The notes under the pieces were generated by a model that saw only the letters and a list, made by a program, of their open reading frames with translations, ran no database searches and was not told where the DNA came from. A stretch of 64,000 bases of DNA from Candidatus Nomurabacteria bacterium RIFCSPLOWO2_01_FULL_42_17 (lineage in GTDB: Bacteria; Patescibacteriota; Minisyncoccia; Phycocordibacterales; UBA9973), in contig MFVE01000005.1 in assembly GCA_001785985.1 (NCBI GenBank), forward strand, positions 233,771 through 297,770. Direction: 5' to 3'. This document shows positions 1-64,000 of this stretch, in pieces. How positions within the stretch are numbered: position 1 is the first letter of the stretch; each line of letters starts with the position of its first letter. The translations under genes were made by a program, and so were the position numbers.

Positions 1-1096
1 CATGGTCGAGAGCTTTACCGATGTCGTGTACCAATGCTCCGGCTTTGGCGATGGCGACATCTGCGCCGAGCTCTTCAGCAAGCATTCCGGCAATGTGCGC
101 CATTTCTATAGAGTGTTGCAGGACGTTTTGTCCATAACTGGTGCGGAAATATAAGCGTCCGATAATAGCCACAATGCGCGGATCGAAATTTAATATTCCA
201 CATTCGTAGACTGCTTGTTCGCCTTTCTCTTTAATTATTTTATTTATTTCTTCTTTGGCTCTTTCCACCAGCTCTTCTATCTTGGCCGGCTGAATGCGTC
301 CGTCCAGAATTAAATTCTCTAGTGCCAAACGCGCCACTTGTCTCCTGATTGGATCAAAGGAAGAGATGACAATGGATCCAGGAGTGTCGTCAACAATTAG
401 CTCTACTCCGGAAGCTCGTTCAAAAGCGCGGATATTTCTGCCTTCTTTTCCTATTATTTTTCCCTTAATTTCATTGTTCGGGATAGAGACGACAGTGGTC
501 ATCAATTCGGATGCCGTGCTGGATGCCAGGCGTTGGATACTCGTCGCTAATATGTCTTTCGCTCTGCGGTCTAATTTTTCTTGGTTGCTATTTTCTAGCT
601 TTTGAATCCTAGTCAAGATATCTTCTTCGTATTTCTTTTCAATATCTTTCAAAAGTTCTTCTTTAGCGTCTCCCTCTGTCAATTTCGCCACTCTTTCTAA
701 TTCTACTCTTTTTTCTTCCTCTATTTTTACCACTTTTTCTTGGATCTTTTTTATTTCTTCTACTTTGTTTTTTATATTATCAACTTCTTTATTTATCTCC
801 ACTTGACGTGTATCCAGAAACTCGTCTTTTTTCACGAGTCTTAATTCTTTTTCTTTCCATTCGATATCTTTTTTCTTTTCTTCCTCTTTTAATTCTACTA
901 GTTTCTTTTCCGACGCTTTCTTTGCCTCGTCAGTAATTTTCTGCGCTTCTTCTTTGGCCGCTACCATCATCTGCTTGATATCAATTTCGATGGATCGTCT
1001 CTTGCCGAGGGCGACTATGACGCGCAAATAATATCCTACACCCACACCTAAAACAAGCGCTACTGCGCTTATCAGAATTATCATTAATGTACTCAT
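1..1096 (-). CDS. rny: Ribonuclease Y (RNase Y), 3' end truncated by window edge; start codon ATG at 1096
   Basis: Manual reverse-strand translation from 1096 gives an N-terminal TM helix (MSTLMIILISAVALVLGVGVGYYL), a coiled-coil, a KH motif (IIGKEGRNIRAFERASGVELIVDD) and the start of an HD domain (HSIEMAHIAGMLAEELGADV...HDIGK). No stop codon before position 1. Confidence 0.8.
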   Translation of the reverse strand, partial: MSTLMIILISAVALVLGVGVGYYLRVIVALGKRRSIEIDIKQMMVAAKEEAQKITDEAKKASEKKLVELKEEEKKKDIEWKEKELRLVKKDEFLDTRQVEINKEVDNIKNKVEEIKKIQEKVVKIEEEKRVELERVAKLTEGDAKEELLKDIEKKYEEDILTRIQKLENSNQEKLDRRAKDILATSIQRLASSTASELMTTVVSIPNNEIKGKIIGKEGRNIRAFERASGVELIVDDTPGSIVISSFDPIRRQVARLALENLILDGRIQPAKIEELVERAKEEINKIIKEKGEQAVYECGILNFDPRIVAIIGRLYFRTSYGQNVLQHSIEMAHIAGMLAEELGADVAIAKAGALVHDIGKALDH

Positions 1097-1278
1097 AAGC
1101 TTATGTCAGCTTACAAGAATACGCCACTATATTTGCGGTTGTATTTCCTCCAAGGTAAAGATTTGAAAATTTTCGCTAGGACACTTCATAATATATTGGA
1201 TATTCTCCTAAACCGATAAAATAAAATTTCTAAAATTCAACGAGTTTAGTATAACAAACAATATATTAAATGTCCAGT

Positions 1279-1893
1279 CTAATTATCGGATTTTCCTTTG
1301 TTTTTCTCTGGAGCTTTGGATTTAGTGACTATTTCGTCGATAATTCCATAGTTTTTTGCCTCCGGCGCATCCATGAAAAAATCTCTTTCGACATCTTTTT
1401 CTATTTGTGGCAGGGACTTGCCGGTATTTTTCGCTAAAAGTTTATTTAAATTATCTCTGGTTTTCAGAATGTGTTTGGCGGTAATGGCGATGTCTGTCGC
1501 CTGGCCTTCTACGCCGCCCATCGGTTGGTGGATCATAACTTCAGCATTCGGCAAGATGTAACGCTTGCCTTTTTTGCCAGCCGACAAAATAATCGCTCCG
1601 CCGGAGGCAGCTAGGCCGACGCAAAAAGTGGAAATGTCTGGACGCACATGATTCATCGTGTCCACGATCGCCATCGTGGAAGTGACGGATCCGCCGGGGG
1701 AATTGATGTAAAGAAAAATATCTTTTTTACTATCTTCTGACTCTAAAAAGAGTAATTGAGCAATGACAATGTTGGCGGTATGATCGTCTATTGGTCCGCC
1801 CAAAAATATGATGCGCTCTCTTAGGAGCCTAGAATAAATATCATAAGCCCGCTCCCCAAATTGTGATTTTTCTATGACTGTAGGTATTAACAT
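1279..1893 (-). CDS. clpP: ATP-dependent Clp protease proteolytic subunit ClpP
   Basis: 204 aa. Typical ClpP sequence with the Ser-His-Asp catalytic context ([24 protein letters not shown]). It lies directly downstream of tig, the classical tig-clpP order. Confidence 0.92.
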
Positions 1894-1928
1894 ACTTACA
1901 TAGTATATCTAATTTAAAAATTTTTCAA

Positions 1929-2978
1929 CTATTGACTCTCTAAAAATTGAAAGATTTTTTCGTTAGTGAAAACATTTTCGGCGTGCATGCGGGCGCGGTC
2001 GGGGTCGGCTTCTTTGTAGTGTTCTAAGATGTGGGCGACTTCTTTAGCGACCGCCTCTTCGTCGGCCACTATTTTTTCCGCTTTGGCTATTTCATTCAAG
2101 ATTAAGGCCAGCTTGGCTTTCTTTTCCGCTTCAATTCTGAATTCACTACGCAAATTTTCTTTTGTTTTATTTAAATGTTTCAAATAATCTTCAAACTTCA
2201 GTCCCATCTGGGTGATGTCGGACTCCATTCTGTATAAAATTTTATCCAATTCGGCTTCTACCAGGATATTTGGCACATCCATCGTGCTCTCTTCTATGAT
2301 TTTTTCAATGATTTTTAATCTTGTTTTTTCTTTTAGCTGATTTTCCTTTTCCAGCTTGATATTTTCTTTGAGTTTTATTTTAAAATCATTTATATCTTTG
2401 AATGGTCCGAGAGCTTGCACAAATGCATCATCGAATGGAGGAAGTTCTGGTTCCGGATGTGTTTCTCCTTCTTTGTGCTGATGTTCAGTCACATTTACCT
2501 TTGGCGCGCGAGATTTTCTGATATCCATGATGGTATCTTCCAGATCTTTTTCGGTCACAGTTATATTTTTTTCGGCTTCGGTGATGCTCTGATTTACCCC
2601 TTTAGCGATATTTTTGTAATCCGGGAGTTTAATTTCCGGCAAAATCGCTGTCTTGATCTTAAATTCGAGCGGATTTTTGCGAACAAGCTTGGTGATGGCG
2701 ATTTCTGGCCGGCCGATGGCGTCGATCTTTTCTCCTTCTATTATTTTTGGATAATGCTCCGAGAGCGCGAGATTGGCCATCTCTTCCAAGATGGTAATTT
2801 CGGGTATTTTAGACAGCAAAACATTTTCTGGTATTTTACCTTTTCTAAAACCGTCTAATTCTAAATTTTCACCGAGCCTTTTTAAAGCTTTAGTAAAGTA
2901 AGTTTCGAAAATATCAGCCTCTAATTCTCCCTCGACTTCTACCTCGCTTTTCGGTAATTTTTTAACTGTTATTTTCAT
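1929..2978 (-). CDS. tig: Trigger factor (short form, 349 aa)
   Basis: N-terminal ribosome-binding domain motif GFRKGKIP. Position upstream of clpP. A coiled C-terminal chaperone arm. Confidence 0.8.
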   Translation of the reverse strand: MKITVKKLPKSEVEVEGELEADIFETYFTKALKRLGENLELDGFRKGKIPENVLLSKIPEITILEEMANLALSEHYPKIIEGEKIDAIGRPEIAITKLVRKNPLEFKIKTAILPEIKLPDYKNIAKGVNQSITEAEKNITVTEKDLEDTIMDIRKSRAPKVNVTEHQHKEGETHPEPELPPFDDAFVQALGPFKDINDFKIKLKENIKLEKENQLKEKTRLKIIEKIIEESTMDVPNILVEAELDKILYRMESDITQMGLKFEDYLKHLNKTKENLRSEFRIEAEKKAKLALILNEIAKAEKIVADEEAVAKEVAHILEHYKEADPDRARMHAENVFTNEKIFQFLESQ

Positions 2979-2995
2979 TTCGTCTAGTTTACAGC

Positions 2996-3220
2996 CTAGT
3001 TTACAGTATTGGCATCAACGCCGGTATTTGAATCTGTGGATTCAGCTTCTAACTCTAATGAGTCTAAGGTTTCGCTATCCTCATGCGTCAAATTTTCCGA
3101 TGGAGTTTGTTCCGCCCCTTTTGGATTTGACATCCAGATATATATACCGCCGATGATGAGGATGATAATGATAACTACTAAGCCAACGAGCGATCCATTT
3201 GATTTTTTTTCTGGTTCCAT
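2996..3220 (-). CDS. Small hypothetical membrane protein (74 aa, one TM helix)
   Basis: ORF with a strong hydrophobic segment (LVGLVVIIIILIIGGIYIW). No recognisable family. Confidence 0.35.
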   Translation of the reverse strand: MEPEKKSNGSLVGLVVIIIILIIGGIYIWMSNPKGAEQTPSENLTHEDSETLDSLELEAESTDSNTGVDANTVN

Positions 3221-3238
3221 TTTTTGTTTAGTTAAAAG

Positions 3239-3883
3239 TTATAAAGTTTCGGCCTCAACTTTCATCTCAGCTTCCATTTTTATCTTCACTGCATCTTTTA
3301 GTGATTTTATTGCCTCACGGAGAGCTTGATGAGTTTCTTTGATCAGAGCTTGGATATCTTTGGCCAGTGTCCTCAAGGCTGTTTTATTTTCTGCCGTTAG
3401 TTCGTCACTGGAGGCCGATAATAGGGCATTAGCTTCTGCGATCTTATCCTTGGCGCCAGTTAATTTCAATTCGGCTGTTGCGACCAAATTTTCTGCGATC
3501 GTGACGTCCACTCCTTTCCCGCTCAATTTGGTTATATTGGCTTCGACTTTGTTTGTTAGGTTGGACATTCTCTCTACCGCTCCATCGAATCTATGCAAAG
3601 CTCTCTCTCGTCCGACTATTCTTTCCTCTTTCATCTTTGCCTTCATCACATCTCTCTCAGTTTTAATTTGGGCTCTCAAATCCTCGATTTTTTTCTTCGA
3701 TTCTTCCCTTTTAGTTTTTATCTCAGCTTCCAAAGCTTGACGAGTGATTTTAAAATCAGCCTTAGCCTTGATTCTAGCCTCTACCGATGCGCTTATCTCT
3801 GCTTTTGCCGTTTGTGTATTTGCAATAAACGTCATTGCCAAAACAACAAACAAACCAACTGAAAATCCTAAATATTTTTTCAT
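3239..3883 (-). CDS. Secreted coiled-coil hypothetical protein (signal peptide plus long helical repeats)
   Basis: N-terminal signal peptide (MKKYLGFSVGLFVVLAMTFIANTQTAKA) followed by K/E/A-rich helical sequence. No family recognised. Confidence 0.5.
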   Translation of the reverse strand: MKKYLGFSVGLFVVLAMTFIANTQTAKAEISASVEARIKAKADFKITRQALEAEIKTKREESKKKIEDLRAQIKTERDVMKAKMKEERIVGRERALHRFDGAVERMSNLTNKVEANITKLSGKGVDVTIAENLVATAELKLTGAKDKIAEANALLSASSDELTAENKTALRTLAKDIQALIKETHQALREAIKSLKDAVKIKMEAEMKVEAETL

Positions 3884-3941
3884 AGTTTTGTAAGTTAAAA
3901 AACTAATAATCTTGACCTTATCTCATTATACACACAACAAA

Positions 3942-4478
3942 TTATTTTCCAAACTTGGCTGCGTATAGTTTTTGACCATGCTTGATGGTTTCGATCGCTT
4001 CAGCTTTGCCTTTCCATCCGTGCACTTTTACAATTACAGGCTTTTTCTTTAGGAGTTTTCCGGTTTCGTAAAAGTGAGAATATTCGCGCAAAGAGTGTTT
4101 GTTTAAATCTGCCAAATCTTTTACATCATCCCAGCGCATGTCGTCTATAGGCACAGCTATGATTTTATTGTCCGATTCTCCGTCGTCCGTCATCTCCATC
4201 AGGGCGACTGGACGAGCATTGACCAGTATTCCAGGATGAATCGGGTAGGTAGAGAGCAGAATCACATCGAGGGCATCGCCATCTTCCCATAATGTCTTTG
4301 GAATAAAACCGTAATCATACGGAAAAGCGGCGGGCCCGTAGTTTGCCCGATCTAATTTTATGAGGCCGGTTTCTTTGTCGATCTCATATTTATTATGAGA
4401 TCCTTTTGGAATTTCAATTATGCAATTGAATTCCTCCGGAGCATTTTTGCCTATTGTTATGTCGTGCCAAAGGTTCAT
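3942..4478 (-). CDS. ppa: Inorganic pyrophosphatase (family I)
   Basis: NLWHDITIG...EIPKGSHNKYEIDKETG...PYDYGFIP...DGDALDVIL match family I PPase. The tracked ORF continues to a TTG at 4550, but that 24-codon extension is made of a GC-rich hairpin repeat. The ATG at 4478 (MNLWHD) is taken as the real start. Confidence 0.85.
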   Translation of the reverse strand: MNLWHDITIGKNAPEEFNCIIEIPKGSHNKYEIDKETGLIKLDRANYGPAAFPYDYGFIPKTLWEDGDALDVILLSTYPIHPGILVNARPVALMEMTDDGESDNKIIAVPIDDMRWDDVKDLADLNKHSLREYSHFYETGKLLKKKPVIVKVHGWKGKAEAIETIKHGQKLYAAKFGK

Positions 4479-4502
4479 ACTATTGAGTATAACTTTATTT
4501 TT

Positions 4503-4539
4503 CCCCGCCTGCAACGCTTTGCGTAGCATTACGGGCAGG
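4503..4539. repeat. GC-rich palindromic repeat, family A, copy 1 (CCTGCCCGyAATGCT...GCAGGCGGGG)
   Basis: The minus-strand reading, cctgcccgtaatgctacgcaaagcgttgcaggcgggg, shares both termini with the copies at 13660-13698 and 35053-35092. Confidence 0.7.
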
Positions 4540-4550
4540 TTTTTTTTCAA

Positions 4551-4590
4551 GCCCGACGCTTGCGGTCGGGCCCCCGACTTTACGTCGGGG
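4551..4590 (-). terminator. Tandem GC-rich hairpins downstream of nusA (overlapping its stop codon)
   Basis: gcccgac-gcttgcg-gtcgggc and ccccgac-tttac-gtcgggg lie back to back. On the minus strand they follow the nusA stop. Confidence 0.45.
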
Positions 4591-5740
4591 ACTGTTCGCT
4601 TTTGATCTCTTCGTCGCTTGCTACTGTTTTGCCGTCGCCTTTGATATCTATTCTCCAGCCGGTGAGTTTGGCTGCGAGGCGCACATTTTGTCCGCCTTTG
4701 CCGATAGCGAGCGAGAGCTGATCATCCGCCACTTCGATGGTGGCTTTGTGCGCTTCTTCGTCGATTTCAATGGAAATAACTTTAGCTGGTGAGATTGAAT
4801 TCGCCACAAAAACTTTGGTATCGAGAGACCAAGGTATTATGTCAATCTTCTCACCGCCTAATTCCTGCGTAATGGTGTTCACTCGGGTGCCTTTTTGCCC
4901 GACGCATGAGCCGACAGCATCGATGTGCTCGTCATTTGAATGGACTGCTATTTTGGAACGAGCGCCCGGTTCTCGCGCTATAAATTTTATTTCAACAATT
5001 CCATTTTGGATTTCTGGCGCCTCGATCGCAAAAAGTTTCTCGATGAATTTCGGATGAGTGCGAGAGAGACGCAGGTTGATACCTCTGGGCGTATCCTCTA
5101 CGTTGTAGAGGTATGCTCGTACACGCTGTCCTCTTTGGAAAAATTCTCCGGGAATCTGTTCTTCGGCCGGCAATATGCCAGTGGCGCGGTTGAAGTCAAT
5201 ATACACATTTCCTCTTTCGACTTTTTGCACGATTCCTCCGATTATTTCTCCTTCTTTTGTCCCGTATTCATCAATGATAGATGTGCGTTCCGCTTCGCGA
5301 ATCTTCTGGATTATGACTTGCTTGGCAGTCTGGGCGGCGATGCGTCCGTAATCTTCTTTTGTTTCAAGTGGAAAGACAATTTCATCATTCAGCTCCACCC
5401 CTTTTTTTATTTTTTTTGCGTCTTCCAAAAGGATATGATGCTCTGCATTAAAATGCACGCGCTCATCATCTTTTTCCTTTAATGAATATTCGCCTTCGTT
5501 TTTTTTGTCTGCATCTATGATCGCGATGGTTTCATCTACCACGATTTTTATTTGAAAGAACTCCGTTTTACCTGTTTCCAGGTCAAATTTTGATCGGATG
5601 ATTTGTCCTTTTTTGCCGTAATCTTTTTTGTAGGCGGCCGCCATCGCTTGCTCGATCGCGTCGAGTATTTTTTCTTTGGGAATTTTTCTTTCTTCTTCTA
5701 ATTGCTCTAAAGCTGATTTAAATGTTTTTAGATCTAACAT
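4580..5740 (-). CDS. nusA: Transcription termination/antitermination factor NusA
   Basis: 386 aa. N-terminal NusA domain, S1 domain and two KH domains (GEKIDIIPWS, AIGKGGQNVRLAAKLTGWRIDIK). Confidence 0.9.
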   Translation of the reverse strand: MLDLKTFKSALEQLEEERKIPKEKILDAIEQAMAAAYKKDYGKKGQIIRSKFDLETGKTEFFQIKIVVDETIAIIDADKKNEGEYSLKEKDDERVHFNAEHHILLEDAKKIKKGVELNDEIVFPLETKEDYGRIAAQTAKQVIIQKIREAERTSIIDEYGTKEGEIIGGIVQKVERGNVYIDFNRATGILPAEEQIPGEFFQRGQRVRAYLYNVEDTPRGINLRLSRTHPKFIEKLFAIEAPEIQNGIVEIKFIAREPGARSKIAVHSNDEHIDAVGSCVGQKGTRVNTITQELGGEKIDIIPWSLDTKVFVANSISPAKVISIEIDEEAHKATIEVADDQLSLAIGKGGQNVRLAAKLTGWRIDIKGDGKTVASDEEIKSEQSPT

Positions 5741-5760
5741 AGTGATTTATTAAATTTTAT

Positions 5761-5785
5761 AAAAAAAGCCCTGTTTCGACAGGAC
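5761..5785 (-). promoter_or_regulatory. Hairpin plus U7 tract in the nusA 5' leader (possible NusA-autoregulatory attenuator)
   Basis: On the minus strand, gtcctgtcgaaacagggc is followed by ttttttt about 20 nt before the nusA AUG. Confidence 0.3.
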
Positions 5786-5960
5786 TCATACGGAGTGATA
5801 ATATCACAATTTATCTTTCAATGCAACTTTTTTGGATGGGTGTGGACAGGGTAGTAGATTTTGACGAAGCCCTTTGGGCGCGCTACGCGCATCGCCAAAA
5901 TTCACTACCCTGTGGATAAGTGAGATTGAGGCACTCTATAATAGAGAGTATAATGTGATT

Positions 5961-7178
5961 ATGAAAATTTCTTCTTTAAAAATTTCTTTTGGACTAGCTT
6001 TTTCTTTTTTTTCTTTCTTATTTTTCTTATTCTACTTATTCTCTTTGCCTTTTATCGCGGGAGCTGGAGATGATGACAATATGGCCGGCTACGCTTGGTC
6101 TTCAAACATCGGCTGGATCAGTTTTAATAACACAAGCGGCGGCGGGAGTGTAGATTATGGTGTGAACAAGAACGCTGATGGCACATTAACCGGCTACGCT
6201 TGGTCTTCAAACATCGGCTGGATAAAATTCGGTGGTCTTTCTGGTTTTCCTTCTGGGGCGCAGACATATGCGCAGAATGCAAATGTGAGTGACGGTGAGC
6301 TAAGAGGATGGGCGAGAGCTTGTGCTGGTATGGATGATGAACCGCCTACACCGCCGAACCAAACAACTCCCAATAATACTTGTAGTGGTGATTCACGTAC
6401 TGATGGTTGGGACGGTTGGATCTCTCTTGCTGGCACGGGCTATGGCGTAACTTTGTCCGGTACTAGTTTCGAGGGTTATGCTTGGGGCTCGGATGTTGTA
6501 GGCTGGGTTGATTTTAGTGGTGTTGTTGTCGGCGCCGGCACTGGTACCTGCACTGATAGCACCCAAAATGGAGACGAAACAGGCATTGATGCCGGCGGTC
6601 GTTGCGACGAGGGTACTTGCTCGGATGGCATCCAGAACGGAAATGAAACTGCGGAAGATAGTGGCGGCCGTTGCGGAGCTGGCACCTGCACTGATGGCAG
6701 TCAAAATGGAGATGAAACAGATATTGACACTGGTGGCCGTTGTGACGAGGGCACTTGCTCGGATGGCATCCAGAACGGAAATGAAACTGCGGAAGATAAC
6801 GGCGGCCGTTGCGGAGTTAGCACTTGCTCGGATGATACCAAGAACGGTAATGAAACTGCAGTTGATTATGGCGGTCGTTGTATTGTAGAAGGCGACTGGA
6901 GTGATTGGAGCCCATGCGTGGGCGGTGATCAAACTCGTACTTGTACGAATCCGCCACCTTCCGGCGGTGGAGCTAATTGTAGCGGACCTTCTTCGCGAGT
7001 TTGCGGTTCTTCCGAAGACGGTACTTGTTCCCAAACTCATTACGACTGTTCTTCTCAAGAGACGAGCATCAATCAGATCAGCAGCCCTACCAAGTGGACA
7101 TGGACTTGTCCTGGCTCAGATGGCGGCGCAGATATAATCTGCACCGAAACCAAACGGCCCGGATTTATAGAGGATTAA
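5961..7178 (+). CDS. Secreted Cys-rich repeat protein with thrombospondin-like motifs (pilus-adjacent putative adhesin)
   Basis: The start is moved to the ATG at 5961 (MKISSLKISFGLAF... signal peptide, preceded by tataat). The protein has three GYAWSSNIGWIxF repeats, five to six tandem ~21-aa units of TC(S/T)DGxQNG(N/D)ETxxDxGGRC, and then DWSDWSPCVGGDQTRTCTNPPP..C.G, which resembles a TSP type-1 repeat. Confidence 0.65.
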   Translation: MKISSLKISFGLAFSFFSFLFFLFYLFSLPFIAGAGDDDNMAGYAWSSNIGWISFNNTSGGGSVDYGVNKNADGTLTGYAWSSNIGWIKFGGLSGFPSGAQTYAQNANVSDGELRGWARACAGMDDEPPTPPNQTTPNNTCSGDSRTDGWDGWISLAGTGYGVTLSGTSFEGYAWGSDVVGWVDFSGVVVGAGTGTCTDSTQNGDETGIDAGGRCDEGTCSDGIQNGNETAEDSGGRCGAGTCTDGSQNGDETDIDTGGRCDEGTCSDGIQNGNETAEDNGGRCGVSTCSDDTKNGNETAVDYGGRCIVEGDWSDWSPCVGGDQTRTCTNPPPSGGGANCSGPSSRVCGSSEDGTCSQTHYDCSSQETSINQISSPTKWTWTCPGSDGGADIICTETKRPGFIED

Positions 7179-7194
7179 ATGTTATACTGTAAGG

Positions 7195-8958
7195 ATGCAA
7201 ATCGATGAGGAACAGTTTAAGAAATTTATTTTAGAATCCGGACTTGTTTCTAAAACAGACTTTGATTCCGCCGCCAAGACAGCGGAGGAAAAAAAACAAA
7301 AAATTGGAAATATTTTGCTTTCCGAAGGAAAAATATCTGAAACCGATCTAAAGCGAACGGAAGCTTTCGTTTTAGGGGTGCCATTCATTAGTTTGCTCAA
7401 TGAAAAAATTGATTCGGCTGTGCTTTCTCTGATCCCTGAGCCGATCGCGCGCAATTACAACATAGTTGCCTATACCAAAAGCGAGCATGGACTGGAAGTC
7501 GCGATGCTGGATATTGATGACTTGCCAGTAATTGATTTTATTAAAAAAACTTCCGGGCTGAAAATTTTACCCAGGTTGACCGACACTTCTTCGATCAAAG
7601 CGGTACTTGTGCAATATAGGAAAAGTCTCAAAGCGGAATTTCAAAATATTATCCAGAAGGAATCTTCCACCTCTTTTGGAACTCCCGCAGATGTTGACGC
7701 GGGGAAAGAAGGCGAAAAATCGGAAAAGGCGTTAAAAGATCTGGCCGAAGATTTGCCCGTGATAAAGATTGTTGACTCTTTGATTTTTCACGCAATTTTG
7801 CAAAACGCGTCCGACATTCATATCGAACCTGGAGAACGCGAGCTCACGGTGCGCTACCGGATAGACGGTATCTTGCATGATGCCATGGTGCTCGATAAAA
7901 CCGCCGGTTCAGGGATCACTGCTCGCATCAAAGTGTTGGCGAATCTGAAACTGGATGAAAAAAGACTGCCTCAAGATGGAAGATTCAAGAAAGAACAGGA
8001 TGGAGAAAAGATTTCTTTTCGTGTTTCCACCTTACCCACTTTTTTTGGAGAAAAAACTGTCATGAGAATTTTAAAAGAAAACGCGCACGGATTTTCTCTA
8101 GAAACTCTCGGCTTCCACGGCGAAGCACTGGAGCGCATCCATAATTCTTTAATCCAAAAGACGGGAATGGTGCTAGCCACGGGACCCACAGGCTCCGGCA
8201 AGACGACGACCCTTTACACCATGCTGGATATTTTAAATAAGCCGGAAGTCAATATCTCTACGGTGGAAGATCCGATTGAATATCAAATGCCGCGGGTGAA
8301 TCAGACTCAAGTCAAGCCGGAAATCGGTTTGACTTTTGCGAATGGTCTTCGCTCGCTCCTGCGCCAAGATCCAGACATCATCATGGTGGGCGAGATACGC
8401 GATGGCGAGACGGCGGGACTGGCGGTAAATGCATCGCTGACCGGACACTTGGTTCTCTCCACTATTCATACCAATAGCGCCGCGGGTGCGATCCCGAGAC
8501 TCATCGACATGGGTATCGAACCTTTTTTGATCACCGCGACGGTGAAAGTGATCATCGCGCAGAGATTGGTGCGCAGGCTTACTTCAAATAAGGAAAAATA
8601 TTTTTTGTCGGATGCCGAATTTAAAAATTTAGCTAGAGTTGTGGATCTAGATCGGGTCCTGACATTTCTGAAAACTGAAAACATTGTAGGCGCTAAAGAT
8701 ACTTGGGATAAAATTTCTTTTTATAAACCAGTCAAGAGTACTGAGTTCGAAGATGGCTATTCAAACCGGATCGGCATGCATGAAGTTTTAAAGATTTCGC
8801 CTACTATCAAAGATATGATTATTACCGGAAAGTCTCAAGATGATATAGAGGTACAGGCGAAAAAAGAAGGCATGATGACCATGTTAGAAGACGGAGTCTA
8901 TCAAGCCGTCCTCGGCGTGACTAGCCTAGAAGAAGTATTTCGAGTTGTTTCGGAGTAA
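7195..8958 (+). CDS. pilB: Type IV pilus assembly ATPase PilB (GspE family)
   Basis: T2SSE N-domain, Walker A GPTGSGKTTT, the Asp box and His box (VGEIRD, LTGHLVLSTIHTN). 587 aa. Confidence 0.9.
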   Translation: MQIDEEQFKKFILESGLVSKTDFDSAAKTAEEKKQKIGNILLSEGKISETDLKRTEAFVLGVPFISLLNEKIDSAVLSLIPEPIARNYNIVAYTKSEHGLEVAMLDIDDLPVIDFIKKTSGLKILPRLTDTSSIKAVLVQYRKSLKAEFQNIIQKESSTSFGTPADVDAGKEGEKSEKALKDLAEDLPVIKIVDSLIFHAILQNASDIHIEPGERELTVRYRIDGILHDAMVLDKTAGSGITARIKVLANLKLDEKRLPQDGRFKKEQDGEKISFRVSTLPTFFGEKTVMRILKENAHGFSLETLGFHGEALERIHNSLIQKTGMVLATGPTGSGKTTTLYTMLDILNKPEVNISTVEDPIEYQMPRVNQTQVKPEIGLTFANGLRSLLRQDPDIIMVGEIRDGETAGLAVNASLTGHLVLSTIHTNSAAGAIPRLIDMGIEPFLITATVKVIIAQRLVRRLTSNKEKYFLSDAEFKNLARVVDLDRVLTFLKTENIVGAKDTWDKISFYKPVKSTEFEDGYSNRIGMHEVLKISPTIKDMIITGKSQDDIEVQAKKEGMMTMLEDGVYQAVLGVTSLEEVFRVVSE

Positions 8959-8963
8959 CAAAT

Positions 8964-8993
8964 TTGACAGATCTCCGTCATATTTAGCATAAT
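8964..8993 (+). promoter_or_regulatory. Sigma70-like promoter (TTGACA-N18-CATAAT) driving the inserted gene at 9054
   Basis: ttgaca at 8964-8969 and cataat at about 8988-8993, immediately after the pilB stop. Confidence 0.4.
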
Positions 8994-9024
8994 GTACAGG
9001 TAGGGTGTTCCTCAAAAATAAACA

Positions 9025-9038
9025 GGGCACATGTGCCC
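9025..9038. promoter_or_regulatory. Perfect 14-bp palindrome GGGCACATGTGCCC between promoter and SD (candidate operator)
   Basis: Seen directly. It lies 15 nt upstream of the ATG at 9054, just before an AGGAG Shine-Dalgarno. Confidence 0.35.
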
Positions 9039-9053
9039 AGAAAGGAGTAAGAC

Positions 9054-9530
9054 ATGTCTTACTTTTCGTCGGGTCAGTTGAACCAGCTCGGGGACGCGCT
9101 GGAGAGAGCGGGATGGCTTCCCGAAGATGTGACTAATCTTGGTCAAGCGGGGAAAGCTCGCCTGGCTGAGATCAGACTGTCGCTCCAGAGAAATGACATC
9201 ATCACTCTGATTGAGACGAAGCAAACAGAGCCTTGGCTCCATGACGATCAAAAAGCGGATTTGATTGTTCAGGGCTATAAGATCTTGGCGTACCTCGATC
9301 AAAATGGCTTGCTTGATTCCTGCGCCAATCTCGGCGAACTGCGGTCCATCCAGTTCAAAGGGATAGAATTTTTCCAGCGATATTTCGCCGGCAAAGTTAT
9401 CTTTGGCTGGGGAGGGGTTGATGGTGAGAGCGTGCCATGCTTGTTCGTGTTTCAAGGGGAGGTGGTGCAGTCTCGGCGCCAACTCAACAATCGTTGGCAT
9501 ATAGATGACCCTGGTTTACGTCGCATTTGA
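9054..9530 (+). CDS. Hypothetical protein (158 aa) on a GC-rich insert inside the pilus operon
   Basis: Strong SD (aaaggag, N6, ATG). It has its own promoter and terminator and about 50% GC against a 35-40% background. No family recognised. The antisense ORF 9012..9500 is rejected. Confidence 0.55.
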   Translation: MSYFSSGQLNQLGDALERAGWLPEDVTNLGQAGKARLAEIRLSLQRNDIITLIETKQTEPWLHDDQKADLIVQGYKILAYLDQNGLLDSCANLGELRSIQFKGIEFFQRYFAGKVIFGWGGVDGESVPCLFVFQGEVVQSRRQLNNRWHIDDPGLRRI

Positions 9531-9561
9531 TTGCCACGGCGATAACGTCCATCCACACACA

Positions 9562-9607
9562 GGTGAGCTGTCGGATTATTCCGCGCTCACCCGTTTTTTA
9601 TTTTTAT
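9562..9607 (+). terminator. Rho-independent terminator after the 9054 gene
   Basis: ggtgagc-tgtcggattattccgc-gctcacc followed by ccgttttttatttttat. Confidence 0.6.
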
Positions 9608-9628
9608 ATGTTAAAATATAACCTACCG

Positions 9629-10846
9629 ATGCTTTTTTCTTACACAGCAAAATCAAAAGCGGGTGGAATCGTAGAAGGCGTGCAAAGCTCGGCGGATCGC
9701 CTCGCGCTCGCCCGGGAATTGCGCAGTCGCGGGGACATACCCTTGTCGATCAGAGAAAAAGATAAAAATTTTTTAGCTAAAATATCGACTCTTACAAATA
9801 TTTTTTCCAAAGTCAGTGTCAATGAGCAGATTATTTTCACCAAGAATCTAAGCGGGATGGTCAAGGCGGGGCTGTCCCTCTACCGAGCTTTATCTGTTTT
9901 AAAAAAGCAGACTAAAAATCCTAAAATGAGTACTATTCTAGCGTCTCTGACAGACGAGATAAATTCTGGAGGGACGCTTTCCTCTGGGCTGGCAAAATTT
10001 CCTGATGTTTTTTCAACTCTTTTTGTCTCAATGGCTAAAGCCGGTGAAGAGTCCGGCAATCTCGCCGGGGCGCTCTCGGATATTGGATTGAATTTAGAGA
10101 AGTCGCATGCTTTGACGAAAAAAATAAAAAGCGCGCTCATTTATCCGGGAGTTATTCTCTCCGCGATGGTGGTGATTGCCGTGCTGATGTTTGCTTTTGT
10201 GGTGCCGACTCTGGCCGGCACCTTCAAAGAGCTCGGGGTTACGCTACCCACTTCTACTCGCGTCCTCATTTTCATTGGTAATTTTTTCTCTCATCATTTA
10301 ATATTCACTTTTATTATTATCATTGGCATGGCTTTGGGCTTGTATCTGATTTTTCGCTCTAAATTTATGGCTAGATATATTGATTATATTATTGTTAGGC
10401 TTCCAATCATCGGGAATTTAGCCAAAGAATTAAATACCGCTCGCACTGCTCGCACCATGTCTTCTCTCTTGTCTTCTGGAGTCCCCATCACTCGTGCAGT
10501 CGAGATCACGGGAGACGTGGTTCAGAATATTTATTATAAAAAAGTTTTGAATGAAGCTAAAACTGGCATAGAAAAAGGCGCCCCATTTTCTAGAGCCTTT
10601 GAAATGAATAATAAACTTTATCCGGTTATGATGTCGGAAATGGTTCAAGTCGGGGAAGAAACCGGAAAATTGTCAGATATGCTGTTAGAAATTTCTTTGT
10701 TCTATGAAGGTGAAATTGAAAATAAAACTAAAAATCTCTCCACGATTATTGAGCCTCTCTTGATGATCGTGATCGGCGCGGGAGTTGGCTTTTTCGCCAT
10801 CTCGATGATTTCGCCACTTTATTCGATTTTAGGCAGTATAAAATAA
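9629..10846 (+). CDS. pilC: Type IV pilus platform protein PilC (GspF family)
   Basis: Two T2SSF repeats and three to four TM segments. The tracked ORF starts at a TTG at 9527. The start chosen is the ATG giving MLFSYTAKSKAGGIVEG (typical PilC N-terminus). An alternative ATG lies at 9608. Confidence 0.85.
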   Translation: MLFSYTAKSKAGGIVEGVQSSADRLALARELRSRGDIPLSIREKDKNFLAKISTLTNIFSKVSVNEQIIFTKNLSGMVKAGLSLYRALSVLKKQTKNPKMSTILASLTDEINSGGTLSSGLAKFPDVFSTLFVSMAKAGEESGNLAGALSDIGLNLEKSHALTKKIKSALIYPGVILSAMVVIAVLMFAFVVPTLAGTFKELGVTLPTSTRVLIFIGNFFSHHLIFTFIIIIGMALGLYLIFRSKFMARYIDYIIVRLPIIGNLAKELNTARTARTMSSLLSSGVPITRAVEITGDVVQNIYYKKVLNEAKTGIEKGAPFSRAFEMNNKLYPVMMSEMVQVGEETGKLSDMLLEISLFYEGEIENKTKNLSTIIEPLLMIVIGAGVGFFAISMISPLYSILGSIK

Positions 10847-11307
10847 TGACCAAAAACTTTTTTAAAAAGGGAATAACTCTCGTAGAAGTATTGATTGTCT
10901 GCTCCGTACTCGGCATAATCCTTGCGGTTGTTATCCCACAATTTGCAAAGACTAGAGAACTGCAAGTGCTGAAGTCCGCCACAGGCGATATTTTGTCTTC
11001 TTTAAATAAAGCGCGTTCGCAGACGTTGGCGTCCCTAAATTCTTCTTCATATGGAGTGCATTTTCAATCTAATAAAGTTATAATTTTCAAAGGCACAGTT
11101 TTCTCACAAAGCGATATAAACAATGAAACGGTAGCCATCACTTCGCCCGCGACTATATCATCCATCACCTTGGTGGGAGGAGGCGCAGATATTTATTTTA
11201 ATAGGCTAAGCGGTGTGCCCAGCAAGACGGGATCGGTAATTGTTTCCGGCCCGAATTTTACTAAAACTATCACAATAGATGCTACGGGTGCTGCAAGTGT
11301 GAATTAA
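10846..11307 (+). CDS. Type IV (pseudo)pilin, prepilin-type N-terminal cleavage/methylation domain
   Basis: KKG|ITLVEVLIVCSVLGIILAVVIP (G-1, E+5, hydrophobic helix). Confidence 0.75.
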   Translation: MTKNFFKKGITLVEVLIVCSVLGIILAVVIPQFAKTRELQVLKSATGDILSSLNKARSQTLASLNSSSYGVHFQSNKVIIFKGTVFSQSDINNETVAITSPATISSITLVGGGADIYFNRLSGVPSKTGSVIVSGPNFTKTITIDATGAASVN

Positions 11308-11844
11308 ATGATGAAAATTTTTTCAAAAAATAAAGGTTTCACCCCCACACCTTTTAAAAGAAAAGGTGTGAGCCTACGAAGTAGGCGGGGGTTCATGGTA
11401 ATCGAAATATTAGTCGCTGTTTCGATCATCACTGCTTCGATCTTAGCGGCAATGACAGTTACTCAAAAATCCATTCATGTTTCCCGCCAAGCTTTTCACA
11501 CCACTCAGGCGGCATTTCTACTAGAAGAGGGAGCCGAAGCGATGCGCATTGCACGCGACAATGCGTGGAGCAATATTTCTGCACTCACTGTTGGCGCAAA
11601 TTATTATCCTACTTTTTCGGGAGGTACTTGGACATTGTCAGCTGTGGCGAATACGGTGGGAATTTTTACCCGTACGGTAGTTTTGGCAGATGTGAAGCGT
11701 GATAATACTACTAAAGACATCACGAGCTCGAGTGGAACAGTAGATGTCGGAACAAAGCTAGTCACTGTCACAGTATCCTGGATGGAGGGAGGAACGACAG
11801 TCGCTAAAACTTTGGAATTTTATATAATGGATATTTTTTCATGA
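11308..11844 (+). CDS. Prepilin-like protein (long leader peptide)
   Basis: RRG|FMVIEILVAVSIITASILAA has the prepilin motif, with a 28-aa basic leader. Confidence 0.6.
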   Translation: MMKIFSKNKGFTPTPFKRKGVSLRSRRGFMVIEILVAVSIITASILAAMTVTQKSIHVSRQAFHTTQAAFLLEEGAEAMRIARDNAWSNISALTVGANYYPTFSGGTWTLSAVANTVGIFTRTVVLADVKRDNTTKDITSSSGTVDVGTKLVTVTVSWMEGGTTVAKTLEFYIMDIFS

Positions 11845-12347
11845 TCAAAGTTACAAATTACAAAAATTTAAACGACGGTTATACAATATTTGAACTTCTG
11901 TTTTATATTTCTTTTTTCGCTCTGCTTTCTTTGTTAGTGATCAATGCGATGGTTACGATGACCAAATCATTTAAGGAAACTGCAATTCAAGCAGAGTTAG
12001 CGCAGAGCGGATCGATTATGGAAAAAATGTCTAGGGAAATCAGGCAAGCCTATGATATAAGTTCGATTAATTCTACTGACTTGAATTTGAATACTACGGA
12101 CAGCGCGGGCGCAGAAAAAACAGTGGAATTTTTACTTTCTGGCTCCAATGTACAATTTTTGGAAAATAGTGTTTTAACTGGCAATTTAAATGCACCGAAT
12201 ATCGTAGTCACGGGTCTCTCATTTACGCAAATAATTACTGCCAAAGGCAAAGCAGTCAAGATAGTTCTTTCTGTTCGCTCCAGTAATGATAGTCTCGCTC
12301 GCGTCCAAGATTTTTATGATACAGTCGTGTTGCGAGGAAACTATTAA
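11841..12347 (+). CDS. Prepilin-like protein
   Basis: NDG|YTIFELLFYISFFALLSLLVINA has the prepilin motif. The ORF overlaps the previous gene by 4 nt. Confidence 0.6.
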   Translation: MIKVTNYKNLNDGYTIFELLFYISFFALLSLLVINAMVTMTKSFKETAIQAELAQSGSIMEKMSREIRQAYDISSINSTDLNLNTTDSAGAEKTVEFLLSGSNVQFLENSVLTGNLNAPNIVVTGLSFTQIITAKGKAVKIVLSVRSSNDSLARVQDFYDTVVLRGNY

Positions 12348-12384
12348 TTATAAAGTTCGTAAAGTAGAAAGTTATAAAGTAAAA

Positions 12385-13641
12385 ATGCAGAAAAAAATAA
12401 AAATAAAAAAAAATAGTGGCGCGGCGATGCTGATATCTGTTATCTTTTTTCTTTTTATTTCCTTGGCAATAATTGCCGGGCTGGTTTCGCCCACCGTTCG
12501 TGAATTCAAGAATGCCAGTGTTAATTTAAATTCAAAGAAATCATATTTCTTGGCTGAATCGGGAGTGGAAGATGCATATTTTCGTTTGAAAACCGCTAAA
12601 ACAATTGGATCCACTGAAACTATTACTTTAGGAGGCAATTCGACTACGACCACGATCACAGATTCGGCATATAATGAGAAGACCATTTCTTCTTTGGGCG
12701 ATGTAAATTCTTTTCAAAGAAAAAGTAAAATTATATTAAATGTCGGGGACGGGGTCTCTTTCAGTTATGGTATTCAAGCTGGGGCTGGGGGCTTTGTTCT
12801 CGGAAATGCAACAATCTTTGGCAATGTTTATTCAAACGGAACTATTATAGGAACTAACGGCGCCACTATCACTGGATCTGCTTTTTCCGCTGGAGCTTCT
12901 GGTCTGATTGATAATATCAATATAGGACTGGCAGGCACAGGGGATGCTAGAGCTCACACTGTTACTGGTTCCACTATTGCTGGCAATCTTTATTGTCAAA
13001 CTGGAACCGGCAACAATAAATCCTGTAATACTTCAGAGCTTGATCCGGATCCAGTCGACATGCCTATTACGGAAGCTATGTTTGATGAATGGAAAGCCGA
13101 TGCTGAATTAGGGGGAACCATTGTTGGTAATTTAACTATCTCGTCGCCGACAACCTTAGGACCTAAAAAGATTACTGGTAATTTAGCCATCAATAGCGAT
13201 CTAACCATTACCGGCACTATTTATGTGGTTGGAAACATAACCACCAACAACGGCGCGGAAGTTTCTTTAAGTAGTTCTTATGAATCTACCGGTGGTATTA
13301 TTGTCACTGATGGACAGGTGACTCTCTCTAATAATGTTATGTTTTTTGGTTCCGGCAGTGAAGGGTCTTATGTGCTACTGACGACCACCAGCGCTTGTCC
13401 CTCTGGATGTTCTGGCGTAAATGCGATGGAGATTTTAAATAACGTCGGAGCAATACTTGTAAATGCTCAAAATGGTACGGTGCATCTAAACAACAATGTC
13501 GAATTAAGTGAAGTGGTGGGGTACAAAATTATCGTGGATAATAGCGCGGAGGTGACTTACCTATCTGGTTTAGCAAACACTCTTTTTACTTCGGGTCCTT
13601 CCGGCGGATGGGATATTACAAGCTGGGGGGAAGCTCAATAG
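12385..13641 (+). CDS. Large pilus-associated protein (N-terminal TM helix, Gly/Thr/Asn-rich beta-helix-like repeats); possible tip adhesin or minor pilin
   Basis: The start is moved to the ATG at 12385 (MQKKIKIKKNSGAAMLISVIFFLFISLAIIAGLV). Repetitive G/N/T-rich sequence follows. It is the last gene of the pilin cluster. Confidence 0.5.
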   Translation: MQKKIKIKKNSGAAMLISVIFFLFISLAIIAGLVSPTVREFKNASVNLNSKKSYFLAESGVEDAYFRLKTAKTIGSTETITLGGNSTTTTITDSAYNEKTISSLGDVNSFQRKSKIILNVGDGVSFSYGIQAGAGGFVLGNATIFGNVYSNGTIIGTNGATITGSAFSAGASGLIDNINIGLAGTGDARAHTVTGSTIAGNLYCQTGTGNNKSCNTSELDPDPVDMPITEAMFDEWKADAELGGTIVGNLTISSPTTLGPKKITGNLAINSDLTITGTIYVVGNITTNNGAEVSLSSSYESTGGIIVTDGQVTLSNNVMFFGSGSEGSYVLLTTTSACPSGCSGVNAMEILNNVGAILVNAQNGTVHLNNNVELSEVVGYKIIVDNSAEVTYLSGLANTLFTSGPSGGWDITSWGEAQ

Positions 13642-13659
13642 ATTAGCTTGTAGCTTGTA

Positions 13660-13698
13660 CCTGCCCGCAATGCTGAAGCATAGCTTTTGCAGGCGGGG
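13660..13698. repeat. GC-rich palindromic repeat, family A, copy 2
   Basis: cctgcccgcaatgctgaagcatagcttttgcaggcgggg. It is nearly identical to the copy at 35053-35092. Confidence 0.7.
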
Positions 13699-13721
13699 TT
13701 TGTAGGTGTTAGAATGAAATA

Positions 13722-14504
13722 ATGGCAAAGAAAATTATTATTGGTAATTGGAAAATGAATCCACTTACATTTAAAGAGGCGGAAAAAATTTTTAAATCTG
13801 TACTACAAGCTACGCACTACAAGCTAACTGCTGAAATAGTTATCTGCCCGCCATTTATTTATCTTGAGTCGTTTTCACGTTTACTACAAGCTACACGCTA
13901 CAAGCTAAAACCTAGTTTAGGCGCGCAAGACGCTTTTTGGGAACAAACGGGCGCTTTTACCGGAGAAGTTTCAGCAGAGATGCTCTATGGCGCTGGCGCT
14001 AAATATGTAATTTTAGGGCATTCGGAAAGGCGAGCAATGGGGGAGAATGACAATGATGTAAATCAAAAAATAAAAGCATCACTGCGAGCTGGCCTCATAC
14101 CGATACTCTGCGTGGGGGAAAACGTGCGAGATGAAAATCATGATTATTTTAATCTGGTCAAAACGCAGTTGCGGGAATGTCTGGCGGGGGTTTCTAAAAA
14201 CTCAATTGCAAAAGTTATTATCGCCTACGAGCCGGTCTGGGCTATCTCTACGACGATCGGCCGCAAAGATGCGACGGCTGTCGACTCTCTCGAAATGTCT
14301 ATTTTTATTCGTAAAGTGCTTTCCGATAAATTTGGTTCTGATGCCGAGAAGACGAAGATTATTTATGGTGGCTCGGTGAATGAGAAAGACGCTGGTGAAT
14401 TTTTGAAAAATGGTGGCGTGGATGGTCTTCTCGTCGGTCGCGCGAGTTTGGATGCTAAAAAGTTTTCTGAGATTATTCATATCGCTGAAAATTTAGTAAA
14501 GTGA
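13722..14504 (+). CDS. tpiA: Triosephosphate isomerase
   Basis: GNWKMN, GHSERR, AYEPVWAI, YGGSV. It contains an in-frame tandem duplication (LQATHYKLTAE / LQATRYKLKPS). Confidence 0.9.
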   Translation: MAKKIIIGNWKMNPLTFKEAEKIFKSVLQATHYKLTAEIVICPPFIYLESFSRLLQATRYKLKPSLGAQDAFWEQTGAFTGEVSAEMLYGAGAKYVILGHSERRAMGENDNDVNQKIKASLRAGLIPILCVGENVRDENHDYFNLVKTQLRECLAGVSKNSIAKVIIAYEPVWAISTTIGRKDATAVDSLEMSIFIRKVLSDKFGSDAEKTKIIYGGSVNEKDAGEFLKNGGVDGLLVGRASLDAKKFSEIIHIAENLVK

Positions 14505-14514
14505 AGTTTTTGCA

Positions 14515-14554
14515 TGGTCTGGCCGGGGTGGGGGGCCCCGGGGAACCGAGGACC
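14515..14554. repeat. GC-rich 40-nt palindromic repeat, family B, copy 1 (intergenic tpiA-pgk)
   Basis: tggtctggccggggtggggggccccggggaaccgaggacc. It is identical to the copy at 16584-16623. Confidence 0.8.
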
Positions 14555-14591
14555 TGAAAAAATTTTACTTTACTAAACTTTTTGTAAAAAC

Positions 14592-15728
14592 ATGCGAAGC
14601 ATTGAACAAATAAAAAATATAAAAGGAAAAACTGTACTTTTGCGGGTGGATTTTAATGTACCTATGAAGCCTGCCCGCCGAAGAGGAGGGGACGGCGTGG
14701 TGGAGGATGATTTTCGAATTAAAAAAGCTCTGCCGACGATAGAATTTTTACAGAAAAAAAATGCAAAAATAATTTTGATTACGCATTTAGGGACTGGCGG
14801 AGAGACTTTGGCCGGAGTGGCAAAAGTTTTAAATAAATTTATCAAAGTTACTTTTGTCCCCGAAATTGTTGGCCCAAAAGTTTCGCAGGTGGTTCGAGAC
14901 ATGAAAGAAGGCGAGGTAATCTTGTTGGAAAATTTGAGGAATGATAAGGGAGAAAAAGAATGTAACGAAATTTTTGCGATGAGTTTGGCAAAATTAGCCG
15001 ATATTTATGTAAACGAGGCTTTCCCTGTTGATCACAGAGAGGATGCTTCTATTGTTCTCTTGCCAAAGCTATTGCCTGCATACGCAGGTATCCAGTTATC
15101 CGAGGAAGTGAAAAACTTATCTCGCGCTTTCAAAAATTCCAAGCACCCCTTCTTATTTATTTTAGGTGGAGCTAAATTTTCCACTAAAATGCCTTTAATC
15201 GAGAAGTATTTGAAATTATCAGATTATGTTTTCGTCGGCGGAGCGCTGGCGAATGATTTTTTGAAAGCGCGTGGATATGAGATAGGCAAATCCCTTTTTG
15301 ATAACACTGATTATGATTTTAAAAAAGTATTAAAGAATCCAAAACTTATTTTACCAGTTGATGTTGTTGTCAAAAAAGGAGATAAATCAATTAATAAAAA
15401 GATAAACGAGATAGAAAAAGATGAAAACATTTTAGACATTGGAGAAGAGTCTGTGAAAAATCTTAGTCTACTTATTAAAAAGTCTAAATTTATATTATGG
15501 AATGGACCACTGGGTAAATATGAAGACGGCGGAGCAGAGTCTACGAAAGAAGTATTAAAATTGGTTGCAGCTTCAAAAGCGGAAAGTATTATCGGCGGAG
15601 GAGATACAGTCGCTCTAATCACCCAGATGAAAATGGAAAAAGATTTTTCTTTTATATCAACTGGTGGTGGAGCGACGCTAGATTTCCTCGCAGACGGCAC
15701 TCTGCCCGGCATCAAAGCGCTTGAGTGA
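14592..15728 (+). CDS. pgk: Phosphoglycerate kinase
   Basis: VLLRVDFNVP, a hinge and the C-terminal nucleotide-binding domain (GGGDT, GGGA). 378 aa. Confidence 0.9.
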   Translation: MRSIEQIKNIKGKTVLLRVDFNVPMKPARRRGGDGVVEDDFRIKKALPTIEFLQKKNAKIILITHLGTGGETLAGVAKVLNKFIKVTFVPEIVGPKVSQVVRDMKEGEVILLENLRNDKGEKECNEIFAMSLAKLADIYVNEAFPVDHREDASIVLLPKLLPAYAGIQLSEEVKNLSRAFKNSKHPFLFILGGAKFSTKMPLIEKYLKLSDYVFVGGALANDFLKARGYEIGKSLFDNTDYDFKKVLKNPKLILPVDVVVKKGDKSINKKINEIEKDENILDIGEESVKNLSLLIKKSKFILWNGPLGKYEDGGAESTKEVLKLVAASKAESIIGGGDTVALITQMKMEKDFSFISTGGGATLDFLADGTLPGIKALE

Positions 15729-16065
15729 TTTTTTGAGCGTTTCCTTTTAGATCTTTTTCATTGCCAGTAATTTCTGGCCAGACCCAGATATGGGCATGAG
15801 GAATTTCTTCCCCATAAATTTGAGAGCGGACGATTTCCGCGTTAAATGCTTTTTTCTGAGCCAAAGCTATTTTTTTAGCAACTTCAAAATATTCTCCAAC
15901 ATTTGGCACATCCCAAACCCATCTATAATGTTGTTTCGGTATTATCTGGGTATGTCCCGCGGCTTTCGGATGTATGTCTAAAAAAGCCAAAAAGTTTTCA
16001 TCTTCGTAGACTATTTCGGCCGGTATTTCTTTTTTAACTATTTTACAAAAAATACAATCATTCAT
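15712..16065 (-). CDS. HIT-family (histidine triad) hydrolase
   Basis: CIFCKI...YEDENFLAFLDIHPKAAGHTQIIPKQH. The 3' end overlaps pgk convergently by 17 nt. Confidence 0.75.
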   Translation of the reverse strand: MNDCIFCKIVKKEIPAEIVYEDENFLAFLDIHPKAAGHTQIIPKQHYRWVWDVPNVGEYFEVAKKIALAQKKAFNAEIVRSQIYGEEIPHAHIWVWPEITGNEKDLKGNAQKITQAL

Positions 16066-16101
16066 AAGTATATTGTATCAAATTATGTTAAAATTTTCTC
16101 T

Positions 16102-17856
16102 ATGTCTGAATTACTTGATATTTTGCTTGAAAAAAGGGGGATTACACCCGAACAGAAAGATATTTTTTTGAATCCGGATTACAAGCGAGATTTACACGAC
16201 CCTTTTTTGATGCGAGATATGGAAAAGGCCTGCGTACGACTCTATGAAGCAATAGATAATAAAGAAAAAATCTTAATTTATGCGGATTATGATTGCGATG
16301 GGATACCCGGAGCGGTGATTTTGAATGACCTTTTTAAATTGATAGGGTATAAAAATTATGAAGTTTATATTCCGCAAAGAAATTCCGAAGGCTATGGACT
16401 CAATCTGGAAGCAATAAAAAAATTTGCTGAATCAGGCGTGAAACTTCTGATCACGATTGACCTCGGCATTACAGCCGTAGCGGAAGTGGCTCAAGCAGAA
16501 GTGGATGGCATTGATGTGATAATTACAGACCATCACTTGCCTCGCCTAGCTCAAAAAGATTCGCAAGCAGAGGATTTTCGAGCTGGTCTGGCCGGGGTGG
16601 GGGGCCCCGGGGAACCGAGGACCCGAGAAAATCCTCTGGTTGCTGAATCTTTCATTCTTCCTCGTGCTTGTGCAATCTTGAATCCGAAGGTAGACAGTTA
16701 TCCCGAAAAGATGTTGTGCGGGGCGGGGGTTGTTTTCAAATTTGTACAGGGATTTATAAAAAAATATGGCGAATATTTTAAGATTCGAGAGGGCGCAGAA
16801 AAATGGATGTTAGATATGGCTGGGCTCGCGACGCTTTCTGATATGGTTCCACTAACAGGAGAGAATAGAGCTTTGGCGTATTTTGGAATGAAGGTGTTAA
16901 AGAAATCTCCTCGTCCGGGCTTGCAAAAACTTTTAGCCAAGATGAATATTGAGCAGAAATATCTCTCGCCGGACGATATAGGCTTTATGGTTACGCCACG
17001 GCTGAACGCCGCGTCTAGGATGGATGATCCGATGCGGGCGTTTGAACTTTTGGCGACAGAAGACGAAGCGCAAGGTGGGATACTCGCGAATCATTTGTCT
17101 AAAATAAATGATGAAAGGAAAACCATTGTGACAAGTATCATGCGAGAAGTTCATAAGAAATTTGAAACGGAAACGACGTCTGAGGTGATAGTGATAGGCA
17201 ATCCGAAATGGCGAGTCGGCATCCTCGGATTAGTAGCGGGAAAAATTTGTGATCAATATGAAAAGCCCGTCTTTGTTTGGGGTAAAGATGAGAATGATTG
17301 CATCAAGGGGTCTTGTCGGAGCGATGGCTCGGTCTCGGTGGTAGAACTCATGACTGAAACTGCGGGATCTTTTATAGATTTTGGCGGTCATGAGCTGGCT
17401 GGGGGTTTTACGGTTGAAACTGAGAAAATTCATTTCTTACAAGAGCAATTGTCTTTGAATTTTAAAAAAGTGAAGCGAGATAAACTGGATGATATCGCAA
17501 ATTATGATATTAAGTCCGGCTTAGATATTGTCAATATGAAAAGCTGGCGTGAAATAGAGAAGCTTGAGCCTTTCGGACTGGGTAATTCCAAACCCATCTT
17601 CCTTTTTGAGGGAGCAAAAATAGAAAAAATAAAAAAATTCGGCAAAAATGGCTCTGGCGAGCATTTGGAAATTATTTTTTCTGATTCATCTAATTCTCAC
17701 GGTAAAAAAGCTAAAGCTATTTCTTTTTTCTCTAATATTGATTCTTTTAAAAAGAAATTGGAAGAAGGACTTGGTGTAAATTTGCTCGCCACTTTTGATT
17801 TATCTAGATTTAGAGGTAGGGAAGAGCTAAGATTGCGGATAGAAGATATTTTTTAA
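16102..17856 (+). CDS. recJ: Single-stranded-DNA-specific exonuclease RecJ (DHH/DHHA1)
   Basis: DYDCDGI and ITDHH motifs and a DHHA1 C-terminal region. It carries the in-frame 40-nt GC-rich repeat, translated as AGLAGVGGPGEPRT. Confidence 0.85.
   Translation: MSELLDILLEKRGITPEQKDIFLNPDYKRDLHDPFLMRDMEKACVRLYEAIDNKEKILIYADYDCDGIPGAVILNDLFKLIGYKNYEVYIPQRNSEGYGLNLEAIKKFAESGVKLLITIDLGITAVAEVAQAEVDGIDVIITDHHLPRLAQKDSQAEDFRAGLAGVGGPGEPRTRENPLVAESFILPRACAILNPKVDSYPEKMLCGAGVVFKFVQGFIKKYGEYFKIREGAEKWMLDMAGLATLSDMVPLTGENRALAYFGMKVLKKSPRPGLQKLLAKMNIEQKYLSPDDIGFMVTPRLNAASRMDDPMRAFELLATEDEAQGGILANHLSKINDERKTIVTSIMREVHKKFETETTSEVIVIGNPKWRVGILGLVAGKICDQYEKPVFVWGKDENDCIKGSCRSDGSVSVVELMTETAGSFIDFGGHELAGGFTVETEKIHFLQEQLSLNFKKVKRDKLDDIANYDIKSGLDIVNMKSWREIEKLEPFGLGNSKPIFLFEGAKIEKIKKFGKNGSGEHLEIIFSDSSNSHGKKAKAISFFSNIDSFKKKLEEGLGVNLLATFDLSRFRGREELRLRIEDIF
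16584..16623. repeat. GC-rich 40-nt palindromic repeat, family B, copy 2 (in-frame inside recJ)
   Basis: An exact copy of 14515-14554, positioned by counting codons from the recJ start. Confidence 0.8.
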
Positions 17857-17877
17857 TACTAATGATAAGATAAACTT

Positions 17878-18384
17878 ATGCCAGAGAAGAAAGGAGAAAA
17901 AATTACTATTTATACTGATGGCGCGGCAAAGGGGAATCCTGGGAGTGCCGGCTGGGGCGCGGTAATTATTTCCCATAATGACAAGTTGAAAGTTGAAAGT
18001 GAAAAGTTGAAAGTGGTAGAGATAGGTGGGAAAGTAGATCATGCAACAAACAACCAAATGGAATTAACCGCGCCAATAGAAGCGCTGAAATATCTAAAGA
18101 ATACAGAGGTTAAACCTATGTATTTAGAGATAATTTCCGACTCTAAATATGTAATACTTGGGATTACCGAATGGATTTTCAACTGGCAGAAAAATAATTG
18201 GCGGAATGCTAATAAAAAACCGGTTTTAAACCGCGAACTCTGGGAAGAATTGTATTCGCTCGTGTCGGCATTGAAACCAAGATGGACCTATGTCAAAGGC
18301 CACAATGAAGACAAATACAACGATCGCGCGGACCTCATCGCCACCAGTTTCGCGGAAGGCGAACCAGTGGAACTTAAAAAATGA
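17878..18384 (+). CDS. rnhA: Ribonuclease HI
   Basis: ITIYTDGAAKGNPGSAGWGAVI, HATNNQMEL and GHNEDKYNDRAD. It has an in-frame GTTGAAAGT-type tandem repeat coding KLKVESEKLKVVE. Confidence 0.85.
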   Translation: MPEKKGEKITIYTDGAAKGNPGSAGWGAVIISHNDKLKVESEKLKVVEIGGKVDHATNNQMELTAPIEALKYLKNTEVKPMYLEIISDSKYVILGITEWIFNWQKNNWRNANKKPVLNRELWEELYSLVSALKPRWTYVKGHNEDKYNDRADLIATSFAEGEPVELKK

Positions 18385-19922
18385 GGGATAGAATTTTTTA
18401 TGTAGTTTGTTTTGGTTTTATTTTTGGAGTGCTTTGGCGATCTTTTTTATTTATAGATTTATATTTAGTTTTACTTATTTTTCTGTTAGCATTAGCCTTA
18501 CTTCTCTACTTTAGCGCACTAAAGAACTTTAGTTCGATAAAGTATCGCTGGGATATAATATCGACCGTCTTTGTTTTAACTTTTTGTCTGGGAATTTTTC
18601 GATTTCATACGGTTGATGTGCCGGCGTCTAGAATTTTCGCATTGCAAATAGATCAAAAAGTATCTTTTTCTGGAATTATTATAGACGAACCGAATATTAG
18701 AGAAAATAATCAAAAATTAACTATAAGGACGGTCCTTAAAGAAGTTTCCCCAAGGACCGTCCTTGAAAAACCGGCTAAAACAAAAATTCTAGCTACCGTG
18801 AATCTCGGGGAGAATTTTAAATATGGCGATGAAGTTAATTTTTCGGGTAAATTAGAAAAACCAGAGAATTTTGTTACCGATCAAGGCAAAGATTTTGATT
18901 ACATAAATTATTTACGCAAAGATGGGATTTTTTATGTGATGAGTTATCCGGAAATTGAAATTGTCTCGCGCGGAAATGGAAATAAAATAAAAAGCACCCT
19001 GTTTTCTATCAAAGAAAAATTTTTAGAAAAAATGAATTTAGCGATCAAGCCGCCTGAATCGCTCTTGATGGGTGGGCTTATTTTAGGAGAGAAAGCTTCT
19101 TTCAGTCAGGAGCTCAGGCAAGATTTCATCGACACTGGCACGATCCATATCGTGGCTCTCTCTGGCTACAACATCACCATCATTGCGGAATGGATCATGA
19201 AATTATTTTCAAAAGTTCCTTATGTGGCAAAAAATTTTGGCATCGGCATGGGTATTTTTGCAATTTTTCTTTTCGTATTGATGACGGGTGCTAGCTCTAC
19301 TGCGATACGAGCGGGGATCATGGCGATCTTAGCACTCGTCGCTCGCGCGACTGGTAGGAATTATGATGTCGCTCGAGCTCTGATCTTGGCGGCGGTGGGA
19401 ATGATTTTATTAAACCCCTTTATTCTCGTCTATGATGTTTCTTTTCAGCTTTCTTTTATCGCCACCGTCGCGGTAATATTCCTCACGCCCAGAATTGAAA
19501 AATATTTTCTCTGGGTGACAGATTCTTTCAAGCTACGAGATGTAGTGTCAGTGACTTGCGCCGCGTATATTTTCGTTTTGCCTTTTATTCTGTATAAAAT
19601 GGGCAATCTTTCGCTGGTCGCCTTGCCGGCAAACATTTTTATTTTACCCTTTATTCCTTTCACGATGGGCTTGGGTTTTTTGACCGGCTTGCTGGGTCTG
19701 ATACATTATATTTTAGCCGTGCCTGCGGGCTACATTTCATATTTGTTTTTACACTATGAGCTCAGCATCATAAGTTTTTTTGCAAATCTGCCATTCGCCT
19801 CATTTATCATTCCAAATTTTCCGCTCATCTTAACGATTCTGATTTATGTCTATTTTATTTACCGACTTTTTGGCAGAAATATAAAGAATTTTTTTATTGA
19901 CAAACAGGGCATCACCTGTTAA
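18381..19922 (+). CDS. comEC: Competence protein ComEC/Rec2, membrane channel part (DUF4131 plus Competence domain), without the MBL domain
   Basis: Polytopic membrane protein with DTGTIHIVALSGYNITII (the ComEC signature). It ends with a stop before any MBL domain. Confidence 0.8.
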   Translation: MRDRIFYVVCFGFIFGVLWRSFLFIDLYLVLLIFLLALALLLYFSALKNFSSIKYRWDIISTVFVLTFCLGIFRFHTVDVPASRIFALQIDQKVSFSGIIIDEPNIRENNQKLTIRTVLKEVSPRTVLEKPAKTKILATVNLGENFKYGDEVNFSGKLEKPENFVTDQGKDFDYINYLRKDGIFYVMSYPEIEIVSRGNGNKIKSTLFSIKEKFLEKMNLAIKPPESLLMGGLILGEKASFSQELRQDFIDTGTIHIVALSGYNITIIAEWIMKLFSKVPYVAKNFGIGMGIFAIFLFVLMTGASSTAIRAGIMAILALVARATGRNYDVARALILAAVGMILLNPFILVYDVSFQLSFIATVAVIFLTPRIEKYFLWVTDSFKLRDVVSVTCAAYIFVLPFILYKMGNLSLVALPANIFILPFIPFTMGLGFLTGLLGLIHYILAVPAGYISYLFLHYELSIISFFANLPFASFIIPNFPLILTILIYVYFIYRLFGRNIKNFFIDKQGITC

Positions 19923-19980
19923 AAAGAGTTTAAATAGTAGTTGACAACAAAAAACAACAAAGCAGAAAGAGAGCGCAGTT

Positions 19981-20991
19981 ATGAAAAAAATAAAAAACCA
20001 GTCGAGCGTCAAGCTTGGAGTGGTAATGGTTCACCGTGGCTTCAATGCGCACAAGATGAATGGTAATCGCTTCGATTATGTGGTCGGGCTCGACTGGCTG
20101 ATTAAGCATTCACCCGTCGAGATCAGCGCGGTTCAGGTCCCCCTGTTTCCGGATCATCTCCGTGAAGGCAAGGGACTTGCCAAAACCAAGAGGCTTTTCA
20201 AGGAGCTGAGGAAACGCGTGAGATATGTTGTTCCTGTTCTGATGCTAACTACGAATCCACTCGATCCAAAAAACAAGTCGGAGGCGATAGAAACTCTTCG
20301 CAACGGTCTGGTGCAGTCTGGTGAACTTGGATCTGAGGTCTGTGCTGCAACATCCTTCGAGGCGTGGCTTGATGGAACCATTAATGGTCTAAAGCCGCTC
20401 AAGGGCAAAAAACTCAGGAAGGCGATTGATCTTCTGGTGGATATCCATGTCAGTGCAATACACGCTGCATATCAAGAGAGGTGTGGTGTGCAACGCTTGG
20501 ACATGGAGTATTTGCGTCCTGGTGAGTTCATCACCTTTACGAACATGCGCATCGCGCTTCGGGTGATTGGTGAAATCAATCGGAAATTGCAATGTGGCTT
20601 CATTTGCCGTCTACTCGACGACACTGCTCACGCCAAGGATTCCGGTCTCTCCATGAAAGATCAAAACAAAGTGCGGGGTATTTGTTCTTGTTCTGATAAT
20701 CATCATATAGGTACATGTCACGCATCCGAACCCACTACTCGTGGCGCACTTGGTAGCGGAGGTTCTGCTGTGGTGCAAGGCATTCGTTCCATGTACCGCC
20801 ATGGAAATCCTCGTACTCTCATGGTTGAAATCTTTGATTGTGAGGGGGAAGAAACGGCGCCGATGCGCCAGTACATCAAAGGATATGGGAAAAAGACCTA
20901 CCGTGACATCAACGTCGCCGTGGTAGAGGGTCTCATCCTGGTCCAGAATACTCTCAACCAGCTTGCTGGTGAAAGAAATCTCCTGGACTAA
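19981..20991 (+). CDS. Hypothetical protein, 336 aa, on a GC-rich (~50%) segment; no family recognised
   Basis: A long ORF with a compositional shift relative to its neighbours. It has an RBS-like agaaagagag upstream and a terminator hairpin downstream. Confidence 0.5.
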   Translation: MKKIKNQSSVKLGVVMVHRGFNAHKMNGNRFDYVVGLDWLIKHSPVEISAVQVPLFPDHLREGKGLAKTKRLFKELRKRVRYVVPVLMLTTNPLDPKNKSEAIETLRNGLVQSGELGSEVCAATSFEAWLDGTINGLKPLKGKKLRKAIDLLVDIHVSAIHAAYQERCGVQRLDMEYLRPGEFITFTNMRIALRVIGEINRKLQCGFICRLLDDTAHAKDSGLSMKDQNKVRGICSCSDNHHIGTCHASEPTTRGALGSGGSAVVQGIRSMYRHGNPRTLMVEIFDCEGEETAPMRQYIKGYGKKTYRDINVAVVEGLILVQNTLNQLAGERNLLD

Positions 20992-21010
20992 ACAAAATAT
21001 CGAAATCAAA

Positions 21011-21044
21011 CACCCCGGATAGCAATATCTGGGGTGCCTTTTTT
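21011..21044. terminator. Bidirectional terminator hairpin between the 19981 gene and the SOD gene
   Basis: caccccggata-gcaa-tatctggggtg followed by ccttttttatttt. The T-tract overlaps the SOD stop codon. Confidence 0.55.
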
Positions 21045-21636
21045 ATTTTGCTTTAGCAAAATTTTCTTCTATTACCTCCCAATTTAGATTTTCAAAAAAA
21101 GCTTCCACATATTTTTTCTTTTCGGAAGTTGGATAATCATATACGAAGGCGTGTTCCCACATATCGAGTCCGAGTATCCATTCCACACCGTTTAATTGTC
21201 CCAAATGCTGTTCGTCTATCCAGATGTGCACAAACTGGTCTGTTTTCTTGTCATAGCCCAAAACTGCCCAACCCACTCCGCGCGTCATGGCCAATATTTT
21301 AAAACTAGTCAGCCATAAATCAAAAGAAGGGGCCTGTTTTTCTATCGCCGCTTTCAATTTAGAATTTGCGGGCAGTGCTTTCTTTCCGCCTTCAAGAGAT
21401 TTGAAATAATATTCGTGATTTCTGATTCCGTTAAATTCGAAACTAAATCTTCTCTGCAATTCCCCGAGAATGTACATATTTTTTTCCGGGTCCGACATCA
21501 ATTCTCCTATTTTCTCCACGATTAAATTAGTGCTTTTCACATAGCCCGCATACAGCTTCAAATGTTCTTCTACATTTTTGGCCGATATGCCTTCGAGTGT
21601 CCCAATATTAAATTTTATTTCTTCAAATTTTTTCAT
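21043..21636 (-). CDS. sodA: Fe/Mn superoxide dismutase
   Basis: HEYYFKSLEGG and DMWEHAFVYDY (the DxWEHAYY motif). 197 aa. Confidence 0.88.
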   Translation of the reverse strand: MKKFEEIKFNIGTLEGISAKNVEEHLKLYAGYVKSTNLIVEKIGELMSDPEKNMYILGELQRRFSFEFNGIRNHEYYFKSLEGGKKALPANSKLKAAIEKQAPSFDLWLTSFKILAMTRGVGWAVLGYDKKTDQFVHIWIDEQHLGQLNGVEWILGLDMWEHAFVYDYPTSEKKKYVEAFFENLNWEVIEENFAKAK

Positions 21637-21652
21637 ATGCTAACATTATACC

Positions 21653-22522
21653 ATGATTCGAGACAAGAAAGGTTATGGTTTATTTATATTTGTTTTAATT
21701 CTGATTGCAATAAATATTTTCTTGTTTCATCAAGATTTTCGTTCTTTGGAAAAGAATCTTACTTTTGCGATGCTGGATGTTGGCCAGGGCGATGCGCTTT
21801 TTATCGAGTCGCCGACCGGTACGCAAATATTGATAGACGGAGGACCGCCCGGGAAAATAATGGGCGCTTTGCACCGCGTCATGTCTCCATTTGATAGACG
21901 GATAGATGCAATCATTATTACCAACCCAGATCAAGATCATATTGGCGGCTTTGCTGATATTCTGAAAGTTTATAAAGTGAATGGAGTATTTGAGCCTGGC
22001 ACGTTTAATGATTCTAAAATTTATCAAAATCTGAAAGAAGAAATAAAAAATAAAAATATTCCGGATATTTTAGCGAAAAAAGGGATGCGGCTTCATATCG
22101 GAGGCGGAGCGGTGATCGATATTTTATTTCCTGATCGCGATGTCTCGTTGTGGGATACAAATGATGGTTCAGTCGTGGCAAGGCTCTCTTATGGCGAGAC
22201 GTCTATAATGCTTACTGGTGACTCAACTTCAATAACAGAGAAAATAATTCTCAAAGAAAATTCTCCTGCGCGACTAGAGAGCACTATTTTGAAAGTTGGA
22301 CATCATGGTTCACGCACTTCTACTTCTCACGATTTTGTTAAAGCAGTTTCCCCGAAGTTCGCGCTTATCTCAAACGGCAAAGACAATAAATATGGTCATC
22401 CGCATCAGGATACACTGAGTACTTTAGCTCAGTTTGGCGCTAAAATTCTACGTACAGACCTGCTCAGAACTATTGTTGTTAAATCAAATGGATCCATGTT
22501 AAGATGGGAACATGCGAGATAA
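21653..22522 (+). CDS. ComEC-type MBL-fold metallo-hydrolase domain protein (standalone ComEC C-terminal domain with an N-terminal TM helix)
   Basis: FAMLDVGQGDALFIESP...ILIDGG, ITNPDQDHIGG, GHHGSRTS and HPHQDTL are the characteristic motifs of the ComEC Lactamase_B domain. Confidence 0.8.
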   Translation: MIRDKKGYGLFIFVLILIAINIFLFHQDFRSLEKNLTFAMLDVGQGDALFIESPTGTQILIDGGPPGKIMGALHRVMSPFDRRIDAIIITNPDQDHIGGFADILKVYKVNGVFEPGTFNDSKIYQNLKEEIKNKNIPDILAKKGMRLHIGGGAVIDILFPDRDVSLWDTNDGSVVARLSYGETSIMLTGDSTSITEKIILKENSPARLESTILKVGHHGSRTSTSHDFVKAVSPKFALISNGKDNKYGHPHQDTLSTLAQFGAKILRTDLLRTIVVKSNGSMLRWEHAR

Positions 22523-23756
22523 ACTAGTAGAAAAACTAATTAAAAGCGAAGAAAAAAGGCAGAGGGAGGGCTTGGAGCTTATTCCTTCAGAAAATTATGT
22601 CTCCGAAGATGTTTTGAAGGCGAATGGTTCTGTGTTTACCAATAAATATTCCGAGGGCTATCCCGGACGGCGTTATTACGGCGGACAGGAGTTTACTGAT
22701 GGGATAGAGCGTTTGGCTATTGAACGAATCTGTAAATTATTTAATTGTAAATTTGCAAATGTTCAACCGCATTCTGGCGCGCCGGCGAATCTCGCAGTGT
22801 ATGCTGCGTTACTTCAACCCGGAGACACAGTACTCGGCATGGATCTTTCTCACGGAGGACATTTGACGCACGGACATCCGATGACTCTGCCAGCGAAGAT
22901 CTATAAATTCGTAACATATAAGATGAAGAATCCGGAAACCGGAGAAATTGACTATGAAGATATGAGACGGGTGGCAATCGCAAACAAACCTAAATTAATT
23001 ATTGCTGGATTTTCTGCTTATCCGCGAACATTGGATTATAAAAAATTCGTGGAAATCGCGCGCGAAGTGGGCGCCGTCACGATGGCGGATATGGCGCATA
23101 TTGCGGGGCTCATCGCCGCGGGGGTTCTTCGTAATCCGTTTGATGATGGTTTTGATATCATCACTTCTACGACGCATAAAACTCTACGTGGTCCGCGCGG
23201 GGGAATAATTCTGACACGAGAGAGTGAAGAAATTGCCAAGAAAATTGATAAATCAATTTTCCCCGGTATCCAAGGCGGTCCGCATATGCACATCATTGCC
23301 GCTAAAGCTGTCGCTTTCGGCGAAGCCATGACGCCAAAATTCAAAAAGTACGCAGCGCAGATTCTGAAAAATGCCAAAGCGATGGCCGAAGTCTTGCGAA
23401 AAAATAAAATTCGCATGATCGGTGGTGGGACTGACAACCATCTCATTTTAGCGGATATTTTCGGCTCGCTGGGCGTGACTGGCAAAGAAGCGCAGACAGT
23501 GCTGGATGAAGTGGGTATCACTCTTAATATGAATTCGATTGCAGGGGATACAAGAAAACCTCTTGATCCGTCAGGTATTCGTTTCGGCACACCAGCGATT
23601 ACAACGCGAGGTTTTAAAGAGCGTGAATGCGCAAAAGTAGCGGAGCTGATGATCAGAGTTCTGAAAAATAAAGACGATAAAAAAGTAAAAGAGTCCGTCC
23701 ACAAAGAAATAAAAGCTCTAGCCAAAAAATTCCCGATACCAAAGAGGTTTGTGTAG
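22512..23756 (+). CDS. glyA: Serine hydroxymethyltransferase
   Basis: SHGGHLTHG and a PLP-binding context (TTHKTLRGPRGG). 414 aa. Confidence 0.92.
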   Translation: MRDKLVEKLIKSEEKRQREGLELIPSENYVSEDVLKANGSVFTNKYSEGYPGRRYYGGQEFTDGIERLAIERICKLFNCKFANVQPHSGAPANLAVYAALLQPGDTVLGMDLSHGGHLTHGHPMTLPAKIYKFVTYKMKNPETGEIDYEDMRRVAIANKPKLIIAGFSAYPRTLDYKKFVEIAREVGAVTMADMAHIAGLIAAGVLRNPFDDGFDIITSTTHKTLRGPRGGIILTRESEEIAKKIDKSIFPGIQGGPHMHIIAAKAVAFGEAMTPKFKKYAAQILKNAKAMAEVLRKNKIRMIGGGTDNHLILADIFGSLGVTGKEAQTVLDEVGITLNMNSIAGDTRKPLDPSGIRFGTPAITTRGFKERECAKVAELMIRVLKNKDDKKVKESVHKEIKALAKKFPIPKRFV

Positions 23757-23765
23757 AAAATAAAT

Positions 23766-24458
23766 ATGGCGAAACGAGGCAAACTCATTGTAATAGACGG
23801 TATCGATGGCAGTGGGAAAGCGACACAGATAGAGCTTCTGATCAAACATTTGAGGAAAGACGGACGAAAAGTTCGGATCATTGATTTTCCAGACTATTAT
23901 TCGAACTTTTTCGGCAAATTTATCGGGCATTGTTTGTCGGAGCAATATTATAATTTCGTAAAGATCCATCCAAAGATTGCTTCGGTGCTTTTTGCCGCCG
24001 ACCGCTACGAGTCAAAAGTAAAGATTGAAAAGTGGTTGAAAGAAGGCAGTATCGTAGTTGCAAACAGGTATGCCAGCGCGAATCAGATTCATCAGGGCGG
24101 TAAAATTGGGAGTACAAAGAAGCGAGAAAGTTTTTTGAAGTGGCTGGCGGAGATGGAATATAAAGTTTTTAAAATTCCCAGACCGGATGTTATATTTTAT
24201 CTGAGTGTGCCGGTTCCTGTGGTACTAAAATTGATCAAAGAGAGAAATAAGAAAGGCGGCAGAAATTATTTAGGCAAGAAGCAGGATGTCCATGAAAAAG
24301 ATGTCCGATTTTTAACAAATTCCCGCAAGAGCGCGCTGTGGCTCGCAAAAACCCAAAAGGGCTGGATCAAAATAGAATGCGCTAAAAATGGCGAGATGAA
24401 TACTCGGGAAAATATTCACAAAGAAATTTATGAGAAAATTGAAAAGATTTTGAAATGA
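23766..24458 (+). CDS. tmk: Thymidylate kinase
   Basis: KLIVIDGIDGSGKATQ P-loop, DRY-like DRYESK and a lid region. Confidence 0.85.
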   Translation: MAKRGKLIVIDGIDGSGKATQIELLIKHLRKDGRKVRIIDFPDYYSNFFGKFIGHCLSEQYYNFVKIHPKIASVLFAADRYESKVKIEKWLKEGSIVVANRYASANQIHQGGKIGSTKKRESFLKWLAEMEYKVFKIPRPDVIFYLSVPVPVVLKLIKERNKKGGRNYLGKKQDVHEKDVRFLTNSRKSALWLAKTQKGWIKIECAKNGEMNTRENIHKEIYEKIEKILK

Positions 24459-24880
24459 AACTCAAAGTAAAAAAATTAAACAAAGATGCAACATTGCCCA
24501 CACACGGGCATCCTGGAGATGCTGGAATGGATTTTTATACTGTGCAAGACGTTACGTTTCCTCCAGGTAAACAGGCAAAGGTCCACACAGGAGTTGCTGT
24601 TGAGATACCAGAAGGGTATGCGGGCTTGATATGGGACAAATCTAGTATTTCCTTTAATTTTGGGCTCAAAGTTATGGGCGGAGTAATCGATGCGAGTTAT
24701 AGGGGTGAAATAATAATGAATCTTTTAAATGTTACAGAGAAGGAAGTGAAATTAGAAAAAGGGCACAAAATTGCTCAAATGCTAATACAAAAATTTGAAC
24801 ATTGTGATATTCTAGAAGTAGATGAACTTTCGGAAACTGTTCGGGGGGCAGGGCGAGAAGGCAGTACGGGACGGAAGTAG
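24455..24880 (+). CDS. dut: dUTP diphosphatase
   Basis: GDAGMDFY, GVIDASYRGEI and the C-terminal R..G motif. 141 aa. Confidence 0.88.
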   Translation: MKLKVKKLNKDATLPTHGHPGDAGMDFYTVQDVTFPPGKQAKVHTGVAVEIPEGYAGLIWDKSSISFNFGLKVMGGVIDASYRGEIIMNLLNVTEKEVKLEKGHKIAQMLIQKFEHCDILEVDELSETVRGAGREGSTGRK

Positions 24881-24914
24881 TAGAAAGTTATAAAGTTAAT
24901 AAAGTGAAAAGTAG

Positions 24915-26678
24915 ATGCAAGAAGAAATAAAAAATTTAATCAGAGAAGCTTTGAAAAATCTCAGCATAGAAGTCGAGGATATTACCCTAGAACATCCGGC
25001 AGATTTGGCGCGGGGAGATTATTCCACGAATATCGCCATGGCGATAGCCAAAAATGTAAAAGAAAATCCGAAAAAGCTGGCTGAAAAGATAGTGGCGGAA
25101 ATATCGAGATTAAATCTAGAAAAAAATATCGAAAAAGTAGAGGTTGCCGGCGTGGGTTTTATTAATTTTTATTTATCACGGAAATTCTTTAGCAAGAGTG
25201 TTGAAGAAATTGTAAATAAAGTAGAAAGTTTTGGGAAGAATGACGTTTTAGCTGACAAAAAAATAATGATCGAGTATACCGATCCGAACCCTTTCAAGCC
25301 TTTCCATATCGGGCACTTGATGACCAATGCCATCGGTGAATCGATCGCGAGAATTTTGGAACATTCCGGCGCGGTGGTGTCTCGGGCCAATTATCAAGGC
25401 GACGTCGGGTTGCATATAGCTAGGGCGATCTACGGACTTTTACAAAATGAAAAATTACAGGATAAAAAGGGTTCGAATGCTTTTCAGGCGGCGAATATCG
25501 GACGCGCTTATGCCCTGGGCTCTGGCGCATATGAAAATGACGTCGGTGGTTTTTTGGCAAAAAAAGAAATAGATGAAATAAATAAAAAAATTTACCACAA
25601 GAGCGATAAAAAAATAAATGAGATATACGACTGGGGATTTAAGGTGACGATGCAGGCCTTTGAGGATTTATATAAAATTCTTGGCACAAAATTTGATTTT
25701 TATTTTCTAGAGAGTCAAATGGCGCCGATCGGGGAGAGGATTGTCAGAGATAATTTAGACAAAATTATAGATTCTCCACACAGCAAGATGATTTTTGAAA
25801 AGTCTGACGACGCTATTGTGTTCAAGGCTGAAAAATATAATAAGGAAGGCCAGCCGAAACTGCATACGAGAGTTTTCATAACTTCACAGGGCTTACCTAC
25901 TTATGAAACAAAAGAGCTGGGCTTAACGTTTGAGAAATTTAAAACAAATCCAGAAATGAATTTGTCTATTATTGTCACCGCCAGCGAGCAGATGGATTAT
26001 ATGCGTGTTGTTGCCAAAGCCGTATCCCTTCTCCATCCAGATTTTGAAAGTAAAATGAAACACATCACCCACGGCATGATGCGCCTGCCTTCAGGCAAGA
26101 TGGGTTCGCGTAAAGGTAACGCAATTACTGGAGAGTCGCTATTAAATGATGCTCGGGACTTTATTTTGGAAAAAATGACGGATAGAGATTTCTCAAATGA
26201 GGAAAGAGAAAAAATTGCTTCTGACGTAGGTGTGGCAGCAGTGAAATACTCAATATTGAAACAAGCTACAGGCGGGGATATTGTTTACGATTTTGAAAAA
26301 TCTATATCTCTAGATGGGGATTCCGGTCCGTACTTGCAATATTCATTTGCCCGAGCCAATTCTGTTTTAGAAAAAGCAAAAATTGCAGAAATCTTGCCCG
26401 ATCCGCACGTTTTTCCGCCGGAGATTTTTGAAGTTGAAAAATTATTGTACAAATTCCCGGAAATCGTCTTGCGTTCCGCTAAAGAATACGAACCGCACTA
26501 TATCGCGAATTATTTGATCGAAGTCGCCCGTGCCTTCAACAGTTTTTATGGCAATAATCTGATTGTGAAGAAAGAAGACAAGGCCTCGTCCTACAAAGTA
26601 GCCCTAACTTACGCCTTCACTTTCGTGATGAAAACTGGTCTGCACCTGCTCGGCATTGAAACTCCAGAGAAGATGTAA
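24915..26678 (+). CDS. argS: Arginine--tRNA ligase
   Basis: Class I HIGH (PFHIGHLM), a DALR anticodon-binding domain and a KMSKS-like region. 587 aa. Confidence 0.9.
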   Translation: MQEEIKNLIREALKNLSIEVEDITLEHPADLARGDYSTNIAMAIAKNVKENPKKLAEKIVAEISRLNLEKNIEKVEVAGVGFINFYLSRKFFSKSVEEIVNKVESFGKNDVLADKKIMIEYTDPNPFKPFHIGHLMTNAIGESIARILEHSGAVVSRANYQGDVGLHIARAIYGLLQNEKLQDKKGSNAFQAANIGRAYALGSGAYENDVGGFLAKKEIDEINKKIYHKSDKKINEIYDWGFKVTMQAFEDLYKILGTKFDFYFLESQMAPIGERIVRDNLDKIIDSPHSKMIFEKSDDAIVFKAEKYNKEGQPKLHTRVFITSQGLPTYETKELGLTFEKFKTNPEMNLSIIVTASEQMDYMRVVAKAVSLLHPDFESKMKHITHGMMRLPSGKMGSRKGNAITGESLLNDARDFILEKMTDRDFSNEEREKIASDVGVAAVKYSILKQATGGDIVYDFEKSISLDGDSGPYLQYSFARANSVLEKAKIAEILPDPHVFPPEIFEVEKLLYKFPEIVLRSAKEYEPHYIANYLIEVARAFNSFYGNNLIVKKEDKASSYKVALTYAFTFVMKTGLHLLGIETPEKM

Positions 26679-26725
26679 CTTTATTTTTGCTTGAATATTT
26701 TGGCTAAAAATGTATAATCAGGCGA

Positions 26726-29530
26726 ATGTTTACAATGTTTACATCGAAACATAAATGCCTATGTTTTTTATGTTTTTTGTTTCTTCTCTTTATTTTTATT
26801 TTTCCTTTTGCTCCAAAAGTCCTGGCAGAACAGACTTTTGTAAATATTACTTCAGACCTTACTCTCAATCAGTCTCCTGGAAGTGTCTGTGGCTGGTATT
26901 CCGGAACCTTTAATGCTAAAAAGGTGTTCGGCATTGCCATTTATCGTGGTAATTTCCCTGATACTACCAATTTTGCTAAACAAAGAAAGATGCATGCTCT
27001 TAATTCTTATCTTTCTGATTGCTCCGACGACCCTTATTCGCTTGAATACAATTTTATTTATTCGGCGATTCCCACGCCCGATGGAACATATTGGGTTAGA
27101 ATGACTGCAAATGGTTACCCGTATTTGCCTGATTATCACTCTGTCAGTTATTATTTTGAAGCAAGGCGTTTAAACGGCGTTTGGTCTCTTCTCGAACCGT
27201 CTTCTTGCACTGACGGAATACAAAATCAAGACGAGACGGGTGTCGACATCGGCGGAGTGTGTACAGTCCCCAGCTCCGAAGATGATTCAACGCAAGAGGA
27301 TTTACAGGTTGAAACTCCTACACCTCTGGAAGAGCCAGCTTGCACAGAAAACTGCAACTCAAATGTTCTTTTCTTTCCGGGTATAATGGGTTCAAAGTTG
27401 TATGAACGCGGCGTTGTTTGTGATTCTGATATAAATATTGGCGAATGTGTAGAACAAAAATTATGGTTCTCGACAAACGATTCACTGCAGGCCGATTTAT
27501 CTCTTGATACAAATGGGAAAAGTGTGGGCAGTATTTATACAAAAAATGACACGCAAAAATTAAGCGAAGGTGAAGACGAGACAGGCGTTATCGACAAAAT
27601 AGATGTTATTAATTTATACAAATCTTTTTTCGCTGACCTTAAAAATCTCAAAGATGAGGGGGAAATAGTAGACTATGCCTTCGTTCCGTACGACTGGCGG
27701 CTTTCACTAAATGACATTGTAACAAACGGAAAGGCTTTGTCAGAAAATAGATTGTCTTATGTTACATCACAGGATTTTTCTGAATCATTTATTCTTCAAA
27801 AATTGGAAGAACTTCAGGCAAGCTCGAGGACCGGCAAAGTGACGATCATTGCCCATTCCAACGGTGGATTGGTAACTAAAGCTTTGATCCAAAAATTAAA
27901 AGATACAAATAATCCTCTTTATGAAAAAATAGACAAAATTATTTTTGTCGCCGTGCCGCAAGTAGGTACACCGGATGCTATGGCTGCTTTGTTGCACGGG
28001 AGCGATCTCGGCCCTTTTGGTCTAATCATGAGTGCTAGCAGACATAGACAGCTTGCTGAAAATATGTCTACTGTGTATCACCTACTTCCCTCGGCGGCTT
28101 ATTTTACAACCGTTGACCCCGGTTTTGCAATAGATAAACTAGTTTCTTTCGAAGATCAAACATTCTTTACTCCACAAACATCTCAATATGGAGTTTTTGT
28201 TTCGAATGCCACCGAACTTAAAAATTATATTTTAGGCACAGATGGTCGAGCCAAACCATCTTCTGGGGAAATTGTTCTGCCAAACATTGGGAATGCTGAT
28301 CTATATGCGGAAGCGGAAAGTGTGCATGCTATTCTTGATTCTTGGATGCCGTTTTCAGAAACAAAAGTGATACAGGTGGCTGGCTGGGGAGAAGAGACTC
28401 TAGCAGGCCTGGATTACATGACGCTAAAAGATTCAACCGAACATCTTTCTTATAAACCTCGTATGGTGATTGATGGAGACGCTAGCGTGTTAGTCCCGAG
28501 TGCTTTATGGATGTCGGATTCTAGTCCGAATATTGAGAGGTGGTGGGTTAATTTGGAAGAAGATGAGCCTTTTTCAGTCAACAGAGAACACAGAGATATT
28601 TTAGAAATTTCCAATCTTCGAAAATTTATTGAATTTAGGATTACCCAAGATGAAGACGATAATTCATTATTTACTGACGAAGATAATATAATTGTTAACA
28701 ATGACTCAACTCTAATTTCTGACAAGCCTCGTCTCCATTTTACCTTACATTCTCCTTTAACTCTTAGTATCGTGGATTCACAAGACAGGTATACCGGGTT
28801 GGATCCAGACACGATGGAAATCCGAGAAGAAATTCCAGGTGCGACTTATAAAAAAATAGGTGAGGTGCAGTTCATCTCTGTCCCGGCCGGTGTTTCATAC
28901 ACCTTACTTCTGGATGGTTACGAAAATGGATTCTTTACACTCGATATAGATGAACAGACGGGTAATGAGATTACCGACTCGATCTCCTTTGAGGGTATTT
29001 CTAGCTCGAATTTAACCTTGGTTACTATGGACATTTCTTCGTCTTTCGGAACCGAAAATTCAGAGTTAAGAATAGATGAGGACGGGAATGGCAGTATTGA
29101 TAAAGTTTACAATGTTGTTAATGGAGTAACACAGTATATAGATCAGACCCCGATAATTACCCCGATAATTAGCTCATCAGGTTCACAAAGCAGGAACAGA
29201 ACTTCAAATATCACTGTCCAGGAAACAGTGCCAGTAGAAGAAAAGATAGAAGTTGAGGAGGAAATAAATGTTGATTTTGTTCCGGTGATAGAAGACCCCG
29301 GGGAATCTGATGATGTAGTTATAGATGTAGAAAAAGAATCTAAAAAAGAAATACAGCCTCAGGAAACATCTGAAACTGAAATATTAGAAGAAGCACCAGT
29401 GCCCGAGGACTTACCTTTGTCAGCTTCCGCCGCAGATTCAGGATTTGCGAATAATTTTTCACCATATGCTATGATATTAGGTGTAGTCGGTCTCGCCTAT
29501 TTATCTAAAATGTTTTTTATTAAAGTATAA
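26726..29530 (+). CDS. Large secreted/surface protein (934 aa) with an alpha/beta-hydrolase lipase-like domain and a C-terminal hydrophobic anchor
   Basis: Signal peptide, VLFFPGIMGSKLYERG, a nucleophile elbow IIAHSNGGLV (GxSxG-like) and a C-terminal TM (YAMILGVVGLAYL). It also contains SCTDGIQNQDETGVDIGGVCT, which matches the repeat unit of the protein at 5961. Confidence 0.6.
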   Translation: MFTMFTSKHKCLCFLCFLFLLFIFIFPFAPKVLAEQTFVNITSDLTLNQSPGSVCGWYSGTFNAKKVFGIAIYRGNFPDTTNFAKQRKMHALNSYLSDCSDDPYSLEYNFIYSAIPTPDGTYWVRMTANGYPYLPDYHSVSYYFEARRLNGVWSLLEPSSCTDGIQNQDETGVDIGGVCTVPSSEDDSTQEDLQVETPTPLEEPACTENCNSNVLFFPGIMGSKLYERGVVCDSDINIGECVEQKLWFSTNDSLQADLSLDTNGKSVGSIYTKNDTQKLSEGEDETGVIDKIDVINLYKSFFADLKNLKDEGEIVDYAFVPYDWRLSLNDIVTNGKALSENRLSYVTSQDFSESFILQKLEELQASSRTGKVTIIAHSNGGLVTKALIQKLKDTNNPLYEKIDKIIFVAVPQVGTPDAMAALLHGSDLGPFGLIMSASRHRQLAENMSTVYHLLPSAAYFTTVDPGFAIDKLVSFEDQTFFTPQTSQYGVFVSNATELKNYILGTDGRAKPSSGEIVLPNIGNADLYAEAESVHAILDSWMPFSETKVIQVAGWGEETLAGLDYMTLKDSTEHLSYKPRMVIDGDASVLVPSALWMSDSSPNIERWWVNLEEDEPFSVNREHRDILEISNLRKFIEFRITQDEDDNSLFTDEDNIIVNNDSTLISDKPRLHFTLHSPLTLSIVDSQDRYTGLDPDTMEIREEIPGATYKKIGEVQFISVPAGVSYTLLLDGYENGFFTLDIDEQTGNEITDSISFEGISSSNLTLVTMDISSSFGTENSELRIDEDGNGSIDKVYNVVNGVTQYIDQTPIITPIISSSGSQSRNRTSNITVQETVPVEEKIEVEEEINVDFVPVIEDPGESDDVVIDVEKESKKEIQPQETSETEILEEAPVPEDLPLSASAADSGFANNFSPYAMILGVVGLAYLSKMFFIKV

Positions 29531-29538
29531 ATAATTTT

Positions 29539-29955
29539 ATGAATCACACTTTAAGTTGGTTTAATAATAAAAAAGTTATATATATAAGTTTGTTCGGGGT
29601 GGTGATTTTTATCTTATCTTATTTCAGTAAAGATCTAGGAATATGTCCCAGAGGAGCAACTTATTGTGGTGATTATAGTGAGTACATAGCTATATATTCT
29701 ATATATAGCTTCGCTATACTATACACTGCGATACTCTATAATTTTCTCTCCCAAGGACATAGAAATACTTTTTTAAAGGTTTCTAAAATAGTTCTTTTTT
29801 TATGCTTAGTTTTGACGATTATAACTCCTCTTAAGACTGACGTGTTCGATTTAGTACCAGAAAAAGGAGTTTTAACTTTGTGGATTATCATCAGTTATTT
29901 CTTATTTATAAATATTTACTTTTTTTCACAAAAAAAATTATCTAGTCGAACCTAA
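29539..29955 (+). CDS. Hypothetical integral membrane protein (138 aa, 4 TM)
   Basis: Hydrophobic profile only. Confidence 0.4.
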   Translation: MNHTLSWFNNKKVIYISLFGVVIFILSYFSKDLGICPRGATYCGDYSEYIAIYSIYSFAILYTAILYNFLSQGHRNTFLKVSKIVLFLCLVLTIITPLKTDVFDLVPEKGVLTLWIIISYFLFINIYFFSQKKLSSRT

Positions 29956-30025
29956 AAATTTATTATCATAATAACTAGTAAGAATGGTTCTTTCAGACGC
30001 ACTAGCGAATTTTTGAAATAAAATT

Positions 30026-32728
30026 ATGATAAGTCTCAACGAAATTAAAAATCGTGCTCTCAATTTCTCAAAGGAATGGGAACGTGATTATAATGAAGAC
30101 GCAGAAGCAAAAAGTTTTTGGGATGGATTTTTTGATGTATTTGGAGTTTCTCGAAGACGAGTCGCTTCATTTGAATGGCCAGTAAAAAAGTTAGACAACA
30201 AGCAAGGATATATTGATGTACTTTGGAAGGGGGTTATGTTGGCTGAACATAAATCTAAAAACAAAGACTTAGATAAAGCATATACTCAGGCTAAGGATTA
30301 TTTTCCAGGACTTAAAGATGTAGAATTGCCTCGTTTTATTATAGTTTCCGATTTTGCAAAAATAAGGTTATATGATTTAGAAAAAAATTTAGCACAAGAA
30401 TTTGAACTGAAAGAACTTTCAAGAAATGTAGATTTATTTGATTTTATTTCTGGTCACAAATCAGTTGTTGATTATGGGAAAGAAGAAAAAGCAAGTATTG
30501 AAGCCGCTGAGTTAATGGCGGAATTTCATAATGAGATTGCTAAGACAGGATATTCTGGGCACGATCTTGAAGTCTTCCTGGTGCGTATTCTGTTTTGTCT
30601 GTTTGCTGACGATACCGATATTTTTTCAAAGCATTCCTTTCGTAATTATATAGAAAATAGAACTCAAATTGATGGAAGCGATCTGGGTCCAAAGATAGCT
30701 CAAGTTTTCCAAATTTTAAATACACCAATGGAAAAAAGACAGTCGAACCTAGATGAAGGTTTGGCTGTCTTTCCTTATGTGAATGGTGGAATTTTTTCAG
30801 AAAAGATTGAAATTGTTTCTTGCGATGCTAATGCATTAATTAGATTAATAAAATGTTGTGGTTTCGATTGGTCTGGAATTTCAGCTTCCATCTTCGGCTC
30901 CCTTTTTCAGGGTGTTATGAATGAAGATGAGAGAAGGCAACTGGGTGCTCATTATACTTCTGAACTAAATATTTTAAAAGTTATAAATTCTCTTTTTCTA
31001 GACGAATTGTATATAGAATTTGATAGTGTTAGATATGAACCAAAGAAACTTGAGGTATTTCACACAAAACTTTCTGAATTGAAGTTTTTAGACCCAGCTT
31101 GTGGCTGCGGAAATTTTCTCGTTGTTGCTTATATGGAGATCAGAAAATTAGAATTAGAAATTCTTATCCAAAAAGAAAGGAATGGAGAATTCATGCTCAT
31201 TCCAACTGAGGATATGTCTATTATTAATGTCAATCAATTCTATGGTATCGAAATTGAAGAGTTTCCTGCACTCATAGCCCGCGTCGCGATATATCTAGTG
31301 GATCATCAAATGAATAACGAGTTGTCTAAATACTTCGGTAAAATATATGCTCGTATTCCACTTCGCGAGCCAGCAAGCATAGTAAATGCCGATGCACTTA
31401 TTACTGATTGGGAAAGTGTTGTCCCTAAAAATAAACTTTCTTATATTTTAGGCAATCCACCTTTTGTCGGGGCTCGTTTGATGGGAAAAGGTCAGAAAGA
31501 GATTTTCTTGAAAGTTTTTGATAATGAAAAAGGTACAGGCAATCTTGATTTTGTGACGGCTTGGTATGAGAAAGCATCTCGATATATGGTTGGTACAAAA
31601 ATAAAAACAGCTTTTGTTTCCACTAACTCTATATGTCAGGGCGAACAAGTTGGCATTCTTTGGAAAAGATTAAAGGAAAAATATGGAGTGATAATACATT
31701 TTGCCCATCAGACTTTTAAATGGAATAATGATGCACCTGGTGTTGCAGCGGTCTACTGCATTATTGTAGGTTTTGCTTGTTTTGATACACCCAAAAAGTA
31801 TCTGTATGAATATGAAGATATAAAAGCTGAACCGAAAGAAAAAGAGGTTAAAAATATAAATGCGTATTTAGTAGCGGGGGATGATGTATTTATAGAAAAT
31901 ACAAGGACACCTACTTGCGATGCTCCAGAAATAGTTTTCGGAAGTATGCCAAACGATGGCGGAAATTTTCTTTTTACTGAGGAAGAAAAAAATCAATTTC
32001 TTAATGAAGAACCCAATGCTGAAAAATATATAAAAGAATTAATAAGTGCGAGAGAATATTTAAATGGTGAAAAAAGGTATTGTTTATGGCTGAAAGACAT
32101 TGATCCAAGTATTTTAAAAAAATTGCCAAAAGTTTTAGAACGAATTGACAATGTCAGAAAATTACGAAGTGAAAGTAATCGCAAAGAAACTAAAGATCTT
32201 GCAAAAACTCCCGCATTATTTGGTGAAATAAGACAACCTAAAAGTGATTATATTTTTATCCCACTTACTTCTTCTGAACATAGAGAATATATTCCAATGG
32301 GATTTTTTGATAAAGAAAAAATTTCCAACAATACGGGCAGTCTTGTTACTGATGCAACATTATATCATTTTGGCATTCTTGAATCAGAAATGCATATGAC
32401 TTGGGTTAGATATGTCTGTGGAAGACTAAAAGGGGATTATCGTTATTCAAATACCCTAGTCTATAATAATTTTCCTTGGCCTAAAAATGTAAAAGACGAA
32501 CAGAAAAAGAAAGTTGAAGATTGTGCGCAGAAAGTTCTAGATGTACGTTTGCAGTTTTCTAATAGTTCACTTTCTGACCTATATGATCCAAACACTATGC
32601 CGTCAGATTTAGTAGAAGCGCATAATAATCTCAATAGGGCAGTAGATGTGTGTTATAGAAGCAAGTTTAAAGACTTAGAAGAAAGAATCGAATTTTTGTT
32701 TGAGTTATATAAAAAATACATTAAATAA
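30026..32728 (+). CDS. MmeI-family Type IIL restriction-modification enzyme (single-chain endonuclease, N6-adenine methyltransferase and target-recognition domain)
   Basis: N-terminal PD-(D/E)xK motif GYIDVLWKGVMLAEHKSK (D64...E74-x-K76, matching MmeI D70/E80/K82). MTase motif I FLDPACGCGNFLV and motif IV ILGNPPFVGA. 900 aa, the size of MmeI and its relatives. Confidence 0.8.
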   Translation: MISLNEIKNRALNFSKEWERDYNEDAEAKSFWDGFFDVFGVSRRRVASFEWPVKKLDNKQGYIDVLWKGVMLAEHKSKNKDLDKAYTQAKDYFPGLKDVELPRFIIVSDFAKIRLYDLEKNLAQEFELKELSRNVDLFDFISGHKSVVDYGKEEKASIEAAELMAEFHNEIAKTGYSGHDLEVFLVRILFCLFADDTDIFSKHSFRNYIENRTQIDGSDLGPKIAQVFQILNTPMEKRQSNLDEGLAVFPYVNGGIFSEKIEIVSCDANALIRLIKCCGFDWSGISASIFGSLFQGVMNEDERRQLGAHYTSELNILKVINSLFLDELYIEFDSVRYEPKKLEVFHTKLSELKFLDPACGCGNFLVVAYMEIRKLELEILIQKERNGEFMLIPTEDMSIINVNQFYGIEIEEFPALIARVAIYLVDHQMNNELSKYFGKIYARIPLREPASIVNADALITDWESVVPKNKLSYILGNPPFVGARLMGKGQKEIFLKVFDNEKGTGNLDFVTAWYEKASRYMVGTKIKTAFVSTNSICQGEQVGILWKRLKEKYGVIIHFAHQTFKWNNDAPGVAAVYCIIVGFACFDTPKKYLYEYEDIKAEPKEKEVKNINAYLVAGDDVFIENTRTPTCDAPEIVFGSMPNDGGNFLFTEEEKNQFLNEEPNAEKYIKELISAREYLNGEKRYCLWLKDIDPSILKKLPKVLERIDNVRKLRSESNRKETKDLAKTPALFGEIRQPKSDYIFIPLTSSEHREYIPMGFFDKEKISNNTGSLVTDATLYHFGILESEMHMTWVRYVCGRLKGDYRYSNTLVYNNFPWPKNVKDEQKKKVEDCAQKVLDVRLQFSNSSLSDLYDPNTMPSDLVEAHNNLNRAVDVCYRSKFKDLEERIEFLFELYKKYIK

Positions 32729-32951
32729 ATTTTAAGCCCGCTGTTTTATTCAGCGGGCTTCGGATGGAATTAAGAGATGTATCACAAGCAATCTTTGACT
32801 TATCCTCTCTATGTGAATTATTTTTTTCTGTGTTTTGCCATTCTCGAGGTGAGTTGCAAGTTTGGTACCGAACTTTTCTTCCGACCGGTTAGTAGATTTA
32901 TTTCTTATTTTTATCCACTCTGCTTTATATGCTTTCGAGCATAATCTTTAT

Positions 32952-33299
32952 TTACAAGGTCGTTATTTTATCCCGCGCCAGTTCCTCTTTTTTTATAAAA
33001 GAAGGTTCCGGGAAGGGTGCATTTTTCGACCGAGCTAGTTTGAGGTGTATTGTAGACAGTAATTTTTTACATCTTTCCACATAAGGACGTCGCACACCTA
33101 GCGTGGCAAGATTAGAATCTAATGCAACAAGAATGTCAGGGGATGATTGCACGTTTGTTCTTTCCACCATTTCTCGTATTGCAAATAAACCGTTCTTTAC
33201 TGCATTTTCTCGAGCTCTATCTTGGAACCACTGAAAAGATAAAATAAGAGTAAGTATGATGTTGATTACTTCAGAGAATCCAAAATTAATTTCAGTCAT
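32952..33299 (-). CDS. Hypothetical protein (115 aa, N-terminal TM helix)
   Basis: ORF only. No family recognised. Confidence 0.35.
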   Translation of the reverse strand: MTEINFGFSEVINIILTLILSFQWFQDRARENAVKNGLFAIREMVERTNVQSSPDILVALDSNLATLGVRRPYVERCKKLLSTIHLKLARSKNAPFPEPSFIKKEELARDKITTL

Positions 33300-33479
33300 A
33301 TTATTTTATTTTTTACAGCTTTTTACTGAGCTCGACTATTCTCTGCTGTACTATGTGCATATTATTAGTAGGCGTATATGGATGTAAAGTGGATAACTGG
33401 CATTTTCAGCATTAAAACACAAAATAAAAATTATAAAATACCAATACAGCCTACGAAATAGGTATGATAGGATAATAGT

Positions 33480-33701
33480 GTGAAATACATCCACTGTAAA
33501 GTTGTTGCTTCGGCTAGAAGGGAATCGTTTAAGGTAAAATCCGAGGATCATTTTGAAATTTCAGTCAGAGAAAAAGCTGAAAGAAATATGGCGAATAATC
33601 GCGTCATTTCTCTCGTGGCAGAGCATTTCAAAGTTCCCGTAAATAAGGTCAGGATAATAAACGGGCACAAGCATCCGAGCAAGCTTCTGGTGGTGGACTA
33701 A
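33480..33701 (+). CDS. DUF167 / YggU-family small protein
   Basis: ISVREKAERNMANNRVISLVAEHFKVPVNKVRIINGHKHPSKLLVV matches the UPF0235/YggU pattern (G.AN..L...L...l.v....v.i..G..s..K.v). Confidence 0.55.
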   Translation: MKYIHCKVVASARRESFKVKSEDHFEISVREKAERNMANNRVISLVAEHFKVPVNKVRIINGHKHPSKLLVVD

Positions 33702-33742
33702 CTAAGATTACCTTTAAGTTCTATTTGTGCTAAAATAAATAT

Positions 33743-34117
33743 ATGAAATACATTGATGGATTTGTGATACCTCTAAAGAAAAAAGATGTTGCGGCTTATC
33801 GCAAGATGGCGCAGTGGGGAGCGAAGACTTGGAAAAAATACGGCGCCTTGGAATATTTTGAGTGCATCGGCGATGATCTGAAAGTAAAGAAAGGCATGGG
33901 GCAGGGTTTTGTCAAACTCGCCAAATTGAAAAAAGGGGAGACAGTTGCTTTCTCCTGGATCGTCTACAAGTCTCGCGCGCACCGAGATGCCGTCAACAAA
34001 AAAGTAATGAAAGAAATGGATGCTCCTCTAAACAAAGAAAAGTATAAAAATATGCCGATGCCTTTCGATATGAAGCGCTTTGCTTATGCAGGATTCAAAG
34101 CAATCGTGGAAGCTTGA
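33743..34117 (+). CDS. DUF1428-family protein
   Basis: MKYIDGFVIPLKKKDVAAYRKMAQ...GALEYFECIGDD resembles DUF1428 (YbaA-like) proteins. Confidence 0.45.
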   Translation: MKYIDGFVIPLKKKDVAAYRKMAQWGAKTWKKYGALEYFECIGDDLKVKKGMGQGFVKLAKLKKGETVAFSWIVYKSRAHRDAVNKKVMKEMDAPLNKEKYKNMPMPFDMKRFAYAGFKAIVEA

Positions 34118-34283
34118 TGGATCAAAAGTACTTGATTTTTAGAAGCAAGAGGAGTATAAAATACTCGAAGCTGTAGTCGAGTAAAGACGTCTTAGAGCCT
34201 TAGAGCCATCGGATGATGGATTCTAAGTACACACCTTAGCTGTCTTTTCTCAAAGATAGTGCTGTTCGAAAACCCGAAAACCT

Positions 34284-34598
34284 ATGAAAAAAGTGCAAGT
34301 GTTTAACTCACGCGAGATGATCCATGCCCGTCGTTTAAAACGCAACGCGGTGTATCGGAAGAAACACAATGGTTCAGCTCGACTGGACCAGACGTCCCTA
34401 GCACTCCAGCCGGAGCTGACACCACCAAGTGCAGTTCGGCTGGATCGGAAACCCGAACCAGCAGAGCAACCACCATCGCACTCGCTACAAGCATGGCGAA
34501 AGTGGACCGATGAGGAGCTGGAGAAAGCGGCCGCCACAATCAATGGCCAAAACGGGGGTAAGAAGGACAAAAAGGCGCGCTGGCTTAATTACAGGTAA
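34284..34598 (+). CDS. Hypothetical basic protein (104 aa) on a GC-rich segment
   Basis: An ORF followed directly by a strong terminator. About 58% GC. Its reality is uncertain because GC-rich DNA yields ORFs in all frames. Confidence 0.4.
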   Translation: MKKVQVFNSREMIHARRLKRNAVYRKKHNGSARLDQTSLALQPELTPPSAVRLDRKPEPAEQPPSHSLQAWRKWTDEELEKAAATINGQNGGKKDKKARWLNYR

Positions 34599-34622
34599 AT
34601 TGCCCGGATCGGGCCAATCAGA

Positions 34623-34661
34623 CAGCCCGGAACCCATACGGTTCCGGGCTGTTATTTATTT
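34623..34661 (+). terminator. Rho-independent terminator (cagcccggaac-ccatacg-gttccgggctg followed by ttatttatt)
   Basis: An 11-bp perfect GC-rich stem with a T-rich tail, 25 nt after the stop at 34598. Confidence 0.7.
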
Positions 34662-34664
34662 ACT

Positions 34665-34695
34665 AAATAAAAAAGGAATGGACGAGTGCCATTCC
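34665..34695 (-). terminator. Rho-independent terminator for the minus-strand zinc-ribbon gene (ggaatgg-cactcgt-ccattcc plus U-tract)
   Basis: The hairpin at 34675-34695 is followed on the minus strand by TTTTTTATTT. It converges with the plus-strand terminator. Confidence 0.6.
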
Positions 34696-34723
34696 TGCCC
34701 ATCCGTAGATAGGACTTTGTTTG

Positions 34724-34912
34724 TCATTCTCGGTGGTGGCATACCATGGTATGATGTCCCACCTCCTCCCGAGCGACCCCATTTTTTTTAGGGTCCTCCA
34801 GCTGCCAACCGTCCAAGCACTCATATGAACAAAAGTACTTGTCGTGTCGCCTGTCCCACAGGGCGTGTTCTTCCTCCAACCTTTGCTTGCAGTATGAGCA
34901 TTTTATTTCCAT
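34724..34912 (-). CDS. Small TRASH/zf-FCS-type zinc-ribbon protein (62 aa from the ATG; the tracked ORF starts at a GTG at 34930)
   Basis: C-x2-C-x19-C-x3-C with an FCS motif (CSYCKQ...KYFCSYEC). A perfect SD AAGGAG lies 8 nt upstream of the ATG (MEIKCSYC). Confidence 0.55.
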   Translation of the reverse strand: MEIKCSYCKQRLEEEHALWDRRHDKYFCSYECLDGWQLEDPKKNGVAREEVGHHTMVCHHRE

Positions 34913-35037
34913 AAGAAAGGTCTCCTTCACATATAATTTTATGCCTTTAAATAAAAAAGTAAAGGAAATTGGTGCATAACTCTATGAAGATGTAGGCATA
35001 GGTCTTTTATGGCCTTTTATGTTAAAATCAACTAATA

Positions 35038-38000
35038 ATGGCTGAAAAAGAACCTGCCCGCAATGCTTTCAGCATAGCTGATGCAGGCGGGGAAAAAAGT
35101 AATAAGAGTGATGTAGCGCTTCCAGCCTCCGCTGGTAGCTCTGGCGTGGCGAAGCGCGAGGAAGCAATTTTGCAGTTTTGGAAGAAGAATAAAATTTTCC
35201 AGAAATCTTTAGATAAAAATTCACCAAAGGGGAATTATGTTTTTTATGATGGTCCGCCTTTCGCTACCGGCCTGATACATTATGGACACATTTTAGGGAG
35301 TACTGCCAAAGATGCCGTGGCGCGTTATCAGACGATGAGGGGATATCATGTGCCTAGAAAGTGGGGCTGGGATTGTCATGGACTTCCGATTGAAAACATT
35401 GTTGAAAAAGATTTGAATATTGCCGGACATAAGGAAATAGAAAAGATTGGTATAGATAAATTTGTCGAACATGCGCGGAGTCTTGTCTTGCAATACGATA
35501 AGGAATGGGAAAGCGGGGTAGAGCGCATCGGACGATGGGTGGACTTTCGGGGCGGATACAAAACGATGGACAATACTTTCATCGAATCCGTCTGGTGGGC
35601 GTTTAGCGAGCTAAATAAAAAAGGACTTATCTATGAAGGGGTGAGAGTTCTGGCCTATTGCGCAAGATGCGAGACGCCGATCGCGAATTCCGAAATTGCG
35701 ATGGATAACAGCTATAAAGATATTGCGGATCTTTCTATTTATGTAAAGTTTGAACTGGAAAATGAATCGGGAACATATCTGCTTGCTTGGACCACCACTC
35801 CGTGGACATTGCCGGGGAACACTGCGATTGCGGTAAATAAAAATATTACATATGTAAAAGTGAGAATAGGAAATGATGTGTTGATACTTGCAAAAGACAC
35901 CCTCCAGAATGTATTAAAAGAAAAAGAATATTCTGTGGTAGAGGAAATCAAAGGGAGTGAATTAATAGGCAAAAAATATAAACCGGTATTTCCATACTAT
36001 CGGAATGTTGATCTGCCAAATAAAGAAAACATTTGGAAGGTCTGGTCGGCGGATTTCGTGACGACCGAGAAAGGTACGGGGATCGCGCACGAAGCGCCGG
36101 CTTTCGGCGAGGACGATATGAATCTGGCAAAGCAGTATAGTATTCCCTGGATTATTCACGTGGATGAGACGGGCAGATTTAAGCCCGAAGTTACTGATTT
36201 TTCTGGTTTAAAAGTCAAACCAAAAGATACGCCGGAAGACAAAGATGCGCATATGCGGAGCGATATTGAAATCATTAAATATCTGCAAAAAACCGGAGCA
36301 TATTTTGATAAAGAAAAAATAATCCATTCATATCCGCATTGCATGCGTTGCGATACGCCGATTATTTATTACGCGCTGCCATCCTGGTTCATAAATATTC
36401 AGAAAGTTAAAAAAAATATTTTGAAAAGAGCTGAGAGTATGAATTGGGTTCCTGCACATCTAAAAGAGGGCAGATTTAAAAATATAGTCGAAAATGCGCC
36501 TGATTGGAATGTGTCCAGAAATCGTTACTGGGCTTCGCCTTTACCCGTCTGGAAATGTGAAAAATGCACCGAACAAGTTTTTATTAGTTCGCTCGCAGAT
36601 CTGAAAGTCAAAACAAAAAAGTCCGGTAATAAATATTTTGTAATGCGGCACGGGGAGGCGGAAAATAACGCAAAAAATATTTATTCTTCCAACCAGAAAA
36701 TAAACCACCTGACAGAAAAAGGTCGCACGCAAGTCCTGCAGACGATAGGGCACCTAAAAAGTAAAAAAATCACTAAAATATATTGTTCACCTTTTTTGCG
36801 TACCCGCGAGACGGCGCAAATGGTAGCCGAGAAAATTGGTTTTCCGCTCGAGAAAATTATTTACGATGACAGAATTCGCGAATTAGAATTTGGTGATTTT
36901 TCAGAGCGTCCGGTTTCGGATTACTGGGATTATATGAAAGACAAAATATGGGAATTTGATAAAAAAGTTCCCGGAGGGGAAAGTTTTCAGGATGGCAAGA
37001 ATCGTATTGGAAATTTTCTGTACGATATCGATCAGAAAAATAAAAATGAGTGCATCCTGATCATCTCTCATGGCATTGCAGTCGAGATGGTGCCAGCGGT
37101 GATCGAAGCAGCTGATAAAAAGCGTTCAGCAGAAGTTTTTCATTTGCATATGAAAAATAAAACTGCAGAATTGCATCGTGAACATGAATTTTCTCCTCTT
37201 CCACATAATGCAAATTATGAACTAGATTTTCATAGACCCTATATAGATGAGATAAGACTCGTTTGCAGTTGTAAATCCGAAATGAAGAGAGTGCCCGAAG
37301 TTTTAGATTCTTGGTTGGAGTCTGGTTCCATGCCTTTTGCGCAGAATCACTATCCATTTGAAAATCGAGATTGGCAGAAGAATAATTTTCCGGCTGGTTT
37401 CGTGGCGGAATATATCGCGCAGACCAGAACATGGTTTTATTATACTCATGTGCTCTCGACAATTCTCTTTGATCATGCACCATTTGATAATGTGGTCACC
37501 ACTGGCACGCTGCTCTCGGAAGATGGTCAGAAAATCTCAAAATCTAAAAAGAATTATCCAGACCCATGGATATTTATAGATAAGTATGGAGTGGACGCGC
37601 TTCGTATGTATCTGATGACGAGTCCCCTAATGAAAGGCGAAGATGCAAACTTCTCCGAAAAATTAGTACAGGAAATTTCAAGTAAAATTATCGGAAGACT
37701 TGGTAATGTGGTTTCTTTCTATGAACTCTACCCCGCGCCAGAGCAAGCCAGGTACGAGGCAGGTAGTGATGTTAAAAAGTCTGGAGATATCTTGGATAAA
37801 TGGATTCTGGCGCGATTGAATCAACTGGTGAGTGAAGTTACAAACGGCATGGAAGCCTACGATATGAATGAAGCCTCTCGCCCCATCGAGGGCTTCATTG
37901 AGGATCTTTCTGTGTGGTATCTGCGTCGTTCCAGAGAGCGAATAAAAGATGGGGACAAGGAAGCGAAACAGACTTTATATTTTCTACTAAAAACCGTGGC

Positions 38001-38658
38001 GAAAATCATGGCGCCGTTTGCGCCTTTCACTGCCGATGATATTTGGTTGCGCTTAAAAAATAAAAATGATGCGGAAAGTGTGCATCTGACGCAGTGGCCA
38101 AAAATGTCGAAGCCGGTTTTTGACATTTTTGGCAGTTCGCAAGATAAAATCTTAGGTAGTATGCAAAAAGTTAGAAATATCGTTTCTCTAGGACTGGAGG
38201 CTCGGCAAAAAGCAGGCATAAAAGTGCGACAACCGCTTGCTAGATTAGAAATAAAAGATTTCAATTTGGGAAAAGAATATGTTGAGCTTATAAAAGATGA
38301 ATTGAATGTGAAAGAAGTGAAACAAAATAAAAATCTTGAAAGTGAAGTCAGTCTAGATTTAAATATCACCGAAGAATTAAAGCAAGAGGGAGATTATCGA
38401 GAATTGGTTCGTGCTTTGCAAGATATGCGCAAAAAGATTGGGTTAACCCCGAGTGATGTCGTCGCGCTTACTTTTGAAACAAATGATATGGGTAAAGAAT
38501 TAATTCAAAAGTTTGAACTCGATATAAAGAAAACTGTACTCGTGTCTGAAATAAAATTCAAAGAAAATACTGGTCCTGCTTTCGCCGAAGGCTACAGCGA
38601 GGCGAGGGATGAAATAAAAATAGATGATTTAGTATTTAAGGTAAAAATTGAGAAATAG
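35038..38658 (+). CDS. ileS: Isoleucine--tRNA ligase (type 2) carrying an inserted histidine-phosphatase (PGAM-like) domain
   Basis: PPFATGLIHYGH (HIGH), a CP1 editing domain, WKCEKC ... DFHRPYIDEIRLVCSCK ... KISKSKKN (KMSKS). About 200 extra residues (~aa 521-729) contain FVMRHGEAENN, CSPFLRTRETAQ, ELEFGDF and ILIISHGIAVE. The true start may be the GTG near 35146, because codons 5-18 are a GC-rich repeat. Confidence 0.85.
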   Translation: MAEKEPARNAFSIADAGGEKSNKSDVALPASAGSSGVAKREEAILQFWKKNKIFQKSLDKNSPKGNYVFYDGPPFATGLIHYGHILGSTAKDAVARYQTMRGYHVPRKWGWDCHGLPIENIVEKDLNIAGHKEIEKIGIDKFVEHARSLVLQYDKEWESGVERIGRWVDFRGGYKTMDNTFIESVWWAFSELNKKGLIYEGVRVLAYCARCETPIANSEIAMDNSYKDIADLSIYVKFELENESGTYLLAWTTTPWTLPGNTAIAVNKNITYVKVRIGNDVLILAKDTLQNVLKEKEYSVVEEIKGSELIGKKYKPVFPYYRNVDLPNKENIWKVWSADFVTTEKGTGIAHEAPAFGEDDMNLAKQYSIPWIIHVDETGRFKPEVTDFSGLKVKPKDTPEDKDAHMRSDIEIIKYLQKTGAYFDKEKIIHSYPHCMRCDTPIIYYALPSWFINIQKVKKNILKRAESMNWVPAHLKEGRFKNIVENAPDWNVSRNRYWASPLPVWKCEKCTEQVFISSLADLKVKTKKSGNKYFVMRHGEAENNAKNIYSSNQKINHLTEKGRTQVLQTIGHLKSKKITKIYCSPFLRTRETAQMVAEKIGFPLEKIIYDDRIRELEFGDFSERPVSDYWDYMKDKIWEFDKKVPGGESFQDGKNRIGNFLYDIDQKNKNECILIISHGIAVEMVPAVIEAADKKRSAEVFHLHMKNKTAELHREHEFSPLPHNANYELDFHRPYIDEIRLVCSCKSEMKRVPEVLDSWLESGSMPFAQNHYPFENRDWQKNNFPAGFVAEYIAQTRTWFYYTHVLSTILFDHAPFDNVVTTGTLLSEDGQKISKSKKNYPDPWIFIDKYGVDALRMYLMTSPLMKGEDANFSEKLVQEISSKIIGRLGNVVSFYELYPAPEQARYEAGSDVKKSGDILDKWILARLNQLVSEVTNGMEAYDMNEASRPIEGFIEDLSVWYLRRSRERIKDGDKEAKQTLYFLLKTVAKIMAPFAPFTADDIWLRLKNKNDAESVHLTQWPKMSKPVFDIFGSSQDKILGSMQKVRNIVSLGLEARQKAGIKVRQPLARLEIKDFNLGKEYVELIKDELNVKEVKQNKNLESEVSLDLNITEELKQEGDYRELVRALQDMRKKIGLTPSDVVALTFETNDMGKELIQKFELDIKKTVLVSEIKFKENTGPAFAEGYSEARDEIKIDDLVFKVKIEK
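35053..35092. repeat. GC-rich palindromic repeat, family A, copy 3 (inside the annotated 5' end of ileS)
   Basis: cctgcccgcaatgctttcagcatagctgatgcaggcgggg. Confidence 0.7.
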
Positions 38659-38662
38659 ACTT

Positions 38663-39310
38663 ATGAAAAAAATTTCAGAAATTTATACTGAATATAAGAT
38701 CATGCCGAATTTACAGGAGCATATGCTTCGCGTAGCGGCGGTGGCATCTTTGATTTGTGATAATTTTAATGAGCCAGTCTCAAAAGCAGAACTAGTGACA
38801 GCATGCTTGCTGCATGATATGGGAAATATCATAAAGTCTCAATTGGAATATTTTCCAGAATTTTTAGAGCCAGAAGGACTAGAGTATTGGCAAGGTGTTA
38901 AAAATGAATATATAAATAAATATGGAAGAGATGAACATAAGGCGACAGAACAGATCATGAAAGAGCTTGGTGTATTTCCAAATTTAATTTCAGTTGTAGA
39001 TCAGATTAGATTTTCACTTATTCGTAATATCCGTGACAGCAACGATATGATGATGAAAATAATTATTTATTCCGACAATCGTGCGGATCCGCATGGAATA
39101 GTGTCTTACGAAGAGAGGATGGAAGAGGGGAAAAAGAGATATAAAAATAGAAAAGATGTTTTTGGTATTACAGGACGGGATGAATTGATCCAATGTGGTA
39201 AAGAAATTGAAAAACAAATTTTTTCCAAGTGTAAAATAAAGCCGGAAGATATAAATAACGAAACCGTTGCACCAATAGTTCTAAAATTGAAAAATTTTGT
39301 GGTAAAATAA
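38663..39310 (+). CDS. HD-domain phosphohydrolase
   Basis: The H...HD motif (LLHDMGN) with downstream His/Asp residues. The start is moved to MKKISEIY. It overlaps the end of ileS. Confidence 0.55.
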   Translation: MKKISEIYTEYKIMPNLQEHMLRVAAVASLICDNFNEPVSKAELVTACLLHDMGNIIKSQLEYFPEFLEPEGLEYWQGVKNEYINKYGRDEHKATEQIMKELGVFPNLISVVDQIRFSLIRNIRDSNDMMMKIIIYSDNRADPHGIVSYEERMEEGKKRYKNRKDVFGITGRDELIQCGKEIEKQIFSKCKIKPEDINNETVAPIVLKLKNFVVK

Positions 39311-39323
39311 GATGAAACTCTCT

Positions 39324-39359
39324 ATAGCATATTGGTAACGGCCGTCACCAATATGCTAT
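39324..39359. promoter_or_regulatory. 36-bp near-perfect palindrome ATAGCATATTGGTAACGGCCGTCACCAATATGCTAT
   Basis: 17 of 18 positions pair. It shares ATAGCA...ACGGCCGT...TGCTAT with the palindrome at 39942. Confidence 0.6.
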
Positions 39360-39368
39360 CATGTATTC

Positions 39369-39929
39369 ATGAAGATAATTGATAAAGAATCTAATGCAGG
39401 GAAAATAATTCGTGCGCTAGGTTTTGGGATTGGGATAACAGTGGCTTTATCAAACAGAAGGACTAGTTATAAAATCACTAAATTATTGATCAAAGAAATC
39501 TTTGGATTAAATAAAAGACCGCCTAATATGGCTGGCTACTTTTTAAAACTAAGAAAACAAAAATTGATTGAGATCAAAAAAGACGGGAATCATCATAGAA
39601 TTTTTCTAACAGAAGGTGGCAGAGAGATCTTTTTACGATTCAATTATGAGGAATTAAAAATAAGAAATCCAAAAATCTGGGACCGAAATTTTCGAGTGAT
39701 TGTTTTTGATATTCCAGAAAGAAAAAGAAATGCACGAAATTCTTTAAGAGAAAAGATGAAGGAGTTAGGTTTTATCAAATTTAACGATAGTGTTTGGATT
39801 TATCCTTATCCATGTCAAAAAGAGATTGATTTCATCGCTAATTATTGGGGAATAGGCAAGTATGTGCATTTTATTTTGGCTCGAGATATTACGAATCGCG
39901 ATTTATTAGAAAAGTCCTTCAATTTATAG
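39369..39929 (+). CDS. PaaX-like regulator-type protein (N-terminal wHTH-like region plus C-terminal Cas2-fold-like domain)
   Basis: WDRNFRVIVFDIPERKRNARNSLREKMKELGFIKFNDSVWIYPY resembles the PaaX C-terminal / Cas2-like core. There is no CRISPR array nearby. Confidence 0.4.
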   Translation: MKIIDKESNAGKIIRALGFGIGITVALSNRRTSYKITKLLIKEIFGLNKRPPNMAGYFLKLRKQKLIEIKKDGNHHRIFLTEGGREIFLRFNYEELKIRNPKIWDRNFRVIVFDIPERKRNARNSLREKMKELGFIKFNDSVWIYPYPCQKEIDFIANYWGIGKYVHFILARDITNRDLLEKSFNL

Positions 39930-39941
39930 TTTTTTAGATAG

Positions 39942-39977
39942 ATAGCACAATAGAGACGGCCGTCTCTATTGTGCTAT
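39942..39977. promoter_or_regulatory. 36-bp perfect palindrome ATAGCACAATAGAGACGGCCGTCTCTATTGTGCTAT
   Basis: All 18 pairs complementary. It lies 12 nt after the stop of the 39369 gene. Confidence 0.6.
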
Positions 39978-40040
39978 TACGTTATTATATATTGTCTATT
40001 TCTTTTTAATTTTTTATTTTGACTATGATATAATCAAGGA

Positions 40041-40682
40041 ATGAAGATTAAAAAACTCGGGCACTGTTGTTTGGTGATAGAGATAGACGGGAAAAGGATT
40101 ATGACCGATCCGAGTTTTCTGGATTACGGAGGAGAGTCTACGCTTGAGAGAAATATTTCTGCAATCTTAATTACACATGAACATGCGGATCATTTACATA
40201 TTGAAACTCTTAAACAAATTTTGCAATATAATCAAAATGCAATTGTGATTACTAATACCTCTGTGGGTAAATTGCTTAATGAGGCTGGAATCAAATATGT
40301 AAAAGTGGAAGACGGTGAAAGTTATGATTTGAACGGTGTTATACTTGCGGGCTTTGGTGATATGCACGCTCAAATATATGAAGACTACGGTCAAGTTCAA
40401 AACACTGGCTATATGATAAATGCACTATGCTATCCTGGGGATTCTTTTAACTTGCCTAATGCGCGCGTGGATATTTTGGCCTTGCCGGTCTTGGGTCCTT
40501 GGATGAAAATGAAAGATGCTATTGATTATGCAAAGGAACTTAAGCCCAGGGTTTGTTTCCCTGTGCATGATGCGCCTCTGAAGCCTTTTGCTACTTTTAT
40601 ATATAAAATACCAGAGAATTTTCTATCAAAAGTTGGAATTGAATTTAAGAAACTGGAATTAGGTAAAGAAGAAGAATTATAA
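40041..40682 (+). CDS. MBL-fold metallo-hydrolase
   Basis: ILITHEHADHL (HxHxDH), plus downstream His and Asp residues. 213 aa. Confidence 0.7.
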   Translation: MKIKKLGHCCLVIEIDGKRIMTDPSFLDYGGESTLERNISAILITHEHADHLHIETLKQILQYNQNAIVITNTSVGKLLNEAGIKYVKVEDGESYDLNGVILAGFGDMHAQIYEDYGQVQNTGYMINALCYPGDSFNLPNARVDILALPVLGPWMKMKDAIDYAKELKPRVCFPVHDAPLKPFATFIYKIPENFLSKVGIEFKKLELGKEEEL

Positions 40683-40683
40683 A

Positions 40684-41265
40684 ATGCACCACATTTATCA
40701 CACAGAGGGGATAATACTGAGCAGTCGGAATTTTGGGGAGGCGGGGAAACATTTTTCCATTTTTACCCGCGATCTGGGGATGATCACGGCCTTCGCGCAG
40801 GGAGTGCGCAAGATGTCTTCAAAGTTGCGTTTTGTTTTGCAAGATTTTGCTTATCTGAAGATCGATCTGGTGGCTGGGAAAAACATTTTTCGGGTGACGA
40901 ATGCGGCCAAAACAAATATGTTGGAACAAATCACCAGACAGCCGGAAACTTTTGCAGTTTTGGCAAACATTGCGCGCTTGCTCAAGCGCTTGCTCGCTGG
41001 AGTCGAGCCCAATGAAGCTCTGTTTACGGATCTGATCCACGGTTTCTCTGTTCTGGAAAAATTGAAAAAAGATGACGACCTGCGGAATCTGGAAGCAGTG
41101 ATCGTCTTGCGCATATTAAATAATTTAGGGTATATCGGGGAAAATGAGATCCTGAAAAATCTCACCAAATCTCCATTTGAAGAAGGCTTGGTGTTTGAAG
41201 TTTCAAAGGATAGAACAAAGGTATTGCATCAGATAAACAAAGCTCTAAAGGAGACACATCTATAG
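40684..41265 (+). CDS. recO: DNA repair protein RecO (short form)
   Basis: N-terminal OB-fold pattern TEGIILSSRNFGEAGKHFSIFTRDLGMITAFAQGVRKMSSKL. Confidence 0.55.
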   Translation: MHHIYHTEGIILSSRNFGEAGKHFSIFTRDLGMITAFAQGVRKMSSKLRFVLQDFAYLKIDLVAGKNIFRVTNAAKTNMLEQITRQPETFAVLANIARLLKRLLAGVEPNEALFTDLIHGFSVLEKLKKDDDLRNLEAVIVLRILNNLGYIGENEILKNLTKSPFEEGLVFEVSKDRTKVLHQINKALKETHL

Positions 41266-41287
41266 AAAAATATGGTACAATTCCAGA

Positions 41288-43249
41288 ATGCCAATAAACG
41301 ACAGGGATAAATTAAACAGAATAGAAGAACTCAAGGCTAAGCTTTTCAGTAAAAATTATCAAACAAAGATAGAGCATCGGGATAAATTTTCACATCCAAA
41401 GAGGAGCGATGTGCCAGAGGTCTGGGAAGAGGGCGAGAATCTGGGAACTGGCCCCACTGCTTACACTCAGAGATTTTTTATGAAAACATCAATGTTTAAA
41501 AATTTTTTCATTTTTTCGTCAGTTTTTTTTGTTTTGACGCTCTTGTATGCTTCCTATGTATTTTTTGCCGGAGGTAATACGGTTTCTAACGATAATATTG
41601 ATATTTCTATTCTTGGAAATAATTTTACCGCCGGCGGGGAAGATCTGTCCCTGATTGTTGGGATTACAAATAAAAATAGTTCTGCGCTGGATTTAGTAGA
41701 TCTGGTTTTGGAATATCCTAGGGGCTCTTCTGCCAATTCTGCGGATGGGGGCGCGGGTTCGTCTGCTGGGGTAGAGAGGTTTCGTCAATCTTTGGGCACT
41801 ATTCCTTCTGGAGGCGTGCGCAATGAAAATCTCAAAATAGTTCTTTTTGGCGAGCAAGGTTCGGTGCGCACTATAAAAATTTCTCTAGAGTACCGGGTCG
41901 AAGGCTCGAATGCGATTTTTGTTAAAGAAAAATCTTATGATGTTACTATCAGCTCCACACCCCTCAATATTTCTGTCGATGCGCCTGCGACCGTCAGCCC
42001 GAATCAAGATATCACCCTCAATATCAAGGCGACGTTGAACGCTACGAATACAGTTCCAAAGATGCTCCTCAAGGTTGATTATCCGGCTGGGTTTAAATTT
42101 GAATCCTCTGTGCCCGCCACAACTCTCGGCAACAATGTCTGGAGTTTGGGAGATCTGCCTCCGGGCGCTGAGCGCAATATCTCAATCACAGGCAAGATGC
42201 TCGATGTTTTTGATGGAGAAGAAAAAATATTTCACATTACGAGCGGTTCGCAAGGCGTGGGAGACAAGACTATGATCGATGTGATTTTTAATTCTATATC
42301 GCACATCGTTGCTATTAAAAAACCCTTCATCGAAGCGAAACTTTTTATCAATGGCGTATCAGGCAGGGAATATACTACGAATGCGCAGTCGCCAGTCCAT
42401 GGCGAGATTCGCTGGGTTAATAATTTGGACACCAAAGTGAATGATTTGGAGATTCGGGCAAAAATTTCCGGCAATGCAGTTGATCGCAAGACGATCAAAG
42501 CCGATGGTGGATTTTATGATTCGTCTAAAAATGTAATAATTTGGGACAAGCATTCAGAAGACGGATTCAGTGAGATAAATCCGGGTGATTCCGGGGCAGC
42601 AAATTTCTCCGTCTCTCCACTTTCTCTCTTTTCAGCTACGGGCGAAATGCTCTCTAGTCCCACCATTACTATAGACATTTCTATTTCCGGCAAACAATTA
42701 GTCTCTGGCTATACAGCTGCCGATTTGAATAATTCTAATACCTCTATCATTCGGATCATTTCTGATGTGGGATTAAACACAAAGGCGTTCTATTATTCCG
42801 GGCCTTTCACTAACACTGGCCCGATACCGCCGAAGGTTGAAAAAACGACTACCTACACTATAGTCTGGTCCGTATCTAATACAGCCAACAATATTTCGAG
42901 GGGCGTTGTCCGTTCTACCCTGCCTTCTTGGATCAAATTTGTGGGCGCTATTTCACCTTCGAATGAAGATTTGAATTACAATCCTTCTACCAGAGAAATA
43001 GTTTGGAATATTGGCAACATCCCGAGGGGTACAGATATCACCGGCTTGCCTCGCAGTGTCGCTTTCCAGATCAGCTTTACTCCGTCACTTTCTCAAGTTC
43101 GCACTACGCCGATCATTATCAATGAAGCAGTTTTGACTGGCCATGATGATTTTGCTAATGTGGATGTGAGAGCGAGCAAAGGGTCGCTTCGCACTCAGCT
43201 TTCGAGCGACCCTCAGTTTCCCTCCGCTGGCGGCACGGTAGTTGAATAA
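41288..43249 (+). CDS. Membrane-anchored cell-surface protein with DUF11-like repeats
   Basis: N-terminal TM (FFIFSSVFFVLTLLYASYVFF), then repeated beta-rich modules (TYTIVWSVSNTANN, REIVWNIGNIPRG). Confidence 0.5.
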   Translation: MPINDRDKLNRIEELKAKLFSKNYQTKIEHRDKFSHPKRSDVPEVWEEGENLGTGPTAYTQRFFMKTSMFKNFFIFSSVFFVLTLLYASYVFFAGGNTVSNDNIDISILGNNFTAGGEDLSLIVGITNKNSSALDLVDLVLEYPRGSSANSADGGAGSSAGVERFRQSLGTIPSGGVRNENLKIVLFGEQGSVRTIKISLEYRVEGSNAIFVKEKSYDVTISSTPLNISVDAPATVSPNQDITLNIKATLNATNTVPKMLLKVDYPAGFKFESSVPATTLGNNVWSLGDLPPGAERNISITGKMLDVFDGEEKIFHITSGSQGVGDKTMIDVIFNSISHIVAIKKPFIEAKLFINGVSGREYTTNAQSPVHGEIRWVNNLDTKVNDLEIRAKISGNAVDRKTIKADGGFYDSSKNVIIWDKHSEDGFSEINPGDSGAANFSVSPLSLFSATGEMLSSPTITIDISISGKQLVSGYTAADLNNSNTSIIRIISDVGLNTKAFYYSGPFTNTGPIPPKVEKTTTYTIVWSVSNTANNISRGVVRSTLPSWIKFVGAISPSNEDLNYNPSTREIVWNIGNIPRGTDITGLPRSVAFQISFTPSLSQVRTTPIIINEAVLTGHDDFANVDVRASKGSLRTQLSSDPQFPSAGGTVVE

Positions 43250-43292
43250 TATGAAAAAAGAGAAAAAAGAAAATTTGCAGGAGAATGATTTG

Positions 43293-44597
43293 ATGGAGAA
43301 AATAGTCTCGCTCTGTAAAAGGCGCGGGTTTGTCTTTCAGGGTTCGGAAATATATGGGGGATTAGGGGGTACTTATGACTGGGGGCATTTCGGAGTGGCG
43401 TTAAAAAATAATATCAAGCAATCTTGGTGGAAAAAATTTGTGGATTCCAGGAGAGATATGTATGGCATCGATGCGGCTATTTTGATGCGCCAAGAAGTCT
43501 GGCAAGCGTCCGGCCATGTGGCGGGATTTGCAGATCCCATGTCCGAATGCGAGAAATGCAAGATGCGATTTCGCGCAGATCAACTTGAAGATGCGAAGAA
43601 ATGTCCCGAATGCGGGGGAAAACTGGGCGAAGTGAAGCAATTTAATATGATGTTCTCTACCAGAGTCGGCGCATCGCAAGATTCTTCGGCCACTTCCTAT
43701 CTGCGTCCGGAAACAGCGCAGGGAATGTTTGTAAATTTCAAAAATACTGTGGATGCTTTTCATCCCAGGTTGCCTTTCGGCCTGGCGCAGATCGGCAAGG
43801 CGTTTCGAAACGAGATCACGCCTAGAGATTTTCTTTTCCGACAGCGCGAATTTGAACAGATGGAGATAGAATATTTTATCAGAGAAGAAGATTGGGAAAA
43901 ACATTTTGAATATTGGAGGGGCGAGATGCTGAGCTGGATGCAGGAAGTCGGGCTAGATATGGCAAAAGTCCATGAGCTAGAGGTGTTAAAGGAAGATCGG
44001 GCGCATTACTCTAGCCGGACAGTGGATTTCGAATTTGATTATCCTTTTGGCAAAAAAGAGCTCTTTGGGCTGGCATATCGCACGGATTTTGATTTGAAAA
44101 ATCACAAACTTGAATACATAGACGAACCCGCCGACGCTGAAGCTATGTCGGGCAAGGGAAAAAGTCAAAAAATAGTTCCGCATGTCATCGAGCCGACCTT
44201 CGGCGTCGATCGCGCGGTGCTGGCTCTGATTCTTTCTGTCTATGTGGAAGATGAAAAAGACGGAGAAGTGCGTTCATATCTAAAATTTAAGCCAAACATC
44301 GCTCCAGTGATCTGCGCTGTTTCGCCTTTACTTAAAAATAAGCCAGAGCTCGTGGAATATGCGAATAAAAAAGTTTACGAGCCGCTCAAGGCAGAATTTG
44401 GACGTGTAGCCTGGGATGACAATGGCAATATCGGCAAGCGTTATCGTCGACAAGATGAAATCGGCACGCCGTTTTGCATCGTGGTAGATTTTGATACGCT
44501 CACGGATGATAGCGTGACTGTCCGCGACCGCGATACGGGGGAACAAGAGAGAATAAAAGTAGCGGATTTAAAAAAATATATAAAAGAAAAGATTTAA
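43293..44597 (+). CDS. glyQS: Glycine--tRNA ligase (alpha2 dimeric type)
   Basis: MEKIVSLCKRRGFVFQGSEIYGGLGGTYDWGHFG and class II motifs. The start is moved to MEKIV. The tracked ORF begins at 43242. Confidence 0.85.
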   Translation: MEKIVSLCKRRGFVFQGSEIYGGLGGTYDWGHFGVALKNNIKQSWWKKFVDSRRDMYGIDAAILMRQEVWQASGHVAGFADPMSECEKCKMRFRADQLEDAKKCPECGGKLGEVKQFNMMFSTRVGASQDSSATSYLRPETAQGMFVNFKNTVDAFHPRLPFGLAQIGKAFRNEITPRDFLFRQREFEQMEIEYFIREEDWEKHFEYWRGEMLSWMQEVGLDMAKVHELEVLKEDRAHYSSRTVDFEFDYPFGKKELFGLAYRTDFDLKNHKLEYIDEPADAEAMSGKGKSQKIVPHVIEPTFGVDRAVLALILSVYVEDEKDGEVRSYLKFKPNIAPVICAVSPLLKNKPELVEYANKKVYEPLKAEFGRVAWDDNGNIGKRYRRQDEIGTPFCIVVDFDTLTDDSVTVRDRDTGEQERIKVADLKKYIKEKI

Positions 44598-45866
44598 ATG
44601 CACTTCTCCAAAAAAGTTTTGCATAATGGGTTGCGGGTTATTACGGTGCCGATGAAAGACAATCCGACGGTGACGGTGTTATTTTTAGTGGAAGCGGGAT
44701 CAAAATATGAAGAGAAAAAAATCAATGGCATTTCTCATTTTTTAGAGCATATGTGTTTCAAGGGCACCACCAAGAGGCCGAAAGCGGTGGGTATCTCCAA
44801 AGAACTCGATAGTCTCGGCAGTCAATACAATGCCTTCACTGCGCAAGAATACACGGGCTATTATGCAAAGAGTGACGCCCGGCACTTCAGCCGAATTTTC
44901 GATATCGTCTCCGACATTTACCTCAATTCTACTTTTCCGGATGCAGAAATGCAGAAAGAGAAGGGCGTGATCATCGAAGAGATAAATATGTACGAAGACA
45001 TGCCGCACAAGCATGTGCAAGACTTGATGATGCAGTTGCTTTATGGAGACCAGCCAGCCGGCTGGAACGTCGCAGGCTCCAAAGCAAGCATTTTGAATAT
45101 GAAACGCGAAGATTTTGTGGAGTATCATCAGAAACATTATCTGCCGGAGTCTACGGTGCTCATCGTCGCAGGGGCTGTGAAAGAGCGGCAGGTGCTGAAG
45201 GAAGTTTCTAAAATTTTTAGCAAGGTTTCGCGCGGTAAAAAAGGCAAAAAATTGAAAGTCAGAGAAAAGCAAAAGCGTCCGCAAGCCCTGATTGATTTTA
45301 AAAAAACAGATCAGACGCATTTTATTTTAGGCGTTCGGACATATGATTTGTTTAATAAGAAAAATGCTATTCTCTCTGTGCTCGGCTGCGTGCTCGGCGG
45401 AGGGATGAGTTCTCGTCTTTTTGTGAAGCTTCGAGAAGAAATGGGTGTCGGTTATTATGTTCGCGCGCATAACGATGCTTACACTGATCATGGATTTCTT
45501 CAGATTTCCGCCGGGGTAGACAATAAAAGAATAGAGGAAGTAATCTACGCTGTCTTAGAAGAATGCAGAAAATTAAAAAGCTACAAAGTTTCTGAAGAAG
45601 AATTAAATAGAGTCAAGGAATGTATGATCGGCAACATGAAATTATCTTTGGAAGCGACCGATGATATCGCGAACTTTTATGGCGGGCAGGAGCTTTTAAG
45701 ACGCAAGATTCATGGAGCAGGTGAAAAAGCTCGAGAAATACGCAAAGTTACCGGGAGCCAAATCCAAGCTCTAGCCAAAGATATTTTTAAAAATAGCAAA
45801 CTCAACCTGGCGCTCATTGGGCCTTTCAAGAACCGAAAGCAATTTCTGGAAATACTTAAATTTTAA
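44598..45866 (+). CDS. M16-family zinc metallopeptidase (insulinase-like)
   Basis: The HxxEH motif (HFLEHMCFKGT) and a downstream E. Confidence 0.8.
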   Translation: MHFSKKVLHNGLRVITVPMKDNPTVTVLFLVEAGSKYEEKKINGISHFLEHMCFKGTTKRPKAVGISKELDSLGSQYNAFTAQEYTGYYAKSDARHFSRIFDIVSDIYLNSTFPDAEMQKEKGVIIEEINMYEDMPHKHVQDLMMQLLYGDQPAGWNVAGSKASILNMKREDFVEYHQKHYLPESTVLIVAGAVKERQVLKEVSKIFSKVSRGKKGKKLKVREKQKRPQALIDFKKTDQTHFILGVRTYDLFNKKNAILSVLGCVLGGGMSSRLFVKLREEMGVGYYVRAHNDAYTDHGFLQISAGVDNKRIEEVIYAVLEECRKLKSYKVSEEELNRVKECMIGNMKLSLEATDDIANFYGGQELLRRKIHGAGEKAREIRKVTGSQIQALAKDIFKNSKLNLALIGPFKNRKQFLEILKF

Positions 45867-45895
45867 TTTTAAGAATTCTGTGTTATCATACCTCT

Positions 45896-46969
45896 ATGTC
45901 TGAAATTACCCCTTCTACTTCTATTTCCATAACTACTGGCACGATGGTTCGGGTAGTGCTCGTGGCCCTTTGCGTCTTTTTGATATGGTTTTTGCGAGAT
46001 TTAGCGCTGGTGGTTCTGACTTCTATCGTTATTGCCTCTTTTGTCGAGTCCGCAGTGCCTCATTTTGCAAAAGTGGGGATCAATCGAATATTTGGGATTG
46101 TGATCCTGTATGCCGTATCGCTTCTCCTTTTGACCGGAGTGTTTTATCTGTTTGCTCCGCTTCTCATAACTGAGATTTATAATTTTGCCAACTTTGTTTC
46201 GACTTACATTCCCGGTGTTTCTTTCTTGAATTATTTTCAAAATGAAGCCTTCTCCGGCGCTAAAGATATCGTGAATTCTCTCGGGACCAATTTTTCTCTT
46301 TCCACCTTGCTTTCAGTTTCTCAGGCTTTTATCGTAAATCTTTCAGGAGGATTTTTCCAAGTGCTTTCCGTCGCTTTCGGCAGCGTTTTCAATTTCATTC
46401 TCATTATTTTAATTTCTTTTTATCTTGCAGTTCAAGAGAAGGGGATAGAAAATTTCCTGCGTCTTATTTGCCCAATTAAATATGAGAACTATGTGGTGGA
46501 TCTCTGGGACAGATCCCGTCGCAAGATCGCATTATGGCTGAAAGGGCAGGTAGTTCTGGGAGTGGTGGTCGGAGTGCTCATTTACCTGATTCTGTCACTG
46601 CTCGGTGTCGAGTATGCTCTCCTTCTGGCTATCATCGCAGGAGTGATGGAAATGGTTCCTTATGGTATTTGGGTTGCTTTGATTCCGGCTTTTACTTTCT
46701 CTTATCTTTCCGACGGAGTTTCAAAAGCTTTGATGGTAGCTGGAGCTTATATCATTCTTCATCAATTTGAAGTTTTTCTTTTTGCTCCGCTGATCATCAA
46801 AAAGATAGTCGGCTTGTCTCCGATCGTCATTATCCTTTCTGCTTTGATCGGTTTTGAATTGGGCGGATTCTGGGGATTGGTGTTAGCTATACCGCTGACC
46901 GTCATCGTCATGGAATTTTTGAGTGATATTGAAAAAAATAAAAATTTAGCCAGAACTCAAAATAAATAA
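45896..46969 (+). CDS. AI-2E/PerM-family (UPF0118) membrane transporter-like protein
   Basis: About 350 aa with 7-8 predicted TM helices, the size and topology typical of AI-2E transporters. Confidence 0.4.
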   Translation: MSEITPSTSISITTGTMVRVVLVALCVFLIWFLRDLALVVLTSIVIASFVESAVPHFAKVGINRIFGIVILYAVSLLLLTGVFYLFAPLLITEIYNFANFVSTYIPGVSFLNYFQNEAFSGAKDIVNSLGTNFSLSTLLSVSQAFIVNLSGGFFQVLSVAFGSVFNFILIILISFYLAVQEKGIENFLRLICPIKYENYVVDLWDRSRRKIALWLKGQVVLGVVVGVLIYLILSLLGVEYALLLAIIAGVMEMVPYGIWVALIPAFTFSYLSDGVSKALMVAGAYIILHQFEVFLFAPLIIKKIVGLSPIVIILSALIGFELGGFWGLVLAIPLTVIVMEFLSDIEKNKNLARTQNK

Positions 46970-47011
46970 CTGACAAATAAGAAAAAATAACTGATAAATA
47001 ACTGACTCCTC

Positions 47012-48493
47012 ATGACGAGCAAAGACAAAAAATATTTCTATATCTCTACGACGATTCCTTATGTAAACGCAGATCCTCACATTGGTTTTGCGCTGGAGCT
47101 GGTGCAGTCTGATGTGATTGCGAGATATCAACGCCTCATCGGACGTGAAGTATTTTTTAGCACTGGCACAGATGAATACGGACAAAAGATCTGGGAAGCG
47201 AGCCAAAAAGAAGGAAAAAATGTTCAGGATTATGTAGACCATTATGCGCAAAAATTTATAGAGCTCAAAGAGATACTCAATTTATCTTATGATAATTTTA
47301 TCCGAACTACCAGCAAAGAACACAACCTAGCGGCTCAAGAATTTTGGCGTCTTTGCGAGAGGAAAGGTGATATTTATAAAAAAATATACCGAGGACTTTA
47401 TTGTATCGGGTGCGAGAGATTTATCACCGAGAAAGATTTGTTGGATGGATATTGTTCTCTGCATCCGGGCAAGAAACCCGAGATGGTGGAAGAGGAAAAT
47501 TATTTTTTCAGACTGACAAACTATAAAAAACAGCTTCTAGAATATCTTTCAGATGAAAAAGTCGTCTTTCCGGAGTGGAGGAGGAAAGAAGCCATTGATT
47601 TTGTAAATGAGGGCATGGAAGATTTCTCGATCTCGCGCAGTGCCGAACGTTTTTCTTGGGGTATACCGATACCGGGGGATGATACGCAGGTGATGTATGT
47701 CTGGTTCGGCGCTTTCATAAATTATCTCTCGACCTTGGGATGGCCCGGAAGAACCTCACCCCAGCCCTCTCCTTATAAAGGAGAGGGAGGAAGTAATTTT
47801 GAAAAATTCTGGCAAAGAGGGCAGACGGTCCAGATGGCCGGCAAAGACATGGTCAAATTTCAGTCTGTCATGTGGCAGGGGATGTTGATGTCCGCAGGTA
47901 TGCCTACCACTGGTACTATTGTTTATCATGGCTTTATCACTGGTGAAGGCGGAGTAAAAATTTCTAAATCTGTGGGGAATGGGATACACCCGAACGATAT
48001 TGTGTCCGAATATGGCACGGATGCCCTGCGATATTTTCTTTTGCGCGAAATTTCGACATTCGAAGATAGCCCCTTTACGATAGAACGATTTAAGGAAGCC
48101 TACAATGCGAATCTCGCGAATGGTTTGGGGAATTTGGTTTCACGTATTCTTACTCTTTCTGAAAAATATTTAGACAAGTGTCCAGAAATTGGAGAGGGAT
48201 CTGATTTTAGAGAATATTTTAGCTTTTTTGAAAAATTTGATCTGAAACAAGCAGCAGACTATGTCTGGAATGAGATAGGAGAGCTGGATAAATTTATTCA
48301 AGAAACAGAGCCGTTCAAGGTGGTGAAGGTAGATGCGCAAAAAGGGAAGGAAATAATAGCAAACATGGTCCTTCGTTTATATCAAATAGCTCAAATGCTG
48401 GATCCAATCATGCCGGAGACAAATATATTGCTAAAAAAATTAATTCGAGAAAACAAAAAACCGGAAGCCCCTTTATTCCCACGCAAAGATTAA
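47012..48493 (+). CDS. metG: Methionine--tRNA ligase (minimal form)
   Basis: The HIGH region (ADPHIGFA), a CxxC knuckle and VKISKS (KMSKS). It contains the in-frame GC-rich hairpin coding SPQPSPYKGEGGS. Confidence 0.88.
   Translation: MTSKDKKYFYISTTIPYVNADPHIGFALELVQSDVIARYQRLIGREVFFSTGTDEYGQKIWEASQKEGKNVQDYVDHYAQKFIELKEILNLSYDNFIRTTSKEHNLAAQEFWRLCERKGDIYKKIYRGLYCIGCERFITEKDLLDGYCSLHPGKKPEMVEEENYFFRLTNYKKQLLEYLSDEKVVFPEWRRKEAIDFVNEGMEDFSISRSAERFSWGIPIPGDDTQVMYVWFGAFINYLSTLGWPGRTSPQPSPYKGEGGSNFEKFWQRGQTVQMAGKDMVKFQSVMWQGMLMSAGMPTTGTIVYHGFITGEGGVKISKSVGNGIHPNDIVSEYGTDALRYFLLREISTFEDSPFTIERFKEAYNANLANGLGNLVSRILTLSEKYLDKCPEIGEGSDFREYFSFFEKFDLKQAADYVWNEIGELDKFIQETEPFKVVKVDAQKGKEIIANMVLRLYQIAQMLDPIMPETNILLKKLIRENKKPEAPLFPRKD
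47765..47787. repeat. GC-rich hairpin repeat, family C, copy 1 (CCCTCTCCTT-ATAA-AGGAGAGGG), in-frame inside metG
   Basis: The same hairpin occurs at 51975-51997 and, in a variant form, at 52034-52058. Confidence 0.7.
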
Positions 48494-48534
48494 ATAGCAA
48501 TACATAGGTTTAACCTATGTATTGCTTAAACTAT

Positions 48535-49113
48535 ATGTATAAGAATATTAAAATAATTGCGGAAGTAAAGACGCAATCGCCCTTTGGTTATAAATCAGAT
48601 AATACATGGAATGAATTATTTAAAGTTGCTAATAAAATAGGAGATATTATTTCTATTCATACAGATGATAGATGGGGTGGCTCGTTTGATTTAATTAAAA
48701 AAGCTAGATCATTGACTAAAAAGCCAATTTTAGCCAAAGGAATACACGAGAGGGATGAAGATATACAAAAAGCAATTGATGCTGGGGCAGATTGGGTGTT
48801 GGTCGTAGGTAGAATTCCTAGAGTTCATCTAGAAAAATGTTTGATTGAACCTTTAACCCTTCAGGAACTTAAAAATATTCCAGAAAGTTACAAAGCGGTA
48901 TGGAATAGTCGTGATTTATTGAATGGAAAATTTAAAAAAGAAAGTTTTGAAGAAGCCAGGGGTCTATTTAAAGGTTGGCTTTGCCAAGCAAGCAATATCA
49001 AGACAGTGGATGATATTAAAAAGGGAGCTGAAGCTGTTCTTGTCGGTACGTATTTATTGGATTTTGAAAAATCTGTGAGTTATACACAGATAAACTCTAA
49101 ATACATAGGTTAA
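48535..49113 (+). CDS. Indole-3-glycerol-phosphate synthase-like (TrpC-like, divergent and short) TIM-barrel protein
   Basis: IIAEVKTQSPFGY, ISIHTDDRWGGSFDLIKKAR and PILAKGI...AIDAGADWVLV resemble IGPS motifs (IIAE.K.ASPS.G, ISVLTD...F.GS). No other trp genes are in the window. The start is moved to MYKNIKII. Confidence 0.45.
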   Translation: MYKNIKIIAEVKTQSPFGYKSDNTWNELFKVANKIGDIISIHTDDRWGGSFDLIKKARSLTKKPILAKGIHERDEDIQKAIDAGADWVLVVGRIPRVHLEKCLIEPLTLQELKNIPESYKAVWNSRDLLNGKFKKESFEEARGLFKGWLCQASNIKTVDDIKKGAEAVLVGTYLLDFEKSVSYTQINSKYIG

Positions 49114-49141
49114 ACCTATGTATTTATGTTATCATATACTT

Positions 49142-49816
49142 ATGAATAGAAAAGTGCCATTTGTGGAAGGGGAATATTATCATGTATACAATCGCGGGGT
49201 TGATAAACGGGTTATTTTTCAAGATGTTGTAGATTATAAAAGATTAATTTTGCTATTGAAAATATTAAATACTACACAAAATATAATTGTGCGCGATCTT
49301 TTTAAAAATAAAACTTATGAAGAAATTATTTCTGAAAAAATAGCTGATCCTATTGTGGCAATAGGTGCGTATTGCTTAATGCCGAATCATTTTCATATAT
49401 TAATTACCCCATTGGTTGAAAAGGGTGTAGAAAAATATATGCAAAAAATACAAACAGCCTATACAATGTATTTTAATAATAAAAATGAAAGATCTGGGGC
49501 TTTATTGCAGGGGACATTTAAGTCTCAACATTTAGATACTGATGAATATTTGAAATATATTTATTCATACATACATTTAAACCCAGCAAAATTGAAAGAT
49601 AAAGACTGGAAGGAAAAAGGGCCCAGAGATTTTCAATCTTTGAAAGAATTTGTGTTGAGCTATAAATATTCAAGTATAGGGGAGTATTTAAAAGATGATT
49701 TCGTTATTATAAATAATACTCCTTTCCCGACTTACATGGAAGATTATAAATCCAAAGAGGAATATTTTAAGATGATGGTCGATGATTGGCTTAGATACCA
49801 AAATACAGAGGTTTAA
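49142..49816 (+). CDS. REP-associated tyrosine transposase (RAYT) / IS200-like Y1 HUH transposase
   Basis: GEYYHVYNRG, the HuH motif MPNHFHILI and the catalytic Tyr motif YIYSYIHLNPA. The start is moved to MNRKVPF. Confidence 0.8.
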   Translation: MNRKVPFVEGEYYHVYNRGVDKRVIFQDVVDYKRLILLLKILNTTQNIIVRDLFKNKTYEEIISEKIADPIVAIGAYCLMPNHFHILITPLVEKGVEKYMQKIQTAYTMYFNNKNERSGALLQGTFKSQHLDTDEYLKYIYSYIHLNPAKLKDKDWKEKGPRDFQSLKEFVLSYKYSSIGEYLKDDFVIINNTPFPTYMEDYKSKEEYFKMMVDDWLRYQNTEV

Positions 49817-49833
49817 CCTATGTATTTCAATTT

Positions 49834-50748
49834 ATGTCCCCTAAATACATAGACATCCATAGCCACGTGAATTTTAAAGCTTTTGATGCAGATCGAGACG
49901 AGGTAATTAAGCGTGCTTTAGAAAACGATACTTGGGTGATAAATGTTGGCACGCAGGTGGATACCTCTAAAAAGGCCGTTGAGATGGCGCATCAATACGA
50001 GGAGGGTGTGTATGCGATTATCGGACTTCATCCGATCCATACGGGAGTTTCTTTTCACGATGAAAAAGAATTAGGCCCCGCCTTCGCTAAAGCTTCGGAC
50101 GGGCAAGGGAGGGAGGAAGGGTTCACTTCCCGCGGAGAAGTTTTTGATAAAGAATCTTACAGAGAACTTTTGAAAAATCCTAAGACAAATAAAAAAATAG
50201 TTGGAATAGGGGAGTGTGGTCTTGATTATTATAGATGTACACCGGAATCAGTCGAAAAACAGAAAAAAGATTTTATTGCGCAGATAGAACTGGCAAATGA
50301 ATTCAATAAACCTCTCATGCTTCACATTCGCAACAATTCGGAAAAGATCCACCCCGACTTGAAAGTCACCCCTCAAGAGGGGAATAATGCGTATGTTGAT
50401 GCGTTAGAAATTTTAAAGAAACATGCAAAGGTCAAAGGCAATGTGCATTTTTTTGCTGGCAGGTGGGAAGAGGCGAAAGCGTTTCTGGATTTCGGCTTCG
50501 CTCTTTCTTTCACTGGCGTTATCACATTTACAAATGATTATAATGAGATTATCAAAAATACTCCCCTCGATATGATCATGTCTGAGACCGATTCTCCATA
50601 TGTTACGCCTGCTCCTTATAGAGGCAAGAGGAACGAGCCATCTTATGTAAAGGAAGTGGTCAAAAAAATCGCTGAAGTCAAAAATCTACCTGAAAACGAG
50701 GTGGCGCAGGCCATAATTGCCAATGCAAAACGCATCTTTACTTTATAA
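49834..50748 (+). CDS. tatD: TatD-family metal-dependent DNase/hydrolase
   Basis: IDIHSHV, GECGLDYY, LHIRN and SETDSPY. It contains an extra ~35-aa GC-rich insert (GPAFAKASDGQGREEGFTSRGEVF). Confidence 0.8.
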   Translation: MSPKYIDIHSHVNFKAFDADRDEVIKRALENDTWVINVGTQVDTSKKAVEMAHQYEEGVYAIIGLHPIHTGVSFHDEKELGPAFAKASDGQGREEGFTSRGEVFDKESYRELLKNPKTNKKIVGIGECGLDYYRCTPESVEKQKKDFIAQIELANEFNKPLMLHIRNNSEKIHPDLKVTPQEGNNAYVDALEILKKHAKVKGNVHFFAGRWEEAKAFLDFGFALSFTGVITFTNDYNEIIKNTPLDMIMSETDSPYVTPAPYRGKRNEPSYVKEVVKKIAEVKNLPENEVAQAIIANAKRIFTL

Positions 50749-50763
50749 AGTGTTTTTGCTAGT

Positions 50764-51261
50764 ATGAAGTTCATGCCAGAAAATGAAAATGAAATAGTTT
50801 CAGAGACGAATTCCCAGATTTACGAACTTGGCTATCTTTTGGCGCCATCAATCAAAGAAGAGGATTTGCCAGTAAATTATGGCAATATCAAAGAACTTGT
50901 AACATCTTTTGGCGCAGAAGTTATCGCGGATGAGATGCCGAAAATGATCGGTCTCGCATATGCCATGCAAAAAGTCACATCCAATGTGCGCAATAAATTT
51001 AACACGGCGTATTTTGGTTGGATAAAGTTTGCGATGGGGCCCGACAAAATACTCGAGTTGAAGAAACGCCTAGATCTAGATCCGAATTTTATTCGATTTT
51101 TGATATTGAAAACAGTCAAGGAAAATACTATTGCGGCAAAAAGATTTGTGCGCGGAGAGACGTATAGGAGACCAAGATCAAAGAGTCCAGCAAATGAAAC
51201 AGCTGTGCCTATCAACAAAGAAGAGATAGATAAAGAAATTGATGCGTTAATAGCAGTCTAG
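50764..51261 (+). CDS. rpsF: 30S ribosomal protein S6 (with N- and C-terminal extensions)
   Basis: YELGYLLAP...LAYAMQK...Y..IKF fits the S6 pattern. It sits in the rpsF-ssb-rpsR order. Confidence 0.6.
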   Translation: MKFMPENENEIVSETNSQIYELGYLLAPSIKEEDLPVNYGNIKELVTSFGAEVIADEMPKMIGLAYAMQKVTSNVRNKFNTAYFGWIKFAMGPDKILELKKRLDLDPNFIRFLILKTVKENTIAAKRFVRGETYRRPRSKSPANETAVPINKEEIDKEIDALIAV

Positions 51262-51287
51262 AGTAGTTATAAAGTAAAATCAAAATC

Positions 51288-51749
51288 ATGTTTTTAAATA
51301 AAGCAATTTTAATAGGAAATCTTACTCGCGATCCAGAGCTCCGCTCACTCCCAACAGGGATCAAAGTCTGTTCATTTTCTCTGGCTACCAATCGTGTCTG
51401 GAAAGACAAGAACGGCGCGCGCCAAGAGGCGGCTGATTATCACAATGTCGTAGTCTTCGGACGCCAAGCCGAGACAGTCGCGCAGTACATGAAGAAGGGA
51501 AGCTCGATATTAGTGGAGGGCCGCATGCAGACTCGCAGCTGGGACGACAAGACCAGCGGAGAAAAAAAATATCGTACCGAAGTCATAGCTGATCGTACAC
51601 AATTTGGTCCCAAGGGTTCGGGAGGTTCTGGAGGGGGAGCTACAGGAGCAGCTCAAAGCACACCAAAAGATTCAAGTGCCAAGGGCGGCGAAATCGACAG
51701 TATAGAATATCCCGAAGAAGACATTAATCCTGAAGACATTCCATTTTAA
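51288..51749 (+). CDS. ssb: Single-stranded DNA-binding protein
   Basis: OB fold ([16 protein letters not shown]), a Gly-rich linker and the acidic tip [11 protein letters not shown]. Confidence 0.9.
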
Positions 51750-51766
51750 CAATTTATAAATCAGCC

Positions 51767-51967
51767 ATGAAACAAGATTATTTTTCAGCCAACAATATAA
51801 AATATATAGATTACAAGGATGTTGAAATCCTAAAGAAATTCATCAATCCTAATGGCAAGATCATCAGCCACAAGCGCACAGGCGTGACTGCGAAAAATCA
51901 GCGCCAATTAACTTCTGCTATTAAACACGCTCGATTCTTGGGCTTGCTTCCTTTTGTGGTGAAATAG
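51767..51967 (+). CDS. rpsR: 30S ribosomal protein S18
   Basis: [39 protein letters not shown]. Confidence 0.85.
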
Positions 51968-51974
51968 TATTTCC

Positions 51975-52058
51975 CCCTCTCCTTAATAAGGAGAGGGTTG
52001 GGGTGAGGTGAATTAATTAAGAACCGCCCCTCATTCCCCTCCTTGTTAAGGAGGGGAG
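51975..52058. terminator. Two family-C GC-rich hairpins in the convergent rpsR/efp intergenic region
   Basis: ccctctcctt-aataa-ggagaggg (51975-51997) and ttcccctcctt-gtt-aaggaggggagg (52034-52058). Neither has a clear U-tract. Confidence 0.45.
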
Positions 52059-52068
52059 GAATAAAATT

Positions 52069-52650
52069 CTAAACGCGCTCCACGTATTCTCCAGTTTCGG
52101 TATTTACAACGACTACATCTCCATCAGCTATAAACATCGGCGCGTTGAGGGTTGCTCCATTTTCTAGCGTGATGATCTTCATCCCGCCCTTAGAGGTGTC
52201 TCCACGAACGGCAGGGGGAGCTTCTTTTACTTTAAAATTCATTTTGATAGGTAAAGTAATTTTAATTATTTTTTCTTCATCTTCGTCATTAGTCCATACT
52301 AGAGCCGTGACATTGCCATTTTGTTTTAAAAATTTTACTGCGTCTCCGATCAGCGCGATATCTAATTTAAATCTATTGCTTTTGTCATTTGGATCGCAGA
52401 ACCAATATTCACCTTTATTTGAATACAAAAAAGTTACCTCTTTTTTATCTATATCCGCTTCGTCTGCTGATTCAGAAACATGAAAAGTAGCATTAATGGT
52501 TTTGCCTGAGATCAAAGTTTTGAGTTTTACCTGGTTTTGAGGCTTTCTTTGCTGGGTACGTGCGACATGAGACTCGATCACCTCACATGGCTCACCATCA
52601 TAAATGATTATTTTCTTTTCGCGAATTTCGCTGTATTCAAGTTTTGACAT
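52069..52650 (-). CDS. efp: Elongation factor P (variant beta3-beta4 loop)
   Basis: The three-domain EF-P pattern and the C-terminus TGEYVERV. The loop reads HVARTQQRKPQNQ instead of HVKPGKGQ. Confidence 0.7.
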   Translation of the reverse strand: MSKLEYSEIREKKIIIYDGEPCEVIESHVARTQQRKPQNQVKLKTLISGKTINATFHVSESADEADIDKKEVTFLYSNKGEYWFCDPNDKSNRFKLDIALIGDAVKFLKQNGNVTALVWTNDEDEEKIIKITLPIKMNFKVKEAPPAVRGDTSKGGMKIITLENGATLNAPMFIADGDVVVVNTETGEYVERV

Positions 52651-52668
52651 GGCACCATCCTAGCAAAT

Positions 52669-53742
52669 TTATACTTCTTCCGCAAACTTCTTTCGGATCT
52701 CTTTTAGGATTTGGTCGGATATTTTGTGGTTTTCTTTCAAGAATGTGCGAGTCGCATCATAACCTACGCCTAGCTTTACTTTTTCCTTCGCCTCGCCAGA
52801 GCTTTTAGCGTCGGCGGGTTTTTCGCCGCCCGCAACGTAGAAATACGAATTTCCAGTTTTTTCTATGATTTTAAATTTTTCTCCGAGCGCCATTATTTCT
52901 CCTTCTTTGGAAATTCCTTCGTTGTAAATAATATCAAACTCTGTCTGTTTGAAAGGGGCAGCGACTTTGTTTTTTACTATTTTTACTCGCGTACGGCTAC
53001 CGACTACGTCCTCTCCTTTTTTTATCTGAGCGATTTTGCGGATATCCAGGCGTACCGAGGTGTAAAATTTTAATGCTTTTCCTCCTGGAGTAGTTTCTGG
53101 ATTTCCAAACATCACGCCGATCTGCATGCGGATCTGATTGATGAAAATAACAACAGTTTTTGACCTAGCGACGATGGCCGTCAATTTGCGAAGCGCCTGA
53201 CTCATGAGTCGCGCCTGTTTGCCGACATGATACGCGCCCATATCTCCCTCGATCTCATCTTTGGGAGTGAGCGCCGCGACTGAATCAATCACAATGACAT
53301 CGATCTTGCCTGTGCGCACCAGCGACTCCACGATTTCGAGCGCTTGTTCGCCGTTGTCTGGCTGAGAAATGAGTAAATTATTTATATTCACTCCAAGTTT
53401 TTTGGTATATTCCGGATCCATGGCATGCTCGGCATCTATGTACGCGCAAACCCCGCCCTTTTTTTGAGCTTCGGCTACGATGTGCAAGGAGAGGGTAGTC
53501 TTTCCAGAAGATTCAGGGCCGAATATTTCAATAATTCTGCCTCTAGGTATCCCGCCGACTCCGAGTGCCATGTCGAGTCCGATAGAGCCAGTCGGTATGA
53601 CATTGACGTCCACTTTCGGCGAATCGCCGAACTTCATTATTGATCCTTCACCAAATTTAGTCTGAATTGATTTCAGAGTGTCCTCCAACACAGCCATTCC
53701 CACAGTCTTGTCCTCCTTTTTATCTTTTGGTTTTTTAAGCAT
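52669..53742 (-). CDS. recA: Recombinase RecA
   Basis: Walker [11 protein letters not shown], the RecA core and the L1/L2 loops. 357 aa. Confidence 0.93.
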
Positions 53743-53746
53743 TATT

Positions 53747-54094
53747 TTAGTATATTAATTTATAATTTTTCTCATCCGTATATCCAAATTTATCTTTGGC
53801 GGTTATATTGATTATATTATAGCCTACCAGCAGGGCAAAAGTCTCGTTAAAATCACCCTCTTTATTTATGGAAATTTCCCGGCCGTTTAGGGTCAAGTTT
53901 ATCGCATTCTTTGCATTGCCGGTGATTTTCAGAATATTATCTCCAACTTTTGCGCCATCTGTGAGATTTACATTTTTTATTTGCACCCCGAAGATCAAGT
54001 CATGAGAGCGAAAAAAGGCGTAGATCAGAATCAAAAGAAAAAAAATAGAAAGGGCGGATATTTGTAACACCTTTTTAGATAATATTCTCTCCAT
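53747..54094 (-). CDS. Hypothetical secreted/membrane protein (115 aa)
   Basis: N-terminal hydrophobic segment. No family recognised. It overlaps the ftsK 3' end by 20 nt. Confidence 0.35.
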
Positions 54095-56297
54095 TTTCAG
54101 TGCGTTCGATTTTTTCTAATACTTCTCTTGGTTTGGCGCCATCTCCCGGGCCAATTACTCCTTTTTCTTCGAGTCTATCCATCAACCTGGCCGCTCTCGC
54201 ATAGCCTAACTTTAATTTTCTCTGCAGATAAGAAGTGGATGCGCGGCCCGCTTCGATGACGCAGATCCTCGCCTCCTCATAGAGCTCATCATCGTCTTCC
54301 GAGTCTTCATCTTCAAGCGTGCTTTCGAAAATGCTTTTATCGGCGGATATTGAACCAGAAGTCAGAGCGATTTCCTCGGATATCTCATCTTTATATTCAT
54401 CGGCCAAATATTTGACGACTTTTTTCACTTCCGCTTCTGAAATAAACGCGCTCTGCAAGCGCTCGGGCTGAGCTTCGCCCGAAGAATAGAGCATATCGCC
54501 GGCGCCCAAAAGTTTTTCCGCTCCGCCTGCGTCTAAAATCGTGCGCGAATCCACCTGTGAAGACACTTTCAAAGCGATGCGGGCCGGAATATTGGCCTTG
54601 ATCAGACCAGTAATGACATTTACTTCGGGCCGCTGAGTGGAAAGTATCAGATGAATGCCGACGGCTCTGGACATTTGCGCTAAGCGTACGATCGCCGCTT
54701 CCAGCTCTCTCGGGTACGAGCTCATTATATCTGCCAATTCGTCTATAATGATGACGATGTAGGGGAGGCGGTCAGGACCCGCTTCTTCACTGTCATTTTT
54801 TGTTTTAGCTTTGCCAAAGACATTGTTGTGATATGACTCGATGTCTCGCACACTCTCGGATTCCAAGATATCATAACGGCGGTCCATTTCTTTTGCTGCC
54901 CACTTTAGAGCCAGAATTGTCTTTTTGGCCTCAGTGATCACGGGCGTAAGCAAGTGCGGAATATTGTTATAAAGAGTCAATTCTACGCGTTTTGGATCTA
55001 TCAGGATGAATTTCAAGTCATCCGGGCCATTTCGGTATAAGAGAGAAGTGATCATGGAGTGGATCGTGACTGATTTTCCAGATCCGGTCGTGCCGGCGAC
55101 CAGCGCGTGTGGCATCTTGGCAAGGTTGCCAAATACTGATTTGCCTCCTATGTTGCGGCCGAGGGCGATGGTGAGCGGTTTGGCCGAATTTTGGAATTTA
55201 TCATCAGCGAGAAGAGTAGCTAGGCCGACTAGGGACTTTGTTCTATTAGGAATTTCAATTCCAACCAAAGATTTTCCCGGGATCGGCGCTTCTATGCGTA
55301 GCGGATGCGCCGCGAGCGCTAGCGAGAGGTCATTCGTCAGAGCGATAATGCGAGAGAGTTTCATTCCTTCGGCTGGTTTCAGCGCATAACGGGTGACGGT
55401 CGGTCCGATTGTTATCTCGTCCATTTCTACTTCGATGCCAAAGTTTAGGAGGGTGCGCTTTATTATATTTGCATTCGCTTTTATGTCGCCCGTGTTTGGT
55501 TTGCCTTGATCTTCCTCTAGGAGTGACAGCGGGGGAGGGGTGTAGTTAGGCGCTAGGCCATAGGCTTTAGGCTTTAGCTTTTTGAATTCTATCTCGTCTT
55601 CTTGTTCCACATCTTTATTCAGGCCCAATGCTTTTTTGACTTTCTCCTTCACGCTTTCTTTGTTTTCTTCTTCAGAATCCTGATCCTCTTCATCTTCGCC
55701 CTCTTCTAGTTCCTCTTCTTTGGGTTTCTCAATCTCCAGAGAGTCTTCGGCGTCAGCGAGTTTTTTTCTTGTTATAAAAGCCCAGAGTTTCTTAAATCCT
55801 GACGTTAATTGGAGTGGTTCATTGAATATCAAGAGAATCGAGATTATTAAAATTGCCCCGAGGAAAATAATGCTGACATATATATCAAACAGTGTCACGA
55901 GCGGTATGGATAAAATTTCTCCAAATAGTCCGCCGGCATGCCTGCCTACTCCAAAGGAGTCTGTGCCCGAAGCGATGTCGATGATGCCTAGACTCGAAAG
56001 TAGAAACATTACTGCGCTGATGCCACTCCTCCAGCCGATATCCGGAGTTCGCGATTTGATGAAGGAAATTCCAAGTAAAATAAAAAGAGTGGGGAGGAGC
56101 AGGTCGCCGATGCCGAGCAAGAGGTGAAGCTTTTCATTAACAAATGCGCCGGCGACTCCTGCGACATTGAATTTAGACATCAAAAAGAAAGTTGCTAAAA
56201 CAAAAAAAATGATCGCTATAATTATGTTTTTTGTTTGAGTTTTTATTCCGTCTCCGGAATCTTTGTCATCTTTTTTTTCTTTTTCCCTTTTTGCCAT
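54075..56297 (-). CDS. ftsK: DNA translocase FtsK/SpoIIIE
   Basis: N-terminal TM helices, an acidic linker, the motor domain with Walker A (HALVAGTTGSGKSV) and a gamma-domain wHTH at the C-terminus. Confidence 0.9.
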   Translation of the reverse strand: MAKREKEKKDDKDSGDGIKTQTKNIIIAIIFFVLATFFLMSKFNVAGVAGAFVNEKLHLLLGIGDLLLPTLFILLGISFIKSRTPDIGWRSGISAVMFLLSSLGIIDIASGTDSFGVGRHAGGLFGEILSIPLVTLFDIYVSIIFLGAILIISILLIFNEPLQLTSGFKKLWAFITRKKLADAEDSLEIEKPKEEELEEGEDEEDQDSEEENKESVKEKVKKALGLNKDVEQEDEIEFKKLKPKAYGLAPNYTPPPLSLLEEDQGKPNTGDIKANANIIKRTLLNFGIEVEMDEITIGPTVTRYALKPAEGMKLSRIIALTNDLSLALAAHPLRIEAPIPGKSLVGIEIPNRTKSLVGLATLLADDKFQNSAKPLTIALGRNIGGKSVFGNLAKMPHALVAGTTGSGKSVTIHSMITSLLYRNGPDDLKFILIDPKRVELTLYNNIPHLLTPVITEAKKTILALKWAAKEMDRRYDILESESVRDIESYHNNVFGKAKTKNDSEEAGPDRLPYIVIIIDELADIMSSYPRELEAAIVRLAQMSRAVGIHLILSTQRPEVNVITGLIKANIPARIALKVSSQVDSRTILDAGGAEKLLGAGDMLYSSGEAQPERLQSAFISEAEVKKVVKYLADEYKDEISEEIALTSGSISADKSIFESTLEDEDSEDDDELYEEARICVIEAGRASTSYLQRKLKLGYARAARLMDRLEEKGVIGPGDGAKPREVLEKIERTENGENII

Positions 56298-56311
56298 GTG
56301 AGTATTTTAGC

Positions 56312-56400
56312 ATAAATTAGCTTTCTAGCTAAATAGCTTCTTAGCTTCTTAGAAAGGTTAGAGAATCCGTAAAAAGCTAACAAGCTAAAAAGCTAACTAA
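56312..56400. promoter_or_regulatory. Imperfect long inverted repeat of TTAGCTT / AAGCTAA units in the divergent ftsK/56460 promoter region
   Basis: tagctttctagctaaatagcttcttagcttcttag ... aaagctaacaagctaaaaagctaactaagct. Confidence 0.3.
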
Positions 56401-56459
56401 GCTCGAGAAAAATGCTATTGCATTTTTCTTTGTCCTAGATATAATGGACAACATCAGCC

Positions 56460-57251
56460 ATGAATAAAGACATGCATAAAAATCTCAGCGACACTCTAAA
56501 GGACACGAAAAATGTGCCTACCTCATATCAATCGGAAGCACTTCGTGCAAGCTTCTACAACAAGGCTCAAAAGCTTATTACTGCGCTTTACATGGTAACG
56601 GACATAATAGAAAAAGAAGAACCAATTAGGTTTAGATTAAGGACATTAGGGTTAGAAATTCTATCGGACATATCTGCCATGTCAAGGTCGAACCTTGATA
56701 CGAGCGGAAAGGTTGATCAGATGATGTCCTTTTTAAACATTGCTTCTGCTATGAATTTTATTTCCGAAATGAACTACGCGATTCTCAATAAAGAATTTAT
56801 TGCGTTAAAGGGTTCTATCCAGGAATCAACACAAATAAAGCCTATGTGGCTCGAAGAGTTTTTGACTGAACCTCCCGTCCTTGAGGAATTTAAATCTTCC
56901 GCCAAAGGCGGATCCGCCTCGGGCGGAAAAGGACACACTAGAATTGGTGTCCAAAAGGGAAGTACTTTGCTGAGAGCACTAAATAAAGTGTCCGATAAGA
57001 ATCCTGCCACGCCTGCTCAAGATTTTGAGATGCTAAGAAAAGAAAGAAGATATAATATAGTTACTATAATTAAAAATAATGGAGGGAGCGCCACTATAAA
57101 GGACATCAAGGACAAGGCAGAGACTGAGGTAAAGGGGTCCTTTACTTTCAGCGAAAAAACATTACAAAGAGAGCTCATGTCCATGACCAAAGATGGTGTC
57201 CTTAATAAGACTGGTGAGAAGCGATGGAGCAGGTATTTCATTAGGGCCTAG
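56460..57251 (+). CDS. Hypothetical protein with a C-terminal winged-helix-like domain
   Basis: The C-terminal region (RYNIVTIIKNNGGSATIKDIKDKAE...LQRELMSMTKDGVLNKTGEKRWSRY) looks like a wHTH. Confidence 0.4.
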   Translation: MNKDMHKNLSDTLKDTKNVPTSYQSEALRASFYNKAQKLITALYMVTDIIEKEEPIRFRLRTLGLEILSDISAMSRSNLDTSGKVDQMMSFLNIASAMNFISEMNYAILNKEFIALKGSIQESTQIKPMWLEEFLTEPPVLEEFKSSAKGGSASGGKGHTRIGVQKGSTLLRALNKVSDKNPATPAQDFEMLRKERRYNIVTIIKNNGGSATIKDIKDKAETEVKGSFTFSEKTLQRELMSMTKDGVLNKTGEKRWSRYFIRA

Positions 57252-57682
57252 CTTCTAGGTGCTAGTAACTAGGTTTTCTTGCTTTTTGCTTAAAAGTATA
57301 CTAATATAGGCATATGGAGCTTGCTCGCCGACAAGGCGAGTTATCCACATAATATCTTGCTCTATATTTGAGTGATGTATTATAATGTATTTGTATTTGT
57401 TTTCACTTTATTTTTCGCTTGCGATTTCGTCGAAAAAATTCCAAGTGATAATAAAGAGAAATAGATAGCCCGCTTTAGTTTCAAAAGCTTTGGCGCGGTG
57501 AAGGTCATTGAAAACCGAATAGCTATGTTTTCAATGTAAGGTTATATCTGTTCATTGTTTATTTGTCCGCCGCATTATTAACAATTATTAGTTTATTGGC
57601 GGATGAGAAATAGTGATAGAAAAATACGCTTTTAGTTTTGTCGAAACTTATTAATGGCGTAGAAAAATTAGAAAAATTTATG

Positions 57683-59701
57683 AGTAATATATTAAACTTA
57701 AAAGGAGTAAAGTTTTTTGCCATCATCGTGTTGGCAGTGGCTCTACTCGCGACATTCGGAATTGCCGCACAACAGGCAAGCGCGGATACAGTTTCGCTTT
57801 CTTCATGTCCTACCTTGAGACAAGGTTCGAGTGGTGATTGCGTTATGACTCTCCAAGCAATGCTTGACGGAGGTTTGGTAAGTGATGGAAAGTTTGGTCC
57901 GAAGACTGCATTAGCAGTTTCCGTGTTCCAAGCTGCCCACAATCTTACCGCTGACGCAGTTGTCGGTCCTATGACTAAGGCAGCATTGATGGGTTCAGTA
58001 GCTACTGGAAACTTTCCAGCAGGCTGTACGTCAGCTGCAGGTTATAGTTCTACAACTGGAGTAAAATGCGATACTGGACCTTCGACTGGACTTCCAGCTG
58101 GATGTTCTACAACCGCAGGATATTCTCCTCTAACCGGTGCAAAGTGTGATAGTAGTGTTCCAGCAACTCCTTCCGGTCCTTTGGCTGGTGGAGCAGGAGA
58201 CATTACTCTAACTCTACGCGGAACTTATTCTGGTGAAGAAGTTGGCGAAGGGGAGAAAAATGTAAAAGTTCTCGCAGTTGATGTTGAAGCTGATGATGAC
58301 TCTGATGTAGAACTTGATTCAGTTAAGGTTGAGTTCTTCCAGGCAACAACAGCTGACGACCGAGATTTACCAGATTACGCAAGCGAGGTGTCAGTATGGC
58401 TTAAGGGAGTAAAAGTTGGTAGTGCTGATACAAGCGACTTTACAGAATCATCTAACTTCTTTTCTAAATCAATCAACCTTGACGGTGCGATTGTAAGAGC
58501 AGGAGATGAGGATGAGCTAGTGATAGCCGTTTCAGCTAATAGTAGCCTAGACAGTGGTGATATTGATACAGATGCATGGCAGGTAGATATCGTAAGTGTT
58601 CGCTTTACCGATGCTTCTGGAGTTACTACCACTGAGTCAGGTTCCGCTGCAGCTACGGCTGGAGCTGGTACATACGGAAAACTATTTGACTTTGCTTCTT
58701 TTGCTACCGCAAATGACGCAGAGTTGACATTGTCTCTTGATGATGAAGAAATTAACGATGTTCATCTTCTTGATTCTGACGATACAGATGACACAGATCA
58801 CGCGATTACATCAGTTCTTTTTGATGCATCAGGTGATTCAGACATCTGGGTAGATGAAGTTGTAGCAACCATTACAACAACTGGAGAGGCAAATGAATCT
58901 CTTATTGTTGTCTCTACATGGATAGAGGTAGATGGAGTACGCATCAGTGAAAAAGAGACTGTTGCTGACGCAGGAGCTATAACTTACGATGATCTTGATT
59001 ACACGATTGACGCTGGAGATGAAAAAGAATTCATTTTCTGGGTAACTATGCAGAATGTTGATGGAGCGCTTGATGAAGGCGATACCGTTCAACTTACTGT
59101 TACTACCGCTTCAACCGTAGCAGAAGACGAAGCTGGAGATACAGTTACAGCTGCAGGATCAAACCCTGTCGGTGGAGTGCATCTTCTATACAATGACGGT
59201 TTCCGACTTGTCGGACACAGTCAAGTCGCAACCGCCTTCAGTACTGATGGTGTAAATAACGACCGCGTAGAGCTTGAGCTTATCTTTGACGTGTTTAACT
59301 ATGGTGATGTAACATTGTATATTCCTGATGGCGATACCTTTACTAGTACATCAACGAGTTCTAATGTTAGTGCACCAAGCACGACTGAGGAAGTGGGATA
59401 CCACATCCAGACTTCTGGAACGGTAACACCTCCATCAGCTCAGGTTTCCGCAGTGTTGACTGAGAGTGATTCTGATCTTACTCTAAAGACCAATTCATAT
59501 GAATTGAAGTCAGGAAAGACAGGAACATTCAACCTGAAAGTTACTATTTCGGCAGACGAGAATCCATCAATTGATAACGTTGGATTCCGAGCATTACTAA
59601 CAGGACTTGGCTGGGCAACATCTGATGTTGCTACAGCTGCTGTAGTGTACACTGCTGATCTAGGAGACTACAAGACAAATTACGCAACAATTGCTGACTA
59701 A
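57683..59701 (+). CDS. Secreted surface protein with a peptidoglycan-binding domain and three Cys-repeat units
   Basis: Signal peptide, a PG_binding_1-like CPTLRQGSSGDCVMTLQAML...GKFGPKT, three GC(T/S)..AGYS..TG.KCD repeats and a long acidic T/S/D-rich region. The tracked ORF starts at 57638. Confidence 0.55.
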   Translation, partial: SNILNLKGVKFFAIIVLAVALLATFGIAAQQASADTVSLSSCPTLRQGSSGDCVMTLQAMLDGGLVSDGKFGPKTALAVSVFQAAHNLTADAVVGPMTKAALMGSVATGNFPAGCTSAAGYSSTTGVKCDTGPSTGLPAGCSTTAGYSPLTGAKCDSSVPATPSGPLAGGAGDITLTLRGTYSGEEVGEGEKNVKVLAVDVEADDDSDVELDSVKVEFFQATTADDRDLPDYASEVSVWLKGVKVGSADTSDFTESSNFFSKSINLDGAIVRAGDEDELVIAVSANSSLDSGDIDTDAWQVDIVSVRFTDASGVTTTESGSAAATAGAGTYGKLFDFASFATANDAELTLSLDDEEINDVHLLDSDDTDDTDHAITSVLFDASGDSDIWVDEVVATITTTGEANESLIVVSTWIEVDGVRISEKETVADAGAITYDDLDYTIDAGDEKEFIFWVTMQNVDGALDEGDTVQLTVTTASTVAEDEAGDTVTAAGSNPVGGVHLLYNDGFRLVGHSQVATAFSTDGVNNDRVELELIFDVFNYGDVTLYIPDGDTFTSTSTSSNVSAPSTTEEVGYHIQTSGTVTPPSAQVSAVLTESDSDLTLKTNSYELKSGKTGTFNLKVTISADENPSIDNVGFRALLTGLGWATSDVATAAVVYTADLGDYKTNYATIAD

Positions 59702-59744
59702 GGTCACTCTTGTCTCGTAGTTGCTTGATAGAATCAACAAAAAA

Positions 59745-59771
59745 CCACCCCAATAAAAGGGGTGGTTTTTT
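59745..59771 (+). terminator. Rho-independent terminator (ccacccc-aataaaa-ggggtgg followed by ttttttg)
   Basis: Seen directly, about 40 nt after the stop at 59701. Confidence 0.75.
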
Positions 59772-59818
59772 GTTGTGTATTTGAATTTATGATTTAAATG
59801 ATGTAATATGATGCTTAT

Positions 59819-61846
59819 ATGGAGGATAATACAAAAGATAGTCTATCACTAAAGATATTGCGAGTACTACTAATCAGTACTCCTTTTCTGTCTACTTTAA
59901 TATATATTCCAGGATTCACATTTCCCGGAAGTTTCCCTAAAGCTATATTCTTGTATATAGCTGTATCCATAATACTTGTTGTTTGGTTAATAAATATATA
60001 TAGATCGGGTGTTGTTGTGTTTAAAAAAAACTGGATAACTATAGCTGTATTCGTTTATATTTTAGTACTTTTTATTGGAGGGGTAGCTAGCGGGCACTTT
60101 GAAGAGTCCTTTTTCGGGGCTATTAGTCGTATGACTGGAATTGCCACCATGCTTTATATTTCCGGCTGGTATCTAGTAGCTTCTTCGGTATTAAAACCCC
60201 ACCACTTTACATATGTATTTCGAACGTTACTATTTTCAGGAGCTATTTTAGCGGTTATTTCTTTCTTGGGGATTAACGGTTTTAATTTGAAAGCGTTTAG
60301 TTTCTTGGAGCAAGGAGGGTCGTTATTCTCAAATAACACGTTTTCTGGAATTTATTATGTCTTTGCTTTTTTCTTTGGTGCTATATTATTTACAAAAAAG
60401 GACTCATTGAAGTGGCAAATATCATATGCGCTAGCCATGCTTGTTATTCTCATAAATCCTGACATTTTTAATTTTCAAATCTGGCAAAATATTGGAATGG
60501 TTAAAGAACTTTTTAGCCATCCTTTGCTTGTTTTAGGAACGGCGCGCGCTTCTGCTGCTGTGATGGGTATAGGGATCATTCTCACTCTCGTACTGTATGT
60601 CATTCATCGAATCCGTGTATCCGCCCTTGTTAAGGGCGTCTTATTTTCTTTTATTATGCTGGTATTGATAGGCATTTCTCTCGGGTTTGTGGGATCTACG
60701 ATTGCGCAAAAAGGGTTTGGAGCTGATTTTTTTGCAAGTCAAAATGATTTTCATCGCCCAACAGCCTGGAAGCAAGTAGCTAGCGGATTTTCAAATAGGC
60801 CACTGTTGGGATATGGTATCAATAATGTTGAATATGCTTTTCAAGATACACTAGGCCCAGAAATTCCATTTATAAAAGGAGATAAATGGTTTGATAAAGC
60901 GCACAACATTTGGCTAGACCTCGCGCTAGAAACAGGTATATTGGGTATTCTTAGTGTAATAATTTTATTTATTTTAGCTTGCTGGTATTCATTTAAACAT
61001 TATCGTGATACCCGCGACATATCTCTCCCTCTTGTTTTATTGTTGTTGGTTTTACATCTTATTCAAATACAAACCTCGTTTAATCTTGTTACGAGCATGT
61101 TTATGATATTTATACTATTTGCATATGTGTCGTCATTTAGTGGAGAGGAGATTTCTTATAGTATCTCGTCGCATAGGACTAAGTTGATAACATTGTGTGC
61201 TCTGGCTGTGCTAATTATAGGAGCAATGATATTTACTGCAATTATCCCCGCGAAACATAGTCGAGAACTTGTTGGCGCTCTCGTTTCGGCTAATTTTGAA
61301 AGACGTATGAATATGTATAAATCCTCATATTCAATATATGGCTATTCCGCATATTATGTTTACTTCGTAACTGAACAATTCACAAATGCATTACTTGAGA
61401 ACCCTGCTGAATTTGACAACGATGAAGCAAGAAAAGGAATAGCAGTTGAATATAATGCAATGATAGATTTATACGAGGCACATTATAATCAGTATAGAGA
61501 CAATTTGAGATACAATATGAACTATGCGCATACTATTTTTATTGCAAGATTGTTTGGTGTAGATCGTTTGGATCGTGCCGGAGCATTGATTGCACGAGCT
61601 CAAGAACTCTCAACTAGAATTCCCCAGGTATTTTGGCTAGCATCTCTCCATGCCAAGTATACCGGCAATGAGAAATTGGCTTTGGAGGAAGCCGATAAGG
61701 CAATTGTATTATGTGAAGCTGTTCGCGCAAAGTTTGATGAAAATCAGTTAGGTCATTTTTGTGGCGTATCGTACAGTCTGCGTGGTTTTCTAGAAAAAAC
61801 CAAGGGCTTAAAAAATAAACTTTATTTTCATTTACAAGAGGTATAG
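59819..61846 (+). CDS. O-antigen ligase/polymerase-family (Wzy_C) membrane protein with a C-terminal TPR-like extension
   Basis: About 12 TM helices and the loop motif WFDKAHNIWLDLALETGILG (the H-N...E.G signature). A soluble helical C-terminal domain follows. Confidence 0.5.
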   Translation: MEDNTKDSLSLKILRVLLISTPFLSTLIYIPGFTFPGSFPKAIFLYIAVSIILVVWLINIYRSGVVVFKKNWITIAVFVYILVLFIGGVASGHFEESFFGAISRMTGIATMLYISGWYLVASSVLKPHHFTYVFRTLLFSGAILAVISFLGINGFNLKAFSFLEQGGSLFSNNTFSGIYYVFAFFFGAILFTKKDSLKWQISYALAMLVILINPDIFNFQIWQNIGMVKELFSHPLLVLGTARASAAVMGIGIILTLVLYVIHRIRVSALVKGVLFSFIMLVLIGISLGFVGSTIAQKGFGADFFASQNDFHRPTAWKQVASGFSNRPLLGYGINNVEYAFQDTLGPEIPFIKGDKWFDKAHNIWLDLALETGILGILSVIILFILACWYSFKHYRDTRDISLPLVLLLLVLHLIQIQTSFNLVTSMFMIFILFAYVSSFSGEEISYSISSHRTKLITLCALAVLIIGAMIFTAIIPAKHSRELVGALVSANFERRMNMYKSSYSIYGYSAYYVYFVTEQFTNALLENPAEFDNDEARKGIAVEYNAMIDLYEAHYNQYRDNLRYNMNYAHTIFIARLFGVDRLDRAGALIARAQELSTRIPQVFWLASLHAKYTGNEKLALEEADKAIVLCEAVRAKFDENQLGHFCGVSYSLRGFLEKTKGLKNKLYFHLQEV

Positions 61847-61854
61847 TATTTATT

Positions 61855-62757
61855 ATGAAAATCATTGTTACCGGCGGGGCAGGGTTTATAGGGTCGCATA
61901 TTGCCGATGCACTTGTTGCTGAAGGGTATGAAGTGCACATTGTTGATAATTTATCATCTGGGAAAAAGGAAAATGTGAATTCAAAAGCAATTTTTCACAA
62001 TGTAGACATTCGAGATTATGCTAAATTGTTGCCGATATTTAAAGATGTAAAATATGTTTTTCATGAAGCGGCTTTACCCCAAGTGCAATATTCTATAGAA
62101 AATCCAATTGAAACTCATGAAATAAATGTTACCGGGCTATTGAATGTTTTAGAAGCTTCAAGATTAAATAATGTCCAAAGAGTCATTTTTGCTTCTTCTT
62201 CCGCTATTTATGGCAATCAAAAAACATTGCCACTTTTGGAAACGATGGAAGTATGTCCTCTTTCTCCATATGGAACGCATAAATATATCGGAGAAATTTA
62301 TTGTAGCTTATGGTCAAGAATTTACGGTTTGGAAACTGTCTCGCTAAGATATTTTAATGTTTATGGGCCGGGGCAATCTAGCACTGGCGCGTATGCTTCA
62401 GTTGTGCCAAGATTCATTGATTTCAAAAAAGAGGGCAAACCTTTGATGATTACAGCAGATGGCAAACAGACGCGCGACTTCATTAATGTAAAAGATATAG
62501 TTTCTGCTAATTTGAAAGCGATGAAATCTAAGAAAGTGGGCAAGGGTGAAGTTTTAAATATAGGCAGTACAGAGCGGACTTCTATTAATAAGATTGCGGA
62601 ACTGATAGGAGGTCGTGTAGAGTATATAGAGGCTCGGATTGAGCCTGCAGACACCCAGGCAGAGATAAATAAAGCTAAGGAATTATTAGACTGGGAGCCC
62701 AAAGTTTTACTATCCGAGGGGATCTCGGAGTTAAAGAGAATTAATAATTTAAATTAA
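61855..62757 (+). CDS. NAD-dependent sugar epimerase (UDP-glucose 4-epimerase-like, short-chain dehydrogenase fold)
   Basis: GGAGFIGSH, the Ser and YGTHK catalytic triad. Confidence 0.8.
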   Translation: MKIIVTGGAGFIGSHIADALVAEGYEVHIVDNLSSGKKENVNSKAIFHNVDIRDYAKLLPIFKDVKYVFHEAALPQVQYSIENPIETHEINVTGLLNVLEASRLNNVQRVIFASSSAIYGNQKTLPLLETMEVCPLSPYGTHKYIGEIYCSLWSRIYGLETVSLRYFNVYGPGQSSTGAYASVVPRFIDFKKEGKPLMITADGKQTRDFINVKDIVSANLKAMKSKKVGKGEVLNIGSTERTSINKIAELIGGRVEYIEARIEPADTQAEINKAKELLDWEPKVLLSEGISELKRINNLN

Positions 62758-62758
62758 T

Positions 62759-63727
62759 ATGAGCAATAAAAAAAGAGCATTAGTATGTGGTGCTGGAGGA
62801 TTTATTGGTAGCCACTTGGTAAAAAAATTAAAAAATGAAGGATATTGGGTGAGAGGCGTTGATCTAAAGAATCCAGATTTTAGTCCGACAGAAGCCGATG
62901 AATTTATCCTGGGTGATTTGCGGGATCAGACAGTATGCCGGAATGTCCTCGATCAATCGTTTGATGAGGTGTATCAATTGGCGGCTGATATGGGCGGTGC
63001 AGGTTATATTTTTACCGGAGAACATGATGCAGATGTGATGCATAATTCTGCATCTATTAATCTAAATATTGTTGAGCTTGCCCACAAGCAAAAAGTTGGC
63101 AAAATATTCTATTCTTCTTCTGCTTGTATGTACCCATCATACAACCAAGAAGATCCTAATAATCCAAAATGTTCTGAAGATTCTGCTTATCCAGCCGCAC
63201 CAGACAGTGAATATGGCTGGGAAAAACTTTTCAGTGAACGTCTTTATTTAAGTTATTTTCGTAACTATGGTTTGAATGTACGAATTGCCAGATTTCATAA
63301 TATTTTTGGACCTCTTGGAACATGGAAGGGTGGTAAAGAAAAAGCTCCTGCCGCACTTTGTAGAAAAGTTGCTGAAGCTAAAGATGGCGGAGAAATTGAG
63401 ATTTGGGGTGATGGCGAGCAGACACGTTCATTCCTGTATATTGATGAATGTATTGAAGGCGTGAGGCGTTTGATGGATTCTAATTTTACTGGACCTGTGA
63501 ATATTGGATCGGATGAAATGGTAACAATAAATCAATTAGCGAAGATGATTATGAAAAGCGCAGGTAAAAAACTTACCATAAAACATATTTCCGGACCTCT
63601 CGGTGTTCGGGGCAGGAATTCTGACAATACTCTCATTAAAGAGAAATTAAAATGGGCGCCGAGTCAACCACTTCAAGATGGATTAAAAATAACCTATGAG
63701 TGGATAAATAAGAAAATTAATCCTTAA
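62759..63727 (+). CDS. NAD-dependent epimerase/dehydratase (GDP-sugar epimerase-like)
   Basis: GAGGFIGSH and YGWEK (YxxxK). Confidence 0.75.
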   Translation: MSNKKRALVCGAGGFIGSHLVKKLKNEGYWVRGVDLKNPDFSPTEADEFILGDLRDQTVCRNVLDQSFDEVYQLAADMGGAGYIFTGEHDADVMHNSASINLNIVELAHKQKVGKIFYSSSACMYPSYNQEDPNNPKCSEDSAYPAAPDSEYGWEKLFSERLYLSYFRNYGLNVRIARFHNIFGPLGTWKGGKEKAPAALCRKVAEAKDGGEIEIWGDGEQTRSFLYIDECIEGVRRLMDSNFTGPVNIGSDEMVTINQLAKMIMKSAGKKLTIKHISGPLGVRGRNSDNTLIKEKLKWAPSQPLQDGLKITYEWINKKINP

Positions 63728-63736
63728 ATATAATTT

Positions 63737-64000
63737 ATGATCCAAGAAGAATTAAAAAATTTAATAGTTTATACCGGAGTTTTTTATCAAGACAATGAAA
63801 CTTACAGAACCCGCTCTCAAATATGGTTTAAGACTTTTGATAATGCGAAAAAACTGGGAATCAAAGTAGTTGTCAGAAATGACGGCGGTTTACCACTCGA
63901 GATGTTAGAAAGAATAAAAGCATATGACAACATAACTATCGTTGAAAAAGATCCATTAAAGAAAAATACTTTAGGAGGAGGAAGAAGAGAGGCTTTGCAA
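63737..64000 (+). CDS. Hypothetical protein, 5' part only (runs off the window)
   Basis: The ATG at 63737 follows the epimerase genes. No family recognised. Confidence 0.3.
   Translation, partial: MIQEELKNLIVYTGVFYQDNETYRTRSQIWFKTFDNAKKLGIKVVVRNDGGLPLEMLERIKAYDNITIVEKDPLKKNTLGGGRREALQ

Follow-up and report, generated by a model that had tools for sequence, protein, structure and literature searches.

Two-gene ComEC in a Nomurabacteria genome, with a probable foreign import between the halves

In the genome of Candidatus Nomurabacteria bacterium RIFCSPLOWO2_01_FULL_42_17, ComEC is encoded in two open reading frames, between which lie a GC-rich gene and a superoxide dismutase gene on the opposite strand. 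A first-pass annotation of this DNA had left two explanations side by side: either ComEC is naturally split in this lineage, or a gene that was ancestrally single has been interrupted by an insertion. The question was addressed in a stretch of 64,000 nucleotides of contig MFVE01000005.1 (positions 233,771 to 297,770), referred to here as the window. It is highly probable that ComEC is a two-polypeptide protein whose split is ancestral to the lineage, and that the GC-rich gene is a later foreign import.

The two parts of ComEC and their surroundings

A recJ-like gene (16102..17856, + strand), included here for context and with homologues in the corresponding place in about 25 related loci, heads a conserved recJ-rnhA-comEC_N run. 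The stop of rnhA (RNase H; 17878..18384, +; Pfam RNase_H, 126.5 bits) overlaps the start of comEC_N (18381..19922, +; 513 aa) by 4 nt, which suggests that the two genes are translationally coupled. A 58-nt spacer (19923..19980), in which a terminator scan found no terminator, leads to the GC-rich middle gene, hereafter MID (19981..20991, +; 336 aa), and this is followed by an intrinsic terminator (21011..21046, +) with an 11-bp stem, 6 G-C pairs and a T-run. The sod gene, encoding an Fe/Mn superoxide dismutase (21043..21636, −), is convergent with comEC_N and MID and divergent from the MBL gene (21653..22522, +; 289 aa; Lactamase_B and TIGR00361 matches), with a control region of 16 nt (ATGCTAACATTATACC; 21637..21652) between the two. 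The MBL gene starts 1,730 nt past the comEC_N stop, and its own stop overlaps by 11 nt with glyA (22512..23756, +; included for context), which lies downstream of the MBL gene in most relatives. All four ORFs from comEC_N to the MBL gene are present where the first-pass annotation had placed them, with comEC_N closed by its own stop at 19922, the MBL domain in a separate downstream gene beginning at 21653, and sod on the opposite strand. Type IV pilus-type genes (T2SSE, T2SSF and prepilin) are located 7–11 kb upstream, within the window.

The comEC_N product contains DUF4131 (PF13567, an OB fold; residues 26-194, 68.1 bits against a cut-off of 31.6) and the Competence domain (PF03772; residues 233-496, 168.9 bits), and hydropathy indicates several hydrophobic segments, as in a multi-pass channel domain. 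The chain stops short of the last ComEC transmembrane helix and lacks the MBL nuclease domain, which sits in the separate 289-aa ORF; there it is preceded by a single N-terminal hydrophobic helix (residues 5-30), the transmembrane helix that had been ascribed to this gene. The two products are colinear with the solved ComEC chain 30bt_A (801 aa), comEC_N aligning with residues 88-465 and the MBL protein with residues 513-789 (and with 9ic4 at E 2e-36). Against TIGR00361, comEC_N covers positions 45-346 of 663 and the MBL protein positions 421-660; scored separately, neither half (98.3 and 146.1 bits, respectively) reaches the equivalog cut-off of 190.05 bits, which is set for a whole protein. 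Judged by these alignments, the two parts jointly cover the full ComEC, with nothing missing relative to the solved protein.

The metal-binding residues of the MBL protein carry one substitution. Its motif reads N91-P-D93-Q-D95-H96, a form of the ComEC-type H-x-D-x-D-H in which Asn stands in place of the first His, and it is accompanied by D190, H217/H218 and S220; the DVGQGDA and HPHQDTL motifs reported earlier are present, but the reading HxHxDH was wrong and should be NPDQDH. Thus, among the metal- and DNA-binding residues of the Moorella glycerini enzyme (H598-x-D600-x-D602-H603, D700, H725 and S728), all are kept except H598. In the M. glycerini domain, the H598A mutant is virtually inactive in vitro, and in vitro nuclease activity is higher if nuclease and OB fold share one chain (PMC12455585). 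The OB fold is here on the other subunit, separate from the nuclease chain. Nuclease activity of the Asn variant, as read from its sequence, is not assured, because the first metal-binding His is replaced and the H598A mutant is virtually inactive. On the other hand, the roughly 30 species in a motif survey all have Asn at this position, a pattern that points to a variant under selection and not to decay.

The sod product matches Sod_Fe_C at 70.6 bits and Sod_Fe_N at 22.7 bits, the latter below the cut-off of 27, and its best solved match, 1coj, aligns over the full length (E 2.6e-25). In this alignment H25, the His of NHE and the D-x-W-E-H motif are conserved; these correspond to the metal-ligand positions of the family (His/His/Asp/His), of which all four are kept. 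In the 16-nt gap between sod and the MBL gene, the + strand carries TGCTAACAT, an extended -10 element ending 6 nt before the MBL ATG, and the − strand carries TGGTATAAT, ending 8 nt before the sod ATG. In 22 of 25 species, a motif of the form TGnTAnnAT-TRTAnC occurs at a distance of 0-3 nt from the MBL ATG, and the MBL gene therefore probably has its own promoter. Since the -10 positions are so near both ATGs, both mRNAs are predicted to be leaderless or nearly so. Symmetrical bidirectional promoters have -10 elements on both strands and divergent start sites 7-25 bp apart (PMC10268837); the gap is a candidate for this type, TGCTAACAT (+) and TGGTATAAT (−) both falling within 21637-21652 and the predicted start sites, 21653 and about 21638, being about 15 bp apart.

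Conservation of the split among relatives

The order comEC_N-sod(reverse)-MBL was found in 32 related Nomurabacteria and Paceibacteria loci, as part of a conserved run recJ-rnhA-comEC_N-sod(reverse)-MBL-glyA, with MBL identities ranging from 76% down to about 37%; sod thus keeps its place between the two halves across the lineage. In 28 of these 32 loci, the stop codons of comEC_N and sod lie between a 56-nt overlap and a distance of 258 nt. Six other CPR lineages encode the halves as adjacent or overlapping separate ORFs in different reading frames, without sod. Among the loci compared, fused ComEC proteins (684-896 aa) occur only outside CPR, at 14 loci, and of 7,800 MBL homologues, the 120 best are without exception stand-alone proteins of 280-297 aa from Nomurabacteria/Paceibacterota. 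That ComEC lacks a fused MBL domain in CPR bacteria was already published in 2019, when the fusion was reported for only six CPR genomes in the ComEC passages of Meheust et al. (2019, PMC6744442).

These comparisons strongly support a two-gene ComEC that is natural to this lineage, with nothing broken. The other explanation, namely that the GC-rich ORF, with or without sod, was inserted into an intact single comEC in this genome or a recent ancestor, would account for the 1.7 kb of unrelated DNA between the halves and for the atypical composition of the middle ORF. It is nevertheless very improbable, as the same break point occurs in the 32 related loci, 31 of which have no middle ORF, and in the six CPR lineages without sod; the break point and sod long predate MID. 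Moreover, both halves are conserved under purifying selection (dN/dS about 0.10 between the window and L001, with dS near saturation), the MBL gene is equipped with a start codon, a transmembrane helix and a conserved promoter-like motif of its own, and no part is missing relative to the solved ComEC. The layout of relatives had been named beforehand as a test: a two-gene ComEC with sod in between is indeed shared, but a widespread middle gene of normal composition is not.

It could be argued that the 289-aa MBL protein has parted from ComEC and acts as a membrane hydrolase in its own right, leaving a channel without its own nuclease, as in Helicobacter pylori, or with an inactive one, as in Streptococcus pneumoniae. 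Consistent with this are the Asn at the first metal ligand, the predicted separate transcription of the MBL gene and its overlap with glyA rather than comEC_N, and the stand-alone ComEC-like MBL proteins of Negativicutes, which have no neighbouring comEC_N. We consider this improbable, because the protein matches ComEC nuclease domains far better than anything else, the alignment includes the homologous transmembrane helix as well as D93, D95, H96, D190, H217 and S220, linkage to comEC_N is maintained across CPR, and even the Asn is invariant.

Origin and product of the gene between the halves

The GC content of MID is 0.492 (GC3 0.516) versus 0.405 for the window, in fair agreement with the earlier estimate of about 50%. 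Among 53 ORFs, it ranks second in GC (z = 2.0; GC3 z = 1.7) and second in atypicality of codon usage (z = -1.9), and a 1-kb interval covering it has a tetranucleotide distance of z = 2.3, so that the deviation anticipated for 19981-20991 is real but moderate, at about 2 SD. At this junction, MID was found only in the window, in L001 (55% identity) and in L004 (70%), together with the near-identical short contigs L005 and L006, and it is missing from 31 of the 32 related junctions. In each carrier, it is GC-richer than its flanks (0.49 vs. 0.38, 0.47 vs. 0.41, and 0.54 vs. 0.37-0.40), and it is under purifying selection (dN/dS 0.11-0.14). Its other relatives are almost all outside CPR; the more distant homologues, some of them under Akkermansiaceae or Verrucomicrobiales names, either belong to sugar-type clusters or follow genes for Fur-family regulators. 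No transposase or integrase ORF was found between 19922 and 21043, and no terminal inverted repeats or target-site duplication at MID, which is flanked only by A/T-rich 11-nt repeats. At the junctions of L040, L041 and L042, unrelated genes are present, indicating that insertion is tolerated there.

Taken together, the absence of MID at 31 of 32 junctions, its raised GC in all carriers and its non-CPR relatives support the earlier suspicion of a compositionally foreign gene, which would have been imported later into a small Nomurabacteria subclade. An assembly chimera is the least probable explanation of all, although the genome is metagenome-assembled and the GC of MID differs from that of its flanks. 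The same junctions recur in independent assemblies from other samples: L001 has comEC_N, MID, sod and MBL in order, L004 has the end of comEC_N, MID and the start of sod, and L005 and L006 have MID beside sod with 99-100% protein identity. We also give little credence to the view that MID is ancestral to Nomurabacteria and has been lost repeatedly, its GC reflecting amino-acid composition and not foreign origin. This view draws on the identity of the three CPR copies (55-70%, against about 74% for the flanking genes) and on family members in non-CPR contigs that are likewise GC-richer than their surroundings, so that part of the GC signal may be intrinsic to the MID family. It is opposed by the many junctions without MID at which the stops of comEC_N and sod overlap, by the raised GC3 (not just GC1 and GC2), by the almost exclusively non-CPR membership of the family, and by the clustering of the carriers, with the window and L001 as sisters, when the flanking proteins are placed in a neighbour-joining tree. 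The internal branches of that tree are short and lack bootstrap support; thus, it does not establish a single gain over repeated loss or over transfer among Nomurabacteria. Import into the subclade nevertheless remains the supported reading of MID.

Profile searches with the MID protein gave no sequence-level match in Pfam, NCBIfam or PDB, and none to PF01261 (AP_endonuc_2) at E <= 0.1. The earlier statement that it has no recognisable family holds to this extent, but its fold is a (beta/alpha)8 TIM barrel that can be superimposed on solved xylose-isomerase-like members, and 3 of 21 aligned family members match PF01261 (best E 7.7e-9). Residues E176, D214, H247 and E283 are invariant in the 21 sequences and lie at the ends of predicted strands 5-8, which makes them candidates for the Glu/Asp/His/Glu metal site of such barrels. 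MID is assigned to a small uncharacterised family of xylose-isomerase-like TIM-barrel enzymes, and its chemistry would be that of a metal-dependent sugar isomerase or epimerase. Identity to the PF01261 barrels, namely the ketose 3-epimerases 7dz2, 5zfs and 4xsl and the uncharacterised Anabaena protein 2qw5, is only 14-17%, and unlike the xylose-isomerase-like barrels recognised by Pfam, the family is very small and MID has no sequence-level match.

A strong terminator follows MID and none precedes it. The hairpin noted earlier as MID's own terminator (11-bp stem at 21011-21036, then a T-run) has a homologue after MID in L001 and L004; located at the sod stop, it is predicted to close the comEC_N/MID transcription unit and may also serve sod. 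In L001 and L004, MID is preceded by a 100-nt structured leader of three hairpins closed by a 7-bp stem, with no Rfam match, and this leader is missing in the window. With the leader lost, MID is most likely transcribed here by read-through from comEC_N. It is tempting to speculate that MID is the enzyme module of a cross-phylum cassette (100-nt leader, TIM-barrel gene and terminator) with a riboswitch-like leader, the copy in the window being a leaderless passenger of the comEC operon, transcribed by read-through; this is unlikely. If the leader senses the substrate of the enzyme, it would represent a new riboswitch class and hint at what an orphan family of enzymes does in CPR.

A proposed history and its relation to known ComEC systems

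The likely course of events is that the split already existed in CPR bacteria, that sod came to lie between the two parts in the ancestor of Paceibacteria, and that, much later, a foreign cassette consisting of the gene for the xylose-isomerase-like TIM-barrel enzyme and a terminator landed in the convergent comEC_N/sod junction of a small Nomurabacteria subclade. The channel subunit (OB fold and Competence domain) would be made from the recJ-rnhA-comEC_N operon, and the nuclease subunit (last ComEC transmembrane helix and MBL domain) from its own gene 1.7 kb downstream, on an mRNA that is probably leaderless and starts from the conserved extended -10 in the 16-nt gap shared with the divergent sod. 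We infer that the two subunits assemble in the membrane as in single-chain ComEC, with the OB fold and the nuclease facing outward, one DNA strand being degraded and the other imported.

Single-chain ComEC/Rec2 (M. glycerini and Bacillus subtilis; 30bt_A, 9ic4_A; TIGR00361) is built from the same three modules in identical order, namely the OB fold, the Competence channel, and the last transmembrane helix with the MBL nuclease, and the counterparts of D600, D602, H603, D700, H725 and S728 are conserved here. By contrast, the locus comprises two genes 1.7 kb apart, with two unrelated genes between them and separate predicted promoters, H598 is replaced by Asn, and the OB fold is not part of the nuclease chain. 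In Helicobacter pylori, ComEC has no MBL domain, and in Streptococcus pneumoniae an inactive MBL domain is accompanied by EndA (PMC12455585). The channel polypeptide described here likewise lacks a nuclease domain; unlike in those species, a dedicated and conserved membrane-anchored MBL protein of the ComEC type is encoded nearby, and no replacement of the EndA type is implied. This genome belongs to the CPR/Patescibacteria group, for which the fusion of ComEC with MBL was reported to be essentially absent (PMC6744442). The ComEC passages of that study treat the fusion as missing and make no mention of a conserved neighbouring gene for the nuclease half; relative to those passages, the conserved nuclease gene, the sod gene that separates the halves specifically in Paceibacteria and the extra gene specific to a subclade are documented here.

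Thus, comEC is not a pseudogene in this CPR organism, and its capacity for DNA uptake should not be scored as lost. Patescibacteria appear not to lack the ComEC nuclease but to encode it as a membrane-anchored subunit apart from the channel, which bears on genome-based predictions of competence and nucleotide scavenging. The separation of the OB fold from the nuclease amounts to a natural experiment for recent work that showed their cooperation within one chain. Further details open to testing are the nuclease motif with Asn in place of His, the conserved position of sod between the two genes and the predicted compact divergent promoter. MID, for its part, would provide a concrete case of a streamlined CPR genome gaining a gene across phyla.

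Architecture of a two-gene ComEC

The first-pass annotation had described a channel gene, a 336-aa ORF, a sod gene on the opposite strand and a metallo-β-lactamase (MBL) gene; this layout was confirmed, and it is bordered by rnhA (17878–18384) and glyA. The start of comEC_N (18381–19922; 513 aa) overlaps the end of rnhA by 4 nt, and its product carries DUF4131 (68 bits) and Competence (169 bits) domains that cover positions 45–346 of 663 in the ComEC/Rec2 model TIGR00361. A 58-nt spacer without a terminator leads to the middle gene (19981–20991; 336 aa), which has, as noted earlier, a terminator of its own, a strong intrinsic one with an 11-bp stem and a T-run (21011–21036). It is followed by sod on the minus strand (21043–21636), a 16-nt spacer between divergent start codons (21637–21652) and the MBL gene (21653–22522), whose stop is overlapped by the start of glyA by 11 nt. 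The MBL gene is indeed separate and has its own transmembrane helix: its 289-aa product, which matches TIGR00361 positions 421–660, contains a single N-terminal hydrophobic helix (residues 5–30). A suspected loss of the first His ligand from the sod product was dropped; H25 occupies this position in an alignment with the solved superoxide dismutase 1coj.

In a search against solved structures, comEC_N aligns with residues 88–465 of the 801-residue single-chain ComEC 30bt_A (E 1.6e-24), and the MBL protein, including the transmembrane helix leading into the nuclease domain, aligns with residues 513–789 (E 2.3e-36). Thus, both halves are colinear with one chain, whereas the window encodes them as two genes; the break falls directly ahead of the last transmembrane helix, and no part is missing.

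Two explanations had been offered for this arrangement, namely that the lineage naturally splits ComEC or that an insertion disrupted an ancestral single gene. The architecture was therefore compared among relatives by mapping the window proteins onto 80 loci fetched from contigs representing one genome per species. Among 7,800 homologs of the MBL protein, the best 120 come without exception from Nomurabacteria/Paceibacterota and are stand-alone, with lengths of 280–297 aa. The order comEC_N, reverse-strand sod and MBL gene is found in 32 related loci, in which MBL identity ranges from 76% to about 37% and recJ-rnhA usually precedes the three genes and glyA-tmk-dut-argS usually follows them. 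The spacing of the comEC_N and sod stop codons ranges, in 28 of the 32, from an overlap of 56 nt to a distance of 258 nt, and many share an overlap of exactly 17 nt. In six other loci of Patescibacteria (CPR), including Uhrbacteria, Dojkabacteria and Kerfeldbacteria, the halves adjoin or overlap as ORFs in different frames, without sod, and 14 non-CPR loci encode a fused ComEC of 684–896 aa. Moreover, dN/dS between the window and L001, a related locus that also carries the middle gene, is about 0.10 for both halves, although dS is near saturation; both halves evolve under constraint. The split is thus common to the lineage rather than peculiar to the window genome, and because it is lineage-wide and both halves are constrained, the disruption hypothesis is rejected and a natural split is the correct description. 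This picture agrees with Meheust et al. (2019; PMC6744442), which reports ComEC-MBL fusions in only six CPR genomes; a literature search for an explicit two-gene ComEC in Patescibacteria yielded only this 2019 statement of an absent fusion.

Stand-alone ComEC-type MBL proteins of about 290–390 aa also occur outside CPR, with no comEC_N homolog within 10 kb, in Negativicutes such as Dialister, Selenomonas and Veillonella (loci L056, L064, L067, L069, L084, L085 and others) and in Pyrinomonadaceae (L054, L059, L063). Therefore, a separately encoded ComEC-like nuclease is not unique to Patescibacteria.

The gene between comEC_N and sod

The middle gene is rare. Its protein falls into four clusters at 90% identity among 5.8 billion proteins, and three of these are CPR copies, all at the comEC_N/sod junction. 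A profile search among 1.84 billion proteins gave 84 representatives at 50% identity, many of them fragments. Loci were scanned with a 7-sequence alignment, a 21-sequence alignment being too diverse. Two short contigs assembled from other samples (L005, L006) encode the window copy again, with 99–100% protein identity, and relatives carry copies that are 70% (L004) and 55% (L001) identical to it. Since these independent assemblies share the junction, an assembly chimera is ruled out. Of the 32 related loci, 31 lack the gene at the comEC_N/sod junction. The window and L001 are sisters, with short internal branches, in a neighbor-joining tree of concatenated comEC_N, SOD and MBL proteins (no bootstrap), which fits a single gain. 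A check for mobile-element signatures around the gene found no transposase or integrase, and the only flanking repeats are A/T-rich and 11 nt long. The hairpin CAACGGCCGTGTC, found upstream of the gene in L004 and downstream in L001, was rejected as a possible insertion boundary, since the window lacks it at that site and it resembles an ordinary palindromic hairpin.

Unrelated genes occupy the comEC_N/sod or sod/MBL junctions of other Paceibacteria: a 166-aa protein (L040:2292–3148), a 477-aa protein with an N-terminal hydrophobic segment (L042:7591–9325) and three ORFs (L041:7606–9998). The inter-subunit gaps therefore tolerate insertions and are recurrent insertion sites. Separately, in relatives without the middle gene, the convergent stops of comEC_N and sod are separated by a short spacer containing an element whose orientation is opposite in different species (L009:9262–9355 vs. 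L019:9215–9308; L011:9189–9383 vs. L026:9116–9286; L020:9223–9280 vs. L029:9230–9286), with reverse-complement identities of 69/78, 106/120 and 31/33 and only about 20 nt matching in the forward direction. The 3′ ends of both genes form short inverted repeats at its boundaries, and Rfam searches of L009, L011 and L017, spacer element included, gave no match; the element may represent an invertible segment or else a module that terminates transcription in both directions.

The atypical composition attributed to this ORF, with a GC content of about 50%, was upheld by measurement: GC is 0.492 and GC3 0.516 against 0.405 for the window, ranking second among 53 ORFs (GC z 2.0), with codon usage z −1.9 and tetranucleotide distance z 2.3. 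The gene is likewise GC-richer than its flanks in L001 (0.47 vs. 0.41) and L004 (0.54 vs. 0.37–0.40), but so are homologs in two non-CPR contigs relative to their surroundings, which tempers the foreign-composition signal. Within the window, codon usage is most atypical in another GC-rich ORF (9012–9500, minus strand; 162 aa, GC 0.51, GC3 0.58), which has no Pfam match; it lies between genes on the opposite strand for a T2SSE/PilB-like ATPase (7195–8958) and a T2SSF/PilC-like protein (9527–10846), with prepilin genes adjoining. The strongest tetranucleotide outliers are 57638–59701 (z 3.3–3.9 across a 687-aa ORF with GC3 of only 0.29) and 5874–7250 (z about 3 around 6.0–7.25 kb, a stretch whose longest ORF shows a GC2 of 0.57, an implausible value).

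The dN/dS of the middle gene is 0.11–0.14, so it is functional; in the comparison of the window with L001, its dN is roughly double the value for the genes on either side. The window protein itself matched neither Pfam nor NCBIfam, and a profile search of PDB sequences with the 21-sequence family alignment returned only noise (E ≥ 0.24). Profile searches did, however, connect the family to PF01261, which is matched directly by three of the 21 aligned members (best E 7.7e-9). An AlphaFold2 model built from a 4-sequence alignment comprises eight β/α units (pLDDT 76, pTM 0.82), and the top Foldseek matches in the PDB are D-allulose, D-tagatose and L-ribulose 3-epimerases and “sugar phosphate isomerase/epimerase” proteins (E about 4e-9, TM 0.65–0.76). 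All 21 sequences share 13 invariant positions, including E176, D214, H217, H247 and E283, which lie at the C-terminal ends of predicted strands 5–8; their spacing in the predicted model presumably resembles that of the Glu/Asp/His/Glu metal site of ketose 3-epimerases. Distant homologs (25–31% identity; 80 metagenome loci), some of the named ones from Akkermansiaceae or Verrucomicrobiales, occur in two contexts: clusters with a second xylose-isomerase-like protein, a Gfo/Idh/MocA oxidoreductase and ThuA, or directly downstream of genes for a Fur-family regulator and an unannotated HExxH-motif protein. The latter context, with an HExxH protein of 250 aa, is seen in many marine and lake contigs (L098, L119–L126, L132–L136, L146–L159). 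The position behind Fur-family regulator genes hints at metal-responsive control of the enzyme family. On the best reading, the middle protein is a metal-dependent enzyme of the sugar isomerase/epimerase type, imported from outside CPR.

Upstream of the middle gene, L001 (3208–3307) and L004 (434–533) share a 100-nt element (84% identity), which folds as a 7-bp closing stem around three hairpins (z-scores −3.7 and −3.0); its 35 consensus pairs include one compensatory change and six one-sided changes, and none is broken. Rfam searches of L001, L004, L005 and a further fetched locus, L002 (E ≤ 1), and of the window (gathering threshold) gave nothing relevant, no family matching anywhere in the 64 kb. 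A covariance model of the leader detected no further copies in 53 sources, including the window and the regions upstream of the closest non-CPR homologs. The element is a candidate cis-regulatory or riboswitch-like RNA. The window has instead the 58-nt spacer (19923–19980), which keeps a trace of the 3′ half of the leader stem. Because this spacer replaces the leader and no terminator follows comEC_N, the middle gene in the window is probably read through from the recJ-rnhA-comEC_N operon, with transcription ending at 21011–21036.

Putative promoter and active-site motif of the nuclease gene

When the spacers between the sod and MBL start codons were lined up across 25 species, TGnTAnnAT-TRTAnC was found 0–3 nt from the MBL ATG in 22. 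In the window, TGCTAACAT on the plus strand reads as an extended −10 whose −7 T is at 21646, and the predicted start site is the A of the MBL ATG (21653); on the minus strand, TGGTATAAT is −10-like, and the predicted sod start site is at about 21638, two nucleotides before the sod ATG. A spacing of about 15 bp between these predicted sites would match the symmetrical bidirectional promoters described in enterobacteria, whose divergent start sites are separated by 7–25 bp (PMC10268837). One compact putative bidirectional promoter is thus predicted to give two leaderless mRNAs, that of MBL from an extended −10 abutting its start codon. Judged from sequence, the nuclease subunit appears to be expressed from a promoter of its own, shared with sod, so that its transcription would be separate from that of comEC_N.

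The nuclease residues assigned in the Moorella glycerini domain, H598-x-D600-x-D602-H603, D700, H725 and S728 (PMC12455585), correspond to N91, D93, D95, H96, D190, H217 and S220 of the MBL protein. The motif had been read as HxHxDH in the first-pass annotation, which was wrong; the actual reading is NPDQDH, with the codons for I89-T-N-P-D-Q at 21923–21940. The replacement of the first His by Asn (H-x-D-x-D-H to TNPDxDH) is fixed in about 30 Nomurabacteria-type sequences, and the His is retained by deeper Paceibacteria, other CPR lineages and motif-bearing fused ComECs. H598A inactivated the characterized enzyme (PMC12455585). Asn can ligate metals, so nuclease activity of the MBL protein is plausible but unproven.

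The absence of the fusion in CPR had already been published; the present analysis adds that the nuclease half persists as a conserved neighboring gene, that sod lies between the ComEC halves throughout Paceibacteria, and that an Asn nuclease motif characterizes the Nomurabacteria-type clade. A further addition is the conserved promoter-like element at the nuclease gene, which suggests leaderless transcription. The middle gene is best read as a recent cross-phylum acquisition of an uncharacterized xylose-isomerase-like enzyme.

Follow-up and report, generated by a model that had tools for sequence, protein, structure and literature searches.

MmeI from Methylophilus methylotrophus (TCCRAC 20/18; PDB 5HR4) is the prototype of the MmeI family of Type IIL enzymes, in which a single DNA strand is modified, two sites are required and cleavage occurs at 20/18 (PMC2582602, PMC2731913). 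A helical spacer in MmeI sets the reach of about 20 nt from the recognition site to the cut, and the roles of the methyltransferase motifs and the adenine-stacking residues have been assigned (both PMC4833311); that paper and a DrdV cryo-EM preprint (10.1101/2021.01.06.425610) provide further mechanistic detail. Proteins are counted as family members when their whole-length similarity to MmeI has E < 1e-20 (PMC2731913).

We analyzed a 64-kb stretch of DNA (64,000 nt; the window) from Candidatus Nomurabacteria bacterium RIFCSPLOWO2_01_FULL_42_17 that contains a 900-aa ORF with an ATG start and a TAA stop. Its protein aligns with MmeI from end to end (phmmer E = 1.1e-282, residues 2–898 against MmeI residues 3–902; 49.4% identity across 893 columns), which places it inside the family threshold, and all five MmeI Pfam domains score above their gathering cut-offs, with MmeI_N at aa 10–173 (E = 9e-39). 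The predicted features of the gene are the following.

30026..32728, plus strand: complete gene for a predicted MmeI-family Type IIL (IIG) restriction-modification enzyme, 900 aa (ORF, five MmeI Pfam domains, MmeI match)
30026..30544, plus strand: N-terminal PD-(D/E)xK nuclease domain, aa 1–173
30215–30217, 30245–30247 and 30251–30253, plus strand: catalytic codons D64, E74 and K76
30560..30796, plus strand: helical spacer, aa 179–257 (MmeI_hel, E = 4.9e-25)
30950–30952, plus strand: H309, just 5′ of the methyltransferase domain
31031..31807, plus strand: gamma-class N6-adenine methyltransferase domain, aa 336–594 (MmeI_Mtase, E = 2e-85)
31088–31120, plus strand: motif I, LDPACGCGNFL, aa 355–365
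31454–31465, plus strand: motif IV, NPPF, aa 477–480
31721–31723, plus strand: W566
31877..32485, plus strand: target recognition domain (TRD), aa 618–820 (MmeI_TRD, E = 5.9e-77)
32489..32722, plus strand: MmeI C-terminal domain, aa 822–899 (MmeI_C, E = 2.2e-27)

The exact protein has been recorded for this genome under the name 'methylase' only. The NCBI record starts one codon upstream, at ATT 30023, yielding 901 aa; the first canonical start is ATG 30026. The enzyme's sequence comes from a metagenome-assembled genome, in which consensus errors are possible.

The nuclease residues D64, E74 and K76 occupy the same alignment columns as MmeI D70, E80 and K82, and the adenine-stacking H309 and W566 are the counterparts of MmeI His314 and Trp570. 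The predicted fold of the N-terminal domain is closest to those of DrdV (Type IIL) and BpuSI (Type IIG), in an AF2 model that has only moderate confidence over the nuclease domain (pLDDT 75). The alignments demonstrate that a single predicted polypeptide combines an intact PD-(D/E)xK nuclease, a spacer, an N6-adenine methyltransferase, one TRD and a C-terminal domain, and that it carries all the published catalytic residues. A sequence-only reading of this DNA had claimed as much: a 900-aa MmeI-family protein with the motif D64-x9-E74-x-K76, a helical spacer, the motifs DPACGCGNFL and NPPF, and a long C-terminal target-recognition region. Each element was recovered, with no substitution at the D/E/K positions, and the N-terminus matched the MmeI_N nuclease model with the mutationally defined triad intact. 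The spacer would function as it does in MmeI, by analogy.

We assembled 117 homologous sequences from the Patescibacteria (at least 60% identity) and compared the conservation of each domain. The nuclease triad, motif I, NPPF, H309 and W566 are invariant in 117/117 sequences, the mean identity within the clade is the same for the nuclease domain (0.725) as for the methyltransferase domain (0.726), and the dN/dS of the nuclease domain is about 0.1. These measurements bear on whether the protein acts solely as a methyltransferase, either orphan or as an epigenetic regulator, with a nuclease domain that is kept in the sequence and goes unused for restriction in the host. Public records do label it 'methylase' or 'DNA methyltransferase', a native-host restriction phenotype has not been shown even for characterised family members (PMC2731913), and the host genome contains many predicted sites that the host must tolerate. 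However, a dispensable domain would decay or disappear, as in YeeA-type relatives, rather than be conserved as strongly as its catalytic partner, and 'methylase' is a generic label that most family members bear; the pTP10 gene, which agrees in read-out and source with the characterised enzyme CstMI, bears it too. We consider a methyltransferase-only role improbable. From this conservation and from homology at 49% identity, we infer that the enzyme is active as a bifunctional restriction-modification protein. As a caution, 3 of the 20 characterised family members are naturally inactive, although in those cases the ORF is disrupted (PMC2731913), and no such disruption is seen in the present ORF.

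The methyltransferase core is common to MmeI and several multi-gene defence families, and the protein could instead be the methyltransferase or specificity part of such a system (BREX PglX, DISARM DrmMI, MADS mad2 or the YeeA/YeeB/YeeC type), with partner proteins carrying out the killing. Partial PADLOC matches to mad2 (E = 1.4e-42), DrmMI (2.4e-31) and PglX models, and weak NCBIfam matches to BREX PglX, are what such a reading has in its favor. The BREX matches, however, score about 20 bits where the cut-offs lie at 500 to 900, and they are confined to a segment of some 80 residues that surrounds motif I. The best PADLOC model is REase_MTase_IIG, full-length at 1178 bits. No helicase, PglZ, BrxC/L, DrmA/B, GIY-YIG or other partner was found within about 10 kb on each side, and homologues at two other loci are likewise solitary. 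Moreover, the nuclease motif of the enzyme is missing from YeeA-type proteins (PMC2731913). Membership in BREX, DISARM, MADS or YeeA systems was rejected on the low scores and the missing partners, and we regard it as very improbable. In the whole window, no other ORF of 120 aa or more carries the amino-methyltransferase motif IV, (D/N/S)PP(Y/F/W/H), in a search confined to that class of methyltransferase. Thus, the evidence favors a self-sufficient MmeI-family enzyme, and the earlier distinction from BREX PglX and YeeA-like proteins held up.

The gene is located in a variable interval between two tRNA synthetase genes and is followed, six bases past its stop codon, by a terminator-like site.

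26679..35037, no strand: variable ArgRS–IleRS interval that contains the enzyme gene (synteny)
32734..32760, no strand: G+C-rich hairpin AAGCCCGCTG-ttttatt-CAGCGGGCTT

The hairpin has a 10-bp stem with seven GC pairs and is likely a transcription terminator, which would close a one-gene unit. The interval also holds an LCAT-like surface protein, a 138-aa membrane ORF, a minus-strand orphan ORF of 115 aa and, further downstream of the enzyme, DUF167 and DUF1428 genes. The surface protein (26726..29530, 934 aa) has an LCAT/alpha-beta-hydrolase match, a signal-like hydrophobic stretch at its N-terminus and a C-terminal transmembrane segment. Neither the 138-aa ORF upstream nor the 115-aa ORF downstream has a Pfam match, and the latter has no homologue in any locus compared. 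The 138-aa ORF is weakly similar (E about 1e-3) to ORFs that trail the LCAT-like gene in loci L018 and L023, and is therefore associated with the LCAT-like gene, not with the enzyme. No BREX, DISARM or YeeB/C genes lie near the enzyme, and its neighbors are housekeeping or unrelated genes. The sequence-only reading had placed the enzyme in an accessory-looking stretch between a 934-aa secreted lipase-like protein and small hypothetical genes, away from BREX-type neighbors; synteny bears out the accessory setting, and the neighbors are those described above.

Among 55 related Nomurabacteria/Paceibacterota loci, the ArgRS-[0 to 7.5 kb]-IleRS-HD backbone is conserved, argS and ileS lie directly next to each other in 7 or more loci, and an MmeI-like gene is present in the gap in none (0/55). 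The GC3 of the enzyme gene is 0.232, compared to 0.32–0.45 in seven flanking backbone genes (21653 to IleRS). Homologues at 78–79% identity occupy unrelated loci, one of them adjoining an IS integrase. Together, the low GC3, the absence from the gap in the 55 loci and the presence of homologues elsewhere indicate that the gene was acquired horizontally. Mobile-element boundaries were not apparent around the gene, with no tRNA, no integrase and no marking repeats; nearby repeats are short, AT-rich and of chance quality, such as a 16-nt one at 29895 and 32898.

The same atypical composition, the restriction of the gene to the present genome at the ArgRS–IleRS locus and the lack of a clear promoter or Shine-Dalgarno sequence upstream would also be expected of a recently acquired, non-functional passenger, either silent or degenerating DNA in the assembled genome or a mis-binned contig fragment. 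Against this, the 2.7-kb ORF is uninterrupted and free of frameshift-prone repeats, with no phase-variation tract longer than A7. On both sides, gene order follows the conserved Nomurabacteria backbone, and therefore the gene does not lie on a chimeric contig end. A 100%-identical protein is present in independent JGI and ENA assemblies (P0002, 3 contigs). A non-functional passenger is thus extremely improbable. Very probably, then, the product of the gene is a solitary Type IIL restriction-modification enzyme of the MmeI family, and the gene was horizontally acquired in the variable argS–ileS gap.

The sequence-only reading had pointed to the TRD positions as predictors of the recognized sequence. 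We mapped these base-contacting residues onto MmeI and read them out with the published determinant rules (PMC2731914 and PMC4833311).

Positions 1 and 2 of the site: R719/G733/E734 and F638/M641
Positions 3 and 4 of the site: L747/N769 and T770/R806
Positions 5 and 6 of the site: T748/L801 and K802/D804

The predicted site is 5′-CA(T/Y)(R/G)AG-3′, and K802/D804, R806, N769 and T748/L801 all stand at the expected family columns. Four of its positions are fairly secure predictions: C at position 1 from R719/G733/E734, a triplet also found in NlaCI, which calibrates it to C; A at position 2 from F638/M641, a pair also found in SdeAI and CstMI, which calibrates it to A; A at position 5, the methylated base; and G at position 6 from K802/D804. 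At position 4, R806 predicts a purine, which may be R or be restricted to G. The most doubtful position is 3, where hydrophobic contact reasoning on L747/N769 suggests T or Y; no calibrated counterpart of this pair was found in the family literature. MaqI was considered as a calibrator for T at position 3 and dropped, as its location on Marinobacter pMAQU01 was guessed and the TRD alignment was unreliable; the sole methyltransferase at 40–90 kb of pMAQU01 has 1151 aa and is 25% identical to the enzyme. As a positive control, CstMI (pTP10) was passed through the same read-out, which returned AAGGAG, its published site.

The number of CAYRAG sites in the window is 77, compared to 73 expected from a maximal-order Markov model; this absence of depletion neither supports nor refutes the predicted specificity. 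No paper with CATRAG, CAYRAG, CAYGAG or any of their complements turned up in a full-text literature search, and no characterised member in the PMC2731913 list has the predicted CA(T/Y)(R/G)AG site. The predicted sequence may be a specificity that Type IIL enzymes do not yet offer.

Across the homologue set, the TRD is the most variable domain of the clade (mean identity 0.59 versus 0.73). Its DNA-contacting residues form 43 combinations, or 42 when MmeI is left out. The KD and ER pairs at positions 806/808 covary perfectly (71 and 46 sequences), and RD alternates with xN at positions 751/773, so the published MmeI-family rules are reproduced within the clade. Divergence of the TRD follows the signature: its dN/dS is 0.12 in comparison with a homologue of the same signature (P0008) and 0.29 in comparison with one of a different signature (P0006). 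A broader reading, which we put forward tentatively and hold to be somewhat doubtful, is that the enzyme targets CATRAG, CAYRAG or a similar site and is one leaf of a large, as yet undescribed radiation of MmeI-type enzymes in the Patescibacteria (117 or more clusters with 60% identity or above, 42 signatures), where a one-gene restriction-modification module, re-targeted by a few point changes, would be the preferred and often exchanged defence format of ultra-small genomes. If true, the clade would amount to a ready-made natural collection of novel Type IIL specificities.

By analogy with MmeI, 20 characterised relatives and DrdV, the enzyme's TRD would read a single asymmetric 6-bp site. 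One bound molecule with SAM would N6-methylate the penultimate adenine on the top strand only, and this single-strand methylation would mark host DNA. [quoted passage not shown]

The analysis corrects a generic 'methylase' annotation to that of a predicted bifunctional restriction-modification enzyme. For the biology of the CPR, it documents that streamlined genomes carry predicted single-gene restriction-modification modules that are exchanged between loci and whose target recognition diversifies fast. Its practical value is modest and it opens no new question.

Compared to known systems, the enzyme adds an ordinary further member to an established family, whose mechanism and specificity code are already well described, and is not a new kind of system. 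With MmeI it shares the five-domain architecture (900 versus 919 aa), an identical D/E/K triad, DPACGCGNFL, NPPF and the His and Trp of the adenine box, the T and L contacts at position 5, and a solitary gene with no companion methyltransferase. It differs from MmeI in its CPR host, in the minor-groove residues (MmeI K487/S488/K489 are A/R/L here) and in 9 of 11 specificity residues (A/F/Y to R/G/E, Y/K to F/M, E to L, A to T, and E/R to K/D); therefore, its expected site is CA(T/Y)(R/G)AG and not TCCRAC. SdeAI (CAGRAG), NlaCI (CATCAC), PlaDI (CATCAG) and CstMI (AAGGAG) are the characterised comparators within the family: NlaCI has the same position-1 triplet R/G/E, SdeAI and CstMI have the same position-2 pair F/M, and K/D at position 6 is the family rule for G, while CstMI as a whole is only 36% identical to the enzyme. 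DrdV (PDB 7LO5) and BpuSI (PDB 3S1S) are about 9–10% identical over the aligned region and belong to different subfamilies with other reaches and recognition modules. BREX PglX and YeeA-type proteins have a methyltransferase core and TRD ancestry in common with the enzyme, but are partner-dependent and lack the PD-(D/E)xK N-terminal domain, whereas the enzyme has the nuclease domain and no partners.

The enzyme gene (window 30026..32728, + strand) is an unbroken open reading frame (ORF) of 900 codons that starts with ATG, one codon downstream of the ATT start assigned by NCBI; the database record of the exact protein, from Candidatus Nomurabacteria bacterium RIFCSPLOWO2_01_FULL_42_17, is named 'methylase'. 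Its translation contains what the sequence-only reading had claimed: the nuclease motif GYID64VLWKGVMLAE74HK76, motif I DPACGCGNFL (LDPACGCGNFL at residues 355-365) and NPPF (residues 477-480). All five MmeI-defined Pfam domains are present, each well over its gathering score.

Pfam domains of the 900-aa protein
MmeI_N: residues 10-173, E=8.9e-39
MmeI_hel: residues 179-257, E=4.9e-25
MmeI_Mtase: residues 336-594, E=2e-85
MmeI_TRD: residues 618-820, E=5.9e-77
MmeI_C: residues 822-899, E=2.2e-27

The sole solved structure matched by sequence was MmeI (5HR4). One continuous alignment joins query residues 2-898 to MmeI residues 3-902 (E=1.1e-282; 49.4% identity over 893 columns, with only 11 gap columns). 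It places D64/E74/K76 on MmeI D70/E80/K82, any one of which abolishes MmeI cleavage when substituted by alanine (PMC4833311). Motif I and NPPF are kept, and H309 and W566 correspond to the residues that box the flipped adenine in MmeI, His314 and Trp570, reported to be absolutely conserved in 341 family members (PMC4833311). The alignment to MmeI that was proposed earlier for confirming the catalytic residues finds all of them in place. The triad is unsubstituted and the N-terminus is not YeeA-type, which bears out the claim of an intact nuclease motif; nor is the protein a BREX PglX, as NCBIfam models for that family reach ~20 bits (cut-offs 500 and 900) over only ~80 residues round motif I. 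Over its full length the protein fits PADLOC's Type IIG REase-MTase fusion model at 1178 bits.

Two of the 120 best homologues are entries for the query protein itself; the others are 60-81% identical to it. Those with names come from Patescibacteria MAGs (Nomurabacteria, Paceibacterota, Zambryskibacteria, Parcubacteria) or from unclassified 'bacterium' MAGs. We aligned 117 of the 120 (query counted), together with MmeI, using MAFFT. All 117 share the D/E/K triad, H309, motif I, NPPF and W566 without exception, and mean identity to the query is 0.725 in the nuclease domain, 0.726 in the methyltransferase domain and lowest, 0.594, in the target recognition domain (TRD). Codon comparison of the query with two homologues yields nuclease-domain dN/dS of 0.09-0.12, values that are approximate because dS exceeds 1. 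Matches to the domain's predicted fold include restriction-endonuclease-fold proteins and HsdR nuclease domains. Taken jointly, triad invariance, domain identity, dN/dS and fold matches argue that purifying selection maintains the nuclease domain and that it takes the expected fold, although activity is not thereby proven.

Apart from the enzyme gene, no ORF of 120 aa or longer in the 64-kb window carries an amino-methyltransferase motif IV. The gene order is ArgRS, LCAT/alpha-beta-hydrolase, 138-aa membrane ORF, enzyme, 115-aa ORF, DUF167, DUF1428 and IleRS.

Features surrounding the enzyme gene
26726..29530 (+): 934-aa LCAT/alpha-beta-hydrolase protein with an AHSNGG serine motif, signal-like N-terminus and C-terminal TM segment
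29539..29955 (+): small 138-aa ORF with three TM segments, directly after the LCAT-like gene
32952..33299 (-): putative 115-aa ORF, convergent with the enzyme gene and between it and DUF167; one predicted N-terminal TM segment, no Pfam match and no homologue among 61 fetched loci
35038..38658 (+): IleRS, 1206 aa
38648..39310 (+): 220-aa HD-domain protein just past IleRS, syntenic in many relatives
39369..39929 (+): 186-aa protein with a PaaX central (Cas2-like) domain; its position shifts among relatives

This order and the LCAT match agree with the earlier placement of the enzyme between a secreted lipase-like protein and small hypothetical genes, and no BREX, DISARM or YeeB/C genes were found among its neighbours, as had been stated for BREX. 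In two fetched loci (L018, L023), the LCAT-like gene is followed by a small ORF weakly similar to the 138-aa ORF (E about 1e-3); the arrangement suggests that the LCAT-like gene and small TM ORF may be a conserved pair. A 10-bp G+C-rich hairpin starts six bases past the enzyme's stop codon.

Scanning species-representative genomes with ArgRS gave 55 related loci, in which four upstream genes, ArgRS, IleRS and the HD protein form a conserved backbone. The ArgRS-IleRS interval (26679..35037 in the window) spans ~30 bp to ~7.5 kb across the Nomurabacteria/Paceibacterota loci and elsewhere holds PIF1-like helicase, LCAT-like surface proteins (860 to ~1640 aa), Schlafen/AlbA_2, GHKL (HATPase_c_3) and cysteine-rich repeat proteins. 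Examples lie at L008 11888-13246, at L032 14515-16092 and, in many loci, directly after ArgRS. An MmeI-like gene occupies the interval in none of the 55, in keeping with the accessory character first ascribed to this stretch. The enzyme gene's GC3 is 0.232, versus 0.32-0.45 in the flanking backbone (seven genes, 21653 through IleRS); GC3 is also low further downstream (HD gene 0.29, PaaX gene 0.28). The database homologues P0006 (79%) and P0008 (78%) are solitary genes at unrelated loci, one adjoining an IS-type integrase. The interval comparison, GC3 and these unrelated loci point to a variable hotspot between ArgRS and IleRS and to an enzyme gene that was gained horizontally as a self-contained unit. 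At the enzyme locus we found no boundary repeats, tRNA or integrase, and at the gene no phase-variation tract.

The neighbouring IleRS carries a histidine-phosphatase domain (PF00300, aa 534-693, E=7.7e-30; ~36637..37116) with an RHGE motif, which splits the catalytic domain into two halves. Because the same insert recurs in about 40/55 related Nomurabacteria/Paceibacterota loci (27-77% identity), it is lineage-wide and no assembly artefact.

The residues reading each base pair are defined in Morgan & Luyten 2009 (PMC2731914) and Callahan et al. 2016 (PMC4833311). Read in these columns, the query's predicted site is 5'-CA(T/Y)(R/G)AG-3'.

Predicted base contacts of the query
Position 1: R719/G733/E734, the exact Arg/Gly/Glu triplet of NlaCI; C
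Position 2: F638/M641, Phe/Met pair as in SdeAI and CstMI, MmeI K645M giving A; A
Position 3: L747/N769, without published calibrator, the PspPRI Val/Asn pair reading Y; T or Y
Position 4: T770/R806, Arg giving purine and partner-residue size setting R vs G only; R or G
Position 5: T748/L801, conserved contacts opposite the methylated adenine; A
Position 6: K802/D804, invariant KxD rule, MmeI E806K/R808D cutting TCCRAG; G

Position 3 is tentatively assigned T or Y because a bigger hydrophobic residue should prefer the thymine methyl group. As a positive control, we read the same columns in the MmeI-family gene (950 aa) that C. striatum plasmid pTP10 carries and that we take to be CstMI; its signature (A/G/Q, F/M, K/D, L/R, K/D) gives AAGGAG, the published CstMI site. 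The predicted query site is absent among the characterised enzymes of the 2009 table, and a full-text literature search for degenerate forms of the motif returned no match.

The clade shows 43 different base-contact signatures, MmeI's own counted. Positions 806/808 covary perfectly (K/D 71, E/R 46, the latter counting MmeI), R/D alternates with x/N at 751/773, and several position-1 triplets (S/H/V, D/R/E, A/R/Q and A/A/Q) match entries tabulated for known enzymes. Divergence of the TRD follows the signature: the query and P0008, which share one, have a TRD dN/dS of 0.12, whereas the value is 0.29 for the query and P0006 and 0.39 for P0006 and P0008, both pairs with differing signatures.

We infer the enzyme's biochemistry from the MmeI family, whose architecture and residues it carries. 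Family members methylate the penultimate adenine on the top strand only, are blocked by this single-strand mark and cut 20 (±1)/18 nt downstream (PMC2731913; PMC4833311). By analogy, the query would place top-strand-only m6A at the penultimate adenine, the mark blocking cleavage, and would cut 20 (±1)/18 nt downstream of its site. A cryo-EM study of DrdV shows how the enzyme chooses: a lone bound molecule methylates slowly, and fast cleavage is licensed when several DNA-bound molecules assemble; the query is likewise expected to methylate slowly as a lone molecule and cleave fast as a multi-molecule DNA-bound assembly.

MmeI-family genes are common, with 319 PLSDB plasmids carrying one, mostly labelled 'DNA methyltransferase'. 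A 'DNA methyltransferase' of 1151 aa on Marinobacter nauticus VT8 plasmid pMAQU01 (42491-45946; L061 2491-5946), a distant relative of the MmeI family, is 25% identical over query residues 112-888; a MAFFT alignment shows D/E/K-like residues, NPPY and, in the position-6 columns, an E/R pair. It is an uncertain candidate for MaqI. For Patescibacteria, both restriction-modification systems and defence genes gained by horizontal transfer have been reported before (PMC12455944). The query belongs to the known MmeI family; the first reading is right and the finding ordinary; its remaining interest lies in a possibly new specificity and in the size of the Patescibacteria clade.

What the first reader, a model, noticed from the sequence alone, without database searches (positions are those of the whole stretch)
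36598..37225. Complete histidine-phosphatase (PGAM/SixA-like) domain inserted inside isoleucyl-tRNA synthetase
The ileS ORF is 1206 aa, about 200 aa longer than ordinary type-2 IleRS. In canonical IleRS a short linker joins the first zinc knuckle (here WKCEKC) to the conserved block DFHRPYIDEIRLVCSCK...RVPEVLDSWLESGSMPF. Here that linker is replaced by about 205 residues carrying every hallmark of the His_Phos_1 fold: FVMRHGEAENN (the RHG phospho-acceptor His), YCSPFLRTRETAQ (SPLxRAxxTA), ELEFGDFSERP (E..FG) and ILIISHGIAVE (the second catalytic His). Both flanks are in frame, so the synthetase is probably intact and functional. A catalytic phosphatase module grafted into an essential aaRS could be a regulatory or moonlighting fusion.
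Basis: partly seen in the sequence, partly recalled or inferred. Interest (0 to 1): 0.8.

Follow-up and report, generated by a model that had tools for sequence, protein, structure and literature searches.

The report
Phosphatase domain nested inside isoleucyl-tRNA synthetase
The essential enzyme that loads isoleucine onto tRNA here carries a complete, apparently active histidine-phosphatase domain spliced into one of its zinc hairpins; this pairing recurs across the tiny "CPR" bacteria (nested in the enzyme, or as the gene just upstream) and I found no description of it in the literature.

Summary
ORF 35038..38658 (+, 1206 aa) is a type-2 IleRS: TIGR00392 scores 840 bits against a cut-off of 621, and the HYGH, KISKS and editing motifs are intact. 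Residues ~524-722 replace a 4-residue linker of solved IleRS2 (8C8V) with a full His_Phos_1 domain (Pfam E=8e-30; segment model pLDDT 88).

It is not an assembly artefact. All 120 best homologs carry the domain, as do 92 of the 150 best 50%-identity cluster representatives and 25 GTDB species representatives, all Patescibacteria-type apart from one record labelled Gammaproteobacteria.

The catalytic set R537/H538/R588/E615/H678 is invariant, although the domain otherwise evolves about twice as fast as the synthetase body.

New findings:
- The same phosphatase family occurs at other loops of IleRS, in tandem, and in ValRS with up to 4 copies. Nearly every complete copy keeps the catalytic residues; one ValRS copy has Ala at the acid position.
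- In another Patescibacteria lineage it is a separate, very basic 190-aa protein. Its gene lies immediately upstream of an insert-less ileS in 7 of 7 contigs, in the same synteny as this window.

So the phosphatase is a dedicated partner of IleRS. It is closest to the PhoE/PspA/CobC type, not SixA or dPGM. Its substrate is unknown. My leading guess, at about 35%, is a phosphate on synthetase-bound tRNA.

I found no literature on it. I rate it a new variant of a known kind, with moderately high interest.

The parts
35038..38658 (+). ileS: type-2 isoleucyl-tRNA synthetase with nested phosphatase, 1206 aa (end includes the stop codon)
   Evidence: ORF list. TIGR00392 scores 839.7 bits, above the 621.4 cut-off. 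Best solved relatives are IleRS2 8C8V/8C8U, E=1e-221.
35278..35289 (+). HIGH signature (HYGH, aa 81-84)
   Evidence: Motif scan.
35710..36339 (+). CP1 editing domain (about aa 225-434) with WTTTPWT (251) and GTGIAH (346)
   Evidence: Matches the isolated IleRS editing-domain structures 1WK8/1UE0. Motifs found.
36556..36567 (+). First zinc knuckle CxxC (C507, C510)
   Evidence: Sequence. The Cys residues are kept in 72% of 120 homologs. They correspond to T. thermophilus IleRS Cys461/464 by the 1ILE alignment offset, with the ligand assignment from memory.
36607..37203 (+). Inserted segment, aa 524-722 (199 aa), absent from canonical IleRS2
   Evidence: The alignment to 8C8V leaves only chain residues 476-479 here. 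Insert-less IleRS2 in 55 GTDB loci have 3-22 residues here.
36628..37176 (+). His_Phos_1 domain proper (aa 531-713), collinear with free-standing 190-aa family members
   Evidence: Pfam PF00300 at aa 534-693. A family HMM covers 531-713 at 239 bits. Segment model has pLDDT 88.5 and pTM 0.86. Foldseek hits PspA, HFP, GpgP, PhoE and CobC with probability 1.0 and target-normalised TM up to 0.78.
36646..36654 (+). RHG motif: R537, nucleophile H538, G539
   Evidence: 100% conserved in 120 homologs. R537 and H538 are invariant in the diverse alignment A2 (G539 is nearly invariant there) and in all tandem and ValRS copies.
36799..36801 (+). R588, second phosphate-binding Arg (SPxxRTxxTA motif)
   Evidence: 100% conserved.
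36880..36882 (+). E615, general acid (ExxxG motif)
   Evidence: 100% conserved in 120 homologs. It is E, or D in some distant and free-standing members, and A in one ValRS copy.
37069..37071 (+). H678, second catalytic His (SHG motif)
   Evidence: 100% conserved.
37264..37272 (+). Second zinc knuckle CxC (C743, C745)
   Evidence: Sequence. Kept in 72% of homologs.
37531..37545 (+). KMSKS signature (KISKS, aa 832-836)
   Evidence: Motif scan.
37795..38241 (+). Anticodon-binding domain (aa 920-1068)
   Evidence: Pfam Anticodon_1, E=1.6e-32.
38344..38655 (+). C-terminal IleRS2 domain (DUF5915, aa 1103-1206)
   Evidence: Pfam PF19302, E=1.7e-16.
38648..39310 (+). Downstream HD-domain gene, overlapping the ileS stop. 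It is fused to the IleRS C-terminus in some close relatives. Whether it belongs functionally is uncertain.
   Evidence: Pfam HD, E=1.5e-7. 8 of 120 close homologs carry PF01966. P0014 aligns at 56% identity over 218 aa. It is not next to ileS in 25 more distant insert-bearing loci.

Best explanation
The gene encodes one polypeptide with two enzymes. The host is an ordinary, intact type-2 isoleucyl-tRNA synthetase. Nested in the hairpin held by its second zinc site (CxxC...CxC, between the WxxPxPxW strand and the DxHRPYID/DxWxESG block) is a complete small histidine phosphatase of the PhoE/PspA/CobC kind. By homology it would hydrolyse a phosphomonoester through a phospho-His538 intermediate. 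R537, R588 and H678 would hold the phosphate, and E615 would act as the acid.

The phosphatase is not a random passenger. It belongs to a Patescibacteria-specific family whose members are always found with a class Ia synthetase. They are nested in IleRS (three different loops, one or two copies), nested in ValRS (up to four copies), or encoded as a separate, strongly basic 190-aa protein by the gene immediately upstream of an insert-less ileS.

Shown here: the architecture, its spread, the conservation of the catalytic residues, and the gene linkage. Inferred: that the domain is catalytically active and works together with the synthetase.

My working model, at about 35%, is that it removes a phosphate from something presented by the synthetase-bound tRNA, for example a 2'/3'-phosphorylated acceptor end. 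The free form would then have to bind RNA by itself, which would explain its SmpB/IF3-like charge. The nested form would be delivered by IleRS and could be neutral.
For: - **Architecture.** Pfam and NCBIfam hits. Precise replacement of a 4-residue linker of 8C8V. Confident fold of the segment, pLDDT 88.5 and pTM 0.86, with Foldseek probability 1.0 to PspA, HFP, GpgP, PhoE and CobC.
- **IleRS is intact.** HYGH, KISKS, WTTTPWT and GTGIAH are present. The gene lies in the same synteny (ileS...recO-CLIPPER-glyS-M16) as insert-less ileS of other Patescibacteria.
- **Not an artefact, and lineage-wide.** 120 of 120 best homologs carry PF00300. 92 of the 150 best 50%-identity representatives are IleRS with the insert. 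25 GTDB species representatives carry it.
- **Selection on catalysis.** In 120 homologs the insert is only 38% identical (median) against 73% for the body. Yet R537, H538, G539, R588, E615 and H678 are 100% conserved and N544 is 99%. The 16 of 186 insert columns that are at least 95% conserved are mostly catalytic-core and fold-motif positions. The same residues are kept at 33-46% identity and in all tandem, alternative-site and ValRS copies except one ValRS copy with Ala at the acid position.
- **Functional linkage.** Independent nesting at several loops of IleRS and ValRS. Free-standing members score 188-196 bits on the insert HMM. They lie -4 to +20 nt (one case +129) upstream of insert-less ileS in 7 of 7 contigs.
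- **Charge clue.** Free forms have pI about 10 and +0.10 to +0.18 net charge per residue, like SmpB and IF3 in the same loci. Most other enzymes there have about -0.02 to +0.08. Nested domains have pI about 5.9, like the IleRS body.
Against: - No activity has been measured.
- No member of His_Phos_1 known to me acts on RNA ends, and the nearest characterised relatives act on small metabolites.
- The surface of the nested domain evolves fast, with no conserved patch beyond the active site. That argues against a large conserved tRNA interface.
- Several insertion sites and copy numbers argue against a precise geometric coupling to the acceptor end.
- The orientation of the domain relative to the IleRS active site could not be obtained.
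- The seven operon cases come from one protein family (42-53% identity to the query protein P0182) and share synteny, so they are not seven independent events.
- Some Patescibacteria IleRS have neither a nested nor an adjacent phosphatase (L044, L047, L067, L068).
Confidence: 0.6

Rival explanations
1. It is a tethered small-molecule phosphatase. The domain hydrolyses a soluble phosphomonoester, such as a nucleotide like AMP, a phospho-sugar or acid, or a phospho-amino acid. It is attached to or co-expressed with IleRS only to share its constitutive expression, or to act on a product or by-product of the synthetase.
For: All close characterised relatives are small-molecule phosphatases: PspA, PhoE, CobC, GpgP, and the Aquifex HFP of riboflavin synthesis. 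Only the active-site residues are conserved, while the surface drifts. Several insertion sites and copy numbers are tolerated.
Against: It gives no reason why the partner is always IleRS or ValRS, or why nesting arose repeatedly. It does not explain the RNA-binder-like charge of the free form against the neutral nested form. The scores are far below the cut-offs of all specific equivalog families.
Confidence: 0.3
2. It is a protein phosphatase guarding the synthetase. The domain removes an inhibitory phosphate from IleRS or ValRS itself, for example one placed by a Hip-like or Ser/Thr kinase, or from another translation factor.
For: The superfamily includes protein phosphatases (SixA, PGAM5, Sts-1; from memory). 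Action in cis or nearby would tolerate several insertion sites and copy numbers. The catalytic residues are strictly kept.
Against: No kinase was found in the neighbourhood. The domain resembles the small-molecule branch more than SixA: TIGR00249 scores 34.6 against a cut-off of 74.5, with only the N-terminal third matched. A strongly basic free form paired with a basic IleRS in the same lineages does not suggest electrostatic docking.
Confidence: 0.1
3. It is a catalytically silent lineage-specific insertion. The domain is retained only as a structural or tRNA-docking module, or as neutral baggage, like many large insertions in CPR proteins.
For: The insert evolves about twice as fast as the body. 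The zinc ligands flanking it are dispensable in 28% of homologs. Some related IleRS lack it altogether.
Against: Pseudo-enzymes normally lose the nucleophile. Here R-H-(G/A)...R...E/D...H is kept in every complete nested, tandem, ValRS and free copy examined, over divergences down to about 30% identity; the one exception is a ValRS copy with Ala at the acid position. The family also persists as a separate gene next to ileS.
Confidence: 0.07
4. It is an artefact or a mobile element: an assembly chimera, a frameshift joining two genes, or an intein-like selfish insert that is removed after translation.
For: None beyond the unusual length. A conserved His-Asn (H723, N724) follows the insert, superficially like an intein C-terminus.
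Against: The identical protein occurs in two independent assemblies. More than 120 distinct clusters from NCBI, JGI, ENA and Logan show the same in-frame junctions. There is no Hint or intein domain hit. There is no Cys/Ser nucleophile at the N-junction, the residue after HN is variable, and the His is part of canonical IleRS2. GC content is not discontinuous across the insert.
Confidence: 0.01

Closest known systems
Type-2 (eukaryote-like, mupirocin-resistant type) IleRS, e.g. Priestia megaterium IleRS2 (PDB 8C8U/8C8V) and T. thermophilus IleRS (1ILE)
   Same: Full-length collinear homology at E=1e-221. It shares the HIGH and KMSKS motifs, the CP1 editing domain, the anticodon-binding and C-terminal domains, and the CxxC...CxC zinc hairpin.
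   Different: The solved enzymes have a 4-residue connection where this protein has a 199-residue phosphatase domain. This protein also has an N-terminal extension of about 37 aa.
Small branch-1 histidine phosphatases: PspA/iPSP1 (4IJ5), PhoE/YhfR (1EBB, 1H2E), CobC (6NRU, 6E4B), GpgP Rv2419c (4PZ9), Aquifex HFP of riboflavin synthesis (9MMH; PMC12051542)
   Same: Same fold (Foldseek probability 1.0, target-normalised TM 0.67-0.78). Same catalytic residues and a similar size of about 190-210 aa.
   Different: Only 18-25% identical. The scores are well below every NCBIfam equivalog cut-off. Those enzymes are free-standing metabolic enzymes, whereas this one is nested in, or encoded next to, a tRNA synthetase. 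The substrate is unknown.
NCBIfam NF040702 'ileS_w_GNAT' (IleRS containing an N-acetyltransferase domain)
   Same: It is a recognised precedent for an IleRS carrying an extra catalytic domain.
   Different: It has a different inserted domain and is a different IleRS lineage: this protein scores 316 bits against a cut-off of 1999. NCBIfam has no corresponding model for the phosphatase-containing form.
Bifunctional RNase H/acid phosphatase (NF005567; Rv2228c type)
   Same: A CobC/PhoE-like histidine phosphatase is joined to a nucleic-acid enzyme. The insert matches its phosphatase half at 72-76 bits.
   Different: That is an end-to-end fusion, not a nested one. It has a different partner, and its cut-off of 326 bits is not met.
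Lineage-specific nested insertions in class I synthetases (the CP1 editing domain; the zinc modules and specific domains of LeuRS and ValRS)
   Same: The host loop is one of the classical 'connective polypeptide' sites where class Ia enzymes accept insertions. A survey of domain insertions (PMC13114784) lists aaRS as preferred hosts.
   Different: Those inserts are synthetase-specific modules for editing or tRNA contacts. This insert is a complete enzyme of an unrelated superfamily that also exists on its own.

Membership tests
Isoleucyl-tRNA synthetase (TIGR00392 ileS; type 2) | Whole-protein score above the curated equivalog cut-off | tested here: met
   839.7 bits against 621.4, despite the match being split in two by the insert.
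Isoleucyl-tRNA synthetase (TIGR00392 ileS; type 2) | Class I signature motifs HIGH and KMSKS | tested here: met
   HYGH at aa 81 and KISKS at aa 832.
Isoleucyl-tRNA synthetase (TIGR00392 ileS; type 2) | CP1 editing domain with the Thr-rich and GTGxxH motifs | tested here: met
   WTTTPWT at 251 and GTGIAH at 346. It matches the isolated editing-domain structures 1WK8/1UE0.
Isoleucyl-tRNA synthetase (TIGR00392 ileS; type 2) | Anticodon-binding helical domain and IleRS2 C-terminal domain | tested here: met
   Anticodon_1, E=1.6e-32, and DUF5915, E=1.7e-16.
Isoleucyl-tRNA synthetase (TIGR00392 ileS; type 2) | Charges tRNA-Ile with isoleucine | not testable with these tools
   This needs an aminoacylation assay. 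Orthologous synteny with insert-less ileS supports a housekeeping role.
Histidine phosphatase superfamily, branch 1 (Pfam PF00300) | Score above the Pfam gathering threshold | tested here: met
   104.4 bits in the whole protein and 109.3 bits for the segment, against 21.7.
Histidine phosphatase superfamily, branch 1 (Pfam PF00300) | Catalytic core: RHG nucleophile His, two Arg, a second His and an acidic residue | tested here: met
   R537, H538, R588, H678 and E615 are present and 100% conserved in 120 homologs. They are also kept in diverse, tandem and ValRS copies, apart from one ValRS copy with Ala at the acid position.
Histidine phosphatase superfamily, branch 1 (Pfam PF00300) | Alpha/beta fold of the superfamily | tested here: met
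   Segment model pLDDT 88.5 and pTM 0.86. Foldseek probability 1.0 to 4IJ6, 9MMH, 6S2Q, 1H2E and 6NRU.
Histidine phosphatase superfamily, branch 1 (Pfam PF00300) | Phosphomonoesterase or mutase activity through a phosphohistidine intermediate | not testable with these tools
   This needs an enzyme assay with an H538A control.
Cofactor-dependent phosphoglycerate mutase (dPGM) | Score above the equivalog cut-offs (NF038349, NF010713, TIGR01258 and others) | tested here: not met
   The best is dPGM_arch at 89.6 bits against 225. TIGR01258 scores 23.8 against 81.7.
SixA phosphohistidine phosphatase (TIGR00249) | Score above the cut-off and a full-length match | tested here: not met
   34.6 to 39.8 bits against 74.5, and only profile positions 3-68 of 154 are matched.
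CobC alpha-ribazole phosphatase or PspA phosphoserine phosphatase | Score above the equivalog cut-offs | tested here: not met
   TIGR03162 scores 79.5 to 84.5 against 162.9. NF045917 scores 66.9 to 71.6 against 350.
Intein or other self-splicing protein insert | Hint domain, an N-terminal Cys/Ser nucleophile, and a C-terminal HN followed by Cys/Ser/Thr | tested here: not met
   There is no Hint-family hit. The N-junction is KKSGNKY. The residue after H723-N724 is variable, and the His belongs to canonical IleRS2.
NF040702 ileS_w_GNAT | Score above the cut-off and a GNAT domain | tested here: not met
   316 bits against 1999, and no acetyltransferase hit.

The most novel reading that the evidence does not exclude
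Patescibacteria have an undescribed, phosphate-dependent step tied to class Ia aminoacylation. A dedicated histidine phosphatase, nested in or translationally coupled to IleRS (and sometimes ValRS), would reverse a phosphorylation of the tRNA acceptor end, or of the synthetase, before charging. That would be a new layer of tRNA or aaRS quality control or regulation, and the first RNA-end or aaRS-directed member of the histidine phosphatase superfamily.
Probability: 0.3. Interest if true: 0.85.

Novelty: new variant of a known kind. Interest (0 to 1): 0.68.

Why it matters
Aminoacyl-tRNA synthetases are among the best-studied enzymes, and their accessory domains usually reveal extra functions such as editing, tRNA binding or signalling.

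Here a complete second enzyme, whose catalytic residues are conserved over deep divergence, is bound to IleRS across a very large radiation of uncultivated, host-dependent bacteria. The link takes three forms: nesting at several sites, tandem amplification, and tight operon coupling. That pattern of fusion, gene neighbourhood and repeated independent insertion is a strong comparative-genomic signal of a functional partnership. Yet no known step of aminoacylation needs a phosphomonoesterase.

Finding the substrate could uncover a new reaction in tRNA metabolism, or a new mode of regulating translation in minimal cells.

There are practical consequences too:
- Annotation pipelines call these proteins only 'class I tRNA ligase family protein'.
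- Those pipelines may miscount the embedded domain as a phosphoglycerate mutase in metabolic reconstructions of CPR genomes.
- The site is a natural, tolerated domain-insertion point in IleRS that protein engineers could use.

Tried and rejected
- **Literature.** Eight full-text searches (a ninth query was rejected for its syntax) and one paper check found no description of an IleRS or ValRS with a histidine phosphatase.
- **Domain orientation.** The full-length AlphaFold model has pLDDT 74 and pTM 0.57 with a poorly modelled catalytic core. Coordinates are not exposed. So I could not test whether the phosphatase pocket faces the aminoacylation site or the tRNA.
- **HD gene as a general partner.** It is fused in 8 of 120 close relatives. 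It is absent near ileS in all 25 more distant insert-bearing loci, and it has no solved or curated relative. I therefore treat it as a clade-specific association.
- **ValRS prevalence.** A dedicated search found only 3 of 120 hits with the insert, so it is rare.
- **Defence-system link.** PADLOC finds nothing for the insert.
- **RNA elements.** There is no Rfam hit at gathering score anywhere in the window, and only sub-threshold noise upstream of ileS. There are no tRNAs.
- **Single or multiple origin.** Neighbour-joining trees of the IleRS body, with 50 bootstraps, and of the domain are star-like at depth. Insert-less sequences are interspersed, so the question is unresolved.
- **Second His_Phos copy or a ValRS in the window.** None was found. 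MetRS (47012..48493) and GlyRS (43242..44597) carry no insert.
- **Rejected identities.** dPGM, SixA, CobC, PspA, intein and chimera are rejected for the reasons given in the membership table.
Full report
**1. Observation**

The window holds a single 1206-aa ORF at 35038..38658 on the + strand. Pfam finds tRNA-synt_1 in two stretches, Anticodon_1 and DUF5915. Between the two synthetase stretches it finds His_Phos_1 (PF00300) at aa 534-693, with E=7.7e-30. The flagged segment alone (36598-37225, aa 521-729) gives E=2.4e-31.

NCBIfam calls the protein ileS: TIGR00392 scores 839.7 bits against a cut-off of 621.4. The next-best models are the type-2 IleRS models MupA and MupB. The class I signatures HYGH (81) and KISKS (832) and the editing motifs WTTTPWT (251) and GTGIAH (346) are intact. 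GC content shows no discontinuity across the insert.

**2. Exact anatomy**

Against the closest solved IleRS2 (Priestia megaterium, 8C8V), query 38-523 aligns to chain 11-475 and query 723-1110 to chain 480-863. So 199 residues (524-722) stand where the canonical enzyme has four.

The insert lies between the CxxC knuckle (C507, C510) and the CxC knuckle (C743, C745). By the alignment offset to 1ILE, these correspond to Cys461/464 and Cys502/504 of the second zinc site of T. thermophilus IleRS; the ligand assignment is from memory. A zinc hairpin brings its two ends together, which is the geometry a nested domain needs.

A model of aa 495-765, built from a diverse alignment, is confident: pLDDT 88.5 and pTM 0.86. 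Its best structural matches are small branch-1 histidine phosphatases: PspA 4IJ5/4IJ6, Aquifex HFP 9MMH, mycobacterial hydrolase 6S2Q, GpgP Rv2419c, PhoE and CobC. All have probability 1.0, with target-normalised TM up to 0.78. Sequence search of the PDB gives the same set at E about 1e-10.

The full-length model also folds the insert confidently (block pLDDT 82-95, mostly above 86). It has pTM 0.57 and a poorly modelled catalytic core, so inter-domain orientation cannot be read from it.

The domain fails the curated cut-offs for dPGM, CobC, PspA, GpmB and SixA. It is therefore a member of the superfamily but not of any characterised equivalog family.

**3. Not an artefact, and lineage-wide**

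The identical protein is present on two independently assembled contigs, one from JGI and one from ENA. All 120 best homologs have precomputed hits to both PF00133 and PF00300. They are 60-76% identical and carry the names Nomurabacteria, Paceibacterota, Parcubacteria or Patescibacteria.

A full-library phmmer search with the insert alone found 11,856 relatives at E≤1e-3. Of the best 150 cluster representatives at 50% identity, 92 are IleRS, complete or fragmentary, with the domain at the same place. Their IleRS bodies are as little as 32-40% identical to this one.

A scan of GTDB species representatives was capped at 600 pattern matches and 80 loci. It returned 25 loci with the insert. Their labels are Patescibacteria, Paceibacteria, Yanofskybacteria, Spechtbacterales, Minisyncoccia, Peregrinibacteria/Peribacteria, some 'Saccharibacteria', and one 'Gammaproteobacteria' (L009).

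The same scan returned 55 loci without the insert. These include Streptomyces, Anaerolineae, Ignavibacteria and archaea, and also a few Patescibacteria (L044, L047, L067, L068).

Neighbour-joining trees of the IleRS body place the insert-bearing sequences in two or three groups, with insert-less sequences interspersed and unresolved deep nodes. I cannot say whether the insert arose once or several times.

**4. Selection acts on the active site**

In the 120-sequence alignment the insert is far less conserved than the synthetase. Median identity to the window protein is 38% for the insert and 73% for the body. Only 9% of insert columns are at least 95% conserved, against 44% of body columns.

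The conserved insert columns are mostly the catalytic and fold-defining positions of the superfamily: N531, Y533, F534, R537, H538, G539, N544, L558, T559, G562, S584, R588, T592, E615, R656 and H678. R537, H538, S584, R588, T592, E648 and H678 remain invariant in a 16-sequence alignment at 33-46% identity. Position 615 is E, or D in a few.

This is the pattern expected of an active enzyme whose surface is not constrained. It is not the pattern of a pseudo-enzyme.

**5. Variants found elsewhere**

- The Peregrinibacteria-type IleRS carry two tandem copies in the same hairpin (L023, L024, L027, P0256).
- P0172 carries one copy after the DxWFESG block and, like P0201, one at the junction to the anticodon-binding domain.
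- ValRS proteins carry copies after PQWF, at the WGHxIPxW...DTWFSS site homologous to the one used here, and after LGWP. P0254 has two copies, and the ValRS fragment P0124 has four.
- A ValRS fragment with a nested copy also sits on an ordinary 28-kb contig.
- Nearly every complete copy keeps R-H-(G/A)-N...R...E...H. The exception is the first copy of ValRS P0254, which has Ala at the acid position.
- ValRS carriers are rare: 3 of the 120 best hits in a dedicated search.

**6. The split form**

Free-standing proteins of 187-215 aa, from Nealsonbacteria, Parcubacteria and Patescibacteria, belong to the same family. They score 188-196 bits on an HMM of the nested domains, higher than many nested copies. 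They are collinear with the whole insert, from N-K-Y-x-x-x-R-H-G to G-E-x-R-K. In a domain tree they form one cluster embedded among nested copies.

In all seven contigs I looked up, the free gene lies immediately upstream of an insert-less ileS of 928-966 aa, or at least 777 aa where the contig ends. The gaps measured on six of the contigs are -4 to +20 nt, with one case of +129; the called coordinates on the seventh (L092) also overlap. The conserved order is argS-hisphos-ileS-x-recO-CLIPPER-glyS-M16.

Downstream of ileS this is the same order as in the window: ileS[+insert]-HD-PaaX_M-MBL-recO-CLIPPER-glyS-M16. The insert-bearing gene therefore occupies the orthologous housekeeping locus.

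Three of the six full-length partner IleRS (L087, L090, L091) show a normal short zinc hairpin at this site, for example ...CIGSIQELREKSGQNLDDLHRPYID.... The motif scan did not locate the hairpin in the other three (L083, L085, L089).

Nested fusion in some lineages and tight operon coupling in another is a classical signal of a functional partnership.

**7. A clue to the substrate class**

The free proteins are very basic. Median pI is 10.0, and net charge is +0.10 to +0.18 per residue. That matches SmpB and IF3 encoded in the same loci. Most other enzymes there, such as IleRS, ArgRS, NUDIX, a glutamine amidotransferase-domain protein (GATase) and RecO, lie between about -0.02 and +0.08.

The nested domains have median pI 5.9 and net charge -0.02 per residue, like the IleRS body. 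One reading is that the free form must bind a polyanion, namely RNA, on its own, whereas the nested form is delivered by a tRNA-binding host. This is suggestive only.

**8. Mechanism**

Shown:
- a bifunctional architecture;
- conservation of the catalytic residues;
- obligate genomic association with IleRS, and sometimes ValRS.

Inferred from the family:
- hydrolysis of a phosphomonoester through phospho-H538;
- R537, R588 and H678 as phosphate ligands;
- E615 as the acid.

The substrate is unknown. I favour a phosphate on synthetase-bound tRNA, at about 35%. The supporting points are the exclusive association with tRNA-binding class Ia enzymes and the charge contrast. A small-metabolite substrate is nearly as likely, at about 30%, because all characterised near relatives act on metabolites and the domain surface drifts. 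A protein-phosphatase role (about 10%) and a silent insert (about 7%) are less likely. An artefact is excluded.

No known step of aminoacylation requires a phosphomonoesterase, and that is why the association is interesting.

**9. Comparison with known systems, and novelty**

The host is an ordinary IleRS2. The guest is an ordinary small histidine phosphatase by fold, but it belongs to no characterised equivalog family. Extra catalytic domains in IleRS have a precedent in NCBIfam's 'ileS_w_GNAT'. A CobC-like phosphatase fused to a nucleic-acid enzyme has a precedent in the RNase H/acid phosphatase family.

I found no paper describing a histidine phosphatase nested in or coupled to IleRS or ValRS. 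Public records name these proteins only 'class I tRNA ligase family protein', 'isoleucine-tRNA ligase' or 'hypothetical protein'.

I therefore rate it a new variant of a known kind: a synthetase with an accessory domain. The sequences are already public but the architecture is uncharacterised. Interest is moderately high.

Noticed in passing
window 38648-39310 (+): An HD-domain gene overlaps the ileS stop codon. In 8 of 120 close IleRS homologs (for example P0014, 1328 aa) it is fused in frame to IleRS and replaces the last ~85 residues, giving an IleRS-phosphatase-HD triple protein. It has no solved or curated relative. It is not next to ileS in more distant insert-bearing lineages.
   Followed up: partly
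P0254, P0124, P0250; L093 1-1557: Valyl-tRNA synthetases carry one to four nested copies of the same phosphatase family at three different loops, one of them homologous to the IleRS site. They are rare, and the relatives are labelled Gracilibacteria-like.
   Followed up: partly
L023, L024, L027 (about aa 540-940); P0172, P0201: Some IleRS variants have two tandem phosphatase copies in the zinc hairpin. Others have copies at other loops: after DxWFESG, and before the anticodon-binding domain. All copies keep the catalytic residues.
   Followed up: yes
L083-L092 (e.g. L083 8001-8585 and 8587-11406): The free-standing phosphatase gene sits directly upstream of insert-less ileS, downstream of argS, in 7 of 7 contigs. 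The free proteins have pI about 10.
   Followed up: yes
L085 6597-7959, L086 6638-7711: A bAvd plus reverse-transcriptase pair, which looks like a diversity-generating retroelement, is inserted between argS and the free phosphatase gene in Nealsonbacteria-type contigs.
   Followed up: no
window 34284-34598 (+) and about 34603-34660: A 104-aa ORF with no family hit lies in a patch of 50-57% GC, against about 38% around it. It is followed by a GC-rich hairpin plus T-run that looks like a terminator, just upstream of ileS. Only sub-threshold Rfam noise was found there.
   Followed up: partly
window 39369-39929 (+): A 186-aa protein has a PaaX central Cas2-like domain (E=1.9e-20) and weak Cas2 hits in PADLOC. 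It lies between the HD gene and a metallo-beta-lactamase-fold gene.
   Followed up: no
window 30026-32728 (+): A 900-aa MmeI-type fused restriction-modification enzyme, according to the Pfam families on the identical JGI contig (L001).
   Followed up: no
window 36556-36567 and 37264-37272: The four Cys of the zinc hairpin that hosts the insert are present in only 72% of 120 close homologs. Zinc binding therefore seems dispensable once the domain is nested.
   Followed up: no
L083, L085, L089 (IleRS genes): Three of the insert-less IleRS that follow a free phosphatase gene branch very deeply and lack the usual W-G-x-P-x-P-x-W motif. The other three (L087, L090, L091) group with insert-bearing IleRS. 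The phosphatase-ileS linkage may thus have survived a replacement of ileS.
   Followed up: partly
window 43242-44597 and 47012-48493 (+): GlyRS and a short MetRS lie in the same window. Neither has a phosphatase insert, and the window holds no other His_Phos copy.
   Followed up: yes
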